Assembly (NCBI GenBank): GCA_027923505.1
Contig: BROI01000028.1
Location: 186,001 to 250,000 of the forward strand
Direction: 5' to 3'
DNA length: 64,000 bases
From: Mayamaea pseudoterrestris
Taxonomy: Eukaryota
Shown: positions 1-64,000 of the stretch, in pieces
Layout of the letters: each line of letters begins with the position of its first letter
Position numbering within the stretch: position 1 is the stretch's first letter
Made by a program: the position numbers and the translations under genes
Notes under the pieces: generated by a model
Seen by the model: only the letters and a program-made list of their open reading frames with translations
Databases searched by the model: none
Told to the model about the DNA's origin: nothing

Positions 1-848
1 ACGACCGTTGCCGCTTGGGCGCTCCTCGCTCGTCCTCGAATGCGGGCAGCTATATTGCCGCGACCTGCGTGACCGGCTTGTAAAATCGACTCTGGCAGGT
101 TGTATTGACTCCGAATATCAACACTTGCGCGATTCAGTTGCTCTGCATTGTTCGTGGAAGCAGATGCTGTTGCATTTAGAGCGTTTACAACATTATCGCC
201 TGCACCGGCAAATCGCCTTCTATTTAGACTCGATTGTAAATTAATAAGACCTGCATCAGGATGCAGTTGACCGCCCCAGGGACGCGTCCGTGTACCGAAT
301 AAGAAGTTTGATTCACGTCCCATCGTTCGTCTCGTCCAAGAGTCCCGCTGACGAGCATGTGCATCAGGTTCGGGCGATTTATCACACAAAATGCCAAACT
401 GAACCAATTTCGGACTTGCTCCAGACTTCTTGTCTGCTGCTCGCGCCGCTTCTATTTGCTCCTGCAAGTGTTGAATCCACGCGCGCTCCTTGAAACGCAT
501 CGGAATGGTATCTCCCGGGAATACAACAACGTCCATGTTCATGACCGCAAGCGTTCTGTAATTGGGACGAATTGCCAGTGGTTCCTGCGAATTGCGACGA
601 ATAGTCGTTGCAGCAGTCGAGTCATCGTACGGATTCGTCTTGTAAGTGGAAGTTTCCCGAGTGGTTTGGCGAGTATCAGTTGTATTTGCATCGCTGCCAA
701 GATTTACAGCAGTCGATGATGCAATATTCGTCCAGTGATTCGCCGTGGAAAGAATTTGTAGCGAGCCCGATGGAAGGTAGGAGTGTTCGCGCGCGGTCGG
801 CTGCAGCGGCAGCGATGGAGCGGAGGCGCGCTCTGGATCAGACGACAT
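1..848 (-). CDS. CRBN: Cereblon-like protein (LON N-terminal domain), 5' part; runs off the window edge
   Basis: Not in the ORF track. Manual translation from ATG at 848 is open to base 1: MSSDPERASAPSLPLQPTAREHSYLP...LAVMNMDVVVFPGDTIPMRF. This resembles the cereblon PTxHxYL and LON-N 'V..PG.TLP' motifs. Confidence 0.65.
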   Translation of the reverse strand, partial: MSSDPERASAPSLPLQPTAREHSYLPSGSLQILSTANHWTNIASSTAVNLGSDANTTDTRQTTRETSTYKTNPYDDSTAATTIRRNSQEPLAIRPNYRTLAVMNMDVVVFPGDTIPMRFKERAWIQHLQEQIEAARAADKKSGASPKLVQFGILCDKSPEPDAHARQRDSWTRRTMGRESNFLFGTRTRPWGGQLHPDAGLINLQSSLNRRRFAGAGDNVVNALNATASASTNNAEQLNRASVDIRSQYNLPESILQAGHAGRGNIAARIRGRARSAQAATV

Positions 849-1312
849 GCTGTTAATTTTAATGTATCGAATATAGCAACAATAAAGGGAGACGGCGAAA
901 TGTTTTGTCAAGCAGCGAACTCGTCGATCTTGATCACACTTCTTGTCATGTTGTGATGTGTGATGTGCGAAATGGCCTGCCAAGATATCGCTGCGACAGA
1001 GTATTCACTGTGGAGACGAACACTTTCATTCCCGTCTGACGTCATCGGCATTGGCATGCATTGGTTCTCGATCGTGCATCATGCAAAGGGTCGACATTCG
1101 ACCATGACATTGCTGAGCGGACCATATCATAAGCTACAAGTGCTACAGTTTGCGGTTTGAGTTGCAACCGATTAAACGAAAGTTGCGAGATTGTGACGAA
1201 TACGGTCGCTTTATTTACTCACCCTTCGGCAACACATTCCGACTCGACGATTCATCGGCTCATCGATCGTGCATCGCTCCTCCACCAAAATCGCAACGAC
1301 AACTTTATCAAC

Positions 1313-4300
1313 ATGGAAGCAGCCACTCAGTCTCCTCCGAGCGCGCCTCTGCCTTCAACGACTGGCATGAAACCAACAGCAGCCACTGTATCGCCCGAGG
1401 CATTTTCGTCCTTGTCGTCTCGCATGCAAGTCAACAAAAACGTTGTCGACGAACTTCTCTTGGTTTGCGGAGTGATTGGAACTGCAGCTGAAGGTGATCA
1501 GTTTGTTCCAGTCACGGATTGTCTCAATTGGTTGCAAGATTTACAGCGAGCATTGCGTCGAGATGAAGATTTGTATCGGCCCATTAGCTTGCTGCTTGGA
1601 CAGTGGAAGGTGGTGCCGCAAAAGCTGCTTCCACTCGTCATGACTTGTCGATACGATACGGCCATGGTGTTGACTGTGTGCAAGATTTTGGTGATTTTGA
1701 CCAAGCCACTTGCGGGAAATACCGTCCGAGCCGCGCAAATGGTGATTGATACGAAAAAGACAAAGAGTAGTCCACCAGAGTAAGTGAAGCGAATCTGAGT
1801 GAACCTGGTATGCTTTTGCTGTTTCCTTAAAATACTGCATCTTACTCTTCGATGATATCTCTTGTAACATCATTAAGGTTTGAAATGCTCATTGCGCAAA
1901 AGATCAAGCTCCGCGAGAACGCATTGGCCCAGTGTAACACGCTGCTTGATCTCAAACATTCAATTTGCCATCATCCGTCACACTACGGCAGCGACGACGG
2001 TAACGGAGGTCTACTATCCATATTTGTTTCCTTGCTTGCCGAACCCTTGTCGAAAGCCGGTACGGCTCGGACAGACGCCGACCACTTGACAATTGAGCTA
2101 GTGTTGCACTTGTTTCGAAACTTGCTTGCGGCGGAGTCTTTGCTTGGAGGTGATGCCAGCCACCGATCGCAGCAGCTCCACAATGATTTGATTGTCCTGC
2201 TGGAGCAGGAAATGGTTTTGGAAATCCTGTTTGTTCTGGCGGCAGACTTGGAAGCCCGAGAGAATCAGCCGTACAATCTAATGGTCATGGAACTGGTGCA
2301 TCACATGTTGAAGCATCACGATCCAACCGCTGTGGCGCGAGCCAACGCCAAGGACCATCGGCAAGGAAGCGCTACTGCCCCAAAGGTCCAGTCGGGTCGT
2401 TTGAAAGAGCAGCTTTTGCGCGAAAAGCAGTCTATTGCTTCCAACGCGCTCACTCGCCATTCACGCTTTGGTGGCACACTTGTTGTGGAGAAGCATGGGC
2501 GCAAGCAAATCATTCCAGTCGTCCGCGTCGGAGAAAAGCGCAAGGTATTGCCCGCCATTGCGAAGAAGAGGCGAAATAAACGATCGGATCCTTTTGTAAG
2601 TGGAACGTTATCAGTACACGATGAGGGAGGACCGTCACAGCAACGAGCGATGAAGACTATAAATATCTTTTGCGAGCGCTTTGTGAGAGATTGCTATGGG
2701 CCATTCACTAAGAGCGTTAAAAATGAGTTTCGTCGCGAGTCAGCTAGACTGGAAGATGCAGACAATGCCGTATTCTTCCGCATCATTTGGTTCTTTTGCC
2801 AGTGGTGGCGTGTCTCGGGCAAGAACAAGCTTATGCCGACCGAGACGGGCGGAGAAAACCGAGCAGCCTCAGAAAGCGCGCTGGGTCAATTGATCTTTAC
2901 CATGGATATCTACACTTTCAATCTGGTTTTGAAATCCATCGACTCTTTCCTGGATCGCAAGCATTACGCACGCTTGGCGCAGTCGGTTGCAGTTTATAGC
3001 GAGCTTACTCACCTCCTGCACGTCATGTACAATTCGCCCGAGCAGACGGAGCAGATTATGGCCATGGGTCTCATGAATCGGTTATTTTACGCCAGTGAGC
3101 CCCTGGACCGGCTGCCTAAACTGCTAAGCCGATGGATACCTGGGACATGCACGCGAGAGTATCTCTGTGATCTGGCAGAGCTGACTCACATGACGCTGAA
3201 GGTACTCGACGAAAGCTACAAGAAAAGTGAAGGAGCTGCGATGAGACAAGGCGAAAAGCAAGACAAGGTTGACAGGATGCGTGCCCAAGCAGCAGAGTTT
3301 GACGTAGGCGTATACTTTGGACGAAAGATTGTCTCCAACCAAATGGTATTCATGTATACGCAGCTGCTTTCGCGGTATGCTTCAAATGCCCCGCACGTCA
3401 ACCACCGAATCATTGCTTTATTCCTACGGCTTGGCAAGCATAAGGTTGTCTCTCCCGACGCATCTCCGGAAGCGAGTACCTTCTTGCTTCGCCATAAAGT
3501 CGCGTCTCTCGAGCCTATGCTATACAATGTGCACTTGCTTAATGTAATCGACAAGATTCTAAACGACATGAGCATCCGTCGCCAGCAAGACTATGCATCT
3601 CTTCTTTCTTATGCGGCGAGCTTCATATTCAACTTTGCGCAAGCCGCTAAGATCAACCCTGTCCTGTTTGTCGAAGCTCTTTTCAAGCAGCCACATCCGC
3701 ATAGGTTTAGTGAATTGACCGCCAATATGTACGTCAACGATGAACTGCGCCAAATTGCTGAACGCGATCTCTACATGGAAGAGGGAAAGGCTTTGGAGCA
3801 GGAGGAGTTGAAGGTGAAGCAAAAGGCAGGCAACGACTCGGAATCTTCAGACGATGAATTAGAGTTTGATGACTCTGGTATCACGGGCGGCACTTCGCCG
3901 ACGAAAATTAAGAAATTGAAGAAGCGGCGGATGATCAAGAAGAAAAGGATTGCTATTGATAGTGACAATGCCAGCTCCGGTGAAGGAAGTGTAGACGCAA
4001 ACGAGCCGTTCAAGGCAACTGGCACGGTCGACAAAAGTTCCCTCGCAAAGGATTCGGCAGACACTGATTCTGAAGGCGAGCAAGAAATGCAGACTGGAGA
4101 GAAATCAAAGTCGCGAAAGAAGCAGAGACACAGCATGGGCGACGAGGATGATGACGCCAGCAAAGCCTCGACCAGGGGCAACACTGTCAACGCCGGCTCC
4201 CTAAGATTCTCGGATAAAGGTGACGACGACTCAGACGATGGGCCCACTCTCGATCGAGAACAGCGGTCAGCTGAGAAGTTTGCCAAAATGAAGAAAGCTA

Positions 4301-4425
4301 TAGGGGCGATGAATACGTCAAACAGCGAAAGTGGCGACGAAGAAGTAGATGCGGCGACACAGAAATCAACAGCTGGAATTGGCCGAAGCTTGTACGACGG
4401 TGACAACGGCAATGATACCGACTAA
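1313..4425 (+). CDS. TIMELESS: Timeless/Tof1 replication fork protection protein; 2 exons (intron ~1780-1877)
   Basis: Timeless N-terminus (CLNWLQDLQRALRRD, LVILTKP), RHSRFGG motif and acidic low-complexity tail. A GTAAGT...AAG intron joins ORFs 1157-1783 and 1852-4425 in frame. Confidence 0.85.
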
Positions 4426-4475
4426 TTTAGTGCTATATGCATGGCGCAATGACTCAACTTATCATTATATATTTA

Positions 4476-5714
4476 CTAAAATATGACATCACATGCACTG
4501 CGAACGATAAAGTAGATCTGAGATTTAGATTTTTGACGTCGCGCCATAATCACAAGCGTCCGGATCGCCGCCCGACGCAAAAGAGGATTCGTGATCTTCA
4601 GTACTTCCTCCATTCGAAGAGGCACCATTTTGTTAAGTTGCAAGCAACGCACAATCTGACATATCCATGTACGTGGGTGTTTACAATTTTTCGGAAGCTG
4701 CACATCCTGCAAGAAGGGGCTCGATTTGACCAAGTCGGCAATCAGTTGCGAATACACATACGGTTCTTGTAGAGCGTCGAGGGTTCGGATCAGAGGATCA
4801 AACCCGATCTTCTGCATGGTAGGATGCGCTTTCATCAATGGGCAGAGCGCTTCCCAAAATGTGAGTAAATCAAACCAAGCACCACTTAGACGTAGCGTCG
4901 TCAGCCGTAGCCTGTGCAAAACATTCGCGAGGGATGTAGCGTTGCGGACGCATAAAGCCTTTAGCGCATCGCGTGTTTCCCCAGCGTATGGGAATCCTTG
5001 GCTTGTATGGATCCGGAGTGATGTTACTTGAGAAGCTTCATTCAGCGACCAAATGCAATCGTCATTATTACTATATATATTAATATATAAATGCAGTGTG
5101 TTCAAAGTCACCGGAAAAGTACCATTTACCTGGACATGAACCAAGCAAAGATTTGGAATCAACGACGCACCCAAAGCATCAAAATGACCCTTATCAAGAC
5201 AGAGATAGGAAATGCTGAGCGTCGTCAAAGAGTCATTTGGCTCTACAAAAGTCGCCAACGCAGCTGAGGAAAATGGAAAGCGAGAACTACCAGCATTCTT
5301 TCCGTCAAATTCCACCGACTTGATTCGAAGGGCTCTTAAAATATGCAGGAGATTGTCGAGTGGTAAGGTATCCATGGGTTGCAAGCCGTCGTTTTGAACC
5401 ATGTAGACGCCAATCTTAAGGTCCTGATGAAAATGTCCGTCATGAGAGGTGACGTGCAACAAAAAGGTGAATTCGTCATGTCGCCGCAATTTACGCGCGA
5501 TAGGACCTCGCGAGTCGATGAGGAAAAGGTGCCGAGATAGCCAGACAATTCTAGTCCGCCCGTATTCCGCGAAGATACGAATATTACTGCCTTGAAAGGC
5601 AGCATGTATGAGCTCAGGTCTCACTAGCTCGACTTCGGAGCACCCGCGAAAGTCTTCTCCAAGGCCGTTCTCGGGAGTCCCCAAGCGGTGAATGGCGGCA
5701 AAACACGACTCCAT
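4476..5714 (-). CDS. Hypothetical protein, possibly degenerate RNI-like/LRR (LxxLxL repeats)
   Basis: 412-aa ATG ORF with LTTLSIS, LNTLHLY, VTSLRIH and LTTLRLS repeats. Confidence 0.55.
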   Translation of the reverse strand: MESCFAAIHRLGTPENGLGEDFRGCSEVELVRPELIHAAFQGSNIRIFAEYGRTRIVWLSRHLFLIDSRGPIARKLRRHDEFTFLLHVTSHDGHFHQDLKIGVYMVQNDGLQPMDTLPLDNLLHILRALRIKSVEFDGKNAGSSRFPFSSAALATFVEPNDSLTTLSISYLCLDKGHFDALGASLIPNLCLVHVQVNGTFPVTLNTLHLYINIYSNNDDCIWSLNEASQVTSLRIHTSQGFPYAGETRDALKALCVRNATSLANVLHRLRLTTLRLSGAWFDLLTFWEALCPLMKAHPTMQKIGFDPLIRTLDALQEPYVYSQLIADLVKSSPFLQDVQLPKNCKHPRTWICQIVRCLQLNKMVPLRMEEVLKITNPLLRRAAIRTLVIMARRQKSKSQIYFIVRSACDVIF

Positions 5715-6005
5715 TAGTTTTACTTGCTTCTACTAGTGCTGTCGCGTAGATCTGTATCAATTCACTTGCAGGATATGATAGCAGCGTGGGCTTTCTCGCT
5801 GCTGGCTTTTTGAAAAACCATGGCGATGAGTGTGAGCGTATTATGTCGCAGTGTGACAATAGCGCGAATGAATGCGAGTCTTAATTGCGCGCCAGTCGTC
5901 GGAACGATGCGCGCATCACCATGGCGGAGCAAAAATCGTAGCCGTTCCATTCCGTCTTTTCACAGCAACTGCCTACCCTGATACATTCAGCAGCAATTTG
6001 TAATA

Positions 6006-9000
6006 ATGGATCGCAAGCCTCCTGCCGATGCAACGATAGAACCCCAGCGCAAAAAGCCGCGACGAGTGGGGGTGATTGCCCTTGAAGACATCAAAACGGT
6101 GATCCCAGCTTCGCAACTTCCATGGAACAATCGTGATATAGAGCCTGTTGGTGGCCTGCGCATTCCGTCACAGGGAATCGCTCTTCCGTTTGACATTGAT
6201 GAGTCGGATCCTATTTTGCAGAACGCCATCAGTGAAACTGCTGGGGCGACAGAAACCGCTGCCTCTGCGAACCCAGAAAGGACGGACGCGGCGAGTCGCG
6301 TGGCAGCGACGAACATTGGACTAACTGACGGGACGGCTTCTTCGTCTGGTGACAAATCCCAGCTGCCCACGGATAAAACTAGTGATCAAAACTCTATCAA
6401 CGCACACGACAATTCGCAGTGGTCGGACGAGATCTACGAAACTTTTCCAATCACCATTGCAGCGAAAGGATCACTGTCGGGAACTCTTGGTCTATATGAC
6501 GCAACTCCCGACATGATCAAAAGATTCAAATGCCATTCGAATCAAAATATTTGCAAGGTGACTGGAATGACACCCGACGGCATTGGAACTGCCAGCGGCT
6601 TACGAGTGGGAGATTTTTTCGTCAAGCGAATAGATGCTGCCACCGTCGCTTTGGAGGACTATGAAAGTGTTTTCGATCGACTCAAATCGGCGGAACGACC
6701 ATTGACGCTTTTGATTGCGCGCTTGCGAAGCCAAAGTTCTAAGGAACTTGCATCGACAGTGTCTGCGCAACCGCAAGCAGCTGCAGGGGATGCGTCTACA
6801 ACAAATGCACTGGAGTCTGCGCCAATCGAGGCGCCCAGCCAAGAAACACTGGCACAACCAACAACGAAGGAACAAACTGCTGCGGCCAGTTCTGGCAAGG
6901 ATGAGTCGGATGAGCTGAACACCTCGTCAACTCGTAGTGAAAGAACTGCTGTTGCAGCCTGTGACAAGCCATCCTTGCCAAGTGGTGACAATAGTGCTCC
7001 GTCGGCGAAAGGGGTGGAAGATTTGGAATGGGAGACAATGTTTCAGAGGTTCTGTAAAGTAGGGGAAGGCACTACGGAGTTAAAAGCTGGCATTGAAACA
7101 GATCAAGCACTTGCCGCGTGGATAGTTCAACAGCGATCACTGTCTGAGCATGGTAATGGCCAGTTAAGTAAAGAGAGAATTAGACAACTAGAGTCCAACG
7201 GGTTAGCGTTTGGCCGACCCGCGGTATCAGGTCCAGATTCAAGCTCCGGGGCAACAAGCGAACCGTGCGACACTGTTGTCGCCGATAAACGACTAATCGT
7301 TATGAACAACGCCCCACCTACAGTTACGAAACGCTCAATGCAAGTACCAACGCCTCGTAGCACAGGCGTCGTTGCAAACCAAGACAAGGGCGCACCCACT
7401 GCTGACTGGCTCGACATGTTCCATGCCTTGGTGGCTTATAAAGAGAAACATGGCACGTTTGTTGTACCAAATAACGTGGTTCATTGTGGCAAAAACCTGT
7501 CATTTTGGCTTCAAACACAACGCCGCCTTTACAAGAACAAATTTCGAAATACGAAACCTTTTCTATCGCAGCAAAAGATCGACTTATTTCGTTCCATATC
7601 GCTTGATCTAGACCCGTTGGGAAGGCTTTCGAATCAAGACAACGTGCCCGGTGGGACGAATGCAAACACGGAGCCTCCATCCGTCAATCTTGGCTCGGAA
7701 CGCGTGGAATTGGAGCTGACAAGGGCAAGCAGGAACGCAGAGAAAATGACGACCCGAGTTTTGTCGCAGGAGTCCGAGAACGACTCCGTGACTGCGGCGT
7801 CCGGACGCCCTGCTCTGGCTGACAGTGGACCTGAAACCGAATCTGCAAGACAAACGCAAGGCCATTTTTCCGCGCATGAACCGCCATCAGCTTCTATAGC
7901 AGTGATGAACGATGTGGTGGTGAATGATAGACTTTCGCATGGTCTGCCTGTTACCGCGGGCGATGTTTTGCCTACCACACCGGTGTGCGAGGCTGCGGAG
8001 AGAGCACACAAAGAACGATGTCTGTTAGAGAGTCGCGTCATGTCATGGCTTGATCGTCGAATTTGTGCCGCCGAAGAGAGTGCATACATGGACGAACAAA
8101 ACGTAGACATCACCCTTGCAGAAAAAAACGAGCGACGCACTGCCTTCGTGCAAGAGAATTTTCTAAAAGACAACGTTTCTTCTCCGATTAGTCAGTCTGA
8201 TTGCCTCCAGTTTGCATCCGAAGAGCGAAAATACTTGGAGGAAGTCAGTCTGGAAATTGAACAAGCTGCTGCAATTGCAAACAACATGTATACACAAATG
8301 ACATTAACGGATACGGCGAATACGGCGACGGACACCAGATTGGAAGTTCGCAACAATCAGCTCAAGTGTCATAGCCCAACCAATATTGCAAAGAAGCAAT
8401 TCAAAATGAAAGCTTTTTTGCCTTCCTTCCAAGTGCTCAACGGAATGAATAAACCGCTTTGGACCTTCGATGACATCGACAAGATTGCTCGTTCCGTCGA
8501 AGCTGCACCAAATATGAAGCTGCAAGGTGCCCTTACCGTTAAAGAATGCAAAGATGATGATTCCACTATCTGCCTAGAATTAATTGGATCGAAAGAAGTT
8601 AGTGAACAGATCATGTCGGCGATTGGAAATGTCCTTGGAAGACGTTGTCGCGCCCACGAAAAATGTGGGGCTGTTATAGGCGTTGACTCGCTGGTAACTG
8701 ACATTGATTGGACCAATAAAGATTTAAGATTGGGTAACCCGGCGTTTGTCAAAGAGACATATAAGGCGCCGCCGTCGTTGAATATAGTCGCTGCGGACAG
8801 GAGTCGAGAGGCACCACTTAAAGGTGTCAGTCCAAAAGTGGTTTCGTACACGCATTTTGCCAAAAAAGTTAAGGACGCTATTGATATCGAATGGAAGCAG
8901 TCGAAGATTGCATCGACTTTTGTATCTGGCCGCATGTGGGCCCGACACAAGAGGATGTTTGGTTTTCTCTGCGATGATGCCTGTAAATGTGTGTTTAGTT

Positions 9001-12000
9001 TAGGCAGTTTAAGCGCTACGGTGGTAGCAGACAAGCTCAGAGATCTTTCAAAGGAGGATTGGACGAACCCGCTGGCTTTGACTGCTAACAAAATGCCAGT
9101 TGGGTTTGTTTCCGCGTACGCGGATAAGTTTCTGCCGCGGCTACAAGAGAAGTACCCGCTAGAGTCACCTGCTGCATTGCTTGGTCGTCTTGTGAAGATG
9201 TGGCATGTGCACGAGACGGCCTGCAATAATGTTTGCGAATGTGACGCCAATATGGCGATGGAGAGTCCGAGCAAATTCGTCGCAACGGTCGACGCTTTGC
9301 AAAGCGTCATCCCACGAAAACGCAAGGTTTATGAAGTAGAACCTTCCAGCACGCTGCTCTCCAGCGGAAAAGACACTAAAAAGGCGGAAGCTCTTGCGAC
9401 GACTGGTGGTTTGGTTGCCAATAACTCGGAGTATGAAGTTGATTTTCGTGCTTCCGATCCACTGGGCTTCTTTTGTGTCTCCTACGAGAACCATATTCAC
9501 GAGTCAGCATGCAAAATTGCCTCTGTAGCTCCGAATGGCCAAGCTCGCTCGCTTGATACTAGGATCCAAGGCGGAACGATTATTATGAGCGCCTCGAATG
9601 AGGGCAACATGGAGCGCGTATCAACTCTAGCACATTTGCAAGAGCTGTATGAACGCGCCCATCGCAACAAGGGTTCGTTGCGTTTGTCGCTTAGTAACAA
9701 GGACGTCACCACTCTTACTATGGCTCAAGCAGAAGACCTCAAGTCGCATTGGTCAAGCGGCGGTAAATGGAAAGACACTACTTTAAAAGGCTGGGCGGGA
9801 GAAAGTCCGCGTCTGCTAGAATATGCCCCTGTTGTTCATCCAGACAGGCTCGCAGAATCGGCGGTACAAGTACTGCCTACTGCCGCAAGGACGGACATAC
9901 CGGTAGACGCACCTGATGCGCGTGCAAGATCAAAATGGATCATGTTTGAATCCACAAGAAATGTTGTGGGTCATTGTCAAGCACCGCCTATATTGAAACA
10001 ACGAACGTCAGCGGGGGAGAAATACGGTACGAAGCGCGTAAGGTTCCCTGCTAATGTAATAAAGGAGTACCGCGTGTATCTCACAGATCGGGCACCAAAC
10101 ATATTTTGGATTGAAAACTCATCAGGAAGTGCTGGGAAAGCCACTACGCAAGCACCATCGAAGGAGGATCTTTTGCAAGCTTTACAATTACAAGGATTTA
10201 AAGAAACGATTACACTTTTGCAGCGAGGCGCGGCCGCAGACATCGAGTCACCAGATGCGCTGACGATACTCTTGAAAGATGTTATAAATCCTTCACTAGT
10301 AAATACTGCCGCTCAATTGAAAATAAACCCGAATGATAAGACTCTTGCCAACATCCATCGAGATCTCTTCATCAAGAAGCAGCTCTTGAAGATTTGCGAG
10401 CGTCAGATACTAGCCGTAAAGAAAGTTAAAGCACTCAAGAAATGGGCTATGATTGAGCTCCAAATACTCTCGATTCATGATCTAAGCTTGAATTCCGTAG
10501 CTGAGAGTGGCAGCCAGTTGGTCCTTGCTGTTTTGAACCGCCACGATGAACCGCCGATTGCGAAGCTGCCAATGATGCCATTTGCAAGTTGCGTGAAGTA
10601 TACGGAATCGCCAATCTACGAAACCCGAGTCAATGTATTGTTAGAATCGCGACAATGGGATATCCATGTGAGTCAGCGCTACTCAAACGGCGTTCAAGTA
10701 CTTCTGGGCTCCGTAAGTGTATCTGCAAAATTCCTCGAAGAATTTTTTCAGGGGAAAAACAAAGCTGGCGACGGCGAAGAAGATTGGCAGACAGTAGATT
10801 GCGACATTGTACCAACTAGCACCAGTAAACTTATTGGCGGACGCATGCTTATAAAGTTTCGAAAAGTGGACATCGACGCCAAAGTTTTCGAGAAAAAGAG
10901 GAAGGAAGCAATTCAAGCAATAAAATTAATGTTTGACTGGATGAAGCAATTCAATATTAAAGAGTTGCACGATTCGGAAAGGGAAATGTATAGTTTGAGC
11001 GTGAACATGCGTATTAGTCAGCAACCACTTCTGGACACAGCCATTCAATTGGAAGAACCCGAGCTAATCCGGCAGGCGATGGACTTAGGCGCTGTTGCTT
11101 CAACGTCAGCACTCTTACTGGCTGAAAAATTAGAAGAAAACTTGTCGAGTTGTGAACGATCCGATAGTAATTCTACTAGCACTTTCACCAACGAGCGGCG
11201 CGCACGTATAAAGCAAATAATAAATCTGCTGGGCAACCTAGAGAGCGAGACATTGCAGGAGGTTTTGGACGTCACCGATCCACCCACTTCGACGTCCCCA
11301 TCCCCAGATCGCGTCATGCTCGAGGCGTCGCCGGAGACGGATGCAAAGATTGTGAAAGTACAAGCTCAACCGGAACAAGATGCTGGTCCACATAGAAAAA
11401 CTGAACTTTCAAAGCTACCTGTGCCGGACATGGAAAGACCTAAAGCACCGGCAAGACAATGGAACTCATTGCCATTAGTCGCGGCGTCTTGCAGACAGAA
11501 GGAAACGTCTGAATTATCTGATTTGAACCTGGAAAGACCACAACCACGGGAACGATCACCCACCCAATTGTCAGCGGAGACAGGTTTTCGCAGAGAGCCA
11601 GAAGCGTCGGAACGCCCTGAACTCGATTTGGATTGGCCGCAACAACGGGAACAATCACCCTCAACCTTGGCATCGCGCAAAGAGGTTGATACGCCGGTGC
11701 TACCTGGATTAGACTTGGAACGGTGGATCCTTTCCCGAGACCGCAAGCATGCATGCTGCTCTCACCAATACCGTGGAGGCTGTCGGAGTGCACGCACCAA
11801 TTGTCGCTTTATCCATATTAACTCACTCTGGGGCCCAGCTAATTTTGAATCGCTCTGGTCTTCCAGCAAATCGTCATTCACGGCAGAAGTGGAACGTCTT
11901 GTTGATCGACATGCCACTTATCGAACATGGGAGGCAGGCAATGGGACAGAGTGGTTCACAGCCAAGTATTCGTCCGTTGCGACTGGCGAGAACAGCAGGC

Positions 12001-12209
12001 ATGCAACGGATCAACACGTCATTTTAGCTGAAGGACAACCTTGCCAACCTTCATGGCAAGGTATCTGCTGGTACCGATCAAAGGAGGAAGCCAGAAGGGC
12101 CCTTGAAAAGACGGTGCACATCACCTTTTATGCATATCAGATTAATAAATTTTCGGCGTTGGGAGGACCGGCCAAGCTGCTGCAAGAGATTTTTAAGAAT
12201 TGTAATTAA
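6006..12209 (+). CDS. Large multidomain protein: 2 helicase-associated (HA) domains, PDZ-like segments, possible C2-like and CCCH-like regions
   Basis: 2067-aa ORF. HA signatures WETMFQRF..LAAWIVQQR..LSKERIRQLE and WLDMFHALVAYKEKHG..LSFWLQTQRRLY. PDZ-like G..SGLRVGD and PLGFF..IASVAPNGQA. C-terminal C-x7-C-x6-C-x3-H. Confidence 0.75.
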   Translation: MDRKPPADATIEPQRKKPRRVGVIALEDIKTVIPASQLPWNNRDIEPVGGLRIPSQGIALPFDIDESDPILQNAISETAGATETAASANPERTDAASRVAATNIGLTDGTASSSGDKSQLPTDKTSDQNSINAHDNSQWSDEIYETFPITIAAKGSLSGTLGLYDATPDMIKRFKCHSNQNICKVTGMTPDGIGTASGLRVGDFFVKRIDAATVALEDYESVFDRLKSAERPLTLLIARLRSQSSKELASTVSAQPQAAAGDASTTNALESAPIEAPSQETLAQPTTKEQTAAASSGKDESDELNTSSTRSERTAVAACDKPSLPSGDNSAPSAKGVEDLEWETMFQRFCKVGEGTTELKAGIETDQALAAWIVQQRSLSEHGNGQLSKERIRQLESNGLAFGRPAVSGPDSSSGATSEPCDTVVADKRLIVMNNAPPTVTKRSMQVPTPRSTGVVANQDKGAPTADWLDMFHALVAYKEKHGTFVVPNNVVHCGKNLSFWLQTQRRLYKNKFRNTKPFLSQQKIDLFRSISLDLDPLGRLSNQDNVPGGTNANTEPPSVNLGSERVELELTRASRNAEKMTTRVLSQESENDSVTAASGRPALADSGPETESARQTQGHFSAHEPPSASIAVMNDVVVNDRLSHGLPVTAGDVLPTTPVCEAAERAHKERCLLESRVMSWLDRRICAAEESAYMDEQNVDITLAEKNERRTAFVQENFLKDNVSSPISQSDCLQFASEERKYLEEVSLEIEQAAAIANNMYTQMTLTDTANTATDTRLEVRNNQLKCHSPTNIAKKQFKMKAFLPSFQVLNGMNKPLWTFDDIDKIARSVEAAPNMKLQGALTVKECKDDDSTICLELIGSKEVSEQIMSAIGNVLGRRCRAHEKCGAVIGVDSLVTDIDWTNKDLRLGNPAFVKETYKAPPSLNIVAADRSREAPLKGVSPKVVSYTHFAKKVKDAIDIEWKQSKIASTFVSGRMWARHKRMFGFLCDDACKCVFSLGSLSATVVADKLRDLSKEDWTNPLALTANKMPVGFVSAYADKFLPRLQEKYPLESPAALLGRLVKMWHVHETACNNVCECDANMAMESPSKFVATVDALQSVIPRKRKVYEVEPSSTLLSSGKDTKKAEALATTGGLVANNSEYEVDFRASDPLGFFCVSYENHIHESACKIASVAPNGQARSLDTRIQGGTIIMSASNEGNMERVSTLAHLQELYERAHRNKGSLRLSLSNKDVTTLTMAQAEDLKSHWSSGGKWKDTTLKGWAGESPRLLEYAPVVHPDRLAESAVQVLPTAARTDIPVDAPDARARSKWIMFESTRNVVGHCQAPPILKQRTSAGEKYGTKRVRFPANVIKEYRVYLTDRAPNIFWIENSSGSAGKATTQAPSKEDLLQALQLQGFKETITLLQRGAAADIESPDALTILLKDVINPSLVNTAAQLKINPNDKTLANIHRDLFIKKQLLKICERQILAVKKVKALKKWAMIELQILSIHDLSLNSVAESGSQLVLAVLNRHDEPPIAKLPMMPFASCVKYTESPIYETRVNVLLESRQWDIHVSQRYSNGVQVLLGSVSVSAKFLEEFFQGKNKAGDGEEDWQTVDCDIVPTSTSKLIGGRMLIKFRKVDIDAKVFEKKRKEAIQAIKLMFDWMKQFNIKELHDSEREMYSLSVNMRISQQPLLDTAIQLEEPELIRQAMDLGAVASTSALLLAEKLEENLSSCERSDSNSTSTFTNERRARIKQIINLLGNLESETLQEVLDVTDPPTSTSPSPDRVMLEASPETDAKIVKVQAQPEQDAGPHRKTELSKLPVPDMERPKAPARQWNSLPLVAASCRQKETSELSDLNLERPQPRERSPTQLSAETGFRREPEASERPELDLDWPQQREQSPSTLASRKEVDTPVLPGLDLERWILSRDRKHACCSHQYRGGCRSARTNCRFIHINSLWGPANFESLWSSSKSSFTAEVERLVDRHATYRTWEAGNGTEWFTAKYSSVATGENSRHATDQHVILAEGQPCQPSWQGICWYRSKEEARRALEKTVHITFYAYQINKFSALGGPAKLLQEIFKNCN

Positions 12210-12597
12210 CTTTAGTTTGGTTATACCGGTTGTTATAAAGTCCAGATAACACAAGTCGCGTGGTCAATCAAAGACATGAAAGGCGATCGCGCGCTGCGCA
12301 CAAACATCATCAAGCATTTCAAGTCTTGTAGCAGAGCTTTACAGACCTATAAGAGTGGACGATGCAAAGATGCTTGACTACAAATGCGACAGCTGATCAA
12401 TGTGCACACCAACTGGGGACGGGCGCCTTATTGAGCAGGTTGGTAGGAATCCGATCTCAGGGAATTGCCATTAAGAAGCGCGCGCGCAAAATCGTTAACT
12501 ACGTAGTTGAAATATATGATACATTAGTTAAACTTGCTTGTGTGGGTGTAAACAAGAAAAAAGTTTACGAACGCTGTGTTCGTCTGGCTGACAAAAA

Positions 12598-12670
12598 TGG
12601 AAGACAGCGGAATCGAACCGCTGACCTCGTGCATGCTAAGCACGCGCTCTACCAACTGAGCTAGACTCCC
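12598..12670 (-). tRNA. trnA-AGC: tRNA-Ala (anticodon AGC)
   Basis: GGGAGTCTAGCTCAGTTGGTAGAGCGCGTGCTTAGCATGCACGAGGTCAGCGGTTCGATTCCGCTGTCTTCCA folds as a cloverleaf with the G3:U70 Ala identity pair and TTCGA T-loop. A T5 Pol III terminator follows directly. Confidence 0.97.
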
Positions 12671-12878
12671 TTGTGATTGTTGATGGAATGTGTTGGTTAT
12701 TGTAGTCTGCACCGCAGATGTTCATTCTTTGTGGTCGATTTCACACGTTGGCTCGTCGAACTTCGCAAACGTGCACCTCGGCAACAAACCTTGAACTGCA
12801 CAACTTCGACTTCCATCACAAAAAGAAGCATCGGACTGCATTCTGCCAACGACAATTGCGCCATCAAGACGAGCAGCA

Positions 12879-14975
12879 ATGACAGCAACAGCAACAACAA
12901 CAACGACAACAGGAGTCTCACCGTTGGAAGGCATTGTGCAATCCCAACTCAACTACCTCGATGACACTGACTGCTACGCCACTGCCTGGCGCGAAGCTCT
13001 CCTTCATTCCAACGGGCGCTGGGGTGGCAGAGGCAAGGGAGGACGCGCCCTTGGACGGCGAACCACCCAGCCGCACGATGTTGTCGTGAGCGACGTTTCG
13101 CTTGCCTATGTTGGAAACGCGGCAGGTTCCTGTACTTTGCTGTTGGAGAATGCGCAGCTAAAGCTTTTATCCGGTCATGTTTACTGTCTCCTTGGAAAGA
13201 ATGGATCAGGCAAATCGTCGCTGCTAAGACGTATCGCATCTGGAAGGATTCCTGGATTTCCTCCACATGTCAATGTGTTGTACATTCCACAGGAGATTGT
13301 ATGCAACAGTCAAGACTTGACCCCGTTGGAGTATTTGCTACAAATATACAAAGCGCAAGCGAAAGTGTCAAAGGAAGCCGTGCAGGCCGACATTGAGCAG
13401 TTGGAAACGCTAATCGATAATTTGAATGTTGAAGACGAAGAAGAGCAACGGCAATTGGAAGAGCTTGGAGAAAAGTTATCGAGCTTGGAGGAGCAACTGA
13501 TTGACGAACCACACCATGCTTTGCAACGAAAGATGGAGGACGCACTTGAATTCATGACAGTCTCATCCAAATATTGGAGCGCTTCGTTAAGAATTCTTTC
13601 GCCGGGCGTACAAAAGAAGATTATGCTTGCAGTCGCAATGCTATGTCCTTGTAACTTGCTGTTGCTGGACGAGCCTGCAACACATTTGGATGTTTCCGGC
13701 CTACTGCAGTTGCGACGGCTCGTTGAGTTTGTAACTGCGTCGCAGAACGACTCTGGACACCCGGCGACTGTGTTGATGACTTCGCACGACCTTGATCTCA
13801 TTAATGATGCAGCTACGGATGTCATTGAGCTTTCGAATGCGCAGCTTTACTATTCTCCTGGCAACTACGATGCATACCTTGGTTACAAGCAGCAACATGA
13901 CATTCATTCGTTGCGGCAGACGGCTGCATTGGACAGGAAGCAAAACGACATGGCCAAGACGCTGGAGAATCTCAAGAAGCAAGCCGTTTCGAAACGTGGA
14001 GGCGCCAACAAGATTGGGAAGCAGATTGACTCGCACCGCAAGAAGATGGAGAAGGAAGGGATTAATGCTGACGCTAAGGGACATCGCTGGACGGCACAAA
14101 ACACCGGGAGTGGTATCAAGGCAGGCTCGATTAATTCCATTGATGCATCGACGAGACGGAACATGACGACGCAGGAGCTGCTCAAGATGGCGCAACAGTC
14201 GGTGCGTCCGCCTCCCGACAAGGGCGTGCAATTTGCTTTTCGAAACCCGTCAAGTGAGTGGGGCGAGCCGCTGATACGAGCATTTAGCGTCGGGCATGCA
14301 TACGATATACCCGCCAACGGTAGCGACGATAAAGTAGTATTCGACCCGCTACGTGCTCGGGATGGCTACCTCTTTGATAATGTGGACTTGTGCGTCGAGG
14401 AACATGGTCGATACTGCATCCTTGGCGAGTCCAACTCTGGCAAGTCTGTACTGTTGCGTCTATTGGCTAAACTTGAGGAGCCGCTTGAAGGAAGCATTCA
14501 CCATGCGCTAAATGTTGATATTGGATACATGGATCAGCGGATGGTGGACGGCATGATAGAAACGTCAATGGAGGACGAGACTGCACTCTCGTATCTTACA
14601 CGAATGTACCCAATGAAAAAGGACCAAGAGCTTCGGACCGAACTCATTTCCTTTGGATTGTCGACAAAGCAATCATGCATGAGCGTGCGATTCTTGAGCG
14701 GAGGTGAGCGACGCCGTTTGGCAATGGCATTTATTATGCTTCGCGATCCGCAAGTGCTAATCCTCGACCAGCCAACAGCCGACTTGGACCCAATGTCAGT
14801 AGAGGCCTTGATTCATGGACTAAAAAATTGGAAAGGGACGCTGATACTATCGACGCATGACACTCATTTCTTGAGGTCGCTCGAAGTCGATTGCTACGCG
14901 CTTGTGGATGGACGCCTTCGGCATGTTGTGGGAGGCGTCGACCAGTATTTGCGATCGTTTGCGGAGGCGAAATAA
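12879..14975 (+). CDS. ABC-F family ATPase (two NBDs, no TM domain)
   Basis: NBD1: GKNGSGKS and LLLLDEP. NBD2: GESNSGKS, LSGGE and LILDQP. ABCF linker GNYDAY is present. Confidence 0.9.
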   Translation: MTATATTTTTTGVSPLEGIVQSQLNYLDDTDCYATAWREALLHSNGRWGGRGKGGRALGRRTTQPHDVVVSDVSLAYVGNAAGSCTLLLENAQLKLLSGHVYCLLGKNGSGKSSLLRRIASGRIPGFPPHVNVLYIPQEIVCNSQDLTPLEYLLQIYKAQAKVSKEAVQADIEQLETLIDNLNVEDEEEQRQLEELGEKLSSLEEQLIDEPHHALQRKMEDALEFMTVSSKYWSASLRILSPGVQKKIMLAVAMLCPCNLLLLDEPATHLDVSGLLQLRRLVEFVTASQNDSGHPATVLMTSHDLDLINDAATDVIELSNAQLYYSPGNYDAYLGYKQQHDIHSLRQTAALDRKQNDMAKTLENLKKQAVSKRGGANKIGKQIDSHRKKMEKEGINADAKGHRWTAQNTGSGIKAGSINSIDASTRRNMTTQELLKMAQQSVRPPPDKGVQFAFRNPSSEWGEPLIRAFSVGHAYDIPANGSDDKVVFDPLRARDGYLFDNVDLCVEEHGRYCILGESNSGKSVLLRLLAKLEEPLEGSIHHALNVDIGYMDQRMVDGMIETSMEDETALSYLTRMYPMKKDQELRTELISFGLSTKQSCMSVRFLSGGERRRLAMAFIMLRDPQVLILDQPTADLDPMSVEALIHGLKNWKGTLILSTHDTHFLRSLEVDCYALVDGRLRHVVGGVDQYLRSFAEAK

Positions 14976-15326
14976 TGCAATATTATCATAGAGCTTATTA
15001 TAGACTCAGCAGACTGTGGACACAAGTATGTAGGCTCGTCGGCATAGGTGCAAGTACAGTAGCTAACTGCACCTTTTCGCCATCTCCGATCTTCAGTCAT
15101 GGTTCAACTTTGGCGCGAACGTCTGTCCGGCGATCGCTCAAGGTGCGTCACTTTGTGCGGTCACCACGGCATCGCAATGCTGACGACCCTTTGGTGGATG
15201 GAGGAGCCATCGACCTTGATCTGTTGTTGCTCACCGCCTCGTTCCATCATCCACGCATCAGCCCTTGATCAAGCAAAGTTTGCATAGCAGCAGCAAGTCT
15301 TAAAGCCTATTTTCATAATTTGTACG

Positions 15327-16561
15327 ATGCGTTTATCACTTGCTGTTGCAGTTTTACTTTCGTCGGCTTCTTCGGCCTCGGCCTATTCCTCGTCATCATG
15401 GGGCGTTCCAAAGTCAAGCAAGCTGTTTAGCACTGTCGAAGGCACGTCCGTGGGCGTTGACATTCCCATTCTATCGACGGAGCAAGCCGTGGTAGAAGTT
15501 GAGTCAAACGCACCAGTTACTATTTCTGGTGCCGCCATTAAGGAGCGACTGGAGAGCATGCTCCAGAAGCTGCAAAAGAAGGATGCGACATCCAGACAAC
15601 TTAGTAAAGAGGTGAGTCATTGGAATAAAGGTTCATGTGTAAGCGATAAATGTCTATTGCTGCGACATACAAAGCTTATCAAATGCACAGCACAGCCTTT
15701 CTTTTTGAATGGTATTAATAGCAGTAAAGGGACTCATCTCACTCTATCACTATTAAAATTCTGCAGGACCTTGAAGTGGTGTTTGAGGATGAGCACATTG
15801 TCGTCATCAACAAACCCACCAATGTTCTTACTGTCACTAGCAATGGTGATCACCCAAACCTTGCGCAATCCGTTTTCGACGCCATTGGCTGCGAAGCCAG
15901 TCGGGCCGACATGATGGTGGTGCACCGACTCGGCATGGACACATCCGGTTTGATTGTCTTTGCCAAGACAACGGAAGCGCTACGAAACATGCACACTGCC
16001 TTTAGAACTCGCACCATTGAACGAAAGTACGAGGCACTGGTTTGCGGACACGTGGAAAAGGACGAGGGTATGATTGATTTGCCGCTGATGCGGGACTACG
16101 TCTTTCCTCCATTCATGCGAGTCTCGACGGATGAGCACCAACAAAATCTTCTTCAAGTCGACCCTGAGGAACTCGACAAGAAGTACTTACAAGCACCCAA
16201 GGAGAGTCTCACCAAGTTTAGCGTGATTGCCCGCGAGGAGCTTGAGGGACAACCCGTCACTCGTGTCGCGCTCACTAGCATTTCTGGACGAACTCACCAG
16301 TTGAACGTTCATCTGGCAGCCTTTGGTCATCCCATTGTCGGCGACACGGTGTACGGAGTCAACGGCTGGGCGGCACGCGACGGTGGCTTGACGGAAGATG
16401 AGCTAAGTGTCATGGTGCCGAATGCGTCACGAGCGAGCCTTGATTTGCAAAAGGCGATTAGCAACGTTGCCAAGACACCCTGCGTGCACGCCAAATCGTT
16501 GAAATTTCGACACCCAGTGACATTGGAAGAGCTTTCCTTGTCGGTAGATGCTCCTTTTTAA
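15327..16561 (+). CDS. Plastid-targeted RluA-family pseudouridine synthase-like protein; intron 15612-15766
   Basis: Signal peptide with ASA-Y cleavage. Motifs VINKP, HRLGMDTSG, RKYEALV and GRTHQLNVHLAAFGHPIVGD. A GTGAGT...CTGCAG intron joins the two ORFs in frame. Confidence 0.85.
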
Positions 16562-16621
16562 GAGTTAGTAGCTAGCTATTGCTTGAAAAATATATGACTT
16601 TTGTACAGTAGTTATATACAT

Positions 16622-17755
16622 TTATTGCTCGACTGGGTCTCTGTCAGCAACGGCTGCTACAAGCGCGACCAAGTCCAGTTTTGCTGGTATGCCTGGTCGA
16701 TATAACAGCACGGTATGGCCTACCGTTTGAGCAACATGCGCTTGCAATTCTTTGGCTATTCGTTCTCCCAGTCGCTGGACCAACTTCTTCCTCTTGACTG
16801 CCTTGTTCAGCTGAAGCAAGACCAGCTCCTGGCTCCAGAGAACAGAGTCAACATGCTCCATCCATTTTGGCGGCAATTCCAGCGAGTCGACGGCTTGTTC
16901 TTGCTCATCTTGAGCAACATCCACGTCGACCGACGATGCACCCCATGTCACCTTGGTCATGCTTCCATTTTGCTTCTTGCGAGCTGCCAGTGATCTCAGC
17001 GCTGATCGCATCGCTCCATTCACATGCTCATAGCCGGCAATTTCGGGACGAGGAGTAATGCGTTTGACAAAGTTGGTTACCAAGTCGGAACATGCTTTTT
17101 GTAGAGCGCCTTCAGCCATGACAACAGGAATGCCTGCATTTTCCAAAAGCTTGACGCCTCCGCCATCGACGCGTGGATTGGGATCGCGGAATCCAATCAC
17201 GACGCGACTTGGTTTTGCCAATACCAGGGACGCCGCGCAAGGAGGAGTCTTTCCGTGGTGACAGCATGGTTCCAATGTAACGTAGGCAGTCACCATGGGA
17301 GTCTCGTCGTTGCCGACCAACAAGCAGTCTTGAAACATTGTTTGCGGGCCCATCTCTTCTGCATATTTTCGAGTAAACTCGTCTGCCACTTTCAAAAGAG
17401 CATCATCATCATTTCTATTTACCACTCCCTTTGCCAAAGCGACTCCATCTGGAACATGCTGCGCTGCCTGAAGCAAGGCAAAGACTTCGGCGTGCGGATA
17501 TCCAGCTCGCGGATGAAAGCCTTGTCCAATGACTTCCTTGGTATCATCCCTCACCAAAACACAGCCGACTGCAGGATTTGGAAACGTATGACCCAATCCA
17601 TGTTTTGCACAGTCAATCGCTAGCTTGAGAAAACGTTCGTCGTCGTCGGATGTGAGTGCTGAGCGAGCAATGAGCGATGATGATTGTGGAAGCTGCGGAA
17701 CGAATGCAGTAGAAAAACGAACGCAGGAAGCGAATAGAATAATTTGGTAGCGCAT
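16622..17755 (-). CDS. ribD: Plastid-targeted RibD/PyrD pyrimidine deaminase fused to a C-terminal CRM (YhbY/CRS1) domain
   Basis: Presequence MRYQIILF...STAFVP. Deaminase motifs PNPAVG, HAE, TLEPCCHHGKTPPC and DPNPRV. The C-terminus (RSALRSLA...ELVLLQL...IAKELQAHVAQTVGHTVLLYRP) matches CRM. Confidence 0.85.
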   Translation of the reverse strand: MRYQIILFASCVRFSTAFVPQLPQSSSLIARSALTSDDDERFLKLAIDCAKHGLGHTFPNPAVGCVLVRDDTKEVIGQGFHPRAGYPHAEVFALLQAAQHVPDGVALAKGVVNRNDDDALLKVADEFTRKYAEEMGPQTMFQDCLLVGNDETPMVTAYVTLEPCCHHGKTPPCAASLVLAKPSRVVIGFRDPNPRVDGGGVKLLENAGIPVVMAEGALQKACSDLVTNFVKRITPRPEIAGYEHVNGAMRSALRSLAARKKQNGSMTKVTWGASSVDVDVAQDEQEQAVDSLELPPKWMEHVDSVLWSQELVLLQLNKAVKRKKLVQRLGERIAKELQAHVAQTVGHTVLLYRPGIPAKLDLVALVAAVADRDPVEQ

Positions 17756-17964
17756 ATCTAGTCGTTTGATTGTAGTGACAGCGAGTCTGGCAAGCATCCC
17801 AATGTGGGCCAGCTCCAATGCAAGCACTTTGATGTATTATGGATGACCATCGCACGGTGAACGAATCCATCAAACAAGAGTCGCAGTGGTTCTGATATTT
17901 GTCGCAGCGATTTTCAGTTGTGTGCGCCTAGCAAACGCCGCGACTTGAACACCGCTTTATCTCT

Positions 17965-18853
17965 ATGTCAATGGCACACCCTGGACACGTTTTGCCTGAC
18001 TCATTGGGTCGTTGAGTGGCCAGGGCATGGGCATCCTAGTGGTATGATTCCATAAATTGGGGTGTTGGCCACACCCATCCTGTCCATGGTGTAGACATCC
18101 GAGCAGTCCTTTTTGCACCATTTGAGACCATGCTCATGTCAATGGCACACCCTGGACATGTTTTGCCTGACTCATTGAGCGGCACCATGTAACAATGCCT
18201 GTCAACTGCCAGCTATCAACTTATACCTCTCTGGCCATTGGAGGTGGGTCATGGCAGCCAGCTACTGTGGACAAGCCTGGGGCCACAAAAGTCAGGCAGT
18301 CCCTGTGGCAGAACTTGGAGACTGCATGGGCAAGTGATGAATGCATTGCATTTTCTACCTCATGAAATTATGCCTGCCAACTGCCAGCTATCGATGTATA
18401 CCTCTCTGGCCATTGGAGTGGGTCATGGCAGTTAGCTACCGGGGACAAGCCTGGGGCCATGACATTCAGGCAGTCCTACTGGCAGGACTTGGAGACTAAA
18501 TAATGTATTGCACAAAGAATGCATCATGAAACAATGCCTGTCAACTTTGATTTATACCTCTCTGGCCGTTGGAGTGGGTTATGGCAGCCAGCTGTTGGGG
18601 ACACGCCTGAGCCTAAGAATTCTAGCATTCCCTGTGGCAGAAGGCAGAGACTAGATGGGCTAGAAATGAATACATTACCCTTTCTACATCACAAAAGAAT
18701 GCCTGATCACTGTCAGCCAACATTTTATACTTTAGCGGCCTATTACTGAGGAGACGTTTTGCCTTCCACTTCAAGCAGTCCCAGCTGCGGCAGAACTGAG
18801 AGACTACCGGCCGATGGGCTAGTGACGAATGCATGGCACTTTCTACTTCATAA
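17965..18853. repeat. Degenerate tandem repeat tract: a 42-bp direct repeat pair plus four ~165-175-bp units
   Basis: 17965-18006 and 18136-18177 differ by one base. Units beginning ATGCCTG at ~18195, 18370, 18534 and 18699 share parts of TATACCTCTCTGGCC, GGCAG..C..GGAGACT and ATGAAT.CATT. Confidence 0.85.
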
Positions 18854-18919
18854 AGCAGAGTAATACAAAATGGTACTTATAGTTAATTTATGATTCTAAT
18901 CTCTTTTCAATCCAACCTT

Positions 18920-19855
18920 CTACTTCTTGTTGGTGTGGGCACCCTCGCCCAAAAGTACCTGTACGCGCTTGATGGCAGCTTCGTCTTCCATGACGACAAA
19001 GCCATTGCCAGCAGCAGCGAGGAAACGGAATTGGTTCTGAGTAGCGAGCGCGAAGACTGACTTGGCGAGAGACTTCTTTGCCGCTTTTCCATTCTTGGTC
19101 AAATCGTAACTCATGTACTCCTCCTTGAGGCTGGGGCGAGTGCCCGTCGATTCGGTCAAGAATGAGAGAAACTCGACGTTGCCGGTATGGTTGTTCGCGT
19201 CCTTGCTTTTGCCCGGGCGAACGTCCAATGGACGTGGGACAATGAATGGTCCACTGGAGGCTGTTGTCGTGTTGATAAGCGTAGGCGCCGTCATGTCGAC
19301 GTCGGGTTCGTTTTCATCATCGTCACCTTCATAAAGAGTGAAGAGCGTCGACTTCTCGGGAATCAAAGGCTTGAACTCGGGAAAACGGAGCTCGGCGTCG
19401 TCGACTTCCTCGGTCGTCGTCGACATGGGCGCAACCATTGTCTTCTTGGGCACAGGTCCTCCCTTTTTCGGCGGCTCACGGTTGCGAAGATTGGAAAGCG
19501 GCGCCGCCTCGGGAGCCAAAGACTTGTACAGGGGATAATGGAGATCCGCGAGGCGAAATGTCTTGGTCGACATCTTCCCATACTTCGCCTTTGTCTCCTT
19601 ACGCACGGGTCCATCCTTCTTCGGCTGCTCAGGATTGCCGCTGCGAACGGGCGCCGTCAAATTCAAGGAACGAAGTGGAATGGTGGAATTCTTCGCCTTC
19701 GTCTTCTTGCGCACAGGTCCATCCTTGTTCGGCTGCTTAGGATTGCCGCTGCGAACGGGCGGCGCCTTCATCGCAAAGGTTTGAAGCGAAAAGGTGGGAC
19801 ACTTGCGGGTCGGGTGGCGCTGAGTCGAGCGTTTGGCAGTAGTAGTGGCAGACAT
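18920..19855 (-). CDS. DUF6824-like protein with internal basic repeats
   Basis: C-terminal PRPLDVRPGK...NHTGNVEF...Y...K..LAKSV...RFL...EDEAAIKRVQVLL. The N-terminal PVRSGNP.QP.KDGPVRK.TKAK is repeated. Confidence 0.75.
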   Translation of the reverse strand: MSATTTAKRSTQRHPTRKCPTFSLQTFAMKAPPVRSGNPKQPNKDGPVRKKTKAKNSTIPLRSLNLTAPVRSGNPEQPKKDGPVRKETKAKYGKMSTKTFRLADLHYPLYKSLAPEAAPLSNLRNREPPKKGGPVPKKTMVAPMSTTTEEVDDAELRFPEFKPLIPEKSTLFTLYEGDDDENEPDVDMTAPTLINTTTASSGPFIVPRPLDVRPGKSKDANNHTGNVEFLSFLTESTGTRPSLKEEYMSYDLTKNGKAAKKSLAKSVFALATQNQFRFLAAAGNGFVVMEDEAAIKRVQVLLGEGAHTNKK

Positions 19856-20121
19856 CTTGATAAGTACTTGTTAATAAGGGCGAGTGAGTGTTTGTAAAAG
19901 CGGAGATGGCGTGTGCGTCGTCTTGCTTTCGAAATTTGTGATGGGCAAGTCGACTGAGCGCATCGCCAAAAGAAAACGGTCTTTCGCCAGATCGATAGTG
20001 TCACTGCGGTATTTGATGTGGTACTTGATGCGACACGACACGACGATAACGACTCCAAAGCTGTGAGATGATGATGTAACGGTAGATGGAACAAGTTGCC
20101 TGACGGAACATCCAGACGACA

Positions 20122-21243
20122 ATGACCAATGTTATAGAAAACGATGTATTGGAAGGCTCGGCTATTCCAGTCATTGACCTCGCTAATAAGTCTGAGAAAG
20201 CGCTGATTGAGCAAATCGCGGACGCATGCTCAACGTTTGGATTTTTTCAAGTGAGCAATCACGGAGTTGCGCCCAATACCATTGAGGCATTTCGCAATGC
20301 CTGCAAGCAATATTTTGCTTTGCCATTGGAGATGAAGAGGAAATGGAGACGAAATGAAGGAAATGCACGGGGATTCTTCGACGATGAACTCACTAAGCAG
20401 CGAAGGGATTGGAAGCAGTGTTTAGATGTCGGCGTACCAGGCTCACGCGACTGGAATATACCCGACGATGATGTTCAAAATGACTGTTTGGATGGAAGTA
20501 ACAAGTTTCCGTCGGACGAGGAGCTTGCAGGTTTTCGAGAAGCGGTGACTGCCTACTTTGATGAGTGCGTCGAATTGTCTCATCGACTTGCCATTCTCAT
20601 GGCAAAGGGAATTGTTTCGAATGGCACTGAAGAACCGCTCATTCAGGATTTGCATGCTAGTCACACATCCTATCTGCGATTGAACTATTATCCAGTTTGT
20701 GATTCTGACGAACTTCCACCTCCGCTTGGCATTTCGCCGCACAAGGACGCTGGCTTTTTGACGGTGCTACTGCAGGACGATGATTGCCACTCGTTGCAAG
20801 TCTTCAAAGACAATCAGTGGCTGACCATGCATCCCGAACCAAATACGTTTACAATTAACACTGGCGATATGGCACAAGTTTGGTCCAACGGCGTATATCA
20901 AGCACCCTTGCACCGCGTCTTGGCCAATCGCGAAACGATTCGATACTCGGCGCCATTCTTCTACAACCCAAGCTATGCAGCGTGGGTCCAGCCAGTGGAT
21001 TCCAATGACGATGCTAAATATCATCCTGTACTTTGGGGTTACTTTCGAGCAGTGCGATTCGCAGGCGACTTGACGGATCTTGGCGTAGAGATTCAGATTC
21101 AAGACTTTGAAACGTCCAACGAAAAAGCTTCGCATCACCTTGAAAAGCAACAAGTCTTTGCTACTCAAGCTCGCTTTGACGAGCCTTTTAGCGTTATAAG
21201 GTACCGTCCATTGTTGGCGTCTGCGCCGGACGACGACTATTGA
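20122..21243 (+). CDS. 2-oxoglutarate/Fe(II) dioxygenase, IPNS/DIOX_N family
   Basis: IPVIDL, GFFQVSNHG, LRLNYYP, HKD...H facial triad and RYS motif. Confidence 0.9.
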   Translation: MTNVIENDVLEGSAIPVIDLANKSEKALIEQIADACSTFGFFQVSNHGVAPNTIEAFRNACKQYFALPLEMKRKWRRNEGNARGFFDDELTKQRRDWKQCLDVGVPGSRDWNIPDDDVQNDCLDGSNKFPSDEELAGFREAVTAYFDECVELSHRLAILMAKGIVSNGTEEPLIQDLHASHTSYLRLNYYPVCDSDELPPPLGISPHKDAGFLTVLLQDDDCHSLQVFKDNQWLTMHPEPNTFTINTGDMAQVWSNGVYQAPLHRVLANRETIRYSAPFFYNPSYAAWVQPVDSNDDAKYHPVLWGYFRAVRFAGDLTDLGVEIQIQDFETSNEKASHHLEKQQVFATQARFDEPFSVIRYRPLLASAPDDDY

Positions 21244-21540
21244 CCTTGTCGATCCAAGCCATAAACGAGTCGCTCAATTAACTCGAACATGTTCGACGAA
21301 TCTTACGAAACGTAGTAGTATGAGTTTGCTATTTACAATGATATATTAAGTTGAATCGGAAGATGGTCCGTTTCATACAACCCATACGTACCGGTAGGTA
21401 GGACAACACACTTTATCGTTACATACGACGCTGTCGCAGCGATATTCCGGCGACAGCGCGCCAAATGGTGCGGTCCGTTTCACCATGGCCAAAAGATCGT
21501 TCTATTTGCTGTATCAAGTTGTCCACGGCAAAGTGAGGCC

Positions 21541-23934
21541 ATGAAAAACTGCGTAACGATCCTATTACGCACTCTGTATATTCTTCTTGTCGTCATTGGA
21601 TGCTGTAGCTACGTTGCATCCTCGTCCGCCGCCTCCCAGCCCGACGGCAAGCAACATCGCGACAAGGGCGTCGCATTGTATCAATCCAAAAAGTACGACG
21701 AAGCAGCCGAGGAGCTATGGTCGGCTGTCATTTTCCACGCACAAACGTCCGAGCCTTACAATGTGCAGGAAGTGTTTCAACTCTTCCTCCAGTGCTACGC
21801 CGTACAAAACAAGCTCGTTGAAGGATTTCTCTACGTGGCGGAACAAAGCTTTCTGCGAGGGCAAAAGGAAATGGGCGTGACGTATCTAGAGCAAGCGTTG
21901 CAAGTGGATCCAAACAATGTCGAGGCGATTCGAATGCAGCAGCGACATGTTGGCGTCAAAATCAATGACGACGGCGAGACGGACTTGGAGAAGGACTTGA
22001 TTGGCAAGACACCGGAGGAGCTATACGAGATTGCATCCGAAGCCTTTGCAAAACATGAGTTTGAGGAGTGTGCAGATGTCTTTGAGTTGAGCTGTCAGTC
22101 GTCGGGCTACCAGCTGGGTCCATCCTGTGCGAATGCTGTCTACTGCCGCACCAAGCTTTTGGATTGGGGCTTCAACGGCAGTCTGTATGACGCGGACATG
22201 GAACGCATTAGCCAATTAACAGAAAAGGAAACAAAGGAATTTCGCGTCGCTGCATCCGACGATCGCTTCGTATGGAACCGAGCTGCATCGGTTCATCCGC
22301 ACATGACGCTAGGCTATCCCATTGACCCGTTGTTGAAGCGATATGTTGCCGAAAGCGTGGCATACATGGATGAAAAGATGGCAAGATTCACGCAGCGGGG
22401 CGACAATGTCCTTGATCCGCTTCCAGATGACATGCCATTTGATGTCGAAAGGTATCGGCAACGATTCCATGCCGATCAGAAGATCCGTATTGGGTTTGTC
22501 TCAAGTGGATTCAATTCCAAAGCTGTAATGTTTTTGTCGCACGACATGTTTCGTTTCTTTGACTATGATCAGTTCGAAGTGCATATCTTTTCTTTCGGTC
22601 CACCAGACAATCCGCTCTTTTTGGAACACGGAATGCGTGGAGTGGATTGGCGGGAACGTGTGAAGAACAACGTCGATCACTTCCATGACATGCAAAAATT
22701 TACAAGCAGTCACGTCAATGCTGCTCGATACATTCATGAGCAAAACATCCATATACTCGTTGAATGGGATGGGTATGCCAGGCAAGGGGAGAGAGCCCAG
22801 GGACTCTTTGCCCTACGGCCGGCACCTCTGCAAATGCTCCACCAAGAGTACCTTGGCACAAGTGGGGCGCTATACGTGGACTACATCTTTTCGGATCTCA
22901 TATCGACGCCCCCAGAGACGCAAAGGCTATTCACTGAAAAGATTATCTACATGCCAAACCATTTCTTTAGCAAAGGCCACGCATACCAAGTGGAGGTGAA
23001 ACAGCCTACTGTCGCGTACGCACCAAAGAGCCCGGTGTATGTGCACGGAACTGGAAGTCCTCAAGAGAATCGGTGTATGGCACCTCCAGATTCGGGACCG
23101 GAGCGACCGTCGTTTGTCTATTGTAATTTCAATAAATTTTTGAAAAACAATCCGGAGACGCTCAGAAGTTGGGTTCGTATACTCCGCGAGGTGCCCGGGT
23201 CAATGCTATGCCTTTTGGAATATCCGAAGGAAGGCATTCCATACCTTCGCAAATTTGTACACGAGGCAGCTGGAACGTCCGACAATAACAGTGACTTTGA
23301 GAGTTTTCAAGCCGCTGATGGCGATGAGTTGAATACTCGCATTCATTTCCTTCCATGGGCTCGCAATCCCTTTGATCACCAAATGCGCAACCAAGATTTT
23401 TGCAACGTCATGCTTGACAACTATCCGTACAATGGACATACTGTGGCTCAAGACGCGCTGTACGGTGGCGTTCCCATCGTCACTCGGAGTGACGGTCTGG
23501 ATATGAGCTCCCGAGTCACTACGTCGGCAAACATTGTTTTGGATATCCCAGCAATGAACGCTTACAATGGGACGAAGGAGTACGAGGAGATTGCGATCCG
23601 GATAGGCACTGATTCAAAATTTTACAATTCCGTGAGAGAAAAGATAATAGCGTCCGCGTTGCAGCGGAACCCGATGCATCCATACTGGGATGTTGCGCGA
23701 TACGTGAAGAACTTTGAATTTGGGTTGAAGGTCGCCTGGGAGCGTTTTGTTAATGGAGAGCGGCCTGATCACATTTATGTTAAAGAAACGGAAGCTGCTG
23801 CGCGAGGGACATACGACGAGGAAATTCTTGCTCACGATAAGGATGGCCAGCATCGGCAACGACGTCAGCATGAATCTTTGAACGATGATCCTGGAGACAA
23901 TCCTGCGACCGATGATGGACTTGACGAGCTGTAG
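21541..23934 (+). CDS. GT41 O-GlcNAc-transferase-like protein with signal peptide, TPRs and C-terminal DEL
   Basis: Hydrophobic N-terminus and TPR-like helices. GT41 motifs RIGFVSS, FALRPAP, GTSGALYVDY, YCNFNKFLK and YNGHTVAQDALYGGVP. Ends GLDEL*. Confidence 0.85.
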   Translation: MKNCVTILLRTLYILLVVIGCCSYVASSSAASQPDGKQHRDKGVALYQSKKYDEAAEELWSAVIFHAQTSEPYNVQEVFQLFLQCYAVQNKLVEGFLYVAEQSFLRGQKEMGVTYLEQALQVDPNNVEAIRMQQRHVGVKINDDGETDLEKDLIGKTPEELYEIASEAFAKHEFEECADVFELSCQSSGYQLGPSCANAVYCRTKLLDWGFNGSLYDADMERISQLTEKETKEFRVAASDDRFVWNRAASVHPHMTLGYPIDPLLKRYVAESVAYMDEKMARFTQRGDNVLDPLPDDMPFDVERYRQRFHADQKIRIGFVSSGFNSKAVMFLSHDMFRFFDYDQFEVHIFSFGPPDNPLFLEHGMRGVDWRERVKNNVDHFHDMQKFTSSHVNAARYIHEQNIHILVEWDGYARQGERAQGLFALRPAPLQMLHQEYLGTSGALYVDYIFSDLISTPPETQRLFTEKIIYMPNHFFSKGHAYQVEVKQPTVAYAPKSPVYVHGTGSPQENRCMAPPDSGPERPSFVYCNFNKFLKNNPETLRSWVRILREVPGSMLCLLEYPKEGIPYLRKFVHEAAGTSDNNSDFESFQAADGDELNTRIHFLPWARNPFDHQMRNQDFCNVMLDNYPYNGHTVAQDALYGGVPIVTRSDGLDMSSRVTTSANIVLDIPAMNAYNGTKEYEEIAIRIGTDSKFYNSVREKIIASALQRNPMHPYWDVARYVKNFEFGLKVAWERFVNGERPDHIYVKETEAAARGTYDEEILAHDKDGQHRQRRQHESLNDDPGDNPATDDGLDEL

Positions 23935-24113
23935 CATGCGATGCGGGCACACTCTGGTGCGATACGCCAGTTCTGCTCTACTTTCATTCAAATCATTAGC
24001 ACAACGTGTACATATGCTATTTCGTTAAGGCCTTTTCTTATATTTAATCATCGTGCGCGCTTCATGCAGTGCTTTACATTGCACACCGGCATGTACTGTA
24101 CGGACCTATCGTC

Positions 24114-25415
24114 TTACGCACTCTTAGCTTTGCCGCTTTTCGACAATGGAACATTCTCCAGGGACTTGTAGTATTGAATGCCCTCACTCTCCTCCACGTA
24201 GTGGCAGGTCCGCGCAATCCTCCACATGGCCATGTACCACGGCGTCGGATCGTAATTGTACAATCCCTTTGGCTCCAGAAACGCCTTGACCTTTTGTGTG
24301 GCAATGCCAGCATTGTACCAAGGCATTTCGTGAAACAAGTGATGAACGACATGAGTCGATCCAATCGTATGGTGAAAAAAGTCAAAGATTCCATACGGCC
24401 GATCAATGGTGCTGAGGGCGCCCTTGACCCACGTCCACTCTCCCTCGCCGTAGTGCGGAACGCTCGGATCGCTGTGCTGCAACCACGTGTACAAGACCAA
24501 CCAAGCGTTGACCACCGTGTAGGGGCACCAGTACCAAAGAATGACGGCAAGACTTCCATACTTGTTCATGGCGCAGACTAGTCCAATCACAGACGCAACG
24601 ACTGTCACGGTGGACAATAGAATCTTGGCAGAAATCTTGGCCGGAAACATGGGCGAGGATGGACGAAAGTGATCCATGATTCGGCCATTGAGCGGCTTGC
24701 CGTCGTGCCCAACCTTGCCCGTCGATGCCATGCCCAGTAGATACAAGGGCCATCCAATGGCAAGATGCGACCAAATTTGAAAGGCGGCAAAGGCGCCGTC
24801 GCCCATGGCTTCGTGCATGACGGCATAGAACGAATGGCGCTCGCCGTTGACCAAGCCATTGTCGACTGCCGTCGATGGAACGTGCGACTCGCCTTCCGTC
24901 AAGTGATTGGTGCGGCGATGATGCTTGGCGTGAGTGTACTGCCAGGCAAAGTATGGTACCAAGAGTGCTTGGTGCAAGACAAAGCCAACAATGTCGTTGA
25001 CGGTTTGCGAGTCGCTAAAGGCGCCGTGTCCACATTCGTGGGCAATGACCCATGGTCCAGTCATGATGGTTCCCATCCAAAAGGTGTAAAAGGTCCAGCC
25101 AAAGACGAACTTGAGTATTTCCAGTGGATTTGAGAGAGAGGGAAGGTCTGTCGAAAGTACTTGAGAGGTTGCGTAGACAAAGGCTGATGCAATGAGCATG
25201 TCTCGTGCCAGATAGGCGAAACTCCAAAAGTAGCTTCGCTTGAAGCATTCAGCTGGAATGACTGCCTTGATTTCACCCTTGGATGGAAGCTCTGGTGCAT
25301 TCTTGTCGAGAGGATTGTAGCCCGTTTTCCATACTGTTGAGCTTGAGGAATCATTCTTTGCCGACGTGGATGCCGCTTGCTTGACGGCGACTCGTTGTTC
25401 ACCTCCCTTGCCCAT
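24114..25415 (-). CDS. FAD2: Microsomal delta-12 fatty acid desaturase
   Basis: MGKGG start, His boxes HECGH, HAKHH and HVVHH, and the GALSTIDRPYG motif. Confidence 0.92.
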   Translation of the reverse strand: MGKGGEQRVAVKQAASTSAKNDSSSSTVWKTGYNPLDKNAPELPSKGEIKAVIPAECFKRSYFWSFAYLARDMLIASAFVYATSQVLSTDLPSLSNPLEILKFVFGWTFYTFWMGTIMTGPWVIAHECGHGAFSDSQTVNDIVGFVLHQALLVPYFAWQYTHAKHHRRTNHLTEGESHVPSTAVDNGLVNGERHSFYAVMHEAMGDGAFAAFQIWSHLAIGWPLYLLGMASTGKVGHDGKPLNGRIMDHFRPSSPMFPAKISAKILLSTVTVVASVIGLVCAMNKYGSLAVILWYWCPYTVVNAWLVLYTWLQHSDPSVPHYGEGEWTWVKGALSTIDRPYGIFDFFHHTIGSTHVVHHLFHEMPWYNAGIATQKVKAFLEPKGLYNYDPTPWYMAMWRIARTCHYVEESEGIQYYKSLENVPLSKSGKAKSA

Positions 25416-25786
25416 AATGTATTAAGTAGAATGTATAAAGTAGTAGCTAGTAGTGTTGACAATGAAGTGGAGGTGCGGCAGAGTGCTGTATTGTTGTGGA
25501 CTCGCACGAAAGAATCTGTGAGGTGGACCACGTCCTCCAAGAAAAATGCCGATGATGATGCATCGACAATGCCGACGAGTGGTCGGCTTGGCGACGAGGA
25601 CAAGAAATCCTCCTCCATGCGATCGGTAGTGCACGATGCATGCATGTTCAATAGTCATCAAGGGAGTGCTTGAAACAAGGCCATTGACTCGGATCGGAAA
25701 TCCAAACCTCGTCATCACTTCGGAGTCGGTCACAATTTGTCGCAGCGGCTATCAAGATGTCGTAGCGGTATTTTCTCTGCAAGGCG

Positions 25787-26778
25787 ATGGAAGCGTCGCC
25801 ATGGACGCTGCAATCGAGCATCGCATACGGTTCAACCATGACTACTACTGCTTTCCCCAATGTCGACGAGGCGTCATTTAAGGAGAATGTAGTGGTTCAG
25901 ATGTCTCCAGCGAAGACTTGCAGCTTCATACGACCAAATTTACAGTCGGAAATTACCAAACAAGTCATTCGCAAAAAGCTGTTCAAGCAGCGGCACCTGA
26001 TCATTGAAAAGGCCATTGATCCAGCCTATTTGGATTCCCTCTTTCCACAAATCATTCGACTATTCACTCCTCAAACCGTCTACTACAATGGAGGCGTCGC
26101 CAAAGTACCAGAATGGAAGATTTCATGCTACGTAGAAGTCATGCCGGGCGGAATACCAACGACGGAACCAAACTTGCTGCTTTTCGAACTGCTCACGCCG
26201 CTTCTGGAGCAATGCAATCAAATGTTTCTGCACTGGTATCGACAGCAGCATGCCTGTAATAGCAGTCGCCGCAGTCTGCTGAATTTAAAACGATGCAACG
26301 ACAAGAATGACGCTGCTGCCGAGAATGTGAATGGCGAAACGCCGAACAACACCACATCAACTCAACTTTCGTGCCATCGCCTCATGACATTCATTACGCG
26401 CTACACTCCCGCTCCAGGCGAGCAAGCCTTGCTGAAACATGTCGACGGAGCTGGCAAGGTGGATGGAAGCATTGTGGTGGCGCTGCCCATGGAAGCTGGC
26501 AAGAAGTTTACTGGAGGAGGTTTGACTGTTTGGGATGGAAAGGATGCGTCAACCAAGCGAACGTTGGAGACGCACTATGAGACTCGAAATGGAGATGTTG
26601 CGTTTATTGATAGGTGAGACTGAAGGGTGACTGTTCGTGTGCTAGAGAGCGTTGCACGTCACTCGTGATGCTCATCGGCTTGTTTCTTATCAGAGCTGTA
26701 TGGCATCAAGCTGATCCAATCACTGAGGGTACTCGCTGGGCTCTCGTCATCTTCTACAAGGTCGAGACGTCGTCGTGA
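25787..26778 (+). CDS. 2OG-Fe(II) oxygenase (prolyl/lysyl-hydroxylase-like); intron 26614-26693
   Basis: RY...LLKHVD and FTGGGL. Spliced exon 2 supplies AVWHQADPITEGTRWALVIFY (distal His and Arg). The start codon is uncertain (25787 or 25838). Confidence 0.8.
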
Positions 26779-26933
26779 ACCAGTGTGCAGCATGCTACGC
26801 ATGTGGCTAGCACACCTTGAGAAGGACCACGCGTCATGCGATGCACGCCATCTAACATGATCTATACTACCACTTTCTCTAATAAAGTTTAAAAGTTGTC
26901 TAGAAAAGCGAATTTACAGTAAAAAGTAGTCGT

Positions 26934-27623
26934 CTATTCCCATCCAGCGTCCGAGGAGGCAATCACGTATGCGGCAACGTTGGCAATGTCTTCGTCACTC
27001 AAACGTCCACCAAAGGCAGGCATGGCGTTCTTTCCGCCAGTCACTTGGGTAATGACAGACTTTTCGTTACGGCCTCCCGCCAAGTATTGCTCGAGTGCCT
27101 CCTTCTCTAGGGTTTTTTCGGGCATGATGACGTTCTGTCCACCGGCATGGCATGCGGCGCAGTTGGCGTTGAAGACTTGCTCTCCGGCACCAACGTCACC
27201 GGCAAAGGCAGGTTGGGCGATTAGAAAGGCAGCGGCTCCGGCGGCGGCAGCACCTTGGGCGACCTGTTGAAGAGGAGAGGGAATGCAAACGTGTCAGAGA
27301 CGGGACGGGTGATGTCAGTGGAGGTCGCCCATTGCGGCTTCGAGGTGCGAATGCTTGACGTTGACTCATCCATGATCACCATGAGGGAATGGGTCACGAG
27401 GGTCATCAAAGGCCACAACATAAACTCATCGTAATACAACATCTTTAACGGTTCCAGACGCACGCAAACATGACATGCCGACGTGTGACAGTCGCGTGCT
27501 CGACACGGGCTTGCACTTTCGAAGCCAAATTTTTCGACTGACCTTTCCGAAATCAACCTTTGGTTGGTTTACAGTGAACGCAGACGCACTGGCGAGAAGG
27601 GTGGCGGCGATGGTGATCTTCAT
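26934..27623 (-). CDS. petJ: Cytochrome c6, nuclear-encoded with tripartite targeting; exons 27623-27543 and 27263-26934
   Basis: ASAF signal cleavage, AFA lumenal cleavage, CAACH heme motif and GKNAMPAFGGRL. Confidence 0.95.
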
Positions 27624-27982
27624 GGTGATTAATAATTGATTGCTTTGACACTGAAAATGGAAGGCAACGATCGGAAGGATACCAAGGCGAGGAAAGCAAC
27701 ACGTCATTTTACGTGGGTCTGGTAGGGAATTCTACGGGCTCCGAAAGGTTGAGGAAATCTTGCTTCCGGGTCGATGGCAATGGTGTCCACCTCAAGTCGC
27801 AGTGTGATTCAACGAGCGACGACGTCGAATGATGCGATGGTAGCACTTTAGCTAATGCATACGGTACCTACGATGTATGCACAAATTGAGCAAATGTAAT
27901 ATGTGTTGACTTATTGGTAAATCACTAAACTAATGGAAATATGAACATTGCCTCCCGGAATGGACTGGCGTGACACCGAGGT

Positions 27983-30023
27983 TTACACCCGCGTCATTTC
28001 TGCGGCAGCGCCGACAGTCTTTTTCGGGTAGTACAATCTCCAGGCTGCATTATCGTACATGCCTCCTAGCTCCTCGCAGAAGACGTCCATGTCGCGCTTC
28101 GTTACGGTGCCATCGCCATTCGTGTCGGCAAAAGAATGAACGAATTCTGCTAGAGTCAGCTCCCGATCGTCCACTGAAACGCCAAGGTAATCTCGCAACG
28201 CTTTTTGAATTTCCTGCACCGATACAGTGCCATCTCCTGTTCTGTCGAGCATCTTGAGTCGTTCCTCCGATGAGGAGCATTCGTCAAGCCCGCATTCCTC
28301 GCCGAGTTCCTCGCTCATGGCTTCCCAAACCTTTCGCCAAAGGTTACGGGCAAAGTATGACATGAGCTCCGATTGAACATTGAGGTAGGCTCCCTTTGGC
28401 GGCAGGACTTCGGGGTAATCCTTGTAGTATTCGGTAAAGGGAGGACTTTGACCATTCGTCAAGTCGCTCACCTTTGTGGCGACTCGGTATATGCGGTCCG
28501 GGTCAATCGGCTCCTCCGCCACATGCGTGATGACGGGAGGATGCTGCGAAAAGTCTTCCTTGATGCCCTGATCATACTGCATCCAACCTGGGATTGGGTC
28601 GCCTGCATGCGTTGCGGCAATACCTTCGGCCAGTAACCATCCAGGCATTGGCACGACACCCACCACTTCGTCACTCTTGACTTCCGCCTCGAGCGCTTCG
28701 AGCGAAAAGAATGACCCAGGAGCATAGTCGGCATTTCCGCGAATGTTTCCACCCATCAGGAGGACAGCATCAATCTGCAGAGATTTTTGGCGTCTCGATA
28801 CGTTCATGGCCGAACGAATAAGGCTGCAAATGTACTTGCCCATCGTGCAAACACTTCCTCGCGAGTTGTTTGAAGTCAGCGGTTCAAACGTTGGAGGTAC
28901 TCGAGCTAGTTCCGTATTCTTGAGCGGTTCCAGTGCGTCGTACGCTCGTTCGTTCATCTCCTCGTCCACTGGATCTGGCTCCCAATCTTGGCATCGAACA
29001 AAACGCGAACGAATCTTTGGTTTGCCGGCAGCATTGTCGGGCCAAGAAATCTCCAAAACAGTCGCGTACTCGCCGTTCATGCCAGGTTTAATAAGGCGAG
29101 TTCCTTCAACGACTTCGTCAACGCGATGATGATCGTGTCCAGACAAAATAACGGGAAAGTCAAACTCGCGGCAGGTTCGATGATCATCCGGCACGTAGAG
29201 ATGTTGCAATGGAACGACCAAGTCACACTTGTGCTCCGGACCTTCCAAAAGTGCCTTGTATTTTGTAAGTGTAGCCCAGGGATCATTTATAGTCGCTCCT
29301 CCAAACGCTCCTGGAGCTTTGAAATGCGAATACAAGCCTGGGTCGTCGGACAAAACGGCAATTAGGCCAACCTTGCGCTTGTTGCTACCATCTGGTGAAT
29401 CGAGTTCAATCACATCGTACTCCTGCTGGAACTCCATCCTGCCAAAATAATGGAACCAAGTCAGGCGTCGGCTCCACAACCAAGCAAAACGTCATTGAAA
29501 AACTGCTCACTTACGCTTCATGATCAAGCATGTTGCTGTTCAACCACTTTCCTTTGAAATTTCGAACATGCTTGCACACTGTCTTGTGTGCAATATCAGC
29601 CTCATGGTTACCCCACGTCAGGTATGTCAAGGGAATGGAATTGAGCGCGTTCATCATACCTTTGCCCTGATCAACACTACTCAGCAGATAGGGCGATAGA
29701 AAATCGCCAGTCAGCATACAAACGACAGTTGCGTCTGCGTTCCGCTTCGTCTCCTCAAACAGGGTTTTAAATGATGCAAGATTCTCGAGTGTATAAACAT
29801 CAGTAATTTGTAAAACAATCAACCTTGCCTCTGACGGTTCAACTGGAGATGGTCCCCATTGCTCGGCACTTTCATCGACCTTGTCTTGGTTCGTCGGGGC
29901 GCGTCCTCCGCCTGTCCCCTTCATGCTATTACGTTTTTGGCTTGGAACGGCAAACGACATGACTAAATATATCTTCTCCCACGACACTATGTATATGAGT
30001 GCCAGCAGCAATGAAGTGCGCAT
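27983..30023 (-). CDS. 5'-nucleotidase/apyrase-family metallophosphoesterase with C-terminal EF-hand pair; intron 29514-29439
   Basis: Motifs TDVY, GDF, GNHE, GHDH and GGNIRG. EF loops DRTGDGTVSVQE and DTNGDGTVTKRD. N-terminal signal-like segment. Confidence 0.85.
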
Positions 30024-30427
30024 GATGACGACGAACCGAATTTGAGACCCTCGCGCCCGAGTCGCCAAGATTTCCATCGCCTTCGAACGAGCTTCGTCAT
30101 TCGTCACATCATGGTTTCGAAGAAAGAAAACGTGAAGATCGAATGCCGCCGAACCCAAAGAGAACAAAGTAAGCTAAAATAGTCGCATGTACACCGATGC
30201 GACTTTTGACACGATCGAATGCAGCACAAGGTGGGCGAACAACTCTCCACACGCACCTACCTACCAGTAGGTTAGCAAAGCCCTTACACATTGCTGTAGC
30301 TTCGAGTCAGTGCTTGCCTATTATACAATGTCAGTGTGCTTCTATCATAACAAGCTATGATATCGGACCTCGCGCATTTTTAACTTCTGCGCGAATTCAA
30401 GCTACACAGGGCCACAGGGCCAAACGT

Positions 30428-32344
30428 CTACACCATTGCAACCTCAGATGAGCCTTCACCAAGTAAGTAATATGTACATTTCTGGTGCAAGTGCTCGCGA
30501 AGAATTGGCTTGGTGAGAAATTCGGTCACACCAGCCTCAATGGCATCTTGCTTGCTGGCATCTACGGCGCAAGCAGTCAATGCCAGGATTGGAATATCCA
30601 ACTTGCACGCCCTAAGTATCCTCGTGGCTTGGCAGCCGTCAAGAATAGGCATTGATAGATCCATAAGAATCATGCCAAAGTGAGTCGCATTGGGCAGTTT
30701 GGTGACGTTACGAGACTTCATCATAATGTCGACTGCTTGCTGGCCATCTTCGGCTAGCTCGTATTCGAGATTAAAGTTCGACATCATTCGGGCGAGTAGC
30801 TTCCTGTTGACATGATTGTCGTCAACAATCAAGACTTTATTCACTTGAGAGTCGATATTAAACAAGTCAAGGCTTGGTTTTCGCTTGTGCGCGGCACTAT
30901 TAACGACAGGTTTATCTGCGATGATAAGTCGGCCATACGCTGTATCGAACGAAGCGTCTAACAAGGATGTCGACTCCTTCACAGCCTCTCTGGGACGGTC
31001 TTCTATTGCAACAGTTGCTTGTGTCTTGCAGAGTGCTGCCGGGGAAAATGTGGTCTGGTCTGCTCCTACTTCAAGGCTTTCTTTAAAATGCAATGTCTGA
31101 AGCTCTGGAAGGACATGAAGTTGGATGTAAATTGTGAATTTGCTCCCGATGGCTTCCGTGCTTGCGACATGGATGGTACCACCCATCTTTCGAGCAAGCT
31201 TGGATAAAATCGCCAAGCCCAATCCAGTGCCACCATGCACCCGATATTCTGTCAGCTTCGACCAAGAGTATGGGACAAAGATTCGTTCAAGAAGGCCGTG
31301 CGATATACCACAACCCGTGTCACTGACTTCAATTTTCAACACACAAACATTCGCCGCTTCCACCGAGGTGCCGCTCGTCCCTTCTTCCGCGCTGAGAAGT
31401 CGCAAGGCGGACTCGTCGTCATGCGTACTGGCAAATGTTGTTTCCGAAGAGTCCGTGGGCTTGTCACCGTCGAAGACCAGCTTGTTCACGCCTTTGTCGG
31501 CATTCGTGTTGATCCAATTCTTCTTGAGCGCTTCGTCGAAGCACACCATCGAAGCGGTAAACTCAATAACGCCTTCATCGGTGAACTTTGCTGCGTTAGA
31601 CAGCAAGTTGTATGCAATTTGAAGGATTCGCGCACTGTCTCCAAGCGCGACACTTGGAACGTTTGGGGCGATATGGCACTTGTATTGAACGCTGGGCTTT
31701 TGTCGTAACTGCATCTCCGTACTAGTACCGACCGACTCGAGCAGCTCTCGTAGATCAAACTCTTTCTCTTCGAGTTCTAGTCTCCCTGACTCGAGCTTGC
31801 TAATGTCAAGAACGTCGTTGACGAGTCTGACCATTAGGTGTGTCGACTGTTGGATGCTCGCTAGAGCGCGCTCTTGGTTCGGCAACAAATGCTCGTCCTC
31901 GAGGAACGCGCAAAAGCTAGTGACGGCGAACAAGGGATTACGAATCTCATGACACAGGAACGCCATGAAAGTGACCAATTTGCGCCTCGACTCCTCACTT
32001 TCTTCATTTAGCCGGCGTAGCTCCTGGATTCCTGCATCAAGTGAGCTCATTAGGTTTGGAACAAGTGGAACGAGATAGCAAGCTGTTGCCAGTGATATGA
32101 AGGCGGTAAACCAATTGATGATGAAAAATGCGTTCTGATTTGAAAATCCGAGACAGCGCATAAGATGCCCTGTGCCGCACAGGAAGATGAAGAGTGCAAA
32201 AAGGATCAGCAAGACCAGAATCTTGACCGGCATTGATGTGAGACGCGGATATCGATAAAGAGAAATCAATAACTGGATAGGTATCGAGAAGTATGCCACG
32301 GTTATAATCATGTCATCGACTCGCATTCCTCGCATTGATGCCAT
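30428..32344 (-). CDS. Ethylene-receptor-like hybrid histidine kinase (3-TM ethylene-binding domain, HisKA, HATPase, receiver; no GAF)
   Basis: DMIITVAYFSIP and FIFLCGTGHL. H-box CHEIRNPL, N-box NAAKFT, G1 DTGCG, G2 GTGLGL. Receiver VDD...MDLSMP...KP. Confidence 0.9.
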   Translation of the reverse strand: MASMRGMRVDDMIITVAYFSIPIQLLISLYRYPRLTSMPVKILVLLILFALFIFLCGTGHLMRCLGFSNQNAFFIINWFTAFISLATACYLVPLVPNLMSSLDAGIQELRRLNEESEESRRKLVTFMAFLCHEIRNPLFAVTSFCAFLEDEHLLPNQERALASIQQSTHLMVRLVNDVLDISKLESGRLELEEKEFDLRELLESVGTSTEMQLRQKPSVQYKCHIAPNVPSVALGDSARILQIAYNLLSNAAKFTDEGVIEFTASMVCFDEALKKNWINTNADKGVNKLVFDGDKPTDSSETTFASTHDDESALRLLSAEEGTSGTSVEAANVCVLKIEVSDTGCGISHGLLERIFVPYSWSKLTEYRVHGGTGLGLAILSKLARKMGGTIHVASTEAIGSKFTIYIQLHVLPELQTLHFKESLEVGADQTTFSPAALCKTQATVAIEDRPREAVKESTSLLDASFDTAYGRLIIADKPVVNSAAHKRKPSLDLFNIDSQVNKVLIVDDNHVNRKLLARMMSNFNLEYELAEDGQQAVDIMMKSRNVTKLPNATHFGMILMDLSMPILDGCQATRILRACKLDIPILALTACAVDASKQDAIEAGVTEFLTKPILREHLHQKCTYYLLGEGSSEVAMV

Positions 32345-33063
32345 TATAAAAGACCTGTGAAGGCGTAGCTTTTCTGGATGGGATGGGTAAGGGGCAATGG
32401 CCAGTAATGGGAGTAAGGGGCCTGCTGGAGAAGACTCAGTTTCCGTAGGATTGTTTCGCTCCTACGCAAAAGCACCGCCGCTCAAAATCCCTCGCTTCGT
32501 TTCAACGGTATGACTATAATGGGCAAATTGCAGTGTCTTTGTTTCGAGATGCATCAATATAGTCGCAGTAAAGCGAACGATCAACATGCCGCCCAAGCGA
32601 GGTTCTTGGAAGTTTGGGAGTGTTGAAGCGCGGAGATGTTATCGAAGGGCTTTATTTAAAATGAAGTCAAAGTTCTAAAGTGACTCATATTGAAGTTGAA
32701 CTTACGAAATGCATTAAGTAAATTTAGAAACTAACCAATAATGACGTGCATTGACATGCAGATCAGAACCGAAATGAAATGAAATATGAAACTTCAATAT
32801 CTGGCGTCTGATTATGTGAGTTGGTCGCCCAAAAAAAGGACGAGATGCGCTTCCTTGGCGTTCAAACCACGAGTCAAGTCCTCCCCGACGACGCCAGTAA
32901 GCGACTGAAGTCTACCGGTAGCAGGGATAACTATGTTCGATTAGCCTACGTCAAAGAAACAAAAGAAATATATGAATTGCTATGGTAGGAGTCGGCATGC
33001 TTCTCTCGTATGTCTCTGGCCAAGCATGGCTGCAGTGATTCAGGAAACACAGAGCACTCGTCC

Positions 33064-34231
33064 CTACCCCTGCTCCGGCCAAGCCGTATCTAGAACATGC
33101 AGCAACAAATCTCGGAAATTGCCTTTCACTTCAGATCGGACGCGATCGTGAACAGTTTTGCCATAAAGCTCAATATGAGCTGCCATGACATCTCCCATGA
33201 CCTCCTGCAAGCGAATGAGCGTGCACGTCAATAAGAGTTCATCCGTCCCAATGCCCTTGCATGCCGTCTTGATCAAGTTAGCCATGGCCTCGTACGGCTT
33301 AAGTTTCATCTCAATCAAGTGCACCGTTGCGTCTGCCAGGTTACCGTTAAGCTCCTTGGCCATTGCCTTGGCCAAAGTGTAGCCATACTTCTCCGAGTAG
33401 GCCCGGTCAATCGCCTGCAAGTGTTCCTTGAGCGACTTGGTCAAGATTTTAAATATTCCACGCTCCTCCGTACCCCATTTGCCTTGGCCCTTTTGATAAA
33501 TTTCCTCCGCATCTTCAATTGCCTTCTCCTTGGTGTGATGCTGCGGATCAAATGGATCTTGACCACCTTGAAGGGCACTAAAGACGAGAACCTCCATGTT
33601 ACCAGTGAGCTCGCTCGCTAGTACCTTGCCCTGTAATAAAGTCCGACAATCATGAGACACGAGTAAATCGCGCAGTATATTGCCAAAGATCAAAACTTAC
33701 GAGGTCTTTGCTGTACATGTCATAGTACCTGTTCAAAGAAATGATGAAATAAGTAGTATGAGCAGCAGTTAACGCAAACTGCTACAACACAATCATGACA
33801 CATGCAGCGAGCAAACCAACTCACGTCTTTTTCAAGAGCTCCAGCTCCTCATTCGTCCGTCCAACAAGAACGCTCCAAACAATATTAACATTGGCTCCAA
33901 CGCCCGCCGTGGCCTTGCGAATCATTTTGCATTCGGCCTTGTGCAAAGGCAAGGCGAGAAATCGCAACGCCAGTCCAAAGTTTCCACTAAATTCCTTCTT
34001 CATCAATTCCTCCAAATCTTGTTTATGAAGCTCCTTGTAGCGAATGTACAATTTGTATCGATCCGTCGCGTTGTGCTTCGCCAAGGCGTCGACAACCTTT
34101 TGCTTGTTGGCGCCCCATCCTTTGGTGGCATCGTGAATTTGCTGGCAGCAGTCGTCAATCTCTGGTCCGAATCCGTGATCAGGACTGAGATCTTGGCGCA
34201 TGACCATTTCGGGGTAGAGAGGAATCGGCAT
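33064..34231 (-). CDS. Annexin; exons 34231-33825, 33728-33701 (28 nt) and 33630-33064
   Basis: Four annexin repeats (KGWGAN, AGVGAN, GKWGTE, KGIGTDE). GT-AG introns restore the frame. Confidence 0.9.
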
Positions 34232-34782
34232 GATACAGTCGTTGTGGATGCCAAACTAGTGATTGTAATTAAGAACGAGTCGAGAGTCCAGAGCTTTGTG
34301 TTAGCGCTAATCGTCGGCGATGAGGCAAGGAGCTGAGGTTGATTGATATATCCAACGATTGGCTTATCGTCAAGCAGTCCGCTTGGAAGATCTTATGCTT
34401 TGGTTGTAATGGCAAAAAGCAACGACCCTGCTCAAGGGTCAACGGGTCAATGATCTCGAAACAAGATCCAGATCCACGAATTTCTATTTCCGTGTCGCAC
34501 TGTTTCCACTTTTGTATCGCACTGGTGTTGAACGATCGTCATGCAAATCTGGCGCGGCAGCCAAACGAAGGAACGGCAAACGCCTTGCGCTGCCTTTGGT
34601 ATTCATCACTTTGTTTCAAGTACAAATCGGTTGCTACATTGCGTTTGTGTGCATAGTAGGCAAACACCGTATCTTGCATATAGTGCGATTAAGTAACCAG
34701 TCTAAGGAGTGATTTAGCAGAAGCTAAGCGATTCCTCTGCGCATCCAAAAGTCCTTCTCCATTGGCACTTTCTGAGGGCATC

Positions 34783-37700
34783 ATGACATCGAACGCTGAT
34801 GCTGATGCCGACAAGGATCTTGATGCACCAACTATCCCATCCACCATGCAAGATCTTTTTGAGCAAGTGGTGGGTTGGATACGTGATACGCCAGTCACCG
34901 CAAACATGCAGCCATCCACCGACACCAAGCTCCGCATGTACGGCCTCTACAAGCACGTTCACGACGGTCCCTGCGTTGGCGAACAGCCTTCCGTGTTGCG
35001 CGTCGAGGCGCTCTACAAGTACAAGGCCTACAGGGCGTGCGAAATGTTGAAAAAGGAGGAAGCCATGGAGCAGTACGTTCAAGTGGCTGGTGCGCAAAAC
35101 AATTGGCTCGGGCATAAGATTTTAACGCACTATCAGTCTTGGTGCGCGGCGCACGGCAAGTATGCCACGTCGGCTGTCATACCAATCGCTTCAGACTCGA
35201 ATTCAATTGCAACCAAAATGCTCTCATTGCTTGGGATTCGTCCACTAGTGCCGCGGGGTCAACTCGATATATCCGTTTCCGACTTGCTCTTTGCCATTTC
35301 GTCGTGCTGTTCCCTCTCTGGGTCGTTGCGCTCCAAGGAGCAAGCCGTTCAAGACTTGTTCGCAAGCAGCAGCAGTGATACGCACCACGCAGTGGTGGGC
35401 TTGTCGGCTCGAACATTGATGGATCTATACTTTTGCGCCAAAAAGTATCCAAAGGGATCGCAACTCATCATGAGTCCGGCAATCAACGTTCCTGGTGTCG
35501 TCGCCGTGTTGAAGCACCACGACTTGGAGATTGTGGCGATTGACCTTCCAATGGACGCCAACGGACAAACGCGCATTTCTGTTGACTGCGATGCGATTGA
35601 AAGCGCCGTCACGGCCAAGACGGTGGCAATCATGGTGGTGCATCCGTTTGGCATGCCGTCGGCGAGCGACAAGGAAATGAGTCGACTGCGGAAACTCGCA
35701 AATGAGCAGAATCTAAGCTTGATGGAGGATTGTGCCGAATGCTTTACGGGATTATCAAAAGATGCCTTTCAGCCGAGCACTCTGGCCGACGTTAATTTTT
35801 ATTCGTTTGGATGGATCAAGACGGCAACCGCTCTTGGAGGTGGCGTGGCTCTCGTGAGCGATGACAAGATCGCAAAAGACATGAACAGGATACAGCATTC
35901 ATCATATCCGCTACAATCTACATGGGTCATTTTATGGAGAACTGTGAAGGGATTGTGGATCCATCTCATGACTGCATCGCCCGTTTTGTTCGCGCTGTTT
36001 GCATATGCTCTTAACTTGGTTGGCCTTGACCTGGACGCCGCCGTGTACGCAGTGATTCGAGGATTCTCGTCGCCGTCTCCCGCCGAAAGGCTACGTCAGA
36101 TACGCCAACGGCCATGCGCTGCCTTGCTATCCATGCTGAACAGACGGTTAAAGCAATCGCGCAACAATGTCGTTCCGTCTGTGGAAGCGAGGAAACGACG
36201 TTGCGAAACGGTTTTAAAATCATTGCGTACCAGCAATCCTGACACTGTCGGTCATCTGGATGACAGTTCAACCTTTTGGTTGTTTCCTATAATATCTAAG
36301 AATCCAAAACGCTTTTGTCAGGCGCTTCGGAAAAATGGATACGATGTGACGAGGGGCATGTCCCAGTTAAAGTGTGTGGATGACGGCCAGTCATGTCCTC
36401 GAGCGTCAGAATTGATGCAAAGTGCCGTATATTTACCCATTTCCAGTCGCAGCATGAGCGATTCGCAGCTTTGTCGTCTGACAGAATTGATACAAGCAGC
36501 AGAACCCGAAACGTCGAAGCCTCCGCTCAAAGCGTACAACACTTGGAGAGTCAGCTGGAAAACTGCTGTATTCGTCGGCGCAATGCTGGTGATGCTGTCA
36601 TCCCTACGATATACAATGCTCTTCTTTATAAATGTCTTCATACTGCTCGGCCTTCTTGCACTTGCAACTTCTGTGATACTCCGATGGAGCGTTTCTGATT
36701 GGTACCTAGACCATTCATCTAATTTTGTCAAGTATAGCCACTTGCTGACGGGTCATGACGAGCGCAAGTCGGACATTTCCAGTCGAAATGTGTTGAAAGC
36801 GATGGATGTGCTTAAAGTCCCAGCTAACTCATTGGGCGAAACGAGAAAAGTGTTTCTTACCGGATCGACTGGCTTTGTCGGGTCCAACTTACTACGCAAT
36901 CTTTTGCTGAATCGCAAGGAACTCTTGATCGAGTCCGTCACTCTCCTGTGTAGGTCAAAGCGTGGCCAATCGGCGAGGTCACGGGTAGACAAGCTCTTGA
37001 GTGAGCCTCAATTTTCCTTTTTGTCTGACGACGAGAAACTGTCGGCTGTTCAAGTTGTTGAAGGAGAAGTGTCAACGCCTAATGTCGGGTTGAGCGAGAC
37101 GGATTACAATGCAATAATAGAAGACTCAAAGTTTACCCACGTCATTCACTGTGCCGCCTCGGTCAGCTTTACTCAAGAGCTTCCCGATGCCGCACGGACG
37201 AATATCGCTTCTTCACTGCATCTTCAGAAGTTGACCGCTATGATAACGTCGGGCTCTGCTATTTTTGTCCACGTAAGCACTGCTTTTGTCCACGGCGGTG
37301 ATACCGGAACCGCGGCCGAGCCCTTGCCTGAAAAGCTTTACTCGCTCGGAAAGTACGACCCAGCGCGACTTTACTCCTCTATGCTTGGATCCCAATTTTA
37401 CGCTGCAAAGGCAATGCATGAACTCGGTTTTCACAATTCATATACTTTTAGCAAGTGCGTTTGCGAGCATCTACTATCAAGAAATTCTTGTGTACGAACA
37501 ATCATCATTCGACCTAGTATTGTTGGACCGGCCGTTGAATTGCCTTGGGAGGGATGGGCTGGTGCGAAGCCTTCCACGATTGTTGCTGCTGCTTGCTTAT
37601 ATATGGCCTACCAATGGAATCTCTGGTCGTTTGGCAATCACAGAGTTCCTTGCATTCCTGTCGACATTTTAAGTTCGTTCATTGTTGCCAAAGTTTTTGC

Positions 37701-40700
37701 AGTGGAACACATTGAGGACGCGTCGGAAATTCTTGTACCGTCGAGCGCGGATAGCGATTCGGCTAGATCTAGCGCAATCAGCTTCGAAAAGATAAAGCGA
37801 GCTGATAGCACTGCGTCGTCATCAAGTGACTCTTGGCCTGATTCAGCCGCGTCTCAGCATTCCCTTGATATATACAATGCAGCCTGGAATGGTGCATCGC
37901 CCGAGTCGTCGTCTTTTACATGGATTGACTACGCTGCGGCAATATGTCAAGTTGGTGCTATCACCGGCTATTTCTCCAGACCAACTGCCTTCGTCAGTCT
38001 GGGCTTTGCAAAAAGGATTGTTCCCTGGGCATCATTTTCTATAAATTCCTTCCGTCGGCTTCATGCTCTTGTTGTTGATATACCTTTCAATACGATAAAA
38101 AAGATGGGAAACTTTTTTGGATATGATACGTCGCTCATGAAAAAGTTGCACCCGTTTCTGGAGTTGCCACTTCTCTTCTATCCGTTTATGAATTCCAAAT
38201 TTTATTTTGATTCTGACTTGACGGCGCCAGTCGAATTAAATGGGCAGCGATACATGTTTAGCTGCACTGCCGCGGCTCATCGTTTTATGGTCAATGACAG
38301 AAACAATACGTCGGAAAACTCTGCGAAACCATTTCTAGGTTCAACCGACAAGATTTATTCCTGCCGGATAGCGGGCTCACTTCATCAGCAAACCTGTCCC
38401 GATGCTTGGTGGGCCTTGACGCAGCCCGAAGGCGGCTACTTTACGCGATTTGCAGGATGGATAATAGTCAAGATTTTAAGAGCCACTTGCACCGAAGTAA
38501 CAGTTGATGTGGATTCGTTTCGATCAATAATCACGCATTTGGAAAACGAAGCAGAGCCAATGACGGTCATACTCGCTCCGACGCATCGGTCCTTCATGGA
38601 TTTCATAGTCTTAAGTTATGCTCTATTTGCTCTCCCTGAATTAAAGGTGAAAATCCCTCACATCGCTGCCGCGGACGACTTTGAGAGACTCCCTTACATC
38701 GGGTGGCTGGCGACACGCTTAGGGGCCTTTTTTGTTCGAAGAGGGAGAAAGCATAAAGACCCAAAGTTGCGGGATAACCTGTCGTCAATTACGAATTCGG
38801 CTACGCATCATAGCCCTTTCATAGAGGTTTTTATCGAAGGGACAAGAAGTAGAGACCGACGATTTCATCGTCCGAAAACTGGTTTCTTGCGCTGCATTCA
38901 GAATCAAGGCCCGATTGTGGTAGCTCCAATTACCATCAATTACGAGCGTGTTCCTGACCAGCATGCCTTGGCTGCTGAGGCGACAGGAGGACTAAACAAG
39001 GGTTTGAACGTGTTTTCTCTAATCAACTGGCTTCGTCGAGTATCGGGTGGAAAAGTGCGTCTGGGGCGCATTCATATTGCCGCGTGCCAGCCTATTTCTG
39101 CTACGGACGGTAGCAACCAGCTTGATGCGCGCATTTTAGCCGATATGATTCAGTGCAGACAACAAGAGCAAGTTTGTATATCGGACTATCATATCAAAGC
39201 CGCATCCAGCTTGCTAAAATTAAAAGTTGAGACTGTGGAGGATGCAATGCGACGTGTGGACTGCAAATTCTGGCCTAAGACAAATGCTGGATCGTCGCTG
39301 CTAGACGTTCCTACTGACGAAACTGAGCTTCTGACTGTCTTACTACAAGCAAGTCCAACTCTGTCCAAGCTCTTTGTCGAGTCGCATCCAAATTGGTCAA
39401 ATTGGCTGAACCGTTTGAACGAAACAACTTTAGACGAATCACTGCGCGGAGTGGACTCGGTGCGTCAAATTATTGACAGCTTAGTGCCCATGTTCGACGA
39501 GGCCGATCGATGTACCGGAGAGGCTCTACGAATATTAACGGAAAAAGGCTTTTCGAACCCGAAACCTGAGCATGCTTTGCAGAAAACGCTGACATTTAGC
39601 AACAAGTTGCCTCATGGACTCATCCGAGCTTCATTGGCAATGAAATTACATGGGTCTTTGGTCACGTACGATGAGACCATGCCTTATTTCAGCGACGGAG
39701 CAGTAGCGAAACAAAGAATACCAAACTCGGACGAATCGCTTGGCTTCTGGGGCTTTCACGATTCATCTTTTGTCGTGCAAACGGATAGCCAAGGTTCCCC
39801 GTTCGTAACCATGCAAGGCAAACGATACACTCTTAGCAACGCTCGTATGAGGAAGATACTGCCGTTTATACAGGAGGAGATGAATGTCAAGGTAGATCTT
39901 TTCCGTGAAGCGTTTCTTGACAATGAAAAGATTGCATTTCCTGGCTGCTGCATCGTCGCGGAAGACCTTGAGCTCCTAAAACCAACCTGTTTGTCGGTTA
40001 CATATGAAGAAAGAGTTCGTCATGGAACCGGTCATTGCCAAGAGGACGTGTTCGCAATCCGCAGCGGCCACTTACCTCGTATTCCGGATCTTGTTGTATG
40101 GCCAAAAACTCAGGCGGAAGTCCAAAGCATTGTTCGCCTTGCCAAGGAAAAGTCTTGGTGCCTTATACCGTTCGGCGGAGGAACAAACGTTTCGCTTGCG
40201 ACTCGTTGTCCATCCCTTGAAGTTGAACCTCGTCCTATTGTGTCCGTCGACATGAGAAAAATGTCCAAGATACTCTGGGTCGACGAAGAGAATGGCCTAG
40301 CTCGCGTTGAGGCCGGTATTACTGGGCGTCATTTGGTGGAGCAAATGGCACAGCGGGGGTATACAATTGGGCACGAACCGGATAGTATTGAATTCAGCAC
40401 TCTTGGTGGTTGGGTTGCTACAAAAGCCAGCGGTATGAAGCGTAACAAGTACGGCAACATTGAAGATATCGTCAAGGCTGTTCGTGTGATTGGCCCGAAC
40501 GGTGTCTTGCAACATGGCAGTGATGGAGAAGTTGTCTGGGGACGTGAAGCAAGCGGCATGGATCTTTGCTCGGTCATGTTTGGATCAGAAGGGTGTCTCG
40601 GAATTATAACGAGCGCCACGCTACGAATTTGGCCAGAGCCTGAAGTGAAAGACTACGATGGCTTCATCTTTCCAGACTTTGAAATGGGTGTTCGCTTCGC

Positions 40701-41490
40701 TCGGGGCGTTTCCAAGCTCGGGACTCGAATGCCTGCCTCGGTGCGCGTGCTCGACAACGAGCACTTTCGACTGGGACAGGCTCTTCGTCCAGCTTCCAGA
40801 TCGCCGTTTGAGACCATTTTAAAGCCAATATTGCAGTCGCTACTGCACAAGTTCGGTAATTTTGAATCAAAGAAAGTCACTTGTGCTACCATTGGATATG
40901 AAGGCTCGAGGAACGAAGTTCGATTGCAACAGACGTCTCTCGCCAAGCTGGCAAAGGAGCACGGTGGCATTCGTCTTGGAAGTCAGGTTGGCAAGGACGG
41001 TTACAATTTGACGTTTATGATTGCATACCTTCGAGACTTTGCCATGACTTACCACTTTCTTGGCGAGTCATTCGAAACGTTTGTGCCGTGGTCCAACGTT
41101 CAGCAAGTCGTGGAGCGTACCAAAGCTCGCATTTTTAAGGAGCATGCCGATCGATGTCTTCCAGGCAAGCCTTTTGTCGGCGCCCGCGTGACACAGCTTT
41201 ACCACGAAGGCGCTTGCATATACTTTTACTTTTGCATGAACTTTGAGAATGTGCCTGATCCCAGCCACGTTTATTCTGAAATTGAGCACGCGGCTCGTCG
41301 TGAAATCATGGACAATGGTGGATCTGTCAGCCACCATCATGGAATAGGCAAGGTCCGCGCCGAGTATCTCAAGGAAATCAATTCTTCAGCCTTTATGGAT
41401 AGTCTGCAAATGTTTAAAAAAGGCGTTGATCCATTGAACATATTCGGGGCGCGCAATAGTGCATTTGCGACCGACAAGCCCGAGGAGTAA
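34783..41490 (+). CDS. Ether-lipid multienzyme: ACBP - DegT-type PLP aminotransferase - TM - fatty acyl-CoA reductase - DHAP acyltransferase (GNPAT-like) - alkyl-DHAP synthase (AGPS)
   Basis: One uninterrupted ORF. ACBP: LRMYGLYK..GPC. DegT: VVHPFG, EDCAE, SFGWIKTATALGGG. FAR: TGSTGFVG, HCAASVSF, YTFSK, IRPSIV. Acyltransferase: HRSFMD, GAFFVRR, FIEGTRSR. AGPS: PFGGGT, GHEPDS.EFSTLGGW, GSEGCLG, CIYFYF, SHHHGIG. Confidence 0.92.
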   Translation: MTSNADADADKDLDAPTIPSTMQDLFEQVVGWIRDTPVTANMQPSTDTKLRMYGLYKHVHDGPCVGEQPSVLRVEALYKYKAYRACEMLKKEEAMEQYVQVAGAQNNWLGHKILTHYQSWCAAHGKYATSAVIPIASDSNSIATKMLSLLGIRPLVPRGQLDISVSDLLFAISSCCSLSGSLRSKEQAVQDLFASSSSDTHHAVVGLSARTLMDLYFCAKKYPKGSQLIMSPAINVPGVVAVLKHHDLEIVAIDLPMDANGQTRISVDCDAIESAVTAKTVAIMVVHPFGMPSASDKEMSRLRKLANEQNLSLMEDCAECFTGLSKDAFQPSTLADVNFYSFGWIKTATALGGGVALVSDDKIAKDMNRIQHSSYPLQSTWVILWRTVKGLWIHLMTASPVLFALFAYALNLVGLDLDAAVYAVIRGFSSPSPAERLRQIRQRPCAALLSMLNRRLKQSRNNVVPSVEARKRRCETVLKSLRTSNPDTVGHLDDSSTFWLFPIISKNPKRFCQALRKNGYDVTRGMSQLKCVDDGQSCPRASELMQSAVYLPISSRSMSDSQLCRLTELIQAAEPETSKPPLKAYNTWRVSWKTAVFVGAMLVMLSSLRYTMLFFINVFILLGLLALATSVILRWSVSDWYLDHSSNFVKYSHLLTGHDERKSDISSRNVLKAMDVLKVPANSLGETRKVFLTGSTGFVGSNLLRNLLLNRKELLIESVTLLCRSKRGQSARSRVDKLLSEPQFSFLSDDEKLSAVQVVEGEVSTPNVGLSETDYNAIIEDSKFTHVIHCAASVSFTQELPDAARTNIASSLHLQKLTAMITSGSAIFVHVSTAFVHGGDTGTAAEPLPEKLYSLGKYDPARLYSSMLGSQFYAAKAMHELGFHNSYTFSKCVCEHLLSRNSCVRTIIIRPSIVGPAVELPWEGWAGAKPSTIVAAACLYMAYQWNLWSFGNHRVPCIPVDILSSFIVAKVFAVEHIEDASEILVPSSADSDSARSSAISFEKIKRADSTASSSSDSWPDSAASQHSLDIYNAAWNGASPESSSFTWIDYAAAICQVGAITGYFSRPTAFVSLGFAKRIVPWASFSINSFRRLHALVVDIPFNTIKKMGNFFGYDTSLMKKLHPFLELPLLFYPFMNSKFYFDSDLTAPVELNGQRYMFSCTAAAHRFMVNDRNNTSENSAKPFLGSTDKIYSCRIAGSLHQQTCPDAWWALTQPEGGYFTRFAGWIIVKILRATCTEVTVDVDSFRSIITHLENEAEPMTVILAPTHRSFMDFIVLSYALFALPELKVKIPHIAAADDFERLPYIGWLATRLGAFFVRRGRKHKDPKLRDNLSSITNSATHHSPFIEVFIEGTRSRDRRFHRPKTGFLRCIQNQGPIVVAPITINYERVPDQHALAAEATGGLNKGLNVFSLINWLRRVSGGKVRLGRIHIAACQPISATDGSNQLDARILADMIQCRQQEQVCISDYHIKAASSLLKLKVETVEDAMRRVDCKFWPKTNAGSSLLDVPTDETELLTVLLQASPTLSKLFVESHPNWSNWLNRLNETTLDESLRGVDSVRQIIDSLVPMFDEADRCTGEALRILTEKGFSNPKPEHALQKTLTFSNKLPHGLIRASLAMKLHGSLVTYDETMPYFSDGAVAKQRIPNSDESLGFWGFHDSSFVVQTDSQGSPFVTMQGKRYTLSNARMRKILPFIQEEMNVKVDLFREAFLDNEKIAFPGCCIVAEDLELLKPTCLSVTYEERVRHGTGHCQEDVFAIRSGHLPRIPDLVVWPKTQAEVQSIVRLAKEKSWCLIPFGGGTNVSLATRCPSLEVEPRPIVSVDMRKMSKILWVDEENGLARVEAGITGRHLVEQMAQRGYTIGHEPDSIEFSTLGGWVATKASGMKRNKYGNIEDIVKAVRVIGPNGVLQHGSDGEVVWGREASGMDLCSVMFGSEGCLGIITSATLRIWPEPEVKDYDGFIFPDFEMGVRFARGVSKLGTRMPASVRVLDNEHFRLGQALRPASRSPFETILKPILQSLLHKFGNFESKKVTCATIGYEGSRNEVRLQQTSLAKLAKEHGGIRLGSQVGKDGYNLTFMIAYLRDFAMTYHFLGESFETFVPWSNVQQVVERTKARIFKEHADRCLPGKPFVGARVTQLYHEGACIYFYFCMNFENVPDPSHVYSEIEHAARREIMDNGGSVSHHHGIGKVRAEYLKEINSSAFMDSLQMFKKGVDPLNIFGARNSAFATDKPEE

Positions 41491-41636
41491 GGTGCAGCAA
41501 CTATGCGTATCATCGCGTATACTGTCAAGTAATAAAGATGATACGGCTTAGAGAATATAAAAACAAATTATGATGTTGTAAATGTACTCTTTACTGGAGA
41601 AAAAGGTAGGCTCAGACCAACTAATAAGCTCTTCCA

Positions 41637-42674
41637 CTAGCCTGAATCTGTGACATCGAATACAGAGCCGAGGCTGCACGGCAAAATCTGCGTCGTCGAT
41701 GGTGGAGCGTCTGACTCTGCTGCATGCCCGTGTGTCTCGTCCAAAGTGCCGCTAGATATGTTGGTAGTTTGCTCCAAGGTTGGCTGATAATCGGATCCGG
41801 CATTGTTGAAAATGTCATCGTCCGAGTCGTCGGCAATGTCAACCGCCAGTGCCTTTGTTCGGTCCTTCTCACGCTCATGTTTTACAAGAGGCTTCCATAA
41901 CGCATCTTTGATTGACTGCAGCAAGCTCGGAGTCACTGGACTCGCCTTTAGTACAACGCCAGTGTCGTCTGCATCCGTATGAAACGTCGCCAGTGTGCGT
42001 TCCATTGGAACGAGCCACGCGCGCGATCGGTTGCGAGGATCCGGCATGTCCGCCGCAAACTCCAAAATTGTCCGCTGCACAAGTCTACCAGCGTTGGTTG
42101 GAGTTGCTGCTGCGGCTGTCATGGTTGGCGCTGGCTGCAGCTTGGATTTGCAGTAGGCGAGCAAGTCGCGGCCCAGGTCGGTTTGCGCTTGAATTTGATC
42201 GTTTAAAATTAAAAACTCTGCTTCCTCCTTTGTATTTGGTACATGTGACAAGTTTTCTTGCGTTTGATGCTCTCGAACATGTTGCCGCTTCTTCAATCCA
42301 TGTGTCCACGCCTGTTCGAGATCGTCGTCGAGCGTCGGTGCGTCCTTCTCGTAGTGTCGCAAGTCATTGTCTCTTGTCAATTCGTCAGTTTTGCCTTCTC
42401 GTCGTTCCTTGGCACGGTCCCGATATGTAGATGCATTTTCTTGTTCCGATGTCATGTCTTTGTCTTCCTCCTGGTCGCCATCGCGTTGGCGCTGCTTCTT
42501 GCGTCGCTTGTCGCTCGCTTCCTCGTCGGAAGATCCATCTTCGTTATTACCGCCATGCCGCTGCTGCCGCTTGTTCTTTCGCTTAAAGTCGGACTCGACT
42601 GCTTGGCGAGCAAACTCCCTCGTCGAAGCAGTCGCTCGATGGCGCACGAGGGATGCAAAGGCGTCGTTGTTCAT
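41637..42674 (-). CDS. RED/IK-like spliceosomal protein (RED_N-like)
   Basis: The MNNDAF..L start and YRDRAKERREG motif are typical of RED N-termini. It is shorter than canonical RED. Confidence 0.6.
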   Translation of the reverse strand: MNNDAFASLVRHRATASTREFARQAVESDFKRKNKRQQRHGGNNEDGSSDEEASDKRRKKQRQRDGDQEEDKDMTSEQENASTYRDRAKERREGKTDELTRDNDLRHYEKDAPTLDDDLEQAWTHGLKKRQHVREHQTQENLSHVPNTKEEAEFLILNDQIQAQTDLGRDLLAYCKSKLQPAPTMTAAAATPTNAGRLVQRTILEFAADMPDPRNRSRAWLVPMERTLATFHTDADDTGVVLKASPVTPSLLQSIKDALWKPLVKHEREKDRTKALAVDIADDSDDDIFNNAGSDYQPTLEQTTNISSGTLDETHGHAAESDAPPSTTQILPCSLGSVFDVTDSG

Positions 42675-42906
42675 GATGAAAATGTGCGAAAGGGGATGCA
42701 CGAGAAACGCGATAGACGAACGTCGCACCGTTATTTCCCCGGTGTTGCGATGCGACATTCTTTTGCACGATTGATGAACCAACGACGAGGGCGGTCGTCG
42801 CTCACATGGATAAGTGCTGCTACCGGGGTTTCATACTAATGTAACGATAGCCATCACCTTAAGCTGTAATCGTTACTACACTTCTTATTCGTTGATCAAT
42901 GATATT

Positions 42907-44613
42907 ATGAGACCTGACACGAGCTGCATTGCCGTCAGCAAGACGGCGCGAGACGCGCTGCAGGCGAAGTGGTCGGCCGTTTCCGTCGGCAAGTACAACG
43001 TGGCATCCACAAACCATGACCAACAAGTATACCATCAAATGATTCATGCCATGGCGCATCACGCTAAAGCAACGAGGCCGCAGACTCCATTGGTGAATGC
43101 GGGATACGCCATGCGAGTCACTGTCATGCTCCACAACATGCAAAGTTACTTGCGATTTCATCGCGCCTTGAGCGGCTCGCTCCAACATGTGCAGATTGTC
43201 ATACTTGGCGCGGGCTTGGACGTTGCTGGCTTTTGGGCATTGTCGCAGCTGGAACATGATGATGATCAGGTGCATTTAGTGGAAATTGACGTGCACTCGG
43301 TGTGGCAGGCGAAGCGTGACGCAGTGACGTCGCTCAATTGGGTGGTTCCTTCCAACGAAGCAGACAACGCTCACGTTTGGCACGGCGTGCCGCAGGTCGG
43401 AAAAGGCCAGTGTCGATACAGTCTTGTTCATGCTGACCTTCGTGACACGTCAAAGTTGCAGGAAACTCTCTCATTCTTGCAACTTGACAATCCGACGCTT
43501 GTTTGCGCGGAGCTCGTCCTGGCGTACCTTGGCGAGCAACGTTGCGACGACCTACTGCAATGGTGCTCCAGCAACCTTTGTCGACACCCCATGAGCTGTC
43601 TCATTGCCTTGGAACCGCTCGGTAGTCAGACGCAGGAGTCAGTCTTGAGTGGCTATCAGTACAACTACGTGTCGCAATTCACGGCGAAACTGAACCGAGG
43701 CCTAGCTGATAACGGATCACACAAGGGACCGCTGTTTGATCCGTTAGGTGCGAATCGCGCGTCTGTCATTAGAAGAATGCACGAGAACGGGTGGACAAGC
43801 TCTAGGATTCTGACATGTGGTGATGCAGCCGCGGAAGCGGTTCAGTTTGGAGCTGACTTGATCTGCCGCGAAGTGTTTGACGAACATGCGGCGCTCCATC
43901 TTCATCTTCAGTCCTACGTGATGGTGCTAGGATTCAAGCACGAGACGGAACACTTACTCCAGCGATACATGAATGCCAAGAATATAAACGAACGTCCACT
44001 TGGTCGCTTATTGAAGGATGGTTCAAGGATTTGGTTAACCGAAATTGAACGCCAGGATGAAGCGGAACTACGCAGCCAGTTCTCGTCAACTTATCAACGT
44101 TATTTTGATACATACCCAGCAATCAAAAAGATGGTAAAGACGGCGTTGAGAAAAGACCTTGCCTCATCGTCAGTCGATGGCGATGATACTTCCAAAATCC
44201 ACTTGCACTATCGCAGCATTGATGGACACTTTCTGGTTGCGGTACAGTATCCTCCAATGAGCAATATAAACTCAATGACTCGGATACTGATTGGAGGTAT
44301 TGGCTGGCGCAAATTGTCACCAAAGGAGCAAGCCGCCCGCGGATTCCAGTGGACTAGCTATGAAATTCATCGCCTCGTCGTGGCACCGCACTCGCGGCGC
44401 CTGGGCGTTGCTCGTTGCTTGTTGGAGCGCGCGGAATCGTTGATTCAACATGGCACTCCAGCCTATCAACTAATTGCGACTACACCTGTATTCCAAGTGG
44501 ATGCCACTGCATTCTATCGAGGCAATGGATTCATGCTCTTGTCGGAAGCTGAAATGGGAAACATCACGCTACAAACATACTCAAAAATTACTAACATAGA
44601 GCAAGGTAGCTAA
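42907..44613 (+). CDS. Leucine carboxyl methyltransferase-like domain fused to a C-terminal GNAT acetyltransferase
   Basis: LCM: TARDA..AK, PLVNAGYAMR, QIVILGAGLD, ADLRD, AELVLAYL, FDE. GNAT: EIHRLVVAPHSRRLGVA...ATAFYRGNGF. Confidence 0.82.
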   Translation: MRPDTSCIAVSKTARDALQAKWSAVSVGKYNVASTNHDQQVYHQMIHAMAHHAKATRPQTPLVNAGYAMRVTVMLHNMQSYLRFHRALSGSLQHVQIVILGAGLDVAGFWALSQLEHDDDQVHLVEIDVHSVWQAKRDAVTSLNWVVPSNEADNAHVWHGVPQVGKGQCRYSLVHADLRDTSKLQETLSFLQLDNPTLVCAELVLAYLGEQRCDDLLQWCSSNLCRHPMSCLIALEPLGSQTQESVLSGYQYNYVSQFTAKLNRGLADNGSHKGPLFDPLGANRASVIRRMHENGWTSSRILTCGDAAAEAVQFGADLICREVFDEHAALHLHLQSYVMVLGFKHETEHLLQRYMNAKNINERPLGRLLKDGSRIWLTEIERQDEAELRSQFSSTYQRYFDTYPAIKKMVKTALRKDLASSSVDGDDTSKIHLHYRSIDGHFLVAVQYPPMSNINSMTRILIGGIGWRKLSPKEQAARGFQWTSYEIHRLVVAPHSRRLGVARCLLERAESLIQHGTPAYQLIATTPVFQVDATAFYRGNGFMLLSEAEMGNITLQTYSKITNIEQGS

Positions 44614-44688
44614 TGGTCATATCATTACTGTTAACATGTTATACAAGGTGACCAATCTTTCTTGACTTGCAGCGACGACAATTTATGC

Positions 44689-46173
44689 TTATGCTAGCGT
44701 CGCATCGACAAATTGCTTGAGAGCATCCACTGTTCGCACCTCGGATTCATACTTGACGACTGTTCCATCCGCCTTGATGACATTGACGGTAGGGAAAGAC
44801 TTTGTGTTCATGTTTTCCATGACAAACTCACGCTCCTCGTCGCCGCGGAATGTAAAGACATCCACCTCGCCGCCAACAGCCTTGGCAAACGCTTCATACT
44901 CGTCCTCCATCTTTTGCGAAAACGAGCACCATGGCGCGTACACGACAACGACAGCCGGTTTACCCGAGTCCTTGACCTGAATGGCTTCATCGACAGACTT
45001 GATCTTCTTAGCGGCACTCTTTCCATCCTCCCATACTAAAAAACGATGCCAACAAAAAAACATGAGTCAGATGCTATCGGCAGCAGCATCATCACCACCA
45101 CCACAACATATACTTACAGTCACGCTCCCAGGTACGCTCAGCGCCATCCACATGGATGCCGCATTCAGTCTTGGCCGATCCGTCCTTGGTCTTTAAACCA
45201 ACGAATCGACCGACGCGTTCCTTGGCATAGTCAAGCCAGATAGTCTTGTCACCGACCCATTCATAATTGACAAACTTGACAGATCCATCCTCAGGAACTG
45301 GAATAGTATCCTTGGCATCTCCAATACTAGGGTATCCCTTTTCGTGGAGCGGGTGGTATGGAATCTTGTACTTGACCATGTAGTCAAACACATCCTCCAA
45401 CGTCCAGTAAGCTAGCGGATTGCACTTGGCCAAGCCACCGCCAATTGGTGCATTTTCAAACAGATCAATCCAGGCGCGCTCAAAGCCTTGCCAGCGGGTA
45501 CGTCCATTGATCATGCAGTCAGTGTTGAGCGTCTTGAGGCCGCGTTGAAAGGGCTCCACCTTGCAGACGCGATCATACTCGTCAATGTCTTCCTTCCACA
45601 AGTCGGCACCGTATCGCTTGTCAAAGGCAGCCTTGTCATTGACGGGAATACCGTCGGCGCAAAACACTTCAGCCTTGAAATTGTACTTTGACTCGAGCTG
45701 TGTGTTGGGAGTGATGTCATGAGCAAAGGTGAGCAAGTCGATCGATTTAACACAAGCCTAAAGAAACCTACACCCCACACACTTACCGTCTTTAAAAAAT
45801 CCATTGTCTCTGGGAACAAGTGAAAGGTATCAACAACCATAATCTTGGCCTTGCCATTCTCTCCCAAGTAACCAAGTCGCCCCAAAAGATCGGTAATGAC
45901 ACAGTCACCGGCAATCATTGCATTTGGAAAAACAGCGTTTCCGTAATTCTCGCAACTAATTTTCAAAGCGTACATGGCTTGCTCCTCCAAATGAGCCAGT
46001 CGAAGTTCCTTGCCCTTGGCGTTGAACTGCTCCTGGTCAAAGGCAGCGTCGGCGGCTGCCATGTAGGTTGAAGAAGACGCGGCGCGAAGAAAGGAAACAT
46101 GTTTTTGAGGTGCAAACGCCTGGGACAACTGGAGTCCCGCAATGGCGAGAATGGCAATGGAAGTGAATAGCAT
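44689..46173 (-). CDS. Plastid APS/PAPS reductase (FeS-less, APR-B-like) with C-terminal thioredoxin-like domain; exons 46173-45787, 45697-45118 and 45035-44689
   Basis: SQAFAP presequence. Motifs VDTFHLFPET, KVEP, GYPSIGD and TECGIH. Thioredoxin-like YAPWCSFS...FPT. Confidence 0.88.
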
Positions 46174-46685
46174 GTTGCAGTTTCTCTTTGTATCAAGTGA
46201 GAACAAGCCTGGCTGAGTTAGGTAACAAGCCGATGGACGAGAAATGAACGAAAAGGATCAGCACGTTCGAAGATCCTTGCAGCGTCGAGCAGCGGATGAC
46301 AATCTTCTAAATCGAAGCGTGTGAATCGAGTCGTGGAGAAATGGATGGTTCCCATCGCCTGTCACAAATTGTCGCAGCGCCACTCATTCAGAACCGGTAC
46401 GATGCTAGAACAATTCGAATGACGCCACCGACATCACGCAAAATGAAGGCGATCGAAGAGCGCGACCATGAGTCAGTGCATTAATACACACAAAACGCTT
46501 GCAACTCCTTGTGATTGGACTGCAAATAGCCTACCGCAATCGCCACCAAACCTTGTTGTGGATAGTTTAGAAAGGATTATAGAAGCTCAGCTAGTGGACA
46601 AGTAGCAACAGTGAACCAACGAGTAGTAGAAGCCAGCATTTCCAATCAGAACAATCGCGCCTTCGCTTTTTCTGTTTCAAGCATC

Positions 46686-49600
46686 ATGACGGAACCAGTG
46701 AGCAGCGACAGCCACCACTCCGCCGAGATGATGGAAGTTTCTCTCAGAGACGACAAGTTCTTGGAACATGAATCAGCCAAGAAGGAACCACAATTGCAGC
46801 TGGAGCGATCATGCTGTGGCTTGCGCAGCAAACCAATTCCAAAGTCTGCCGCTGAACTTGGCGTATGGGAAGCATCGCTGGAGGACCGGAGTAACTGTAT
46901 ATCAAGATGGACGCTCGACTACTTGACGCCGTTGCTCAAGCTTGGCTCGCACAAGGTACTTGATGCAGGGGACATGGGAGTGCCCTCCAAGCAGGATTCT
47001 GCGGAACGCGCATATGCGGAAACGTTACGAATCTTCAAGGCGCAGTGCGTCAAGTGCAAAGCCAAGAATGAAGAGATTTTGGCCAAGCGCGAGGCAGTGC
47101 TAGCCAAATGCCAGACGGAGGAGGCGCGTCTTAAAGTCAAGCCGGCGAAGTTGCATGAACCATCGATAGCCTTTGCGCTAGCCAAGGCGTTTGGTCTGGG
47201 GCAGCTGGTGGTTGCTGTTCTTTACTACATTGTTGGAGCGATTCTCGGATTTGCTCCAGTCATTATCTTGAATGATCTTGTCAAGTTTTTCGAGTCTGGC
47301 CTTTCCATCAACGAGTATGATGGCTACGTGCATCCGTGGGCCGAGGTTGCCGCGCTGGCAGTGGTCCCAGTCATTATTACCTTGCTGCAGACGCGCCATT
47401 CAGTCATCATGTCACACTGCGCCGTCTTTGTGCGAACGGCCGTTAGCACCATGCTGTATCGCAAGGCGCTGCGTGTTTCGGCGGCGGCGCGAGCCAAGAC
47501 TAGCACTGGTCAAGTCATTAATATGATGTCGAACGATACTGCTCAGCTGCAGCGATTCTTGCAATTTGCCGGTATGATTTTGGTGGCACCAATCCAGATT
47601 ATCATTGCGTTGGTTCTCATCTTTCAGCAAGTGGGTAATGCGACGTGGGTGGGAGTAGGTTTCATGGTGATGTTGATTCCTGTAAATACCTTTATCTTTT
47701 CCATCATTTCCAAGCAACGCCGCGCAGTGCTCAAGTATTCGGACATGCGCGTTCGAACAATGAACGAAGTACTAGCAGGGATTCGCATTATCAAGTTCTA
47801 TGCATGGGAGCGTCCCTTTGGGAAAGAAATTGGACGGTTGCGTGGCGAGGAGCTCAAAGCTCTCACCAAGCTTGCTTACACTGTCGCGATTGGATTCTCA
47901 CTCATTTTGATGTCGGCGCCGCTGATCCAACCGATTCTGGTGTTTCTGACTTATGTTGGAATTCAAAGCGAATCGCTGACTGCTGCTACAGCATTTACTA
48001 CTGGTACGTGTTAATCGACAGTTGTTGCAGCCCCCCTGGACTTGATCTAACGCTTTATGCTTTTTCAATCGTAGTCGCCTTGTTCAACATTATGAGAATG
48101 CCATTCGCATTTCTTCCGATGGGTTTTCTTCAGTACATTCAATCGCGTATTTCATTGCGCCGACTGGAACGATACTTGGATCTACCGGAGCTCGAGTCTT
48201 ATGTTGAACACAGCGGTCCGCCGGACGACATGGACGATGCTGCCTCCAAGGAAGGCAGTGTTGCTATTCGGCATGGTAGTTTCAGCTGGATTAACCCTGA
48301 CAGTGAACCCATTCGCGCCGTGAATGAGCCAGATGTATCTCGCAAGGCGCGCAAGTCGAAGAAAAGCGTCCGATTTTCTGGTGTTGACCACGACATGAAA
48401 GTTAGCATTCATAGCTCTGTAAGCCAGGCCAGTCAAGCGAGCGAAAGTCCAAAAACAGCAACCATTACGCTGCAAGACATATCCTGCACGATAAATTCAG
48501 GCGAACTTGTTGCTGTTGTCGGTCCTGTTGGCTCCGGAAAATCTAGTTTTCTGTCGGCTATTTTGGGCGAAATGGAACCTATCAACAACTCAAAGGTTTA
48601 CATTTCGCGCCCTGCTGATGCGGCCCTTGGATATGTCTCATATTGTGCGCAAACGCCATGGGTCGTTAATGATACGCTGCGTGGTAACATTTTGTTTGGC
48701 CGAGAATACGACGAAGAGCGATACATGTCTGTTGTTGCTGCTTGCGCTTTGGAGGACGATCTTGCTATTCTACCTGCAGGAGACGAGACGGAAATTGGCG
48801 AACGAGGGATCAATCTCAGCGGCGGGCAGAAGGCGAGAGTTAGTCTTGCTCGCGCAATGTATTCCGGAGAAACGCGTATCGTGTTGCTTGACGATCCGCT
48901 GTCGGCTGTTGATGCGCACGTGGGCGAGCACATTTTCCAGCACGCAATATCCGGTCAGCTATGTGCCGGCGTCACTCGCATTCTTGTCACTCACCATGTG
49001 CATTTACTTTCGAGATGTGACAAAGTGATTGTCCTCGACCACGGGCGGATCGCGCACTGCGGAACATATGCAGATTTGGTCGCTCAAGGCGTCGAGTTTG
49101 CCGGCGCCGTCGACGCTTCCAAGGTAAAAGGCGTAACCGAGGATGCAGTAGTGGAGACTGAAAAGGATGTTGGAAAAGATATCAAGAAGGCGGCGGCTCC
49201 GACCATTGACAATTTGGCTGCTCTACAGAAGAACGGCAAAAAATTAGTCAAGGACGAGGAGCGTGAGGTTGGAAGTGTATCAGGCTCTGCATACATCAAA
49301 TATGCACGAGCTGGAGGTGAGTGGAACATTTTCACGTGGAGTTGCTAGTCGAGAGAGATTCTCACTTCGTCCCACTTGCCATTGTAGGATTGTGGATTGC
49401 CGCCGGAGTTGTCGTAATCCAAGGGTTGGGCAGGGTGGCGGAAGTCATGTCGAGTTTTTGGCTAGCGCTATGGGCAAAGCGGAGCCTAGCGGCGCAAGAG
49501 AGTGGCGATCCATTTTCTCGTCAAGAGCAAGACCGCTATCTTGGAATTTATGCTCTGTTTGGTATGTTGGGAATTCTAGGGCTCACAGGTCGCGCATTGC

Positions 49601-51159
49601 TTATCGCAGTGCACCGTCTGGGTGCTTCACAGAAGCTGCATGATAACATGGCGGAAAGTACGCTACGTGCACCGGTGGCGTTTTTTGACGTGACACCTCT
49701 CGGGCGAATTTTAAATCGCTTTGCTGCCGACATGGACAAGATTGATCTGGAGCTCACTCAGTCTGTTTCGCAGGGTGTATCTACAATCTTTAGCGTGTTG
49801 GGAGCTGTTGCTGCCATGGTTGCGGCCACGAAGGGTACTTTTCTTGTTCCTCTGATTCCCATCGGCTATTTGTATTATCTGATCCAGAAGTGGTTTCGCA
49901 AGACTTCGACCGAGCTACAGCGAATTAATAGCATCGCAAATTCTCCTATATTCACCGACTTTTCGCAGACCTTGTCTGGCACCTCAACGATTCGTGCATA
50001 CGGAGAGGAGCATCGGTTCTTTGACCGATGTAAAACGTCGTTCGATACACAAAATGCATCATACTTGCTTGTCCAACTTGCGAGTAGCTGGCTTGGGATT
50101 CGCTTGGATATTCTTGGTGGATTGATGGGCGCGTTCATTGGCGCCATTGCCGTTGCCACATTGCCCATCGGTTTGATTCCAGCAGGTTGGCTGGGTCTGG
50201 CATTGTCTTACAGCATTGAGGTAACAAATTTTTTAAAGCTCGGTGTACGTATGATCGCGACAATTGAAGCGCAAATGAATTCGGTTGAACGAGTCCTCGA
50301 TTATACAAGCAACATTCCGCAGGAGGCACCAGAGTTCATTCCAGAAAATGACCCAAAACCTGGTGAATGGCCGAAGGAAGGAGGCATCACGCTTAACCAT
50401 GCATCAATGCGCTACAGGGATGGTCCTCTCGTTTTGAAAAATATATCGCTTACTATTAAGGGCGGTGAGCATGTTGGAGTTTGTGGGAGAACGGGTTCAG
50501 GCAAATCGAGTTTGATGACGCTGCTGTTCCGTATCTGTGAACTTGAGCCGGATGGAGGGAAACTTGTCATTGACGATATTGACACATCGACCATTGGCGT
50601 GTCACCACTTCGTACAAACCTTTCGATTATTCCTCAAGACCCTGTCCTCTTCTCGAACACGGTACGGTACAACATAGATCCATTTGGAGTTGCGACTGAC
50701 GAAGAGATATGGGAGACACTTCGGAAGGTACAAATGGACGATGTGGTGAGAGAGCTGTCCATGGGATTGGACGAGCAGGTGGCCGAGGGCGGAGAAAACT
50801 TTTCGCAAGGCCAGCGCCAGCTGATGTGTATTGCCCGATCACTTATTCGTAAACCAAAGATTTTGGTAATGGACGAGGCGACAAGTTCTATAGACAACGC
50901 GACCGATGGCCTCATTCAAGAAATGATTAGAGTTAACTTCAAGGATGCGACAGTCCTGACAATTGCGCATCGGCTTAACACCATTATGGACAGTGATCGG
51001 GTGCTTGTGTTGGATGATGGGAATGTTGCAGAGTTTGATAGTCCTCATGCTCTTTTACAGAAGGATGGCAGCTTGTTTCGAGCTATGGTCGAGAAAAGTA
51101 AGGATGCTCAGTCGGAGACGTTGGTGGTCGACGATGACAACAACAACGATCGACTTTAA
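46686..51159 (+). CDS. ABCC/MRP-type transporter (TMD1-NBD1-TMD2-NBD2, no TMD0); introns 48004-48074 and 49317-49387
   Basis: IKFYAWE; NBD1 [34 protein letters not shown]2 [18 protein letters not shown]. Two 71-nt GT-AG introns join three ORFs. Confidence 0.93.
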
Positions 51160-51397
51160 GCGCCGTGGTTTTTTTGTATAAAATGTATTAGACTACGTGC
51201 GCATAATATAAAGCATATAAGTATAAAAAGAGTGTGTTTTTATCATGCTTGTCGTTTGCAAGCGATGGGCTCCGCGATGCAGCTACAAATTCTCCGCTGG
51301 CAACCCGAAAGGCGTCGCAATAACTCAGGTAAACTTCGAACACCTCCCTTCAGCGTATCAGAACACCTTAGTAGGATATATCGTGCGAGACTTGTAA

Positions 51398-51496
51398 TCA
51401 TAAGCCATTTGCCAGCGTGTTCAGGAATGTGCCGCTCATAATTAAATAAAAATGACCGCAATCACACACCGTCATTCCGCCTGCAAACGGCGATGA
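51398..51496 (-). promoter_or_regulatory. SECIS element in the SPS2 3' UTR (form II-like, atypical apex)
   Basis: Helix I GCCGUUUGCAGGCG/CGCUGGCAAAUGGC. Core AUGAC/UGAA (tandem G.A). Helix II GGUGUGUGAUUGC/GCGGCACAUUCC. Apical ministem UCAU/AUGA. Confidence 0.75.
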
Positions 51497-51527
51497 GCAA
51501 TTCACTCGCGTTGTCCATTCATTCAAT

Positions 51528-52926
51528 TCAAAACTCGATAATGCTAAGATCATCTAAAATTGTAGCCCTGCGCCCTGGATCGTCTGTGACGCGTCCAATG
51601 ATCCATGCAGGACAGCCATCCAGCTCCTCCAATTCCCTGCAAAATTCATCTGCGAGCTCCTCTGGAACACAAATGAGCAAGCCACCAGAAGTTTCGGCCG
51701 AATAACCAAGCAACAGACGGAAGTCAAACACCTCGTTGTTAATTTTGGTAGTTCCGGCAATGCAAGGCAACGTATGAATCTCCATTCCAACAGCGTCGAC
51801 TTGATTGTCCATCAAATTCTGCGCATGTCCAAGTATTCCAAAGCCAGTAACATCCGTCGCCGCATGCGCCCCGTGCTTGAGCATCAAGCGAGCTCCGTTG
51901 CGATTCAGCCGCGCCATGGAGACAATCGCCTCGTGCATCATTGTTTCCGCAGCCTCGACGTCAAGCAATTCCTTGTCGACACACTTTTTCCATGAATCGT
52001 TTTGCTTGTATTTCCATTGATGCACATTCACCGCAACCTGCGTCCCAAGCGGCTTGGTCAATATGACAACGTCACCCGCCTTGGCTCCATCCGACTTGAT
52101 AAACTCATTCTCCGAAACAATCGATGTTGCTACACCTCCAATGATTGGCCATGGATTCAGCACCGTCTGCCCTCCCGTAATGGGCGCATCGCACTCGTTG
52201 CAAGCATCTCGAAAGCCTCGAATCATTTCTCTCGTGCAAATGGCTCGTTCCTCGTCTGGCATGTCACGCGAGGCTGCAATGAGCATCAACACATAATCAA
52301 CATGCTCCGTTCCTTCCGCAAACAAGTCTGACAAGACATTGGCTGCTCCAATCCGTCCCTGCATGTAGGGCGAGTCGACGAGTGGAAAGAAAAAGTCGGT
52401 TGTGGAAATGCAAAAGTGACCTTGCCGCGTCTTGCGAACGCTGCAGTCCAAGGCGATGCGACCGTCGGCCGTCCCAAGGTTGGCACCATCTCCCAAATTA
52501 AGATCCCTCAGCAGAACTTGTAGTTCCTGCAAGTTGAAAGACAAAGATATATGCAGGAACGGTGACGTGAGATTGTGCGGCATGGAAGGAGACAGCGCTG
52601 TGTCCGGCTGTCTGATTAGCCAATGCGCAAGTAACACGACTCAACGTACCTTTTGAGGGACCTATTAGAATAAAAGAAAGACAAGACAATGTTAAGAACC
52701 AACTAGTTCTCTCAATTATACATAATATCAAGCAAAGCAATTCATGTACACTAACCTTGCAGGCTCATCCCTTGAGCTGTGAAAAGTTCGTCAATGACCA
52801 GCCAGCCGGCAAGCCGATGGACGTGGGATCAAAGTTGCAAGTCTCGCTACGGCCAAAGGAAAGCCTCCTCTTTGGTTTGCCGCTCATGCCTTTGCAATGG
52901 TACAGTAAGCGAGGTACCGTCAGCAT
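51528..52926 (-). CDS. SEPHS2: Selenophosphate synthetase SPS2, a selenoprotein (in-frame UGA at 52767-52765); exons 52926-52756, 52661-52650 and 52526-51528
   Basis: The spliced frame reads LTNFSQLKG-U-ACK|VPQK|ELQVLL, then TTDFFFP, ANVLSD, GGQT, DVTGFGILGH and ETSGGLL. The start may be 52926 or 52887. Confidence 0.92.
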
Positions 52927-53247
52927 GGAGGCGCCTTGCAAGTTGTCACAATCGAACCTCCTGCATTCGCGCGGCTGTCACGCTTTCTCATAACCGCTAA
53001 GACAAAATCATGACGTCAACAATAGAGGTTCCGCGTCCTCTCCGCATCGCTGATTTTGCTGCCGCCAATGCGCCATACAATCTTCGTTCCCATCGAAGAC
53101 CAATGGACAGTTGAGAAACGACGACGCGCTATCGTATCTTGCTTACACGTTTTTCTCAAGCAATAACACCTTGTAGTCGGATATCTTGCTAGCTGCTCGA
53201 CACGTCAACCAAGGATTCCCCACCCTGTCCGCCACGAGCAAAAAGTC

Positions 53248-55993
53248 ATGACTACAATGATTGAACAGCAACCGATAGACGGACAGCAGCCTTCCACGGC
53301 GACGACCTCGTCGAGTCCAAAAGGCCGTCCACCGAAGCCAGTTCCATTTGGCTATGAATATGCCACACCGTCAAACTCTTCAACACTCAAGGAAAAGTCG
53401 ACCACAACTGATGCAGCAGCCAACACTACATCATTGAACAAGACATTGACTGCAGCCGCTGCTGCACCTTCCACTGCAACGTTCTCAGCGATGGACTCGT
53501 CGCTGTCGAGTCACGATGACAGCCGACGTAATCTTCGCGCCGATGTGCAAAAGCGCCGCAAGAGTCTGACGGATCGGGAGATTCAGTTTCTGAATCAACT
53601 TTGCGAGCATGGCAAGGAAATGGAACTACAAGTTGCTCGGACGAGACTACTGGATGAAGCACTCTTTCCGGAATATGATGATAGTCCAAAGAGTCAACCG
53701 AATGATGTTGAAATTGATGCTGATTTAGATGCGAGTGAGCACTCCTCTAGTGACTTGATTCAGTATGGAGGCGAACGAAGTGCGGACTTGATGGAGGGCG
53801 AAGCAACAAAGGAGCCTGATATTCTGACCACTCCGGCTCCAAGCGAACGACTTTTGAAATATCAGCAAATGTCCTCATCGAGTTTGGGATCTGAAAAGAG
53901 ACAAATGCTGCTGGAGAGTCGCAAAAAGAATGCAGTCTTTAACAGTCTCTGGAAGTCGCATCAGAATGGACTATCGCTCTCGAAGGGAGCCAGTCGTCGC
54001 AACCTTTTGGAGCGACAAAACAGCATTAACCGATCCATGCGGACCAGTGGAGGAGGCGATGACATTTTTCGATCACGTCGCAACAGTGCATCGTCGCCAA
54101 AGAGTCCCAGGAATGATATCCAGAGTGATAATTTTCGCCGAGCGTCACGACGACCTTCCTTTCGCCGCAGTCAAACGTTGAGTACGTCAGTTTTAGGAGG
54201 GGGCAGACGGGCAAGCGCATCCAATATTCTGGGAGGCAGACGGGCTAGTGCATCCAATGTATTGGGAGGTCTTGCCGGCAAGCCCATTATGCGTCGTCGG
54301 CAGTCGGACGTTTCGCAAAAGTCTGTCACCTTTGGAGATTTGCCGTCGGAGCGAAAAGACGATGACGAGGATATGGATGCGGGTTTTCTTGATTTTCTCA
54401 AGAGAACGCCTCAGTCAGACTCGTTGAGTTCGTTTCCGTCACTTCACAAGGCACATCGAGTTGGATCTATAGGTTCCCTGTCCATGAGATCGCTCTCGAG
54501 CATTCCTTCTCTGCACTTGGCAAATCGAATTTACTCGCGATCGCAGTCGTCGTTTCGATCATCTCTCTCGACTGGAACGGATTGGGACGTGAATGAAGAC
54601 TCAGCAACGGAAGGTGGCGAAGAAAAGAAGGTGGACGATTTACCAGAATATATGGACATTGACGAATCAAACGACATTAAGGTGCTCCAACCTCTAAGCA
54701 AAGTCTCTAGCGTTGACCTTTCTCGCCCTGTACTGGTGTCAAATGCCCATGGCAACGACGAAGAAGGTATGGAAGTTGCTGACTTTGGACTATTCGCCTC
54801 TGACGACAAGGAACGTCAGCAAAGTGGGCCACTTTCTGTTGACTCTGCTCGTCGTTTGGGTAGTCTCGTGTCATTTGGTGCTGGGAGCGAATGTATAGTA
54901 CCTTCAGCTTCCTTCGACGAGACCATGAGCCACGGTCGAGTTAGTGCTATTTTCCGGCGGTCCAATCTCCTTCGAACGCTATCTGATGATGATATGTCTG
55001 GTGTGTACCTCGGCGGATCGCGACTCTATCGTCACGAGTCGAGCAGCGTCAAGGAGGTTCAGCCTACGGATGATGACGTTTCGTGGATTGGAAGTGACGA
55101 CGACGAATTCGACCATTACGATGCTTGGAATGTCATTAAGGATGATTACGCTAACGGCTATGGAGGTGGTGGTACTCTACCGTTTCTTATTCTCGGGACT
55201 TTTGCGGATGACATTGATTCTCAGCCGCATGTTTTGTCGCCACCTTTGATGGAGAGCCTACAGGAATTTTTGCCCTTTGAGATGATGGGGGAAAACTTTT
55301 GGATGAAGTATTCTTTAGTTCGAGATGGTGCAAGTATGATTGCGCTTTTGAAGGCTGCCCGAGGAACCAAGTACTCCATTCTTGCCATTGAGACGGTAGA
55401 TGGCGAGGTGTTTGGCTGTTTCACGTCGCAAGCGTGGCGGAAGAATTGGAATTACTACGGTGGAAGCGAGTCGTTTCTTTGGCGCATGCAGCATACGCGT
55501 AAGGAAAAGACGAGATCAGTCATCGACCAGGCCCAAATGGAAAGCGATATTGAGGTTTACCCGTACACGGGTGCCAACGACCATATTCAACTTTGCACCA
55601 CCCGCAAGATTGCTGTCGGTGGGCGCAGTGAGCAAGATGCCAAAGAAGCTGAAGAAGATCGTCTTCATCCGTCACTTAAGAATGTAAAGGACTACGAATG
55701 GGGATTTGTAAGTTGAACGAATTGAGAGCACAATTGTATACCCAATGAACTGCGTACTCAACACACTGTTTTCGCAACTTCAGGGTCTTACGATCGAAAA
55801 GGACTGTTTGACGGGAACCACTTCTCCATGTATGACTTTTTCGTCACCATCGCTATCCCATGAACACTCGGATGGAAGCCTTTTTGAGATAATGAACATG
55901 GAGCTGTGGACATTAACCCCTTGCGCGACGGTAGAGGATGCGGAGAGGCTGGAGCTTGCCAAGTTATTCCTGGAGGAGCACACGCCTCGTTAG
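53248..55993 (+). CDS. TLDc-domain (OXR1/NCOA7-like) protein with a long disordered N-terminus; intron 55708-55783
   Basis: YSLVRDGAS, GEVFG, YYGGSESFLW, IAVGG, then spliced GLTI..G.TSPCMTF.SP.L and ELW. Confidence 0.88.
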
Positions 55994-56334
55994 ACTGATT
56001 AGGAGTAGTTACTTAACATATTATTCTCATTTGCAAGTCCTCGCTTTCGGTAGAGTCAGCTAACGATTCATAATACTAAACGACCGTGGACGAGAAAAGT
56101 GGAGTATTCATGTTGCACAAAAAACAGCTAAAGCGAACTTTAGTCGTATACATCCTAGCCTCCGCCACACTTGTGAGGACAGTCATGACGAACGCCGAGG
56201 AGTCATTAGAACTACTCCAGCGACGTCCAAGATCTTCTTCGCGATTCGATACGCAGCGACCGCTGAGCACATGGAAGCTTCAGCACACCCAACGATGCTG
56301 CTGGCTGATCCTTTTCCTTCTATTAGCAGCAACA

Positions 56335-57874
56335 ATGGCGGATCCTAACAATCACAATCAATCTCCACAAGATATAGGAAAAAATCCTTTGAGATCAGAT
56401 GAAGTAAAGGACGTTTACGATACTCTTTGCTCGCTCATGACGGCCGCACCTGATGCATCCGCTGCTCCAGCAAACCCAGACTCTAGGCCGCAGTGTTCAT
56501 CTCCAGCATCATCCACTGATCAGGCATTTTTCGAATCGAGATCTGACTGTTTTAAATCGTGTCCGAAGCAATTGCAGCTTCCGATGTTTCTATCAAGTAC
56601 GTACTGCTTCCTGCTGCGCGCACTGCTGCTCGAGCAACGGAAACATAAGTAGGAAAAAGCAGCCGTAACTTATCAAATTCTCATGCTTGTTGCAGAAACA
56701 TATCACATGATTGATAGATGTGACGATGACATTGCCGGCTGGAGTGAGCAAGGAGACAGTTTTGTAGTAAAGAATGTGGATCAATTTGCGGCGGTAAGTG
56801 GCAAATCAGTGGGATTGGCAATGCAATCGTGTTATGGATCGTATTAACTCTGGTCTTGTTTTACAATGCAGAGCGTTCTGCCTTTGTATTTTAAGCATAG
56901 GTAAGGCTATGCCGGTAACTCATCGTAGTGAATGAGGCACAAGCGACGAAGTCCCTGTCCCGAACACGGACTCGGTGATTGACTCACCAGCACCCTCTTA
57001 ACTTTTTCTATGCTTCTTCTTATTTCTCTTGTTTCAGCAACTTCTCAAGCTTCGCGCGACAATTAAACTTTTACGGGTAGGTTGAGCTAGAGTTGAACTA
57101 TTTGTTTCGCGTTGATTCCATGGCTAACGATATCCGTTTTCATGTTTAGTTTTAGAAAGCTACGGAGCGAAGGGATACTAACTGCTGCTGCCGATCCACA
57201 GTCTGCGAATTTTGTTCGATTCTATCATCAAAACTTTCAACGTGACAAGGTAAGTCGAGCCATTATCTTTTAGCTGCTGCTATGCATGACCATGTATCAC
57301 TTGCTAACGGAATGTGGTTTGCTTGTCACAGCCTGAACTACTGTCCGAGATTCGGCGAGCTACTAAAACCGACCAGCAATCAAAAGATGATTTAGAAGCA
57401 CTAAAGCAGGAAGTAAAGACATTGAAGCACGCGTTGGCCGTTACGGCTACAGAGTATGATCGACGATTGGCAGAACTATCATATGATTTTAATCGACGAT
57501 TGAATGCTACGAACGTACAATACGAGAAGCTTGCTGCTCTTTTAAGGCAATTGCTTCCATCGCACCTGCAAGGAGATGCTGCTTTAGCGGCCGCGCCCGC
57601 ATATCCCAACCCAGCAACGTCAGACCTTACCGTCGCCGTTGTAGCTGCTGCCGCCAACTCAATTCTTAATTCATCGGAGAGCCCGCCCACGCAACGAAGC
57701 CAGGCAAATCTGCTGCATTCGCTCAGCCAAGTGGCGGCAGCGCATGCGCTACAGCAACAGCAGCAAGCAAATGGCCACATCGGTGTTGCTTATGAAGATG
57801 CAAAGAGACCAGCCGACTCGAATGGCGACGAGCATTTGTCAAAGCTGCCGCGGCTGCCGGACGCTGGAGACTGA
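56335..57874 (+). CDS. Heat shock transcription factor; exons 56335-56596, 56696-56793, 56872-56900, 57038-57076, 57150-57249 and 57332-57874
   Basis: The spliced DNA-binding domain reads [66 protein letters not shown], followed by a coiled coil. Confidence 0.92.
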
Positions 57875-57937
57875 AAGCTGCTGCTCTTAAACCTACTGGT
57901 ACCAATAAATTGTACATATGTAATCTATTTTTCCTCT

Positions 57938-60730
57938 TTAGCATGTACGCCGTGCGAAGAAAGATCTAATCTCGCCAAGCCTGTGGTCGAACGAACGTTG
58001 TTGGCAGCATTCGTTCTTTGCTCCCTTTTTTAGCCAGTGCGGCAAACCATTCCAAACTCGCGTATCAGTTAAGTAGCGACTGTCCAAGAGCACAATGGCT
58101 GCATAATCATTGGCGTGGCGAATAGCACGACCTATACTTTGGTTGACTGCCCGCATGCAGAGATTGTTATAGTAGTCTCGGCCGGTAACTGTTTTCGCTG
58201 ATGATCGGTCCATGGCTGTCATTTTTTCTTTCAGCTCTGGATCGGTTATGTCAGGGTAAGGCAGGCCAACGACGGCAACACACCTCGCCATTTCGTTGCT
58301 AAAGTTTATTCCTTCCGATAGTTTACCACCGATTACCGACAAGAGTAAAGCTCCACGTTCTGTTGCTGCGTCGGCGGCGTAAGCTTGCAATGAGACTTCG
58401 ACCATTTGGGCGTTCTTTGGTTCGCGATGGATCGCTTTTTCTAATTCTAGCTTGTCCCATACACCCGTCGCCTTCCAGCGCGTGACGAGACATATTTCGT
58501 ATGCGTACGACGGCAGAAACAAGACCAATCCATTTGGAACAACACTTGACATCTTCAATAGTGTGAGACCTAGTTCGTCGCACACAGCCGTCGTCGACCG
58601 AGCATGGTGGCGAAAGTCCAGAGTTTTGCCAGTGACGCCCGTCGACATGCACTGCAGCAAGACGTTACTTGATGCAACAACGTGGTCACAAGTAAAAGCT
58701 GTGAACGTGGGAGAAATGAATGCCTCTGACAACTTGTTACTGCGCTGCATCATTTCATCAGCACTAGCCGCGTCCCGAATCACATCCACATTTTCGTGGC
58801 CCAACAGCTCGGCAGCAACATGAACGAATGGACGCAGCGTACCACCCACCAGCGCCACTGCGTATGCTTCAGTTAATAAAGGGTCAAAGAACGTGGCTGG
58901 ATTCAAAAGCACATAACGGAGTGTTGGATGCTGCACAAGCGAAGCCTCATTGGGCAGATCAACCACAATTTTGCCTTCCTTGCTGCTGCCCGAAAGTTTT
59001 TCAAGAAATGTCTCAACAAGCGACATGGCCGAAACATGCTTTGAAAGACCGTCATCATGCTGTATGAATGCGTCATTCGTAGAACACTTGACACCTTGCT
59101 TCGCTTTCTCTAGTCGATAACTGGTAAAACCAAGGAGCTTCTGAGCGAGTCTCGATTTCTCCATGTATCGAAGTATTTTGTACAAATTGACATTAGCCAA
59201 GCGTAACTCATACAAAAGCTCGTCTGAAGTCATCATGGAGTCTCGCGTCTGCTTGTTCGCTAGTCCTAGATATTTCTGGATCTGCACTAATATGCGTCGA
59301 AGCTGTCCAAGGTAGTGAAGGTTGCGACCAGCCAGGCGATCAATGTACTTTGTCGTATATGCGGCGAGCTGATCAAGTGCGGATTGTACCACTGGCAGTG
59401 ACAGTCGTGAAGTGTGCAGTGCTCTGAGCGCTTCTGGTAAATTATGCGCTTCATCAACGATAACGAAAGATTGTGCAAGACTCAATCCGATTGATGCTCG
59501 ACTTTGCTTTGACAAAAGCATACTGTAAGGCAAGACGACAACTTCAGCTGCCGCCAAGGCCGCGCGGCTCGCATAATATGCGCAAGTTTGCACTTTTGAG
59601 CCAATGCTGGCAGCTTCTTCAATGTCAGTAGGTTGTGCCAGTAAGTGCAGCGCCAGTGTATCAACCGCGCCATTGGCGAGCAAAGGACAGCTGCTGCTGG
59701 ACGACTTTTTCAAATCCAGACATGCATCGTTAATAGCAGATTCAATCTTGTACTTGGATAAGAGATCCTTGTTTCCACAAAGTGTTTTGCGTCCACCAAG
59801 GGCCACGACGCGGACCGACTTGCCCCATGCTGTCCGACGCAGCTCCGAAACAAATTGCGAGAGTTGACTGTGTGTTCGAGCGCTGTATATAATTTTGCGG
59901 ACACCAGAAGAGGGTTTCACGCCACCTATAGGCGCTATGTTAGGTGATAAGGAAGCGTGTGCGTTGCGCAAGGCAATGGAGCCATCCAAGGCTGCTCCGT
60001 TCAAAAGTAAACCAGCGTGCGATGGTGTGCGCTTGGAAGTCCACTGGAAATCATTTTCATCATCGTCATCCTTCTCAGACTGCTTCGTGTCGCCATCAGA
60101 CTGGTAGCCTTCCATTACAAAGTCAATATCTGATTGCTGCTGCTGAGGCTGAGCCTCTTCGTTACGCTTACGTTTGGCGAAATTATGCGATTGTCGAGAG
60201 TCTTGTTTCATTTGTACCAGTGCCGAGCGTAGCACGTGCTGACGCTTTTGGGAATCTCCACCCAGCTGGTTCTGGATTCTCGCCAGTTCGTCAACAAGAT
60301 CTTTCCTCGCTTGCTGGGCCTTGGCGCGAATATCCGTCTCGGCCTGCTCCATCTCTCGCTGCTGTGGCGAAACAAAGCTATCGAGCCAATCGATTCCAGT
60401 GGACAAGGTGGAATTTGGAGACTTGCTGATCGCACCTTTGCTTTCGTTCAAATCTTGACTCTCGACATGTCTTAACCAAGCCATGGATGCGCAGGCGAGG
60501 CTCAGACTCTTTCCAGTACCAGTTGGCGACTCGAGCATGAGCACTCGACAACGCTGCTGCGTTCGTTTCGTCTTGTCAACCACGGCTGGCTGGGCCAAGG
60601 ACTGGAGAATCGTATCCATGAGGGCAATTTGCTGCGGATATGGGTTCTCATATGGAAATGGTACAGTGGATCCTGTGGGATAGGACGAAGAGCATCCTGG
60701 AGGATCGTTTGCGGCGCAGGAGGACGCCAT
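57938..60730 (-). CDS. DDX11: DDX11/Chl1 FeS DNA helicase
   Basis: FPY.PYPQQ, ESPTGTGKSLS, RTHSQLSQF, FeS cysteines, DEAH, GKLSEGINF and NQSIGRAIRH. The start was chosen at the ATG at 60730. Confidence 0.92.
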   Translation of the reverse strand: MASSCAANDPPGCSSSYPTGSTVPFPYENPYPQQIALMDTILQSLAQPAVVDKTKRTQQRCRVLMLESPTGTGKSLSLACASMAWLRHVESQDLNESKGAISKSPNSTLSTGIDWLDSFVSPQQREMEQAETDIRAKAQQARKDLVDELARIQNQLGGDSQKRQHVLRSALVQMKQDSRQSHNFAKRKRNEEAQPQQQQSDIDFVMEGYQSDGDTKQSEKDDDDENDFQWTSKRTPSHAGLLLNGAALDGSIALRNAHASLSPNIAPIGGVKPSSGVRKIIYSARTHSQLSQFVSELRRTAWGKSVRVVALGGRKTLCGNKDLLSKYKIESAINDACLDLKKSSSSSCPLLANGAVDTLALHLLAQPTDIEEAASIGSKVQTCAYYASRAALAAAEVVVLPYSMLLSKQSRASIGLSLAQSFVIVDEAHNLPEALRALHTSRLSLPVVQSALDQLAAYTTKYIDRLAGRNLHYLGQLRRILVQIQKYLGLANKQTRDSMMTSDELLYELRLANVNLYKILRYMEKSRLAQKLLGFTSYRLEKAKQGVKCSTNDAFIQHDDGLSKHVSAMSLVETFLEKLSGSSKEGKIVVDLPNEASLVQHPTLRYVLLNPATFFDPLLTEAYAVALVGGTLRPFVHVAAELLGHENVDVIRDAASADEMMQRSNKLSEAFISPTFTAFTCDHVVASSNVLLQCMSTGVTGKTLDFRHHARSTTAVCDELGLTLLKMSSVVPNGLVLFLPSYAYEICLVTRWKATGVWDKLELEKAIHREPKNAQMVEVSLQAYAADAATERGALLLSVIGGKLSEGINFSNEMARCVAVVGLPYPDITDPELKEKMTAMDRSSAKTVTGRDYYNNLCMRAVNQSIGRAIRHANDYAAIVLLDSRYLTDTRVWNGLPHWLKKGAKNECCQQRSFDHRLGEIRSFFARRTC

Positions 60731-60879
60731 GGTCGATTTTGTCGGCGACGCCGCGATCCGGCGGATCTGTGTTTTCAGTGACGCTTTGTAAGGTGAGACT
60801 CCATCTGATTCGCGAACGGTTCGCATCTTTTTGCGGAGGTTGACAGGTTGCCCCACAACCTCGGCCTACCTTATTGACC

Positions 60880-61401
60880 ATGTTAAAAAGAATCATCGCT
60901 GTCCTTATCTTGCTAATATTTTTCTCACCAGCCTCTCCTCAGGACCAGCGCCGTCTTGAAGGGCGACATGAACGCAGCGGCGGGCGCCAGAATCAGAACC
61001 GCTGCCCCAAGAGCTGGAAAAGTTTGCAGCAGCGCTACCGCCGCAACAAGAAAAGGTGGGAAACCAAGGCTCCCTCCACAACATGCTATGACATGGCCAT
61101 CAAGCCAACTTGCTTCTGCGCACCAGCCTACACTTCGCCTCACTACGTGCAAGTCCGCCGCGGCAAGGCTCAAAACTCCACGACGGATGAGTTTGCTGGT
61201 CAAATGCCAATTATCAATGAATTGTTTCGCATACTAGACAAGAGTTGCATTCGAAACTGTCCGAAATCAGGAGCCGCTGAGTGTAGGGTGGAGTTTGACA
61301 AGAGATATGGCTATATTACCTCGCTCTACATTGATCAATCAAGAATGATTGCGGATGAGGAACAGGAGTATACCGTCTCGAGCTTGGCCTTTTGCGATTG
61401 A
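60880..61401 (+). CDS. Secreted DUF6174-like protein
   Basis: Signal peptide, then W...Y...CFC...V.V..G...I.ELF...V.FD..YGY...YID....ADEE..Y.V, a pattern I recognise from bacterial DUF6174. Confidence 0.65.
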   Translation: MLKRIIAVLILLIFFSPASPQDQRRLEGRHERSGGRQNQNRCPKSWKSLQQRYRRNKKRWETKAPSTTCYDMAIKPTCFCAPAYTSPHYVQVRRGKAQNSTTDEFAGQMPIINELFRILDKSCIRNCPKSGAAECRVEFDKRYGYITSLYIDQSRMIADEEQEYTVSSLAFCD

Positions 61402-62125
61402 TTAACAGGTCAATATCTGATTTTGCGTGCATTGAATGGATTCATACGTGTAGCACAGCTACTAAGCCTTGTGTGCAAGCATTGTACTAGGAGAGCAATA
61501 CGTGCCGTGACGAGGCATCCATATCGCTAAAATTGTCCTACCCGTACATGCGATCAGTGTGCAACTAAATATTAATCTCCAACGGTTTTTCCATTCTGGC
61601 TATGCTTGGGGACACATATGCGGTGAGATTGGTGCAAAACAATCATTCCCAGCTCACATGTTGCATCAGGTGTTTGGGAGGGCAAAGGTCTACCGGTACA
61701 CAGTAACCAGCTCCATGGGGCTAAAGTGTGGCCTGCATCAGTGGTTTACCTCATTGACAGTAGTTAGCTTTTTCCTGAAAAATTCCTACAGATTAGAGAT
61801 ACTACAGCAGATAGCTCACACCGAGTAGCTATCCAATTTGCAGGTTCTGAGCTCAGTGGAAACGGACACGTTTCGTCTTTCGTCACCATGGCGCGCTTAG
61901 AACAGCGAAGAAAGGCAGTCACGTGCGACACAAATTCTCGAGCTTCAGATTCCATCGGCCGGTTCACATTCTGGCATTTTGCCTTATCCAGCCACGTTAC
62001 TTTTAACAAAAAAGCTGATAGCTACCGAATAGTTTCTCTCATAAAGCAGCTTGAGCAAGTGTAAAGAAATATCACGGCCGAAATTGAATTCCACCGCTAG
62101 CGCCAATCTACCGTCGCCATTTACC

Positions 62126-62388
62126 ATGACGACGAGCAAACCCAGTAGTACCGGTATGCCTACTGCCCATCGCCAAGAGGATGTTGCCGCTGAAGCCACT
62201 CGCGAGGGTTTGATGAACGGCGCCTTGGTCATGATTCCAACGGCTGCCTTGGTTGCTTTAGGCATGCGAAACCCCAACTTTGTGCGACGAACCAATTGGC
62301 AGTCGCGGACGGCGCTTGTCATCAGTAAGTTTTCTTTCACGTTCGATTCTCTAGTGAAATCAATCGAATATACAATGAGGTTGCTTTC

Positions 62389-62419
<31 letters not shown>

Positions 62420-63145
62420 AGAAAACGTTTCTCACTTGTATTTTTACACCTTGCCTGTACTTGCTCAGTGCCTCCACTCTTTGCGTTTGGCTTGACGAGC
62501 GAACATCGCCTCAACAGCAAGATGCGCGAGATTGCCGCAGAAAACCGACACACCAATGAGACTGTTCGCTGGGCCGAGGAGCAAATGAAGCTAAAGCAGA
62601 TTGATTCTGGTCGGCTGGCCGACCTTCACTTGTCGGAACTGTACCTCCAGAGTGTGGAAAGCAGCGGTGTGAACATTGTTCCTGGTGATGAGTTGGGTTT
62701 CCATCATCGCGTGGCAAACTATGTGCAGGCTAATCCGATCAAGTCGCTTGCCGTCTTGGCGATTCCAACTGTGGCGACTATTTTTCGCGGACGCTCGGGC
62801 AAGGAGCACCTTGACTTTTCGGTCAAGATTCTGCACACGCGTGTCTTTGGACAGTTTGCCACGCTGGCGCTCTTGCTTGGAGTCATGGGATTTAAAGAGT
62901 TTATGGATAGTCGGGGAATGTACATGTCTCAGGCAGACGTTGATCGACGCGTCGAGGAGATGAAGATTGTGCGACAGGCGCTTCTGCGACGCTTGGAGGA
63001 CGAGAAGCGCGAGCGCGCGGCAGAGCATGATTTAATTGTGGAGGCGCACCAGCAAGACGTGAAGGATCATAATGTACATAGCAAGAAGCAGCAAAAGCAA
63101 AAGGCAGCAGAACAAGGAGCTGTCAGTACAGTGGTGGAAGCTTGA
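62126..63145 (+). CDS. HIG1-domain (Rcf2-like) mitochondrial membrane protein; intron 62325-62468
   Basis: NWQSRTALVI-MPPLFAF after splicing, and NPIK...KILHTRVFGQF (HIG1 RV.xQ motif). Confidence 0.8.
62389..62419 (+). repeat. (GCTT)7 microsatellite inside an intron
   Basis: Seven perfect GCTT units plus GCT. Confidence 0.95.
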
Positions 63146-63256
63146 ACAACGATGGCATGTGCGAGACGTAACATATAGTAGTGAGGTTTATATAAAATCG
63201 TGTCAGAACACTTGGTAAATTGGTTTGTACGAATGAATTTTGTATTTAAATATTGA

Positions 63257-64000
63257 CTACTTGAAAAAGGTTTCCAGCCGCCGATGCGCCTCGGCAATCG
63301 TGTCGTCTCCCTTGCAAAAGGCAAACCGTAAAAAGTTGCCAGCAAGCTTCACTTCTGGCGGACTGTAAAAGGCACTCGGTGGAATAGCAGTCACTCCAAC
63401 CTCCTGCGTCAACCAGCGACTCAAAGCCCAGTCTCTTGGCATGGGATTCGGACTTGCTTCCGTCGGCTGGTCCATGTATGATGATGGAAACTCAATTTGG
63501 CTCGTGTCGGCCATGATGAAAAAACCGCCGGACGGTACAACAGGAGTCATCCCCGCGGCTGTTAGCGCATCCGATAGCAGGCTTCGCTTGCGCTTGTATT
63601 CTGCGACCAAGTAGCTGTAGTAATTGTTGTATCCTTCAAATGGTTCCTTGGCTTGAATTAATGCTTGCGCAATGGCATCCTGATTCGGTGTCGGTGCGGA
63701 AAAGTTGACCCACTGCTGCACCGCCCAAACCGCCTTGACCAAGGACGGCGGACCGACGCACCAACCGACCTTGAAACCAGTCGCTGAAAAGGTCTTTCCG
63801 GAGCTGCTCAATGTCAGCGTTTGTTCAAACATGCCTGGAATGGTTGCAATAGAAATGTGTGGTTCATTCTCTGGGTCATAGATCAAATGCTCGTACACTT
63901 CATCGGAAAGGACTGTTAAGCCGGGATGCTTTTTGACGATTGCAGCAATGCCCTCGAGTTCCGTTCTAGAAAAAATCTTTCCCGTTGGATTGTGTGGCGT
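63257..64000 (-). CDS. Kynurenine/glutamine transaminase-like class I PLP aminotransferase, 3' part
   Basis: The frame is open to the window edge: TPHNPTGK, SDEVYE, SSGKTFSATGFKVGW, RFAFCK. Confidence 0.9.
   Translation of the reverse strand, partial: TPHNPTGKIFSRTELEGIAAIVKKHPGLTVLSDEVYEHLIYDPENEPHISIATIPGMFEQTLTLSSSGKTFSATGFKVGWCVGPPSLVKAVWAVQQWVNFSAPTPNQDAIAQALIQAKEPFEGYNNYYSYLVAEYKRKRSLLSDALTAAGMTPVVPSGGFFIMADTSQIEFPSSYMDQPTEASPNPMPRDWALSRWLTQEVGVTAIPPSAFYSPPEVKLAGNFLRFAFCKGDDTIAEAHRRLETFFK

Follow-up and report, generated by a model that had tools for sequence, protein, structure and literature searches.

Does the long open reading frame in this part of the Mayamaea pseudoterrestris genome encode one polypeptide, and what would that polypeptide make? 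The frame lies in a window of 64,000 nucleotides of contig BROI01000028.1. The gene unites the three starter enzymes of ether-lipid synthesis, a fatty acyl-CoA reductase (FAR), a GNPAT-type acyltransferase and an alkyl-DHAP synthase (AGPS), with an acyl-CoA-binding (ACBP) domain and an aminotransferase that is itself intact. This combination points to ether-lipid production in diatoms, perhaps of an uncommon amino type.

Integrity and distribution of the gene

The frame is unbroken from ATG to stop and has 2235 codons, no joint occurs within it in contigs from the runs of two studies, and ~34 homologues are collinear with it, so that the single intronless 6.7-kb ORF proposed in the preliminary description stands. 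The locus is a real nuclear diatom gene that encodes one polypeptide of 2235 residues. The contigs of the two studies tile the locus without sign of the mis-assembly considered earlier, with 30 of 30 bins of 33000–43500 covered in X1–X3. Spliced joints are present in X3 and X4 in the adjoining annexin gene (33629/33700 and 33726/33823, CT..AC), and the coverage of the ORF by RNA-like contigs is slight evidence for a single transcript unit, as these contigs come from one study, from runs of unrecorded kind, and contigs cannot define transcript ends. Upstream of the ATG, the open frame reaches to a TTG at 34762.

A homologue search gave 59 matches, of which ~34 are full length (2188–2461 residues) and have the same domains, with 39–72% identity over 91–100% of the query. 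The named full-length relatives are diatoms without exception (Fistulifera, two Nitzschia, Seminavis, Thalassiosira profunda, and Cyclostephanos), and two more full-length entries derive from transcripts, a complete MMETSP transcript (P0013) and an EukProt MMETSP-transcriptome entry with an organism name starting “Thalas” (P0034). The layout is diatom-wide among the named matches, and the number of collinear full-length chains places the architecture beyond chance. Shorter matches stop inside the acyltransferase domain (P0001 position 1370 or ~1417) or begin mid-protein, a pattern that suggests gene calls cut short at introns and not genes that are divided. Public databases already contain the gene models, automatically named, e.g., “alkyldihydroxyacetonephosphate synthase”; as a sequence, the gene is therefore not new.

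That the long frame is an artefact of mis-assembly or of read-through of adjacent genes is scarcely credible: three published diatom AGPS models have only 554–564 residues and start at the residue aligned with Met1677, and none of the contigs placed on the locus spans the entire ORF by itself, but the full-length homologues are independent and one is a complete transcript, conserved columns are present in both linkers, the fragments P0036, P0039, P0058, and P0059 link FAR, acyltransferase and AGPS, and the only loose end inside the domains is one of 15 letters at 36218 in X4. From the length of the three models, some diatoms may encode AGPS separately.

Domain architecture and conserved residues

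Six Pfam domains are found in the chain, every one above its gathering cut-off (Table 1), and the families of the FAR, the acyltransferase and the two AGPS parts are among them. Conservation was scored on 32 aligned full-length sequences; in each of the five domains, the residues for ligand binding and catalysis vary little or not at all. Together with PDB matches, these results bear out the five domains and intact motifs reported earlier, and the motif coordinates given at that time are exact: GxxGxxG near 36860 corresponds to Thr693–Gly700, YxxxK at 37441 to Tyr887/Lys891, HxxxxD at 38584 to His1268/Asp1273, and HHH near 41330 to His2184–2186.

Table 1. Features of the locus, in coordinates of the window
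Feature	Coordinates	Strand	Details
Whole ORF	34783..41490	+	2235 aa; no in-frame stop, no sign of intron; collinear with homologues of 2188–2461 aa
Span under RNA-like contigs	34631..41496	+	X3/X4 depth drops before ~34631 and after ~41496
ACBP domain	34852..35085	+	aa 24–101; PF00887, E 1.9e-16
Complete DegT-type PLP aminotransferase domain	35230..36507	+	aa ~150–575
Hydrophobic hairpin (putative membrane anchor)	36562..36690	+	aa ~594–636, followed by conserved LRW motif
FAR domain	36856..37680	+	aa 692–966; NAD_binding_4, PF07993, E 1.8e-41, profile positions 1–257 of 258
FAR–acyltransferase interval	37681..38541	+	aa 967–1253, conserved
GNPAT/GPAT/PlsB-type acyltransferase domain	38542..38937	+	aa 1254–1385; PF01553, E 9.7e-21
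Conserved linker	38938..39741	+	aa 1386–1653
AGPS domain	39742..41457	+	aa 1654–2225

The PDB matches of the ACBP domain are ACB domains (E 1e-9 to 4e-6). Tyr53, Lys57, Lys79, and Tyr98 are invariant in all 32 sequences, and their spacing of 4/22/19 is, we assume, that of the four ligand residues in bovine ACBP. The hairpin forms the top Kyte–Doolittle peak of the protein (2.55). Two hydrophobic segments occupy this position in most of the 32 homologues, and at least one in 31 of them, with no conservation of sequence; the match to the Reticulon profile is weak (E 5.4e-4, 20.3 bits, under the 31.8-bit cut-off). In the FAR domain, Thr693, Gly694, Thr696, Gly697, Gly700, Tyr887, and Lys891 are invariant, and Pfam detects no FAR_C (“Sterile”) domain in the chain. 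The interval that follows has no Pfam match even at E ≤ 5 and is rich in invariant columns, e.g., Trp1047, Pro1129, Phe1132, and Tyr1157; the second linker likewise has no Pfam match at E ≤ 5.

The acyltransferase retains both of its motifs without variation, HxxxxD (His1268, Arg1269, Ser1270, and Asp1273) and EGxRSR (Glu1352, Gly1353, Arg1355, Ser1356, and Arg1357). Its best solved relative is GPAT1 (PDB code 8e4y, E 3e-13), and it scores 82 bits, under the cut-off, against NCBIfam PlsB, similarities from which a preference for DHAP or glycerol-3-phosphate is not readable. The AGPS part comprises FAD_binding_4 (residues 1768–1911, E 1.4e-36) and FAD-oxidase_C (residues 1953–2222, E 1.1e-26). 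In phmmer it matches residues 94–656 of guinea-pig AGPS (PDB code 4bby) with E 2e-144 and Dictyostelium AGPS (PDB code 2uuu) with E 1e-81. Arg1988 aligns with Arg419 and His2184–2186 with His615–617, and the tyrosine motif GACIYFYF is identical; among the 32 sequences, each of these residues is either invariant or conserved to at least 90%. The next other FAD oxidase follows at 7e-21, a gap of 120 orders of magnitude, and on these alignments the C-terminal domain is assigned as a true AGPS.

The aminotransferase domain and its bacterial relatives

The Pfam match to DegT_DnrJ_EryC1 (PF01041) covers residues 200–373 (E 1.2e-16), and the domain aligns end to end with bacterial relatives of ~400 residues at 28–34% identity. 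The PLP lysine is Lys346 (nucleotides 35818–35820), whose aligned counterpart in solved DegT enzymes is the lysine of the SF..K..ALG.GG motif. Asp316 is the cofactor aspartate, and both residues are invariant, as are Ser341, Phe342, and Gly343. An AlphaFold model of the domain has a complete DegT fold (pLDDT 90.4). Its Foldseek neighbours are nucleotide-sugar enzymes throughout, with ArnB, HCAN_0200 and perosamine synthase as top matches. With these enzymes and WecE, the domain shares the fold (TM 0.6–0.8) and the PLP lysine and aspartate, whereas identity is 13–18% and the diatom domain is ~70 residues longer (436 versus ~365). It also differs from them by subfamily motifs of its own, SFGxIKTATALGGG and IRQRP..ALLALL.RRL, and by non-sugar gene contexts where these are informative. 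We classify the aminotransferase, from its sequence, as a member of a bacterial DegT subfamily.

Of 439 matches, 80 bacterial loci were kept for examination of gene neighbourhoods. In one locus from Verrucomicrobiia (L070), an acyltransferase is followed by a true AGPS (E 3e-128 to 2uuu) and the DegT gene, with AGPS overlapping each neighbour by 4 nt; this is the one acyltransferase–AGPS–DegT operon among the 80 loci. Three others (L041, L028, L025) have the order acyltransferase, DegT, GlpD-type DAO+DAO_C, a fourth (L057) has DegT followed by a GlpD-type gene, and the four loci with a GlpD-type gene may have a common origin. Most of the 80 loci have no adjoining lipid gene; 11 have a GST upstream, and the remainder are heterogeneous. 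L070 is among the bacterial entries nearest the diatom clade in the DegT tree, with weak support (80). Among 401 genomes of its phylum, the only close AGPS is in G050, with no DegT within the 1.5 kb examined. Through the operons that pair it with an acyltransferase and either AGPS or GlpD, the subfamily is connected to lipid steps based on DHAP, and its gene contexts, where informative, are lipid or DHAP related and not sugar related. Because bacterial relatives are sometimes found in such operons, and because the PLP lysine and aspartate are invariant, the aminotransferase is unlikely to be a passenger in the chain, and the end product may not be ordinary alkyl-DHAP.

Proposed reaction and comparison with known systems

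The chain is probably a membrane-anchored enzyme that forms alkyl-DHAP through the committed steps of ether-lipid synthesis, as we infer for its activities, step order, topology, and product, and likewise for the substrate channelling proposed in the preliminary description. The N-terminal ACBP domain would take up acyl-CoA, the FAR domain would reduce acyl-CoA to fatty alcohol with NAD(P)H, the GNPAT-type domain would convert DHAP to 1-acyl-DHAP, and the AGPS domain would put the fatty alcohol in place of the acyl group to give 1-O-alkyl-DHAP. Lying between the two halves, the short hydrophobic hairpin probably keeps both on the cytosolic face of one membrane. In the leading reading for the DegT domain, the C2 ketone of alkyl-DHAP or acyl-DHAP would be aminated, replacing the usual alkyl-DHAP reductase and giving a 2-amino (serinol-phosphate) ether lipid precursor, an assignment that we regard as possible and tentative. 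Myxococcus and other bacteria are reported to have ether-lipid operons of the order AGPS, FARAT (a FAR–GNPAT fusion), SDR ketoreductase (PMC13012113). Like the diatom chain, these operons encode one enzyme set together. Their last gene, however, encodes a C2-ketone ketoreductase, for which L070 and the diatom chain substitute a DegT aminotransferase; Pfam detects no reductase domain for this ketone in the diatom chain. A precedent for amination at C2 is the PLP enzyme Cj1437 of Campylobacter jejuni, which is reported to convert DHAP to (S)-serinol phosphate by transamination (PMC11800397). The likeness is one of described chemistry only; unlike in the diatom proposal, the substrate is free DHAP, used for capsule decoration, and the top PDB match of the DegT domain (7n63) is an enzyme other than Cj1437.

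It is rather unlikely that the chain is an ordinary ether-lipid starter that ends at alkyl-DHAP, with a separate reductase as in animals and a DegT domain that is structural or regulatory, or performs unrelated PLP chemistry, e.g., forming a head-group amine (ethanolamine phosphate or serinol phosphate) from a soluble precursor. Every solved neighbour of the domain uses soluble substrates, most bacterial relatives lack lipid neighbours, and PMC11800397 describes two C. jejuni PLP activities on soluble substrates, from DHAP to (S)-serinol phosphate and from serine phosphate to ethanolamine phosphate. The invariant PLP residues nevertheless oppose a dead domain, the fusion is retained in all 32 aligned sequences, and the operons noted above link the subfamily to DHAP-based lipid steps.

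Release of a fatty aldehyde by the FAR domain and its conversion by the DegT domain to a fatty amine, and thus to N-lipids whose backbone is not an aminated glycerol, is highly improbable. Thioester reductases that form aldehydes are found among the NAD_binding_4 reductases (NCBIfam Thioester-redct gives 69.7 bits on the chain, under its cut-off), and the ACBP domain lies directly upstream of the PLP domain. Against this, AGPS chemistry requires a fatty alcohol, DegT enzymes are known to aminate ketones flanked by hydroxylated carbons and are not known to act on terminal aldehydes, and no FAR adjoins DegT in the bacterial operons of the subfamily, where GlpD or AGPS is found instead. There is also very little to recommend a role outside ether-lipid synthesis, in which the acyltransferase would use glycerol-3-phosphate and the AGPS-like domain would be another FAD oxidase, yielding ester lipids or wax-type products: the GPAT1 and PlsB matches and a literature search without any record of diatom ether lipids are in line with it, but not the AGPS-specific match with its retained arginine, histidines and tyrosine motif, and FAR, GNPAT-type and AGPS domains are exactly the known ether-lipid set (PMC13012113).

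In animals, AGPS is an unfused protein that resides in the peroxisome matrix. The diatom domain matches guinea-pig and Dictyostelium AGPS over the full enzyme length, but differs in being the C-terminal domain of a fusion without a PTS. A C-terminal PTS1 is absent from all 32 homologues, and the protein is thus unlikely to lie in the peroxisome lumen as its animal counterpart does; no signal peptide-like N-terminus was seen by eye.

The literature search found no paper on a FAR–GNPAT–AGPS fusion with ACBP and aminotransferase, in accordance with the earlier statement that no description of such a chain was known to its author. The ciliate FAR–acyltransferase fusion cited at that time as a precedent corresponds to the FARAT of Tetrahymena thermophila (1,140 residues), and the same source also places this bifunctional FAR–GNPAT protein in Dictyostelium, Discoba and Myxococcus (MXAN_1675), with Ciliophora as the sole Diaphoretickes group that has it (PMC13012113). 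This widest survey of 2026 lists no stramenopile GNPAT in its datasets, no diatom GNPAT or FAR, and diatom AGPS only as models of ~560 residues. As in FARAT, the FAR of the diatom chain is N-terminal to a GNPAT-type acyltransferase, with NAD(P)H and HxxxxD motifs intact, and the presumed role is to supply both AGPS substrates. Unlike FARAT, whose activities are reported as peroxisomal (PMC13012113), the diatom chain has no PTS1, and it adds AGPS, ACBP, a PLP aminotransferase, and a membrane hairpin, which makes it about twice as long as the Tetrahymena protein. FAR–acyltransferase proteins match the diatom chain at 33–37% identity, the named FARATs being compared by description only.

Domain architecture and conservation among diatoms

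The reading frame is uninterrupted on the + strand, with its ATG at 34783, its stop at 41490, and 2235 codons in all, and its G+C is even throughout (0.46–0.52). A Pfam scan of its 2235-residue product, P0001, returned six domains, each exceeding its gathering score. The preliminary description, which proposed a single intact frame with five domains and a hydrophobic hairpin, is borne out in these respects, since all the domains that it named were found by Pfam, and its motif positions all map to the expected residues (G694–G700, Y887/K891, H1268/D1273, and H2184–2186). Two regions, residues 967–1253 and 1386–1653, gave no Pfam match even at E ≤ 5; both contain invariant columns in an alignment of 32 full-length sequences.

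Domains and conserved residues of P0001 (residues conserved in the 32-sequence alignment)
Feature	Residues	Strand	Source	Conserved residues
ACBP	24–101	+	Pfam PF00887, 60.4 bits (cut-off 28.3 bits)	Y53, K57, K79, Y98
DegT_DnrJ_EryC1	200–373	+	Pfam	D316, S341–G343, K346
Hydrophobic stretch	~594–636	+	Top hydropathy peak of P0001	
NAD_binding_4 (fatty acyl-CoA reductase, FAR)	692–966	+	Pfam PF07993	T693–G700, Y887, K891
Acyltransferase	1254–1385	+	Pfam PF01553	H1268–D1273, E1352–R1357
FAD_binding_4	1768–1911	+	Pfam	
FAD-oxidase_C	1953–2222	+	Pfam	R1988, H2184–2186 (AGPS)

A protein search with whole-length P0001 returned 59 proteins, about 34 of which have 2188–2461 residues, the identical domain set, and 39–72% identity. 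Every full-length homologue among the 59 that carries an organism name is from a diatom (Fistulifera solaris, Nitzschia inconspicua, Nitzschia sp. Nitz4, Seminavis robusta, Thalassiosira profunda, and Cyclostephanos tholiformis), and the set is conserved in both pennate and centric diatoms. P0013 is a full-length MMETSP transcript marked complete, and P0034 a full-length EukProt entry from an MMETSP transcriptome with an organism name starting “Thalas”. Because several homologues bear automatic names, e.g., “alkyldihydroxyacetonephosphate synthase”, the gene models are already public. In the 32-sequence alignment, from which P0021, P0033, and P0035 were excluded (no ACBP match or lower query coverage), the ligand and catalytic residues of the five functional domains are conserved at 90% or more where they are not invariant.

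About 20 shorter matches (1300–1800 residues) either comprise ACBP–DegT–FAR–acyltransferase and end at P0001 position 1370 or ~1417, or start mid-protein; P0036, P0039, P0058, P0059, P0149, and P0151 begin mid-protein and extend to the AGPS end. The ends fall inside the acyltransferase domain; we do not read these matches as pointing to split genes or a separate AGPS, and take them to be truncated calls of the kind that prokaryote-style gene calling produces at introns.

The PF00887 match, to the four-helix ACB domain, is accompanied by an invariant Tyr/Lys/Lys/Tyr set, which we take to contact the ligand. By its sequence, the acyltransferase domain is of the GPAT1/PlsB/GNPAT type, and the accompanying domains suggest a preference for DHAP. 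The last 570 residues align with chain residues 94–656 of guinea-pig AGPS (PDB code 4bby) at E 2e-144, and the AGPS domain matches Dictyostelium AGPS (PDB code 2uuu) at E 1e-81, whereas the next FAD oxidase family, D-lactate dehydrogenase, reaches just 7e-21. Judged by this full-length similarity, the C-terminal domain is a true AGPS, unlike other FAD oxidases. R1988 corresponds to Arg419 of the guinea-pig enzyme and H2184–2186 to His615–617, and the tyrosine motif GACIYFYF is identical; all three elements are conserved in the 32 sequences. Catalytic roles are attributed to Arg419, the HHH loop 615–617, and the active-site tyrosine in the structural work on guinea-pig AGPS.

Met1677 (window positions 39811–39813) is invariant in the 32 full-length homologues. 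AGPS table S5 of a 2026 survey (PMC13012113) mentions Ochrophyta four times, among them the short AGPS models from Fragilariopsis cylindrus (561 residues), Phaeodactylum tricornutum (554 residues), and Pseudo-nitzschia multiseries (564 residues). All three start with MKG.RY, aligned to Met1677 of P0001 and downstream of a WGF.DS.F segment that solved AGPS has. Met1677 as a model start could be an artefact of annotating across an intron that is shared, or it could mark internal initiation that yields free AGPS; the models of 554–564 residues may be cut short by annotation or may represent genuinely separate genes.

The aminotransferase domain and its bacterial relatives

Pfam spans just the first half of the DegT domain, and the C-terminal half gave no Pfam match at E ≤ 5. 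The domain is complete, however, extending over residues ~150–575 with 28–34% identity over ~90% of its length to free-standing bacterial proteins of ~400 residues, and the subfamily is marked by the motifs SFGxIKTATALGGG, EDCAQ, and IRQRP..ALLALL.RRL. The Schiff-base lysine Lys346, which pairs with the corresponding lysine motif of the solved DegT enzymes 7n63 and 3frk, and the cofactor aspartate Asp316 are both present and invariant. For an AlphaFold model of the domain (30 sequences; pLDDT 90.4, pTM 0.91), the best Foldseek matches (probability 1.00, TM 0.6–0.8, 13–18% identity) are nucleotide-sugar aminotransferases, including ArnB, HCAN_0200 (PDB code 7n63), and perosamine synthase. According to this model, the domain has the fold type I PLP fold of the DegT/DnrJ/EryC1/StrS family. 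Identification of 7n63, the top PDB match, with the DHAP transaminase Cj1437 was ruled out, the entry being the Helicobacter canadensis aminotransferase HCAN_0200.

An ESM Atlas search with the domain returned bacterial DegT clusters only. A quickly built maximum-likelihood tree of 121 DegT sequences groups the 32 diatom domains in a single clade (support 100), sister to free-standing bivalve and rotifer proteins (94). A gammaproteobacterial protein follows outward (94), and then L070, a locus from Verrucomicrobiia, together with the long-branched L046 (80, weak). The nearest entries to the diatom domains are P0099, annotated in the bivalve Solemya velum, and P0130 and P0131, annotated in the bdelloid rotifer Didymodactylos carnosus; they may be animal genes, horizontal transfers, or contaminants.

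A pattern scan over one genome per prokaryotic species gave 439 loci of the DegT subfamily, and we retained the best 80, which span many phyla. Their surroundings are mostly unlike one another, and all-against-all clustering of the 3067 ORFs of these best 80 of 439 loci gave no neighbour shared by more than 10 of them, overlapping frames aside. In 11 of the best 80 loci, a glutathione S-transferase (GST) gene lies directly upstream of the DegT gene on the same strand, as a second recurrent context; these loci are betaproteobacterial (L023, L026, L027, L029, L032, L035, L059, L014, and L049) and cyanobacterial (L042 and L054).

In L070, a PlsC-type acyltransferase gene (locus positions 5654–6277), a true AGPS gene (6274–8004), and the DegT gene (8001–9182) follow one another, with a 4-nt overlap of the AGPS gene with either neighbour. 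This AGPS, which matches Dictyostelium AGPS at E 3e-128, contains the HHH motif and shares 33% identity with the diatom domain; a strong FAR is found elsewhere in the same genome. L041 (Chloroflexia), L028 (Rhodothermales), and L025 (Thermomicrobiales) have the order acyltransferase, DegT, and a DAO+DAO_C protein, and in L057 (Gemmatimonadetes) a DAO+DAO_C dehydrogenase of this type comes after DegT. By sequence, these proteins are of the DHAP-forming glycerol-3-phosphate dehydrogenase/oxidase (GlpD) type. Of 401 genomes of the L070 phylum, 35 gave a match at E ≤ 1e-50, and a full-length resemblance to AGPS is confined to G001, the genome of L070, and G050; the other matches (~490 residues, 31–36% identity) are taken as other FAD oxidases. 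No second acyltransferase–AGPS–DegT operon was found in the 401 genomes, G050 being without DegT in the 1.5-kb flanks examined.

A possible route to amino-ether lipids, and comparison with FARAT

The committed enzymes of ether-lipid synthesis are well known. In P0001, the ACBP domain would bind acyl-CoA, FAR would convert acyl-CoA to the fatty alcohol, the acyltransferase would form 1-acyl-DHAP from DHAP and acyl-CoA, and AGPS would swap the acyl group for the alcohol to give 1-O-alkyl-DHAP. We consider it likely that alkyl-DHAP is formed by the chain. The AGPS step depends on the C2 ketone, and a ketone-removing enzyme must therefore act later than AGPS. In animals, a reductase removes the ketone after this step. 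The Pfam scan returned no reductase domain for that ketone in P0001, whereas an intact PLP aminotransferase is present. Members of the DegT family aminate ketones flanked by oxygenated carbons. PMC11800397 describes a PLP enzyme, Cj1437, for which DHAP itself is the ketone substrate of amination; a literature search found nothing that ties Cj1437 to the DegT family.

Based on the absence of a reductase domain, the family chemistry, the Cj1437 precedent, and the operon contexts, we tentatively suggest that the DegT domain may turn alkyl-DHAP or acyl-DHAP into the 2-amino analogue, a possibility that falls well short of probable. The fused domain would transaminate the C2 ketone of 1-O-alkyl-DHAP in place of its reduction, and the product would be 1-O-alkyl-2-amino-2-deoxyglycerol-3-phosphate, i.e., alkyl-serinol phosphate. 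N-acylation would then yield ether-amide lipids resembling ceramides, resistant to phospholipases A1 and A2 as well as to base, and a single membrane-anchored chain, situated outside the peroxisome lumen, would carry the entire route from acyl-CoA and DHAP. The main rival explanation, that the PLP domain performs soluble head-group chemistry or something unconnected with the backbone, we consider only slightly less likely. Lipid-linked contexts are a minority among the best 80 of the 439 bacterial loci; no sugar-pathway neighbours were seen in these loci where the context is informative, the neighbours being acyltransferase, AGPS, or GlpD instead. For backbone amination, the aminotransferase and its bacterial operon partners give the specific prediction of an amino-ether lipid backbone. 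That diatoms and scattered bacteria with acyltransferase–AGPS–DegT or acyltransferase–DegT–GlpD operons make such an undescribed backbone on this route is conceivable, if doubtful.

The closest described system is FARAT, the FAR–GNPAT fusion protein, which the survey (PMC13012113) places in Amoebozoa, Discoba, Filasterea, some fungi, and, alone among Diaphoretickes, ciliates. Our comparison is a text search of its datasets S1–S15. The ciliate fusions cited as precedent in the preliminary description are confirmed by the survey, and its claim that a chain with AGPS, ACBP, and a transaminase is undescribed also holds, in that our literature search found no account of an architecture adding these domains to FAR–GNPAT. 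As in FARAT, the FAR of P0001 is N-terminal to a GNPAT/PlsB-type acyltransferase within one polypeptide, and the motifs GxxGxxG, YxxxK, HxxxxD, and xEGxRSR are intact in the 32 sequences. A search with residues 660–1640 for shorter proteins returned 27, none of them named FARAT. Among the survey datasets, GNPAT table S2 has no stramenopile row, FAR table S4 has a single one (Pythium) and no Ochrophyta, and Fistulifera solaris is missing from S5, though its 2220-residue protein is in EukProt; from the contents of these tables, the diatom fusion escaped the survey. In a Guillardia peroxisome paper (PMC9244630), the cryptophyte FAR and AGPS are mentioned only as separate.

The enzyme kinds are known, and what is new is the six-part architecture, its diatom-wide conservation, the aminotransferase conserved within it, and the lack of a signal for the peroxisomal matrix; there is a chance that P0001 holds new lipid chemistry. 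As far as datasets S1–S15 represent it, the present picture of PMC13012113 (FARAT in no Diaphoretickes but ciliates, no diatom GNPAT or FAR) is contradicted by the diatom set, which also bears on the pathway loss proposed there for Diaphoretickes. We predict that alkyl ether lipids are made by a major group of marine primary producers. To our knowledge, such lipids do not usually figure among the lipids listed for diatoms, and our literature search found no report of diatom ether lipids. Alkylglycerol-type sediment biomarkers are usually credited to bacteria, an attribution that could therefore be affected if diatoms produce ether lipids. The single intronless ORF also offers a compact part for ether-lipid engineering in yeast or plants.

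Assembly, membrane association, and neighbouring genes

Contigs of four public sequencing runs (X1–X4) tile positions 33000–43500 and show no joint within the ORF, which argues against a mis-assembly or separate genes. X3 and X4, both from one study and of a run type not on record, give two spliced joints (CT..AC, i.e., GT..AG on the minus strand) in the annexin gene beside the ORF, and appear RNA-like because of these joints in that gene only, none of the runs being recorded as RNA. Their depth declines upstream of ~34631 and downstream of ~41496, a weak hint of RNA over one unspliced unit, with contigs that cannot set transcript ends. The annexin gene (33064–33823, minus strand; PF00191, E 1e-22) has introns at 33630–33699 and 33727–33822, and its joints are absent from the X1 and X2 contigs. 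Over the 10.5 kb of 33000–43500, the window and the contigs show ~300 single-base differences, many contigs being 95–99% alike, which fits two diverged haplotypes or strains and accounts for the contig fragmentation in this region.

The peroxisomal targeting signal of FARAT is not found here, since none of the 32 C-termini has a PTS1 ([SAC][KRH][LM]-like) tripeptide, P0001 ending in ...DKPEE; targeting to peroxisomes through a membrane signal is possible. The N-terminus of P0001 is acidic, and by eye has no signal peptide. The stretch between DegT and FAR contains, in most of the 32 homologues, two hydrophobic segments parted by a short polar turn; at least one segment is present in 31 of the 32, conserved in position and not in sequence. 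A Reticulon Pfam match at the hairpin is weak (E 5.4e-4; 20.3 bits vs a 31.8-bit cut-off). A hairpin would place both halves of the chain on one membrane face, presumably the cytosolic one.

The genes adjoining the ORF are ordinary nuclear genes without a lipid connection. A 2067-residue ORF at 6006–12209 (+) has helicase-associated HA as its sole recognisable domain (PF03457, E 1e-18), and a 568-residue ORF at 42907–44613 (+) has a domain resembling leucine carboxyl methyltransferase (PF04072, E 2e-13) and also matches GNAT acetyltransferase weakly. The 638-residue ORF at 30428–32344 (minus strand) contains ETR1_N (E 5e-18), HisKA, HATPase_c, and a receiver domain, and is a hybrid histidine kinase of the plant ethylene-receptor type in a diatom-like genome.

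Follow-up and report, generated by a model that had tools for sequence, protein, structure and literature searches.

Gene and domain organization

The window analyzed here is a 64,000-nucleotide stretch of the Mayamaea pseudoterrestris genome (contig BROI01000028.1). An uninterrupted open frame of 2242 amino acids runs from 34762 to 41490 on the + strand, with its first ATG at 34783, and 34783-41490 was annotated as a five-domain ether-lipid megaprotein; all features below lie on the same strand. Domains were called with Pfam profiles against curated cut-offs, and NCBIfam models were also scored. The order along the single chain is an acyl-CoA-binding domain (ACBP), a DegT-like domain, a membrane hairpin, a fatty acyl-CoA reductase (FAR), a DHAP-type acyltransferase and alkyl-DHAP synthase (AGPS).

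The ACBP domain (34852-35085, residues 31-108) scored 60.4 bits against a cut-off of 28.3. The complete fold of the DegT-like PLP aminotransferase, delimited with Pfam, alignments and a predicted structure, spans 35239-36531 (residues ∼160-590). The FAR domain (NAD_binding_4, 142.4 bits) occupies 36856-37680 (residues 699-973) and is similar to thioester reductases, those of the MxcG type among them. A PlsB/GNPAT-type acyltransferase, presumed to act on DHAP, was located with Pfam and NCBIfam models at 38542-38937 (residues 1261-1392). The AGPS part was assigned with Pfam to 39400-41490, with FAD_binding_4 and FAD-oxidase_C at residues 1775-2229, and shares 43% identity across 584 aa with the AGPS of a Gemmatimonadota locus (L001). 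The profile matches to FAR, DHAP acyltransferase and AGPS together point to an ether-lipid initiating module. The preliminary description of this DNA had noted that the open frame has no SDR ketoreductase, and this was upheld: Pfam profiles run over the whole frame detected no second SDR or ketoreductase domain beyond FAR, and the Epimerase, GDP_Man_Dehyd and RmlD matches of Rossmann type all fell within FAR, at residues 697-886.

The aminotransferase domain

PF01041 (DegT_DnrJ_EryC1) matched residues 207-380 with 61.3 bits (cut-off 19.8), covering profile positions 39-201 of 360; strong matches to sequence profiles were confined to the N-terminal half of the domain. Both catalytic residues that had been read from the sequence earlier were found at their proposed positions. 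The Asp that pairs with the pyridine nitrogen of PLP lies in the EDCAE motif (residues 322-326, nucleotides 35725-35739) as Asp323, with its codon at 35728, and the Schiff-base Lys lies in SFGWIK (residues 348-353) as Lys353, with its codon at 35818-35820. When the family profile was compared with solved sugar aminotransferases using HMMER, the ED-x-A and SFG-x-x-K motifs fell on the matching motifs of 7n63 and 3bn1. Neither Lys353 nor Asp323 varies in the family alignments A1 (37 rows) and A3 (77 rows). Among 111 homologues of at least 900 aa, the S-F-G-x-I-K lysine motif is present in 110, and a pattern search returned ED-x-A/G in 103. This conservation speaks for selection on the catalytic residues. 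The PF01041 match and the catalytic Lys/Asp pair both place the domain in the DegT/DnrJ/EryC1/StrS superfamily, and from its sequence it looks catalytically competent.

The structure of the domain was predicted with high confidence (pLDDT 91.2, pTM 0.91), and the model has the two-domain fold-type-I architecture of DegT proteins, including the C-terminal domain. The nearest solved relatives are all nucleotide-sugar aminotransferases. ArnB, PseC, GDP-perosamine synthase and HCAN_0200 share the fold with Z scores of 33-34 and rmsd of 2.6-2.8 over ∼333 residues; for ArnB (1mdo) the values were Z 34.0 and rmsd 2.6, with 333 of the 439 model residues aligned (model range 2-423). The ED-x-A Asp and the S-F-x-x-x-K Schiff-base Lys are common to these enzymes and the domain. 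Identity to them is however just 14-21%, the domain carries ∼80 extra helical residues, and its partners are lipid and DHAP enzymes rather than sugar-nucleotide enzymes. The best match to an NCBIfam equivalog model for nucleotide-sugar aminotransferases reached 38.9 bits (cut-off 375), and bacterial homologues of the domain also fell far below an equivalog cut-off (57-101 bits against 631). Pfam profiles detected no sugar-nucleotide enzyme in the fusion, and the ESM Atlas returned generic DegT cluster names only.

DegT enzymes are dimers, and the Pfam profile is matched over only half of its length, both of which would suit a catalytically silent scaffold such as a dimerisation module of the megaenzyme. 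This role is considered highly improbable, as Lys and Asp are invariant in bacteria and eukaryotes alike, the complete fold is modelled at high confidence, and stand-alone members in bacteria number in the hundreds. The subfamily counts 3840 representatives at E ≤ 0.001, and a search for related loci with a closer homologue set (A2) gave 542 confirmed genomic stretches.

Hydrophobic segments

A helical subdomain specific to this DegT subfamily was delimited from alignments, the model and hydropathy at 35920-36156 (residues ∼387-465). It consists of two moderately hydrophobic helices followed by helices with family-conserved arginines (RGF, RxRP and RRL). The hydrophobic stretch WVILW...LFALFAYALNLVGL (nucleotides 35923-36027) was modelled as two confident helices, H228-246 and H248-260 in model numbering, corresponding to residues 387-419 of the protein. 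The preliminary description had called this stretch a hydrophobic insertion. It is present where it was placed, but it is not specific to diatoms: it aligns without gaps with bacterial stand-alone homologues and is common to the whole subfamily. A second hydrophobic stretch, transmembrane-like by hydropathy, lies between the aminotransferase and FAR at 36550-36696 (residues ∼597-645). The largest 19-residue mean Kyte-Doolittle value was 2.55 for residues 597-645 as against 1.8 for the family helices; the truly transmembrane-like segment sits after the aminotransferase domain and is likely to form a hairpin.

Distribution of the fusion and phylogeny

Long homologue matches combined DegT, FAR and acyltransferase in every case (72 of 72), and the six matches that carry a name come from diatoms. 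AGPS domains were also present in 33 of the 72. Sorting the matches into one architecture that has AGPS and another that lacks it was rejected, since splitting of a gene call accounts for at least one of the short forms: P0022 falls into a 90%-identity cluster with a 2218-aa Fistulifera protein and has an AGPS piece on its own contig, so the 39 of 72 matches without AGPS domains may partly be artefacts. The fused forms fall into a single clade in a FastTree tree (100 of 102, SH-like support 98). No particular bacterial donor of the eukaryotic domain is evident in this tree, and no direction of transfer is claimed because the tree is quick and midpoint-rooted.

Bacterial relatives and their neighbours

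Gene neighbourhoods were examined at 80 bacterial loci encoding stand-alone relatives. The preliminary description had raised the co-occurrence of such relatives with AGPS, FAR and acyltransferase genes. This was seen at six loci (L001-L005 and L080), in operons with AGPS, FAR-acyltransferase and PlsC-type acyltransferase, but it is not general, as 66 of the 80 loci had no informative neighbour. The other 14 had an informative lipid or ketone partner, either adjacent or fused: AGPS with FAR-acyltransferase (in Gemmatimonadota and Opitutaceae), PlsC-type acyltransferases, DHAP-producing GlpD-like glycerol-3-phosphate dehydrogenases, or DprE1-like FAD oxidases. No universal neighbour emerged when all ORFs lying up to 5 kb from the 80 loci were clustered by BLAST. 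Two recurrent neighbours, a GST (at 11 loci) and a TPP enzyme of divergent type, were set aside as partners, since their recurrence appears to reflect synteny within the Betaproteobacteria and Cyanobacteria lineages. The largest non-self ORF clusters were antisense ORFs across the DegT-like gene itself.

In three Gemmatimonadota loci (L001, L003 and L004) the gene order is AGPS, FAR-acyltransferase, DegT-like and PlsC-type acyltransferase, the genes overlapping at their stops and starts; L003 and L004 additionally carry a GT4 glycosyltransferase gene and a metallophosphoesterase gene upstream of the four. The cluster contains no reductase gene, and the aminotransferase appears to occupy the slot where the pathway needs a step at the C2 ketone. 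The Opitutaceae locus (L080) has the order acyltransferase, AGPS-like, DegT-like. A Gemmatimonadota genome without the aminotransferase instead has an operon of Lipid_desat (PF10520), AGPS and FAR-acyltransferase, and by this comparison the DegT-like gene and its acyltransferase look like an add-on branch after AGPS. A sample of 151 Gemmatimonadota genomes yielded the aminotransferase in 2 and a strong AGPS match (≥ 59% identity) in 2, with both in only 1.

Operons of acyltransferase, DegT-like and GlpD-like genes were found in Rhodothermales, Chloroflexia and Thermomicrobiales (L013, L024 and L050). Fused forms comprise DegT with a GlpD-like DAO/DAO_C part (P0129), DegT-acyltransferase (P0156) and acyltransferase-DegT (P0184). 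These operons and fusions tie the enzyme to DHAP independently of the AGPS operons. At four further loci (L007, L069, L077 and L078) the partner is an FAD enzyme resembling DprE1 and sugar-lactone oxidase. Its FAD_binding_4 domain was considered as AGPS and this was ruled out, with 24% identity over 119 aa and best NCBIfam matches to DprE1 and sugar-lactone oxidase. True AGPS was missing from three of the five aminotransferase-bearing genomes checked (G003, G004 and G005); alkyl-DHAP therefore cannot be the general substrate of the subfamily.

Some of these associations would also fit another PLP-dependent reaction in service of the lipid pathway, to which we give appreciable weight while doubting it. 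The aldehyde produced by FAR could be converted to a fatty amine: the aminotransferase domain immediately precedes FAR in the fusion, and the reductases of MxcG type that the FAR part resembles operate with an aminotransferase. As a function shared by the subfamily this is disfavoured by the bacterial partners that lack FAR (GlpD-like enzymes and PlsC-type acyltransferases). A lipid-linked keto-sugar could be aminated, in keeping with the DprE1-like partners and with the GT4 gene of the Gemmatimonadota cluster; against this, a keto-sugar-forming enzyme is found in neither that cluster nor the diatom fusion. Decarboxylation of phosphoserine to phosphoethanolamine, to supply head groups, would have a precedent in Cj1436, reported in PMC11800397 as a PLP-dependent phosphoserine decarboxylase.

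Comparison with ether-lipid and serinol phosphate enzymes

N-acyl-serinol synthase is said to carry an aminotransferase domain, and Cj1437 of the Campylobacter jejuni capsule pathway is reportedly a DegT-family protein. Cj1437 (PMC11800397) and the N-terminal part of RtxA from the rhizobitoxine pathway (PMC3222319) transaminate DHAP to serinol phosphate. They are likened to the present domain by reaction alone, the proposed chemistry being a PLP-dependent amino transfer by which the ketone at C2 of a DHAP skeleton is aminated and a serinol-phosphate skeleton results. These two enzymes use soluble DHAP, and their products go into a capsule amide or a toxin, whereas membrane lipids are proposed for the present domain.

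Both precedents act on free DHAP, and the domain might do likewise, making serinol phosphate for a head group or for single-chain N-acyl-serinol phosphate and merely sharing the DHAP pool of the fusion, with the ether branch running normally. The three operons with a GlpD-like gene (L013, L024 and L050) and the P0129 fusion would need just glycerol-3-phosphate, the transaminase and one acyltransferase for this, and the family-conserved arginines of the extra helices could hold a phosphate. This reading is considered unlikely. The domain would vie for DHAP with the acyltransferase to which it is fused and no pathway would be formed, and both the tight order of AGPS, FAR-acyltransferase, DegT and acyltransferase in overlapping genes and the family-conserved, moderately hydrophobic helices would be left unexplained.

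The remainder of the chain resembles described proteins of the ether-lipid/plasmalogen pathway. In Tetrahymena FARAT and M. xanthus MXAN_1675/1676, according to PMC13012113, a single polypeptide holds FAR and a GNPAT-type acyltransferase and AGPS lies next to it; the window protein likewise joins FAR and a GNPAT-type acyltransferase. Unlike these proteins, which are described there without an aminotransferase, it also joins ACBP, the aminotransferase and AGPS to the chain; PMC13012113 contains no mention of DegT, an aminotransferase or diatoms. A search of open-access full-text literature returned no link between a DegT-type aminotransferase and ether-lipid enzymes.

Proposed reaction

The observed domain anatomy, conservation of catalytic residues and gene associations, with the modelled fold, are best read as those of an active PLP aminotransferase of a distinct DegT subfamily that serves glycerolipid rather than nucleotide-sugar metabolism. 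We infer its substrate (alkyl-DHAP, acyl-DHAP or free DHAP), reaction type, product and downstream steps as follows. The domain would act on a lipid intermediate derived from DHAP and aminate its C2 ketone; in the diatom gene this intermediate would be alkyl-DHAP, converted to a serinol-type backbone. We rate this an even call. Acyl-CoA would be delivered by ACBP, FAR would supply a fatty alcohol, the acyltransferase would form acyl-DHAP, and AGPS would exchange the acyl for an alkyl chain. AGPS requires the ketone of acyl-DHAP, so that an in-line amination must come after AGPS. The aminotransferase would then convert the C2 ketone of alkyl-DHAP, and possibly of acyl-DHAP too, to an amine with an amino acid as donor, yielding 1-O-alkyl-2-amino-2-deoxyglycerol-3-phosphate (O-alkyl-serinol phosphate). 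The moderately hydrophobic helical subdomain and the neighbouring hairpin may keep the active site at the membrane.

N-acylation of O-alkyl-serinol phosphate by a separate acyltransferase would give a ceramide-phosphate-like ether lipid. By analogy, such a product would resemble the (dihydro)ceramide phosphate of sphingolipid synthesis through serine palmitoyltransferase, as an amino-alcohol lipid with an amide and an alkyl chain. The proposed route would differ in its DHAP backbone, in an ether chain made by AGPS, and in nitrogen introduced by transamination with no serine condensation. To our knowledge no natural O-alkyl-serinol lipid has been reported, and a search of open-access full-text literature found no description of O-alkyl-serinol lipids.

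Tentatively, and with the balance slightly against so wide a claim, diatoms and scattered bacteria are proposed to make undescribed membrane lipids on 2-amino-2-deoxyglycerol (serinol) in place of glycerol: members of this DegT subfamily would transaminate alkyl- or acyl-DHAP at its C2 ketone, and N-acylation of the resulting amine would follow. On the bacterial side this would concern Gemmatimonadota and Opitutaceae, where the partner is AGPS, as well as Chloroflexota and Rhodothermales, where the partners are a GlpD-like enzyme and an acyltransferase.

If this is correct, the textbook ether-lipid pathway would gain a branch in which the ketone of alkyl-DHAP is aminated and not reduced, and ceramide-like ether or ester lipids would arise without serine palmitoyltransferase. 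Serinol lipids might then be mistaken for odd-chain dihydroceramides in lipidomics. A function would be assigned to a large unannotated DegT subfamily, new lipid biomarkers would become available, and a hybrid of glycerolipid and sphingolipid would occur both in several phyla of bacteria and in a group that ranks among the main primary producers of the ocean.

Gene architecture and genomic context

The window, which has a tRNA-Ala gene (anticodon AGC) and encodes Timeless, annexin and a GT41 glycosyltransferase of the O-GlcNAc-transferase type, is eukaryotic and diatom-like. The multidomain ether-lipid gene (megagene), whose named protein relatives are diatom in every case, occupies an unbroken frame of 2242 residues at 34762-41490 (+), with the first ATG at 34783. 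Pfam assigned ACBP to residues 31-108, DegT_DnrJ_EryC1 to 207-380, NAD_binding_4 of fatty acyl-CoA reductase type (FAR) to 699-973, Acyltransferase to 1261-1392 (top NCBIfam matches PlsB) and FAD_binding_4 with FAD-oxidase_C to 1775-2229. The last of these regions is, judged by sequence, an alkyl-DHAP synthase (AGPS); across 584 residues it shares 43% identity with the AGPS encoded in a bacterial ether-lipid operon, and public databases name proteins of the megagene type alkyldihydroxyacetonephosphate synthase. The preliminary description had seen no SDR ketoreductase domain in the frame; likewise no second reductase-type domain was detected here, all Rossmann-type Pfam matches lying inside the FAR.

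Residues 597-645 (36550-36696), between the aminotransferase and the FAR, are strongly hydrophobic (maximum 19-residue mean Kyte-Doolittle 2.55) and probably form a two-helix hairpin. The protein ends in ...DKPEE, without an SKL-like peroxisomal tail. A fatty-acid desaturase gene lies ∼9 kb upstream (24114-25415, -), a matter of proximity alone with no functional link implied. Elsewhere the window of this diatom-like genome encodes a hybrid histidine kinase with an ethylene-receptor-like N-terminus (30428-32344, -; ETR1_N, HisKA, HATPase_c, receiver) and a 2067-residue frame whose sole recognised family is the short helicase-associated (HA) domain (6006-12209, +). Three overlapping frames at 46611-51159 (+), with ABC_membrane, ABC_tran, and ABC_membrane plus ABC_tran, are probably one full-length ABC transporter gene broken by introns or frame changes.

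Catalytic residues and fold of the DegT-like domain

Asp323 (codon 35728), Lys353 (codon 35818-35820) and a hydrophobic stretch (35923-36027) were located exactly where the preliminary description had placed them. The stretch had been called an insertion; it exists but is not peculiar to the megagene, since it aligns without gaps to bacterial proteins of ∼400 residues. It was modelled as two confident helices and is moderately hydrophobic, with a best 19-residue mean Kyte-Doolittle of 1.8 in the megaprotein; across 37 family members the median was 1.28, with 26 at 1.0 or above.

Neither the ED-x-A aspartate nor the S-F-G-x-I-K lysine varied in either of two alignments (37 and 77 sequences). 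Among 111 homologues of at least 900 residues the lysine motif was retained in 110, and a pattern search returned ED-x-A/G in 103. An AlphaFold model of the domain, calculated from a 77-row alignment, reached a pLDDT of 91.2 and a pTM of 0.91. Its superposition on ArnB covered 333 of 439 residues (Z 34.0, rmsd 2.6, 16% identity). Similar superpositions were obtained on PseC, perosamine synthase and others, also with Foldseek. Together these sequence and model features indicate an active enzyme, and a silent scaffold appears very improbable.

Compared with the sugar aminotransferases, the domain has ∼80 extra helical residues (model 228-306) that are missing from theirs. Profiles of known families reach its N-terminal half only and score far under every NCBIfam cut-off; by predicted fold and catalytic residues it is therefore placed in the DegT superfamily, outside all of its characterised families.

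Homologues and conservation of the fusion

HMMER, run exhaustively with residues 130-640 of the megaprotein, returned 3840 representatives at E ≤0.001 and 444 at E ≤1e-30. The matches formed two groups, long fused proteins and many stand-alone proteins of ∼400 residues, the latter 33-36% identical across the whole fold. All 72 long matches contained the DegT, FAR and acyltransferase families, and 33 of them AGPS families in addition. At least one of the short forms without AGPS is a split gene call, so that class may be partly artefact. Named sources of fused proteins were Fistulifera, Nitzschia, two Thalassiosira species, Discostella and the entry Psemu1, which we infer to be Pseudo-nitzschia.

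A FastTree phylogeny of 275 domain sequences placed 100 of the 102 fused forms and six fragments in one clade (SH-like support 98), from which no particular bacterial sister emerged. This was a quick, midpoint-rooted tree, and no bacterial donor is therefore claimed.

Bacterial gene neighbourhoods

One genome per prokaryotic species was scanned; 542 of 597 candidate stretches were confirmed and the best 80 of the 542 were analysed. These came from Gemmatimonadota, Chloroflexota, Cyanobacteria, Planctomycetota, Betaproteobacteria, Acidobacteriota, Verrucomicrobiota and others. All frames within 5 kb were clustered and the neighbours scanned against Pfam and NCBIfam.

A lipid or FAD partner of the kinds tallied was present in 14 of the 80 loci, and none within 5 kb in the other 66. 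The partners were a FAR-acyltransferase (5 loci, L001-L005), an AGPS-family gene (5 loci, L001-L004 and L080), a PlsC-type acyltransferase (10 loci, L001-L005, L013, L024, L050, L064 and L080), a GlpD-like glycerol-3-phosphate dehydrogenase (3 loci, L013, L024 and L050) and an adjacent or fused DprE1/sugar-lactone-oxidase-like FAD enzyme (4 loci). In Gemmatimonadota the order was AGPS, FAR-acyltransferase, DegT-like, PlsC-type acyltransferase, the genes overlapping at their stop and start codons; upstream of these four, L003 and L004 also have a GT4 glycosyltransferase and a metallophosphoesterase. The Opitutaceae locus L080 has, in this order, an acyltransferase gene, an AGPS-like gene (E 8e-75, 30% identity across 518 residues) and the DegT-like gene. 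Rhodothermales, Chloroflexia and Thermomicrobiales have acyltransferase, DegT-like and GlpD-like genes, again in the order given; GlpD models scored 250-271 bits on the last, under the cut-off of 360 yet the best match by far. Fusions among the HMMER matches were DegT with DAO/DAO_C (P0129), DegT-acyltransferase (P0156) and acyltransferase-DegT (P0184).

In 11 of the 80 loci, all among the 66 without a tallied partner and belonging to Betaproteobacteria and some Cyanobacteria, the gene immediately upstream of the aminotransferase encodes a GST, often with a divergent TPP enzyme (L008, L012, L031, L033, L038, L039, L047, L049, L054, L055 and L057). Though recurring, this adjacency was taken for lineage synteny.

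Substrate and reaction

The recurring partners are of three kinds, making DHAP, acylating it, or exchanging acyl for alkyl, and converge on a glycerol-phosphate skeleton that bears a ketone at C2. AGPS requires the ketone of acyl-DHAP, so an in-line amination would have to follow AGPS and act on alkyl-DHAP. Three genomes (G003, G004 and G005) encode the aminotransferase and lack a true AGPS; alkyl-DHAP therefore cannot be the common substrate of the family, and in these three the substrate must be acyl-DHAP, DHAP or some other lipid-bound ketone. Amination of alkyl-DHAP, which the preliminary description had proposed and which is partly supported, or of acyl-DHAP is given an even chance: the comparison of bacterial gene partners was favourable and the chemistry remains inferred. 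The 66 loci without a tallied partner weaken the case, as does the overlap of aminotransferase and strong AGPS matches in a single sampled Gemmatimonadota genome. Transamination of the DHAP ketone itself has precedents in Cj1437 (PMC11800397) and RtxA (PMC3222319); free DHAP as the substrate here is nonetheless quite unlikely.

In Nitrospirales, Planctomycetaceae and Acidobacteriaceae the enzyme that precedes or is fused to the aminotransferase is DprE1/sugar-lactone-oxidase-like, not AGPS (L007 6513-7955; L069 12-1637; L077 6422-7999; L078 7947-10577). The two look like a pair that oxidises an alcohol and then aminates the ketone. Such partners suit a lipid-linked keto-sugar equally well; a different PLP reaction within the lipid pathway is rather doubtful.

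No O-alkyl-serinol lipid is known to us from nature, and none turned up in the open-access literature searched. The open-access ether-lipid literature searched contained no description of the DegT-like domain, and a 2026 paper on how plasmalogen synthesis originated (PMC13012113) makes no mention of an aminotransferase domain.

Comparison within Gemmatimonadota

The Gemmatimonadota cluster encodes all textbook steps to an alkyl-acyl lipid except ketone reduction, and has the aminotransferase in that place. Among 151 sampled genomes of the phylum, several of them small and possibly incomplete, the aminotransferase was found in two and strong AGPS matches in two, both together only in G001; AGPS matches at E ≤1e-60 numbered five.

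Another Gemmatimonadota locus (L081, G093:C6:100200-116200, minus strand ∼5649-10502) has adjacent Lipid_desat (PF10520), AGPS and FAR-acyltransferase genes, and the aminotransferase was not found in its genome at E 1e-40. With these genes present in a related genome without it, the DegT-like gene and the small acyltransferase behave as an add-on branch after AGPS. PF10520 we take to be the CarF/PEDS1 family; on that reading the L081 operon would be a plasmalogen-type variant outside Myxococcota, in the same phylum as the amino-type variant.
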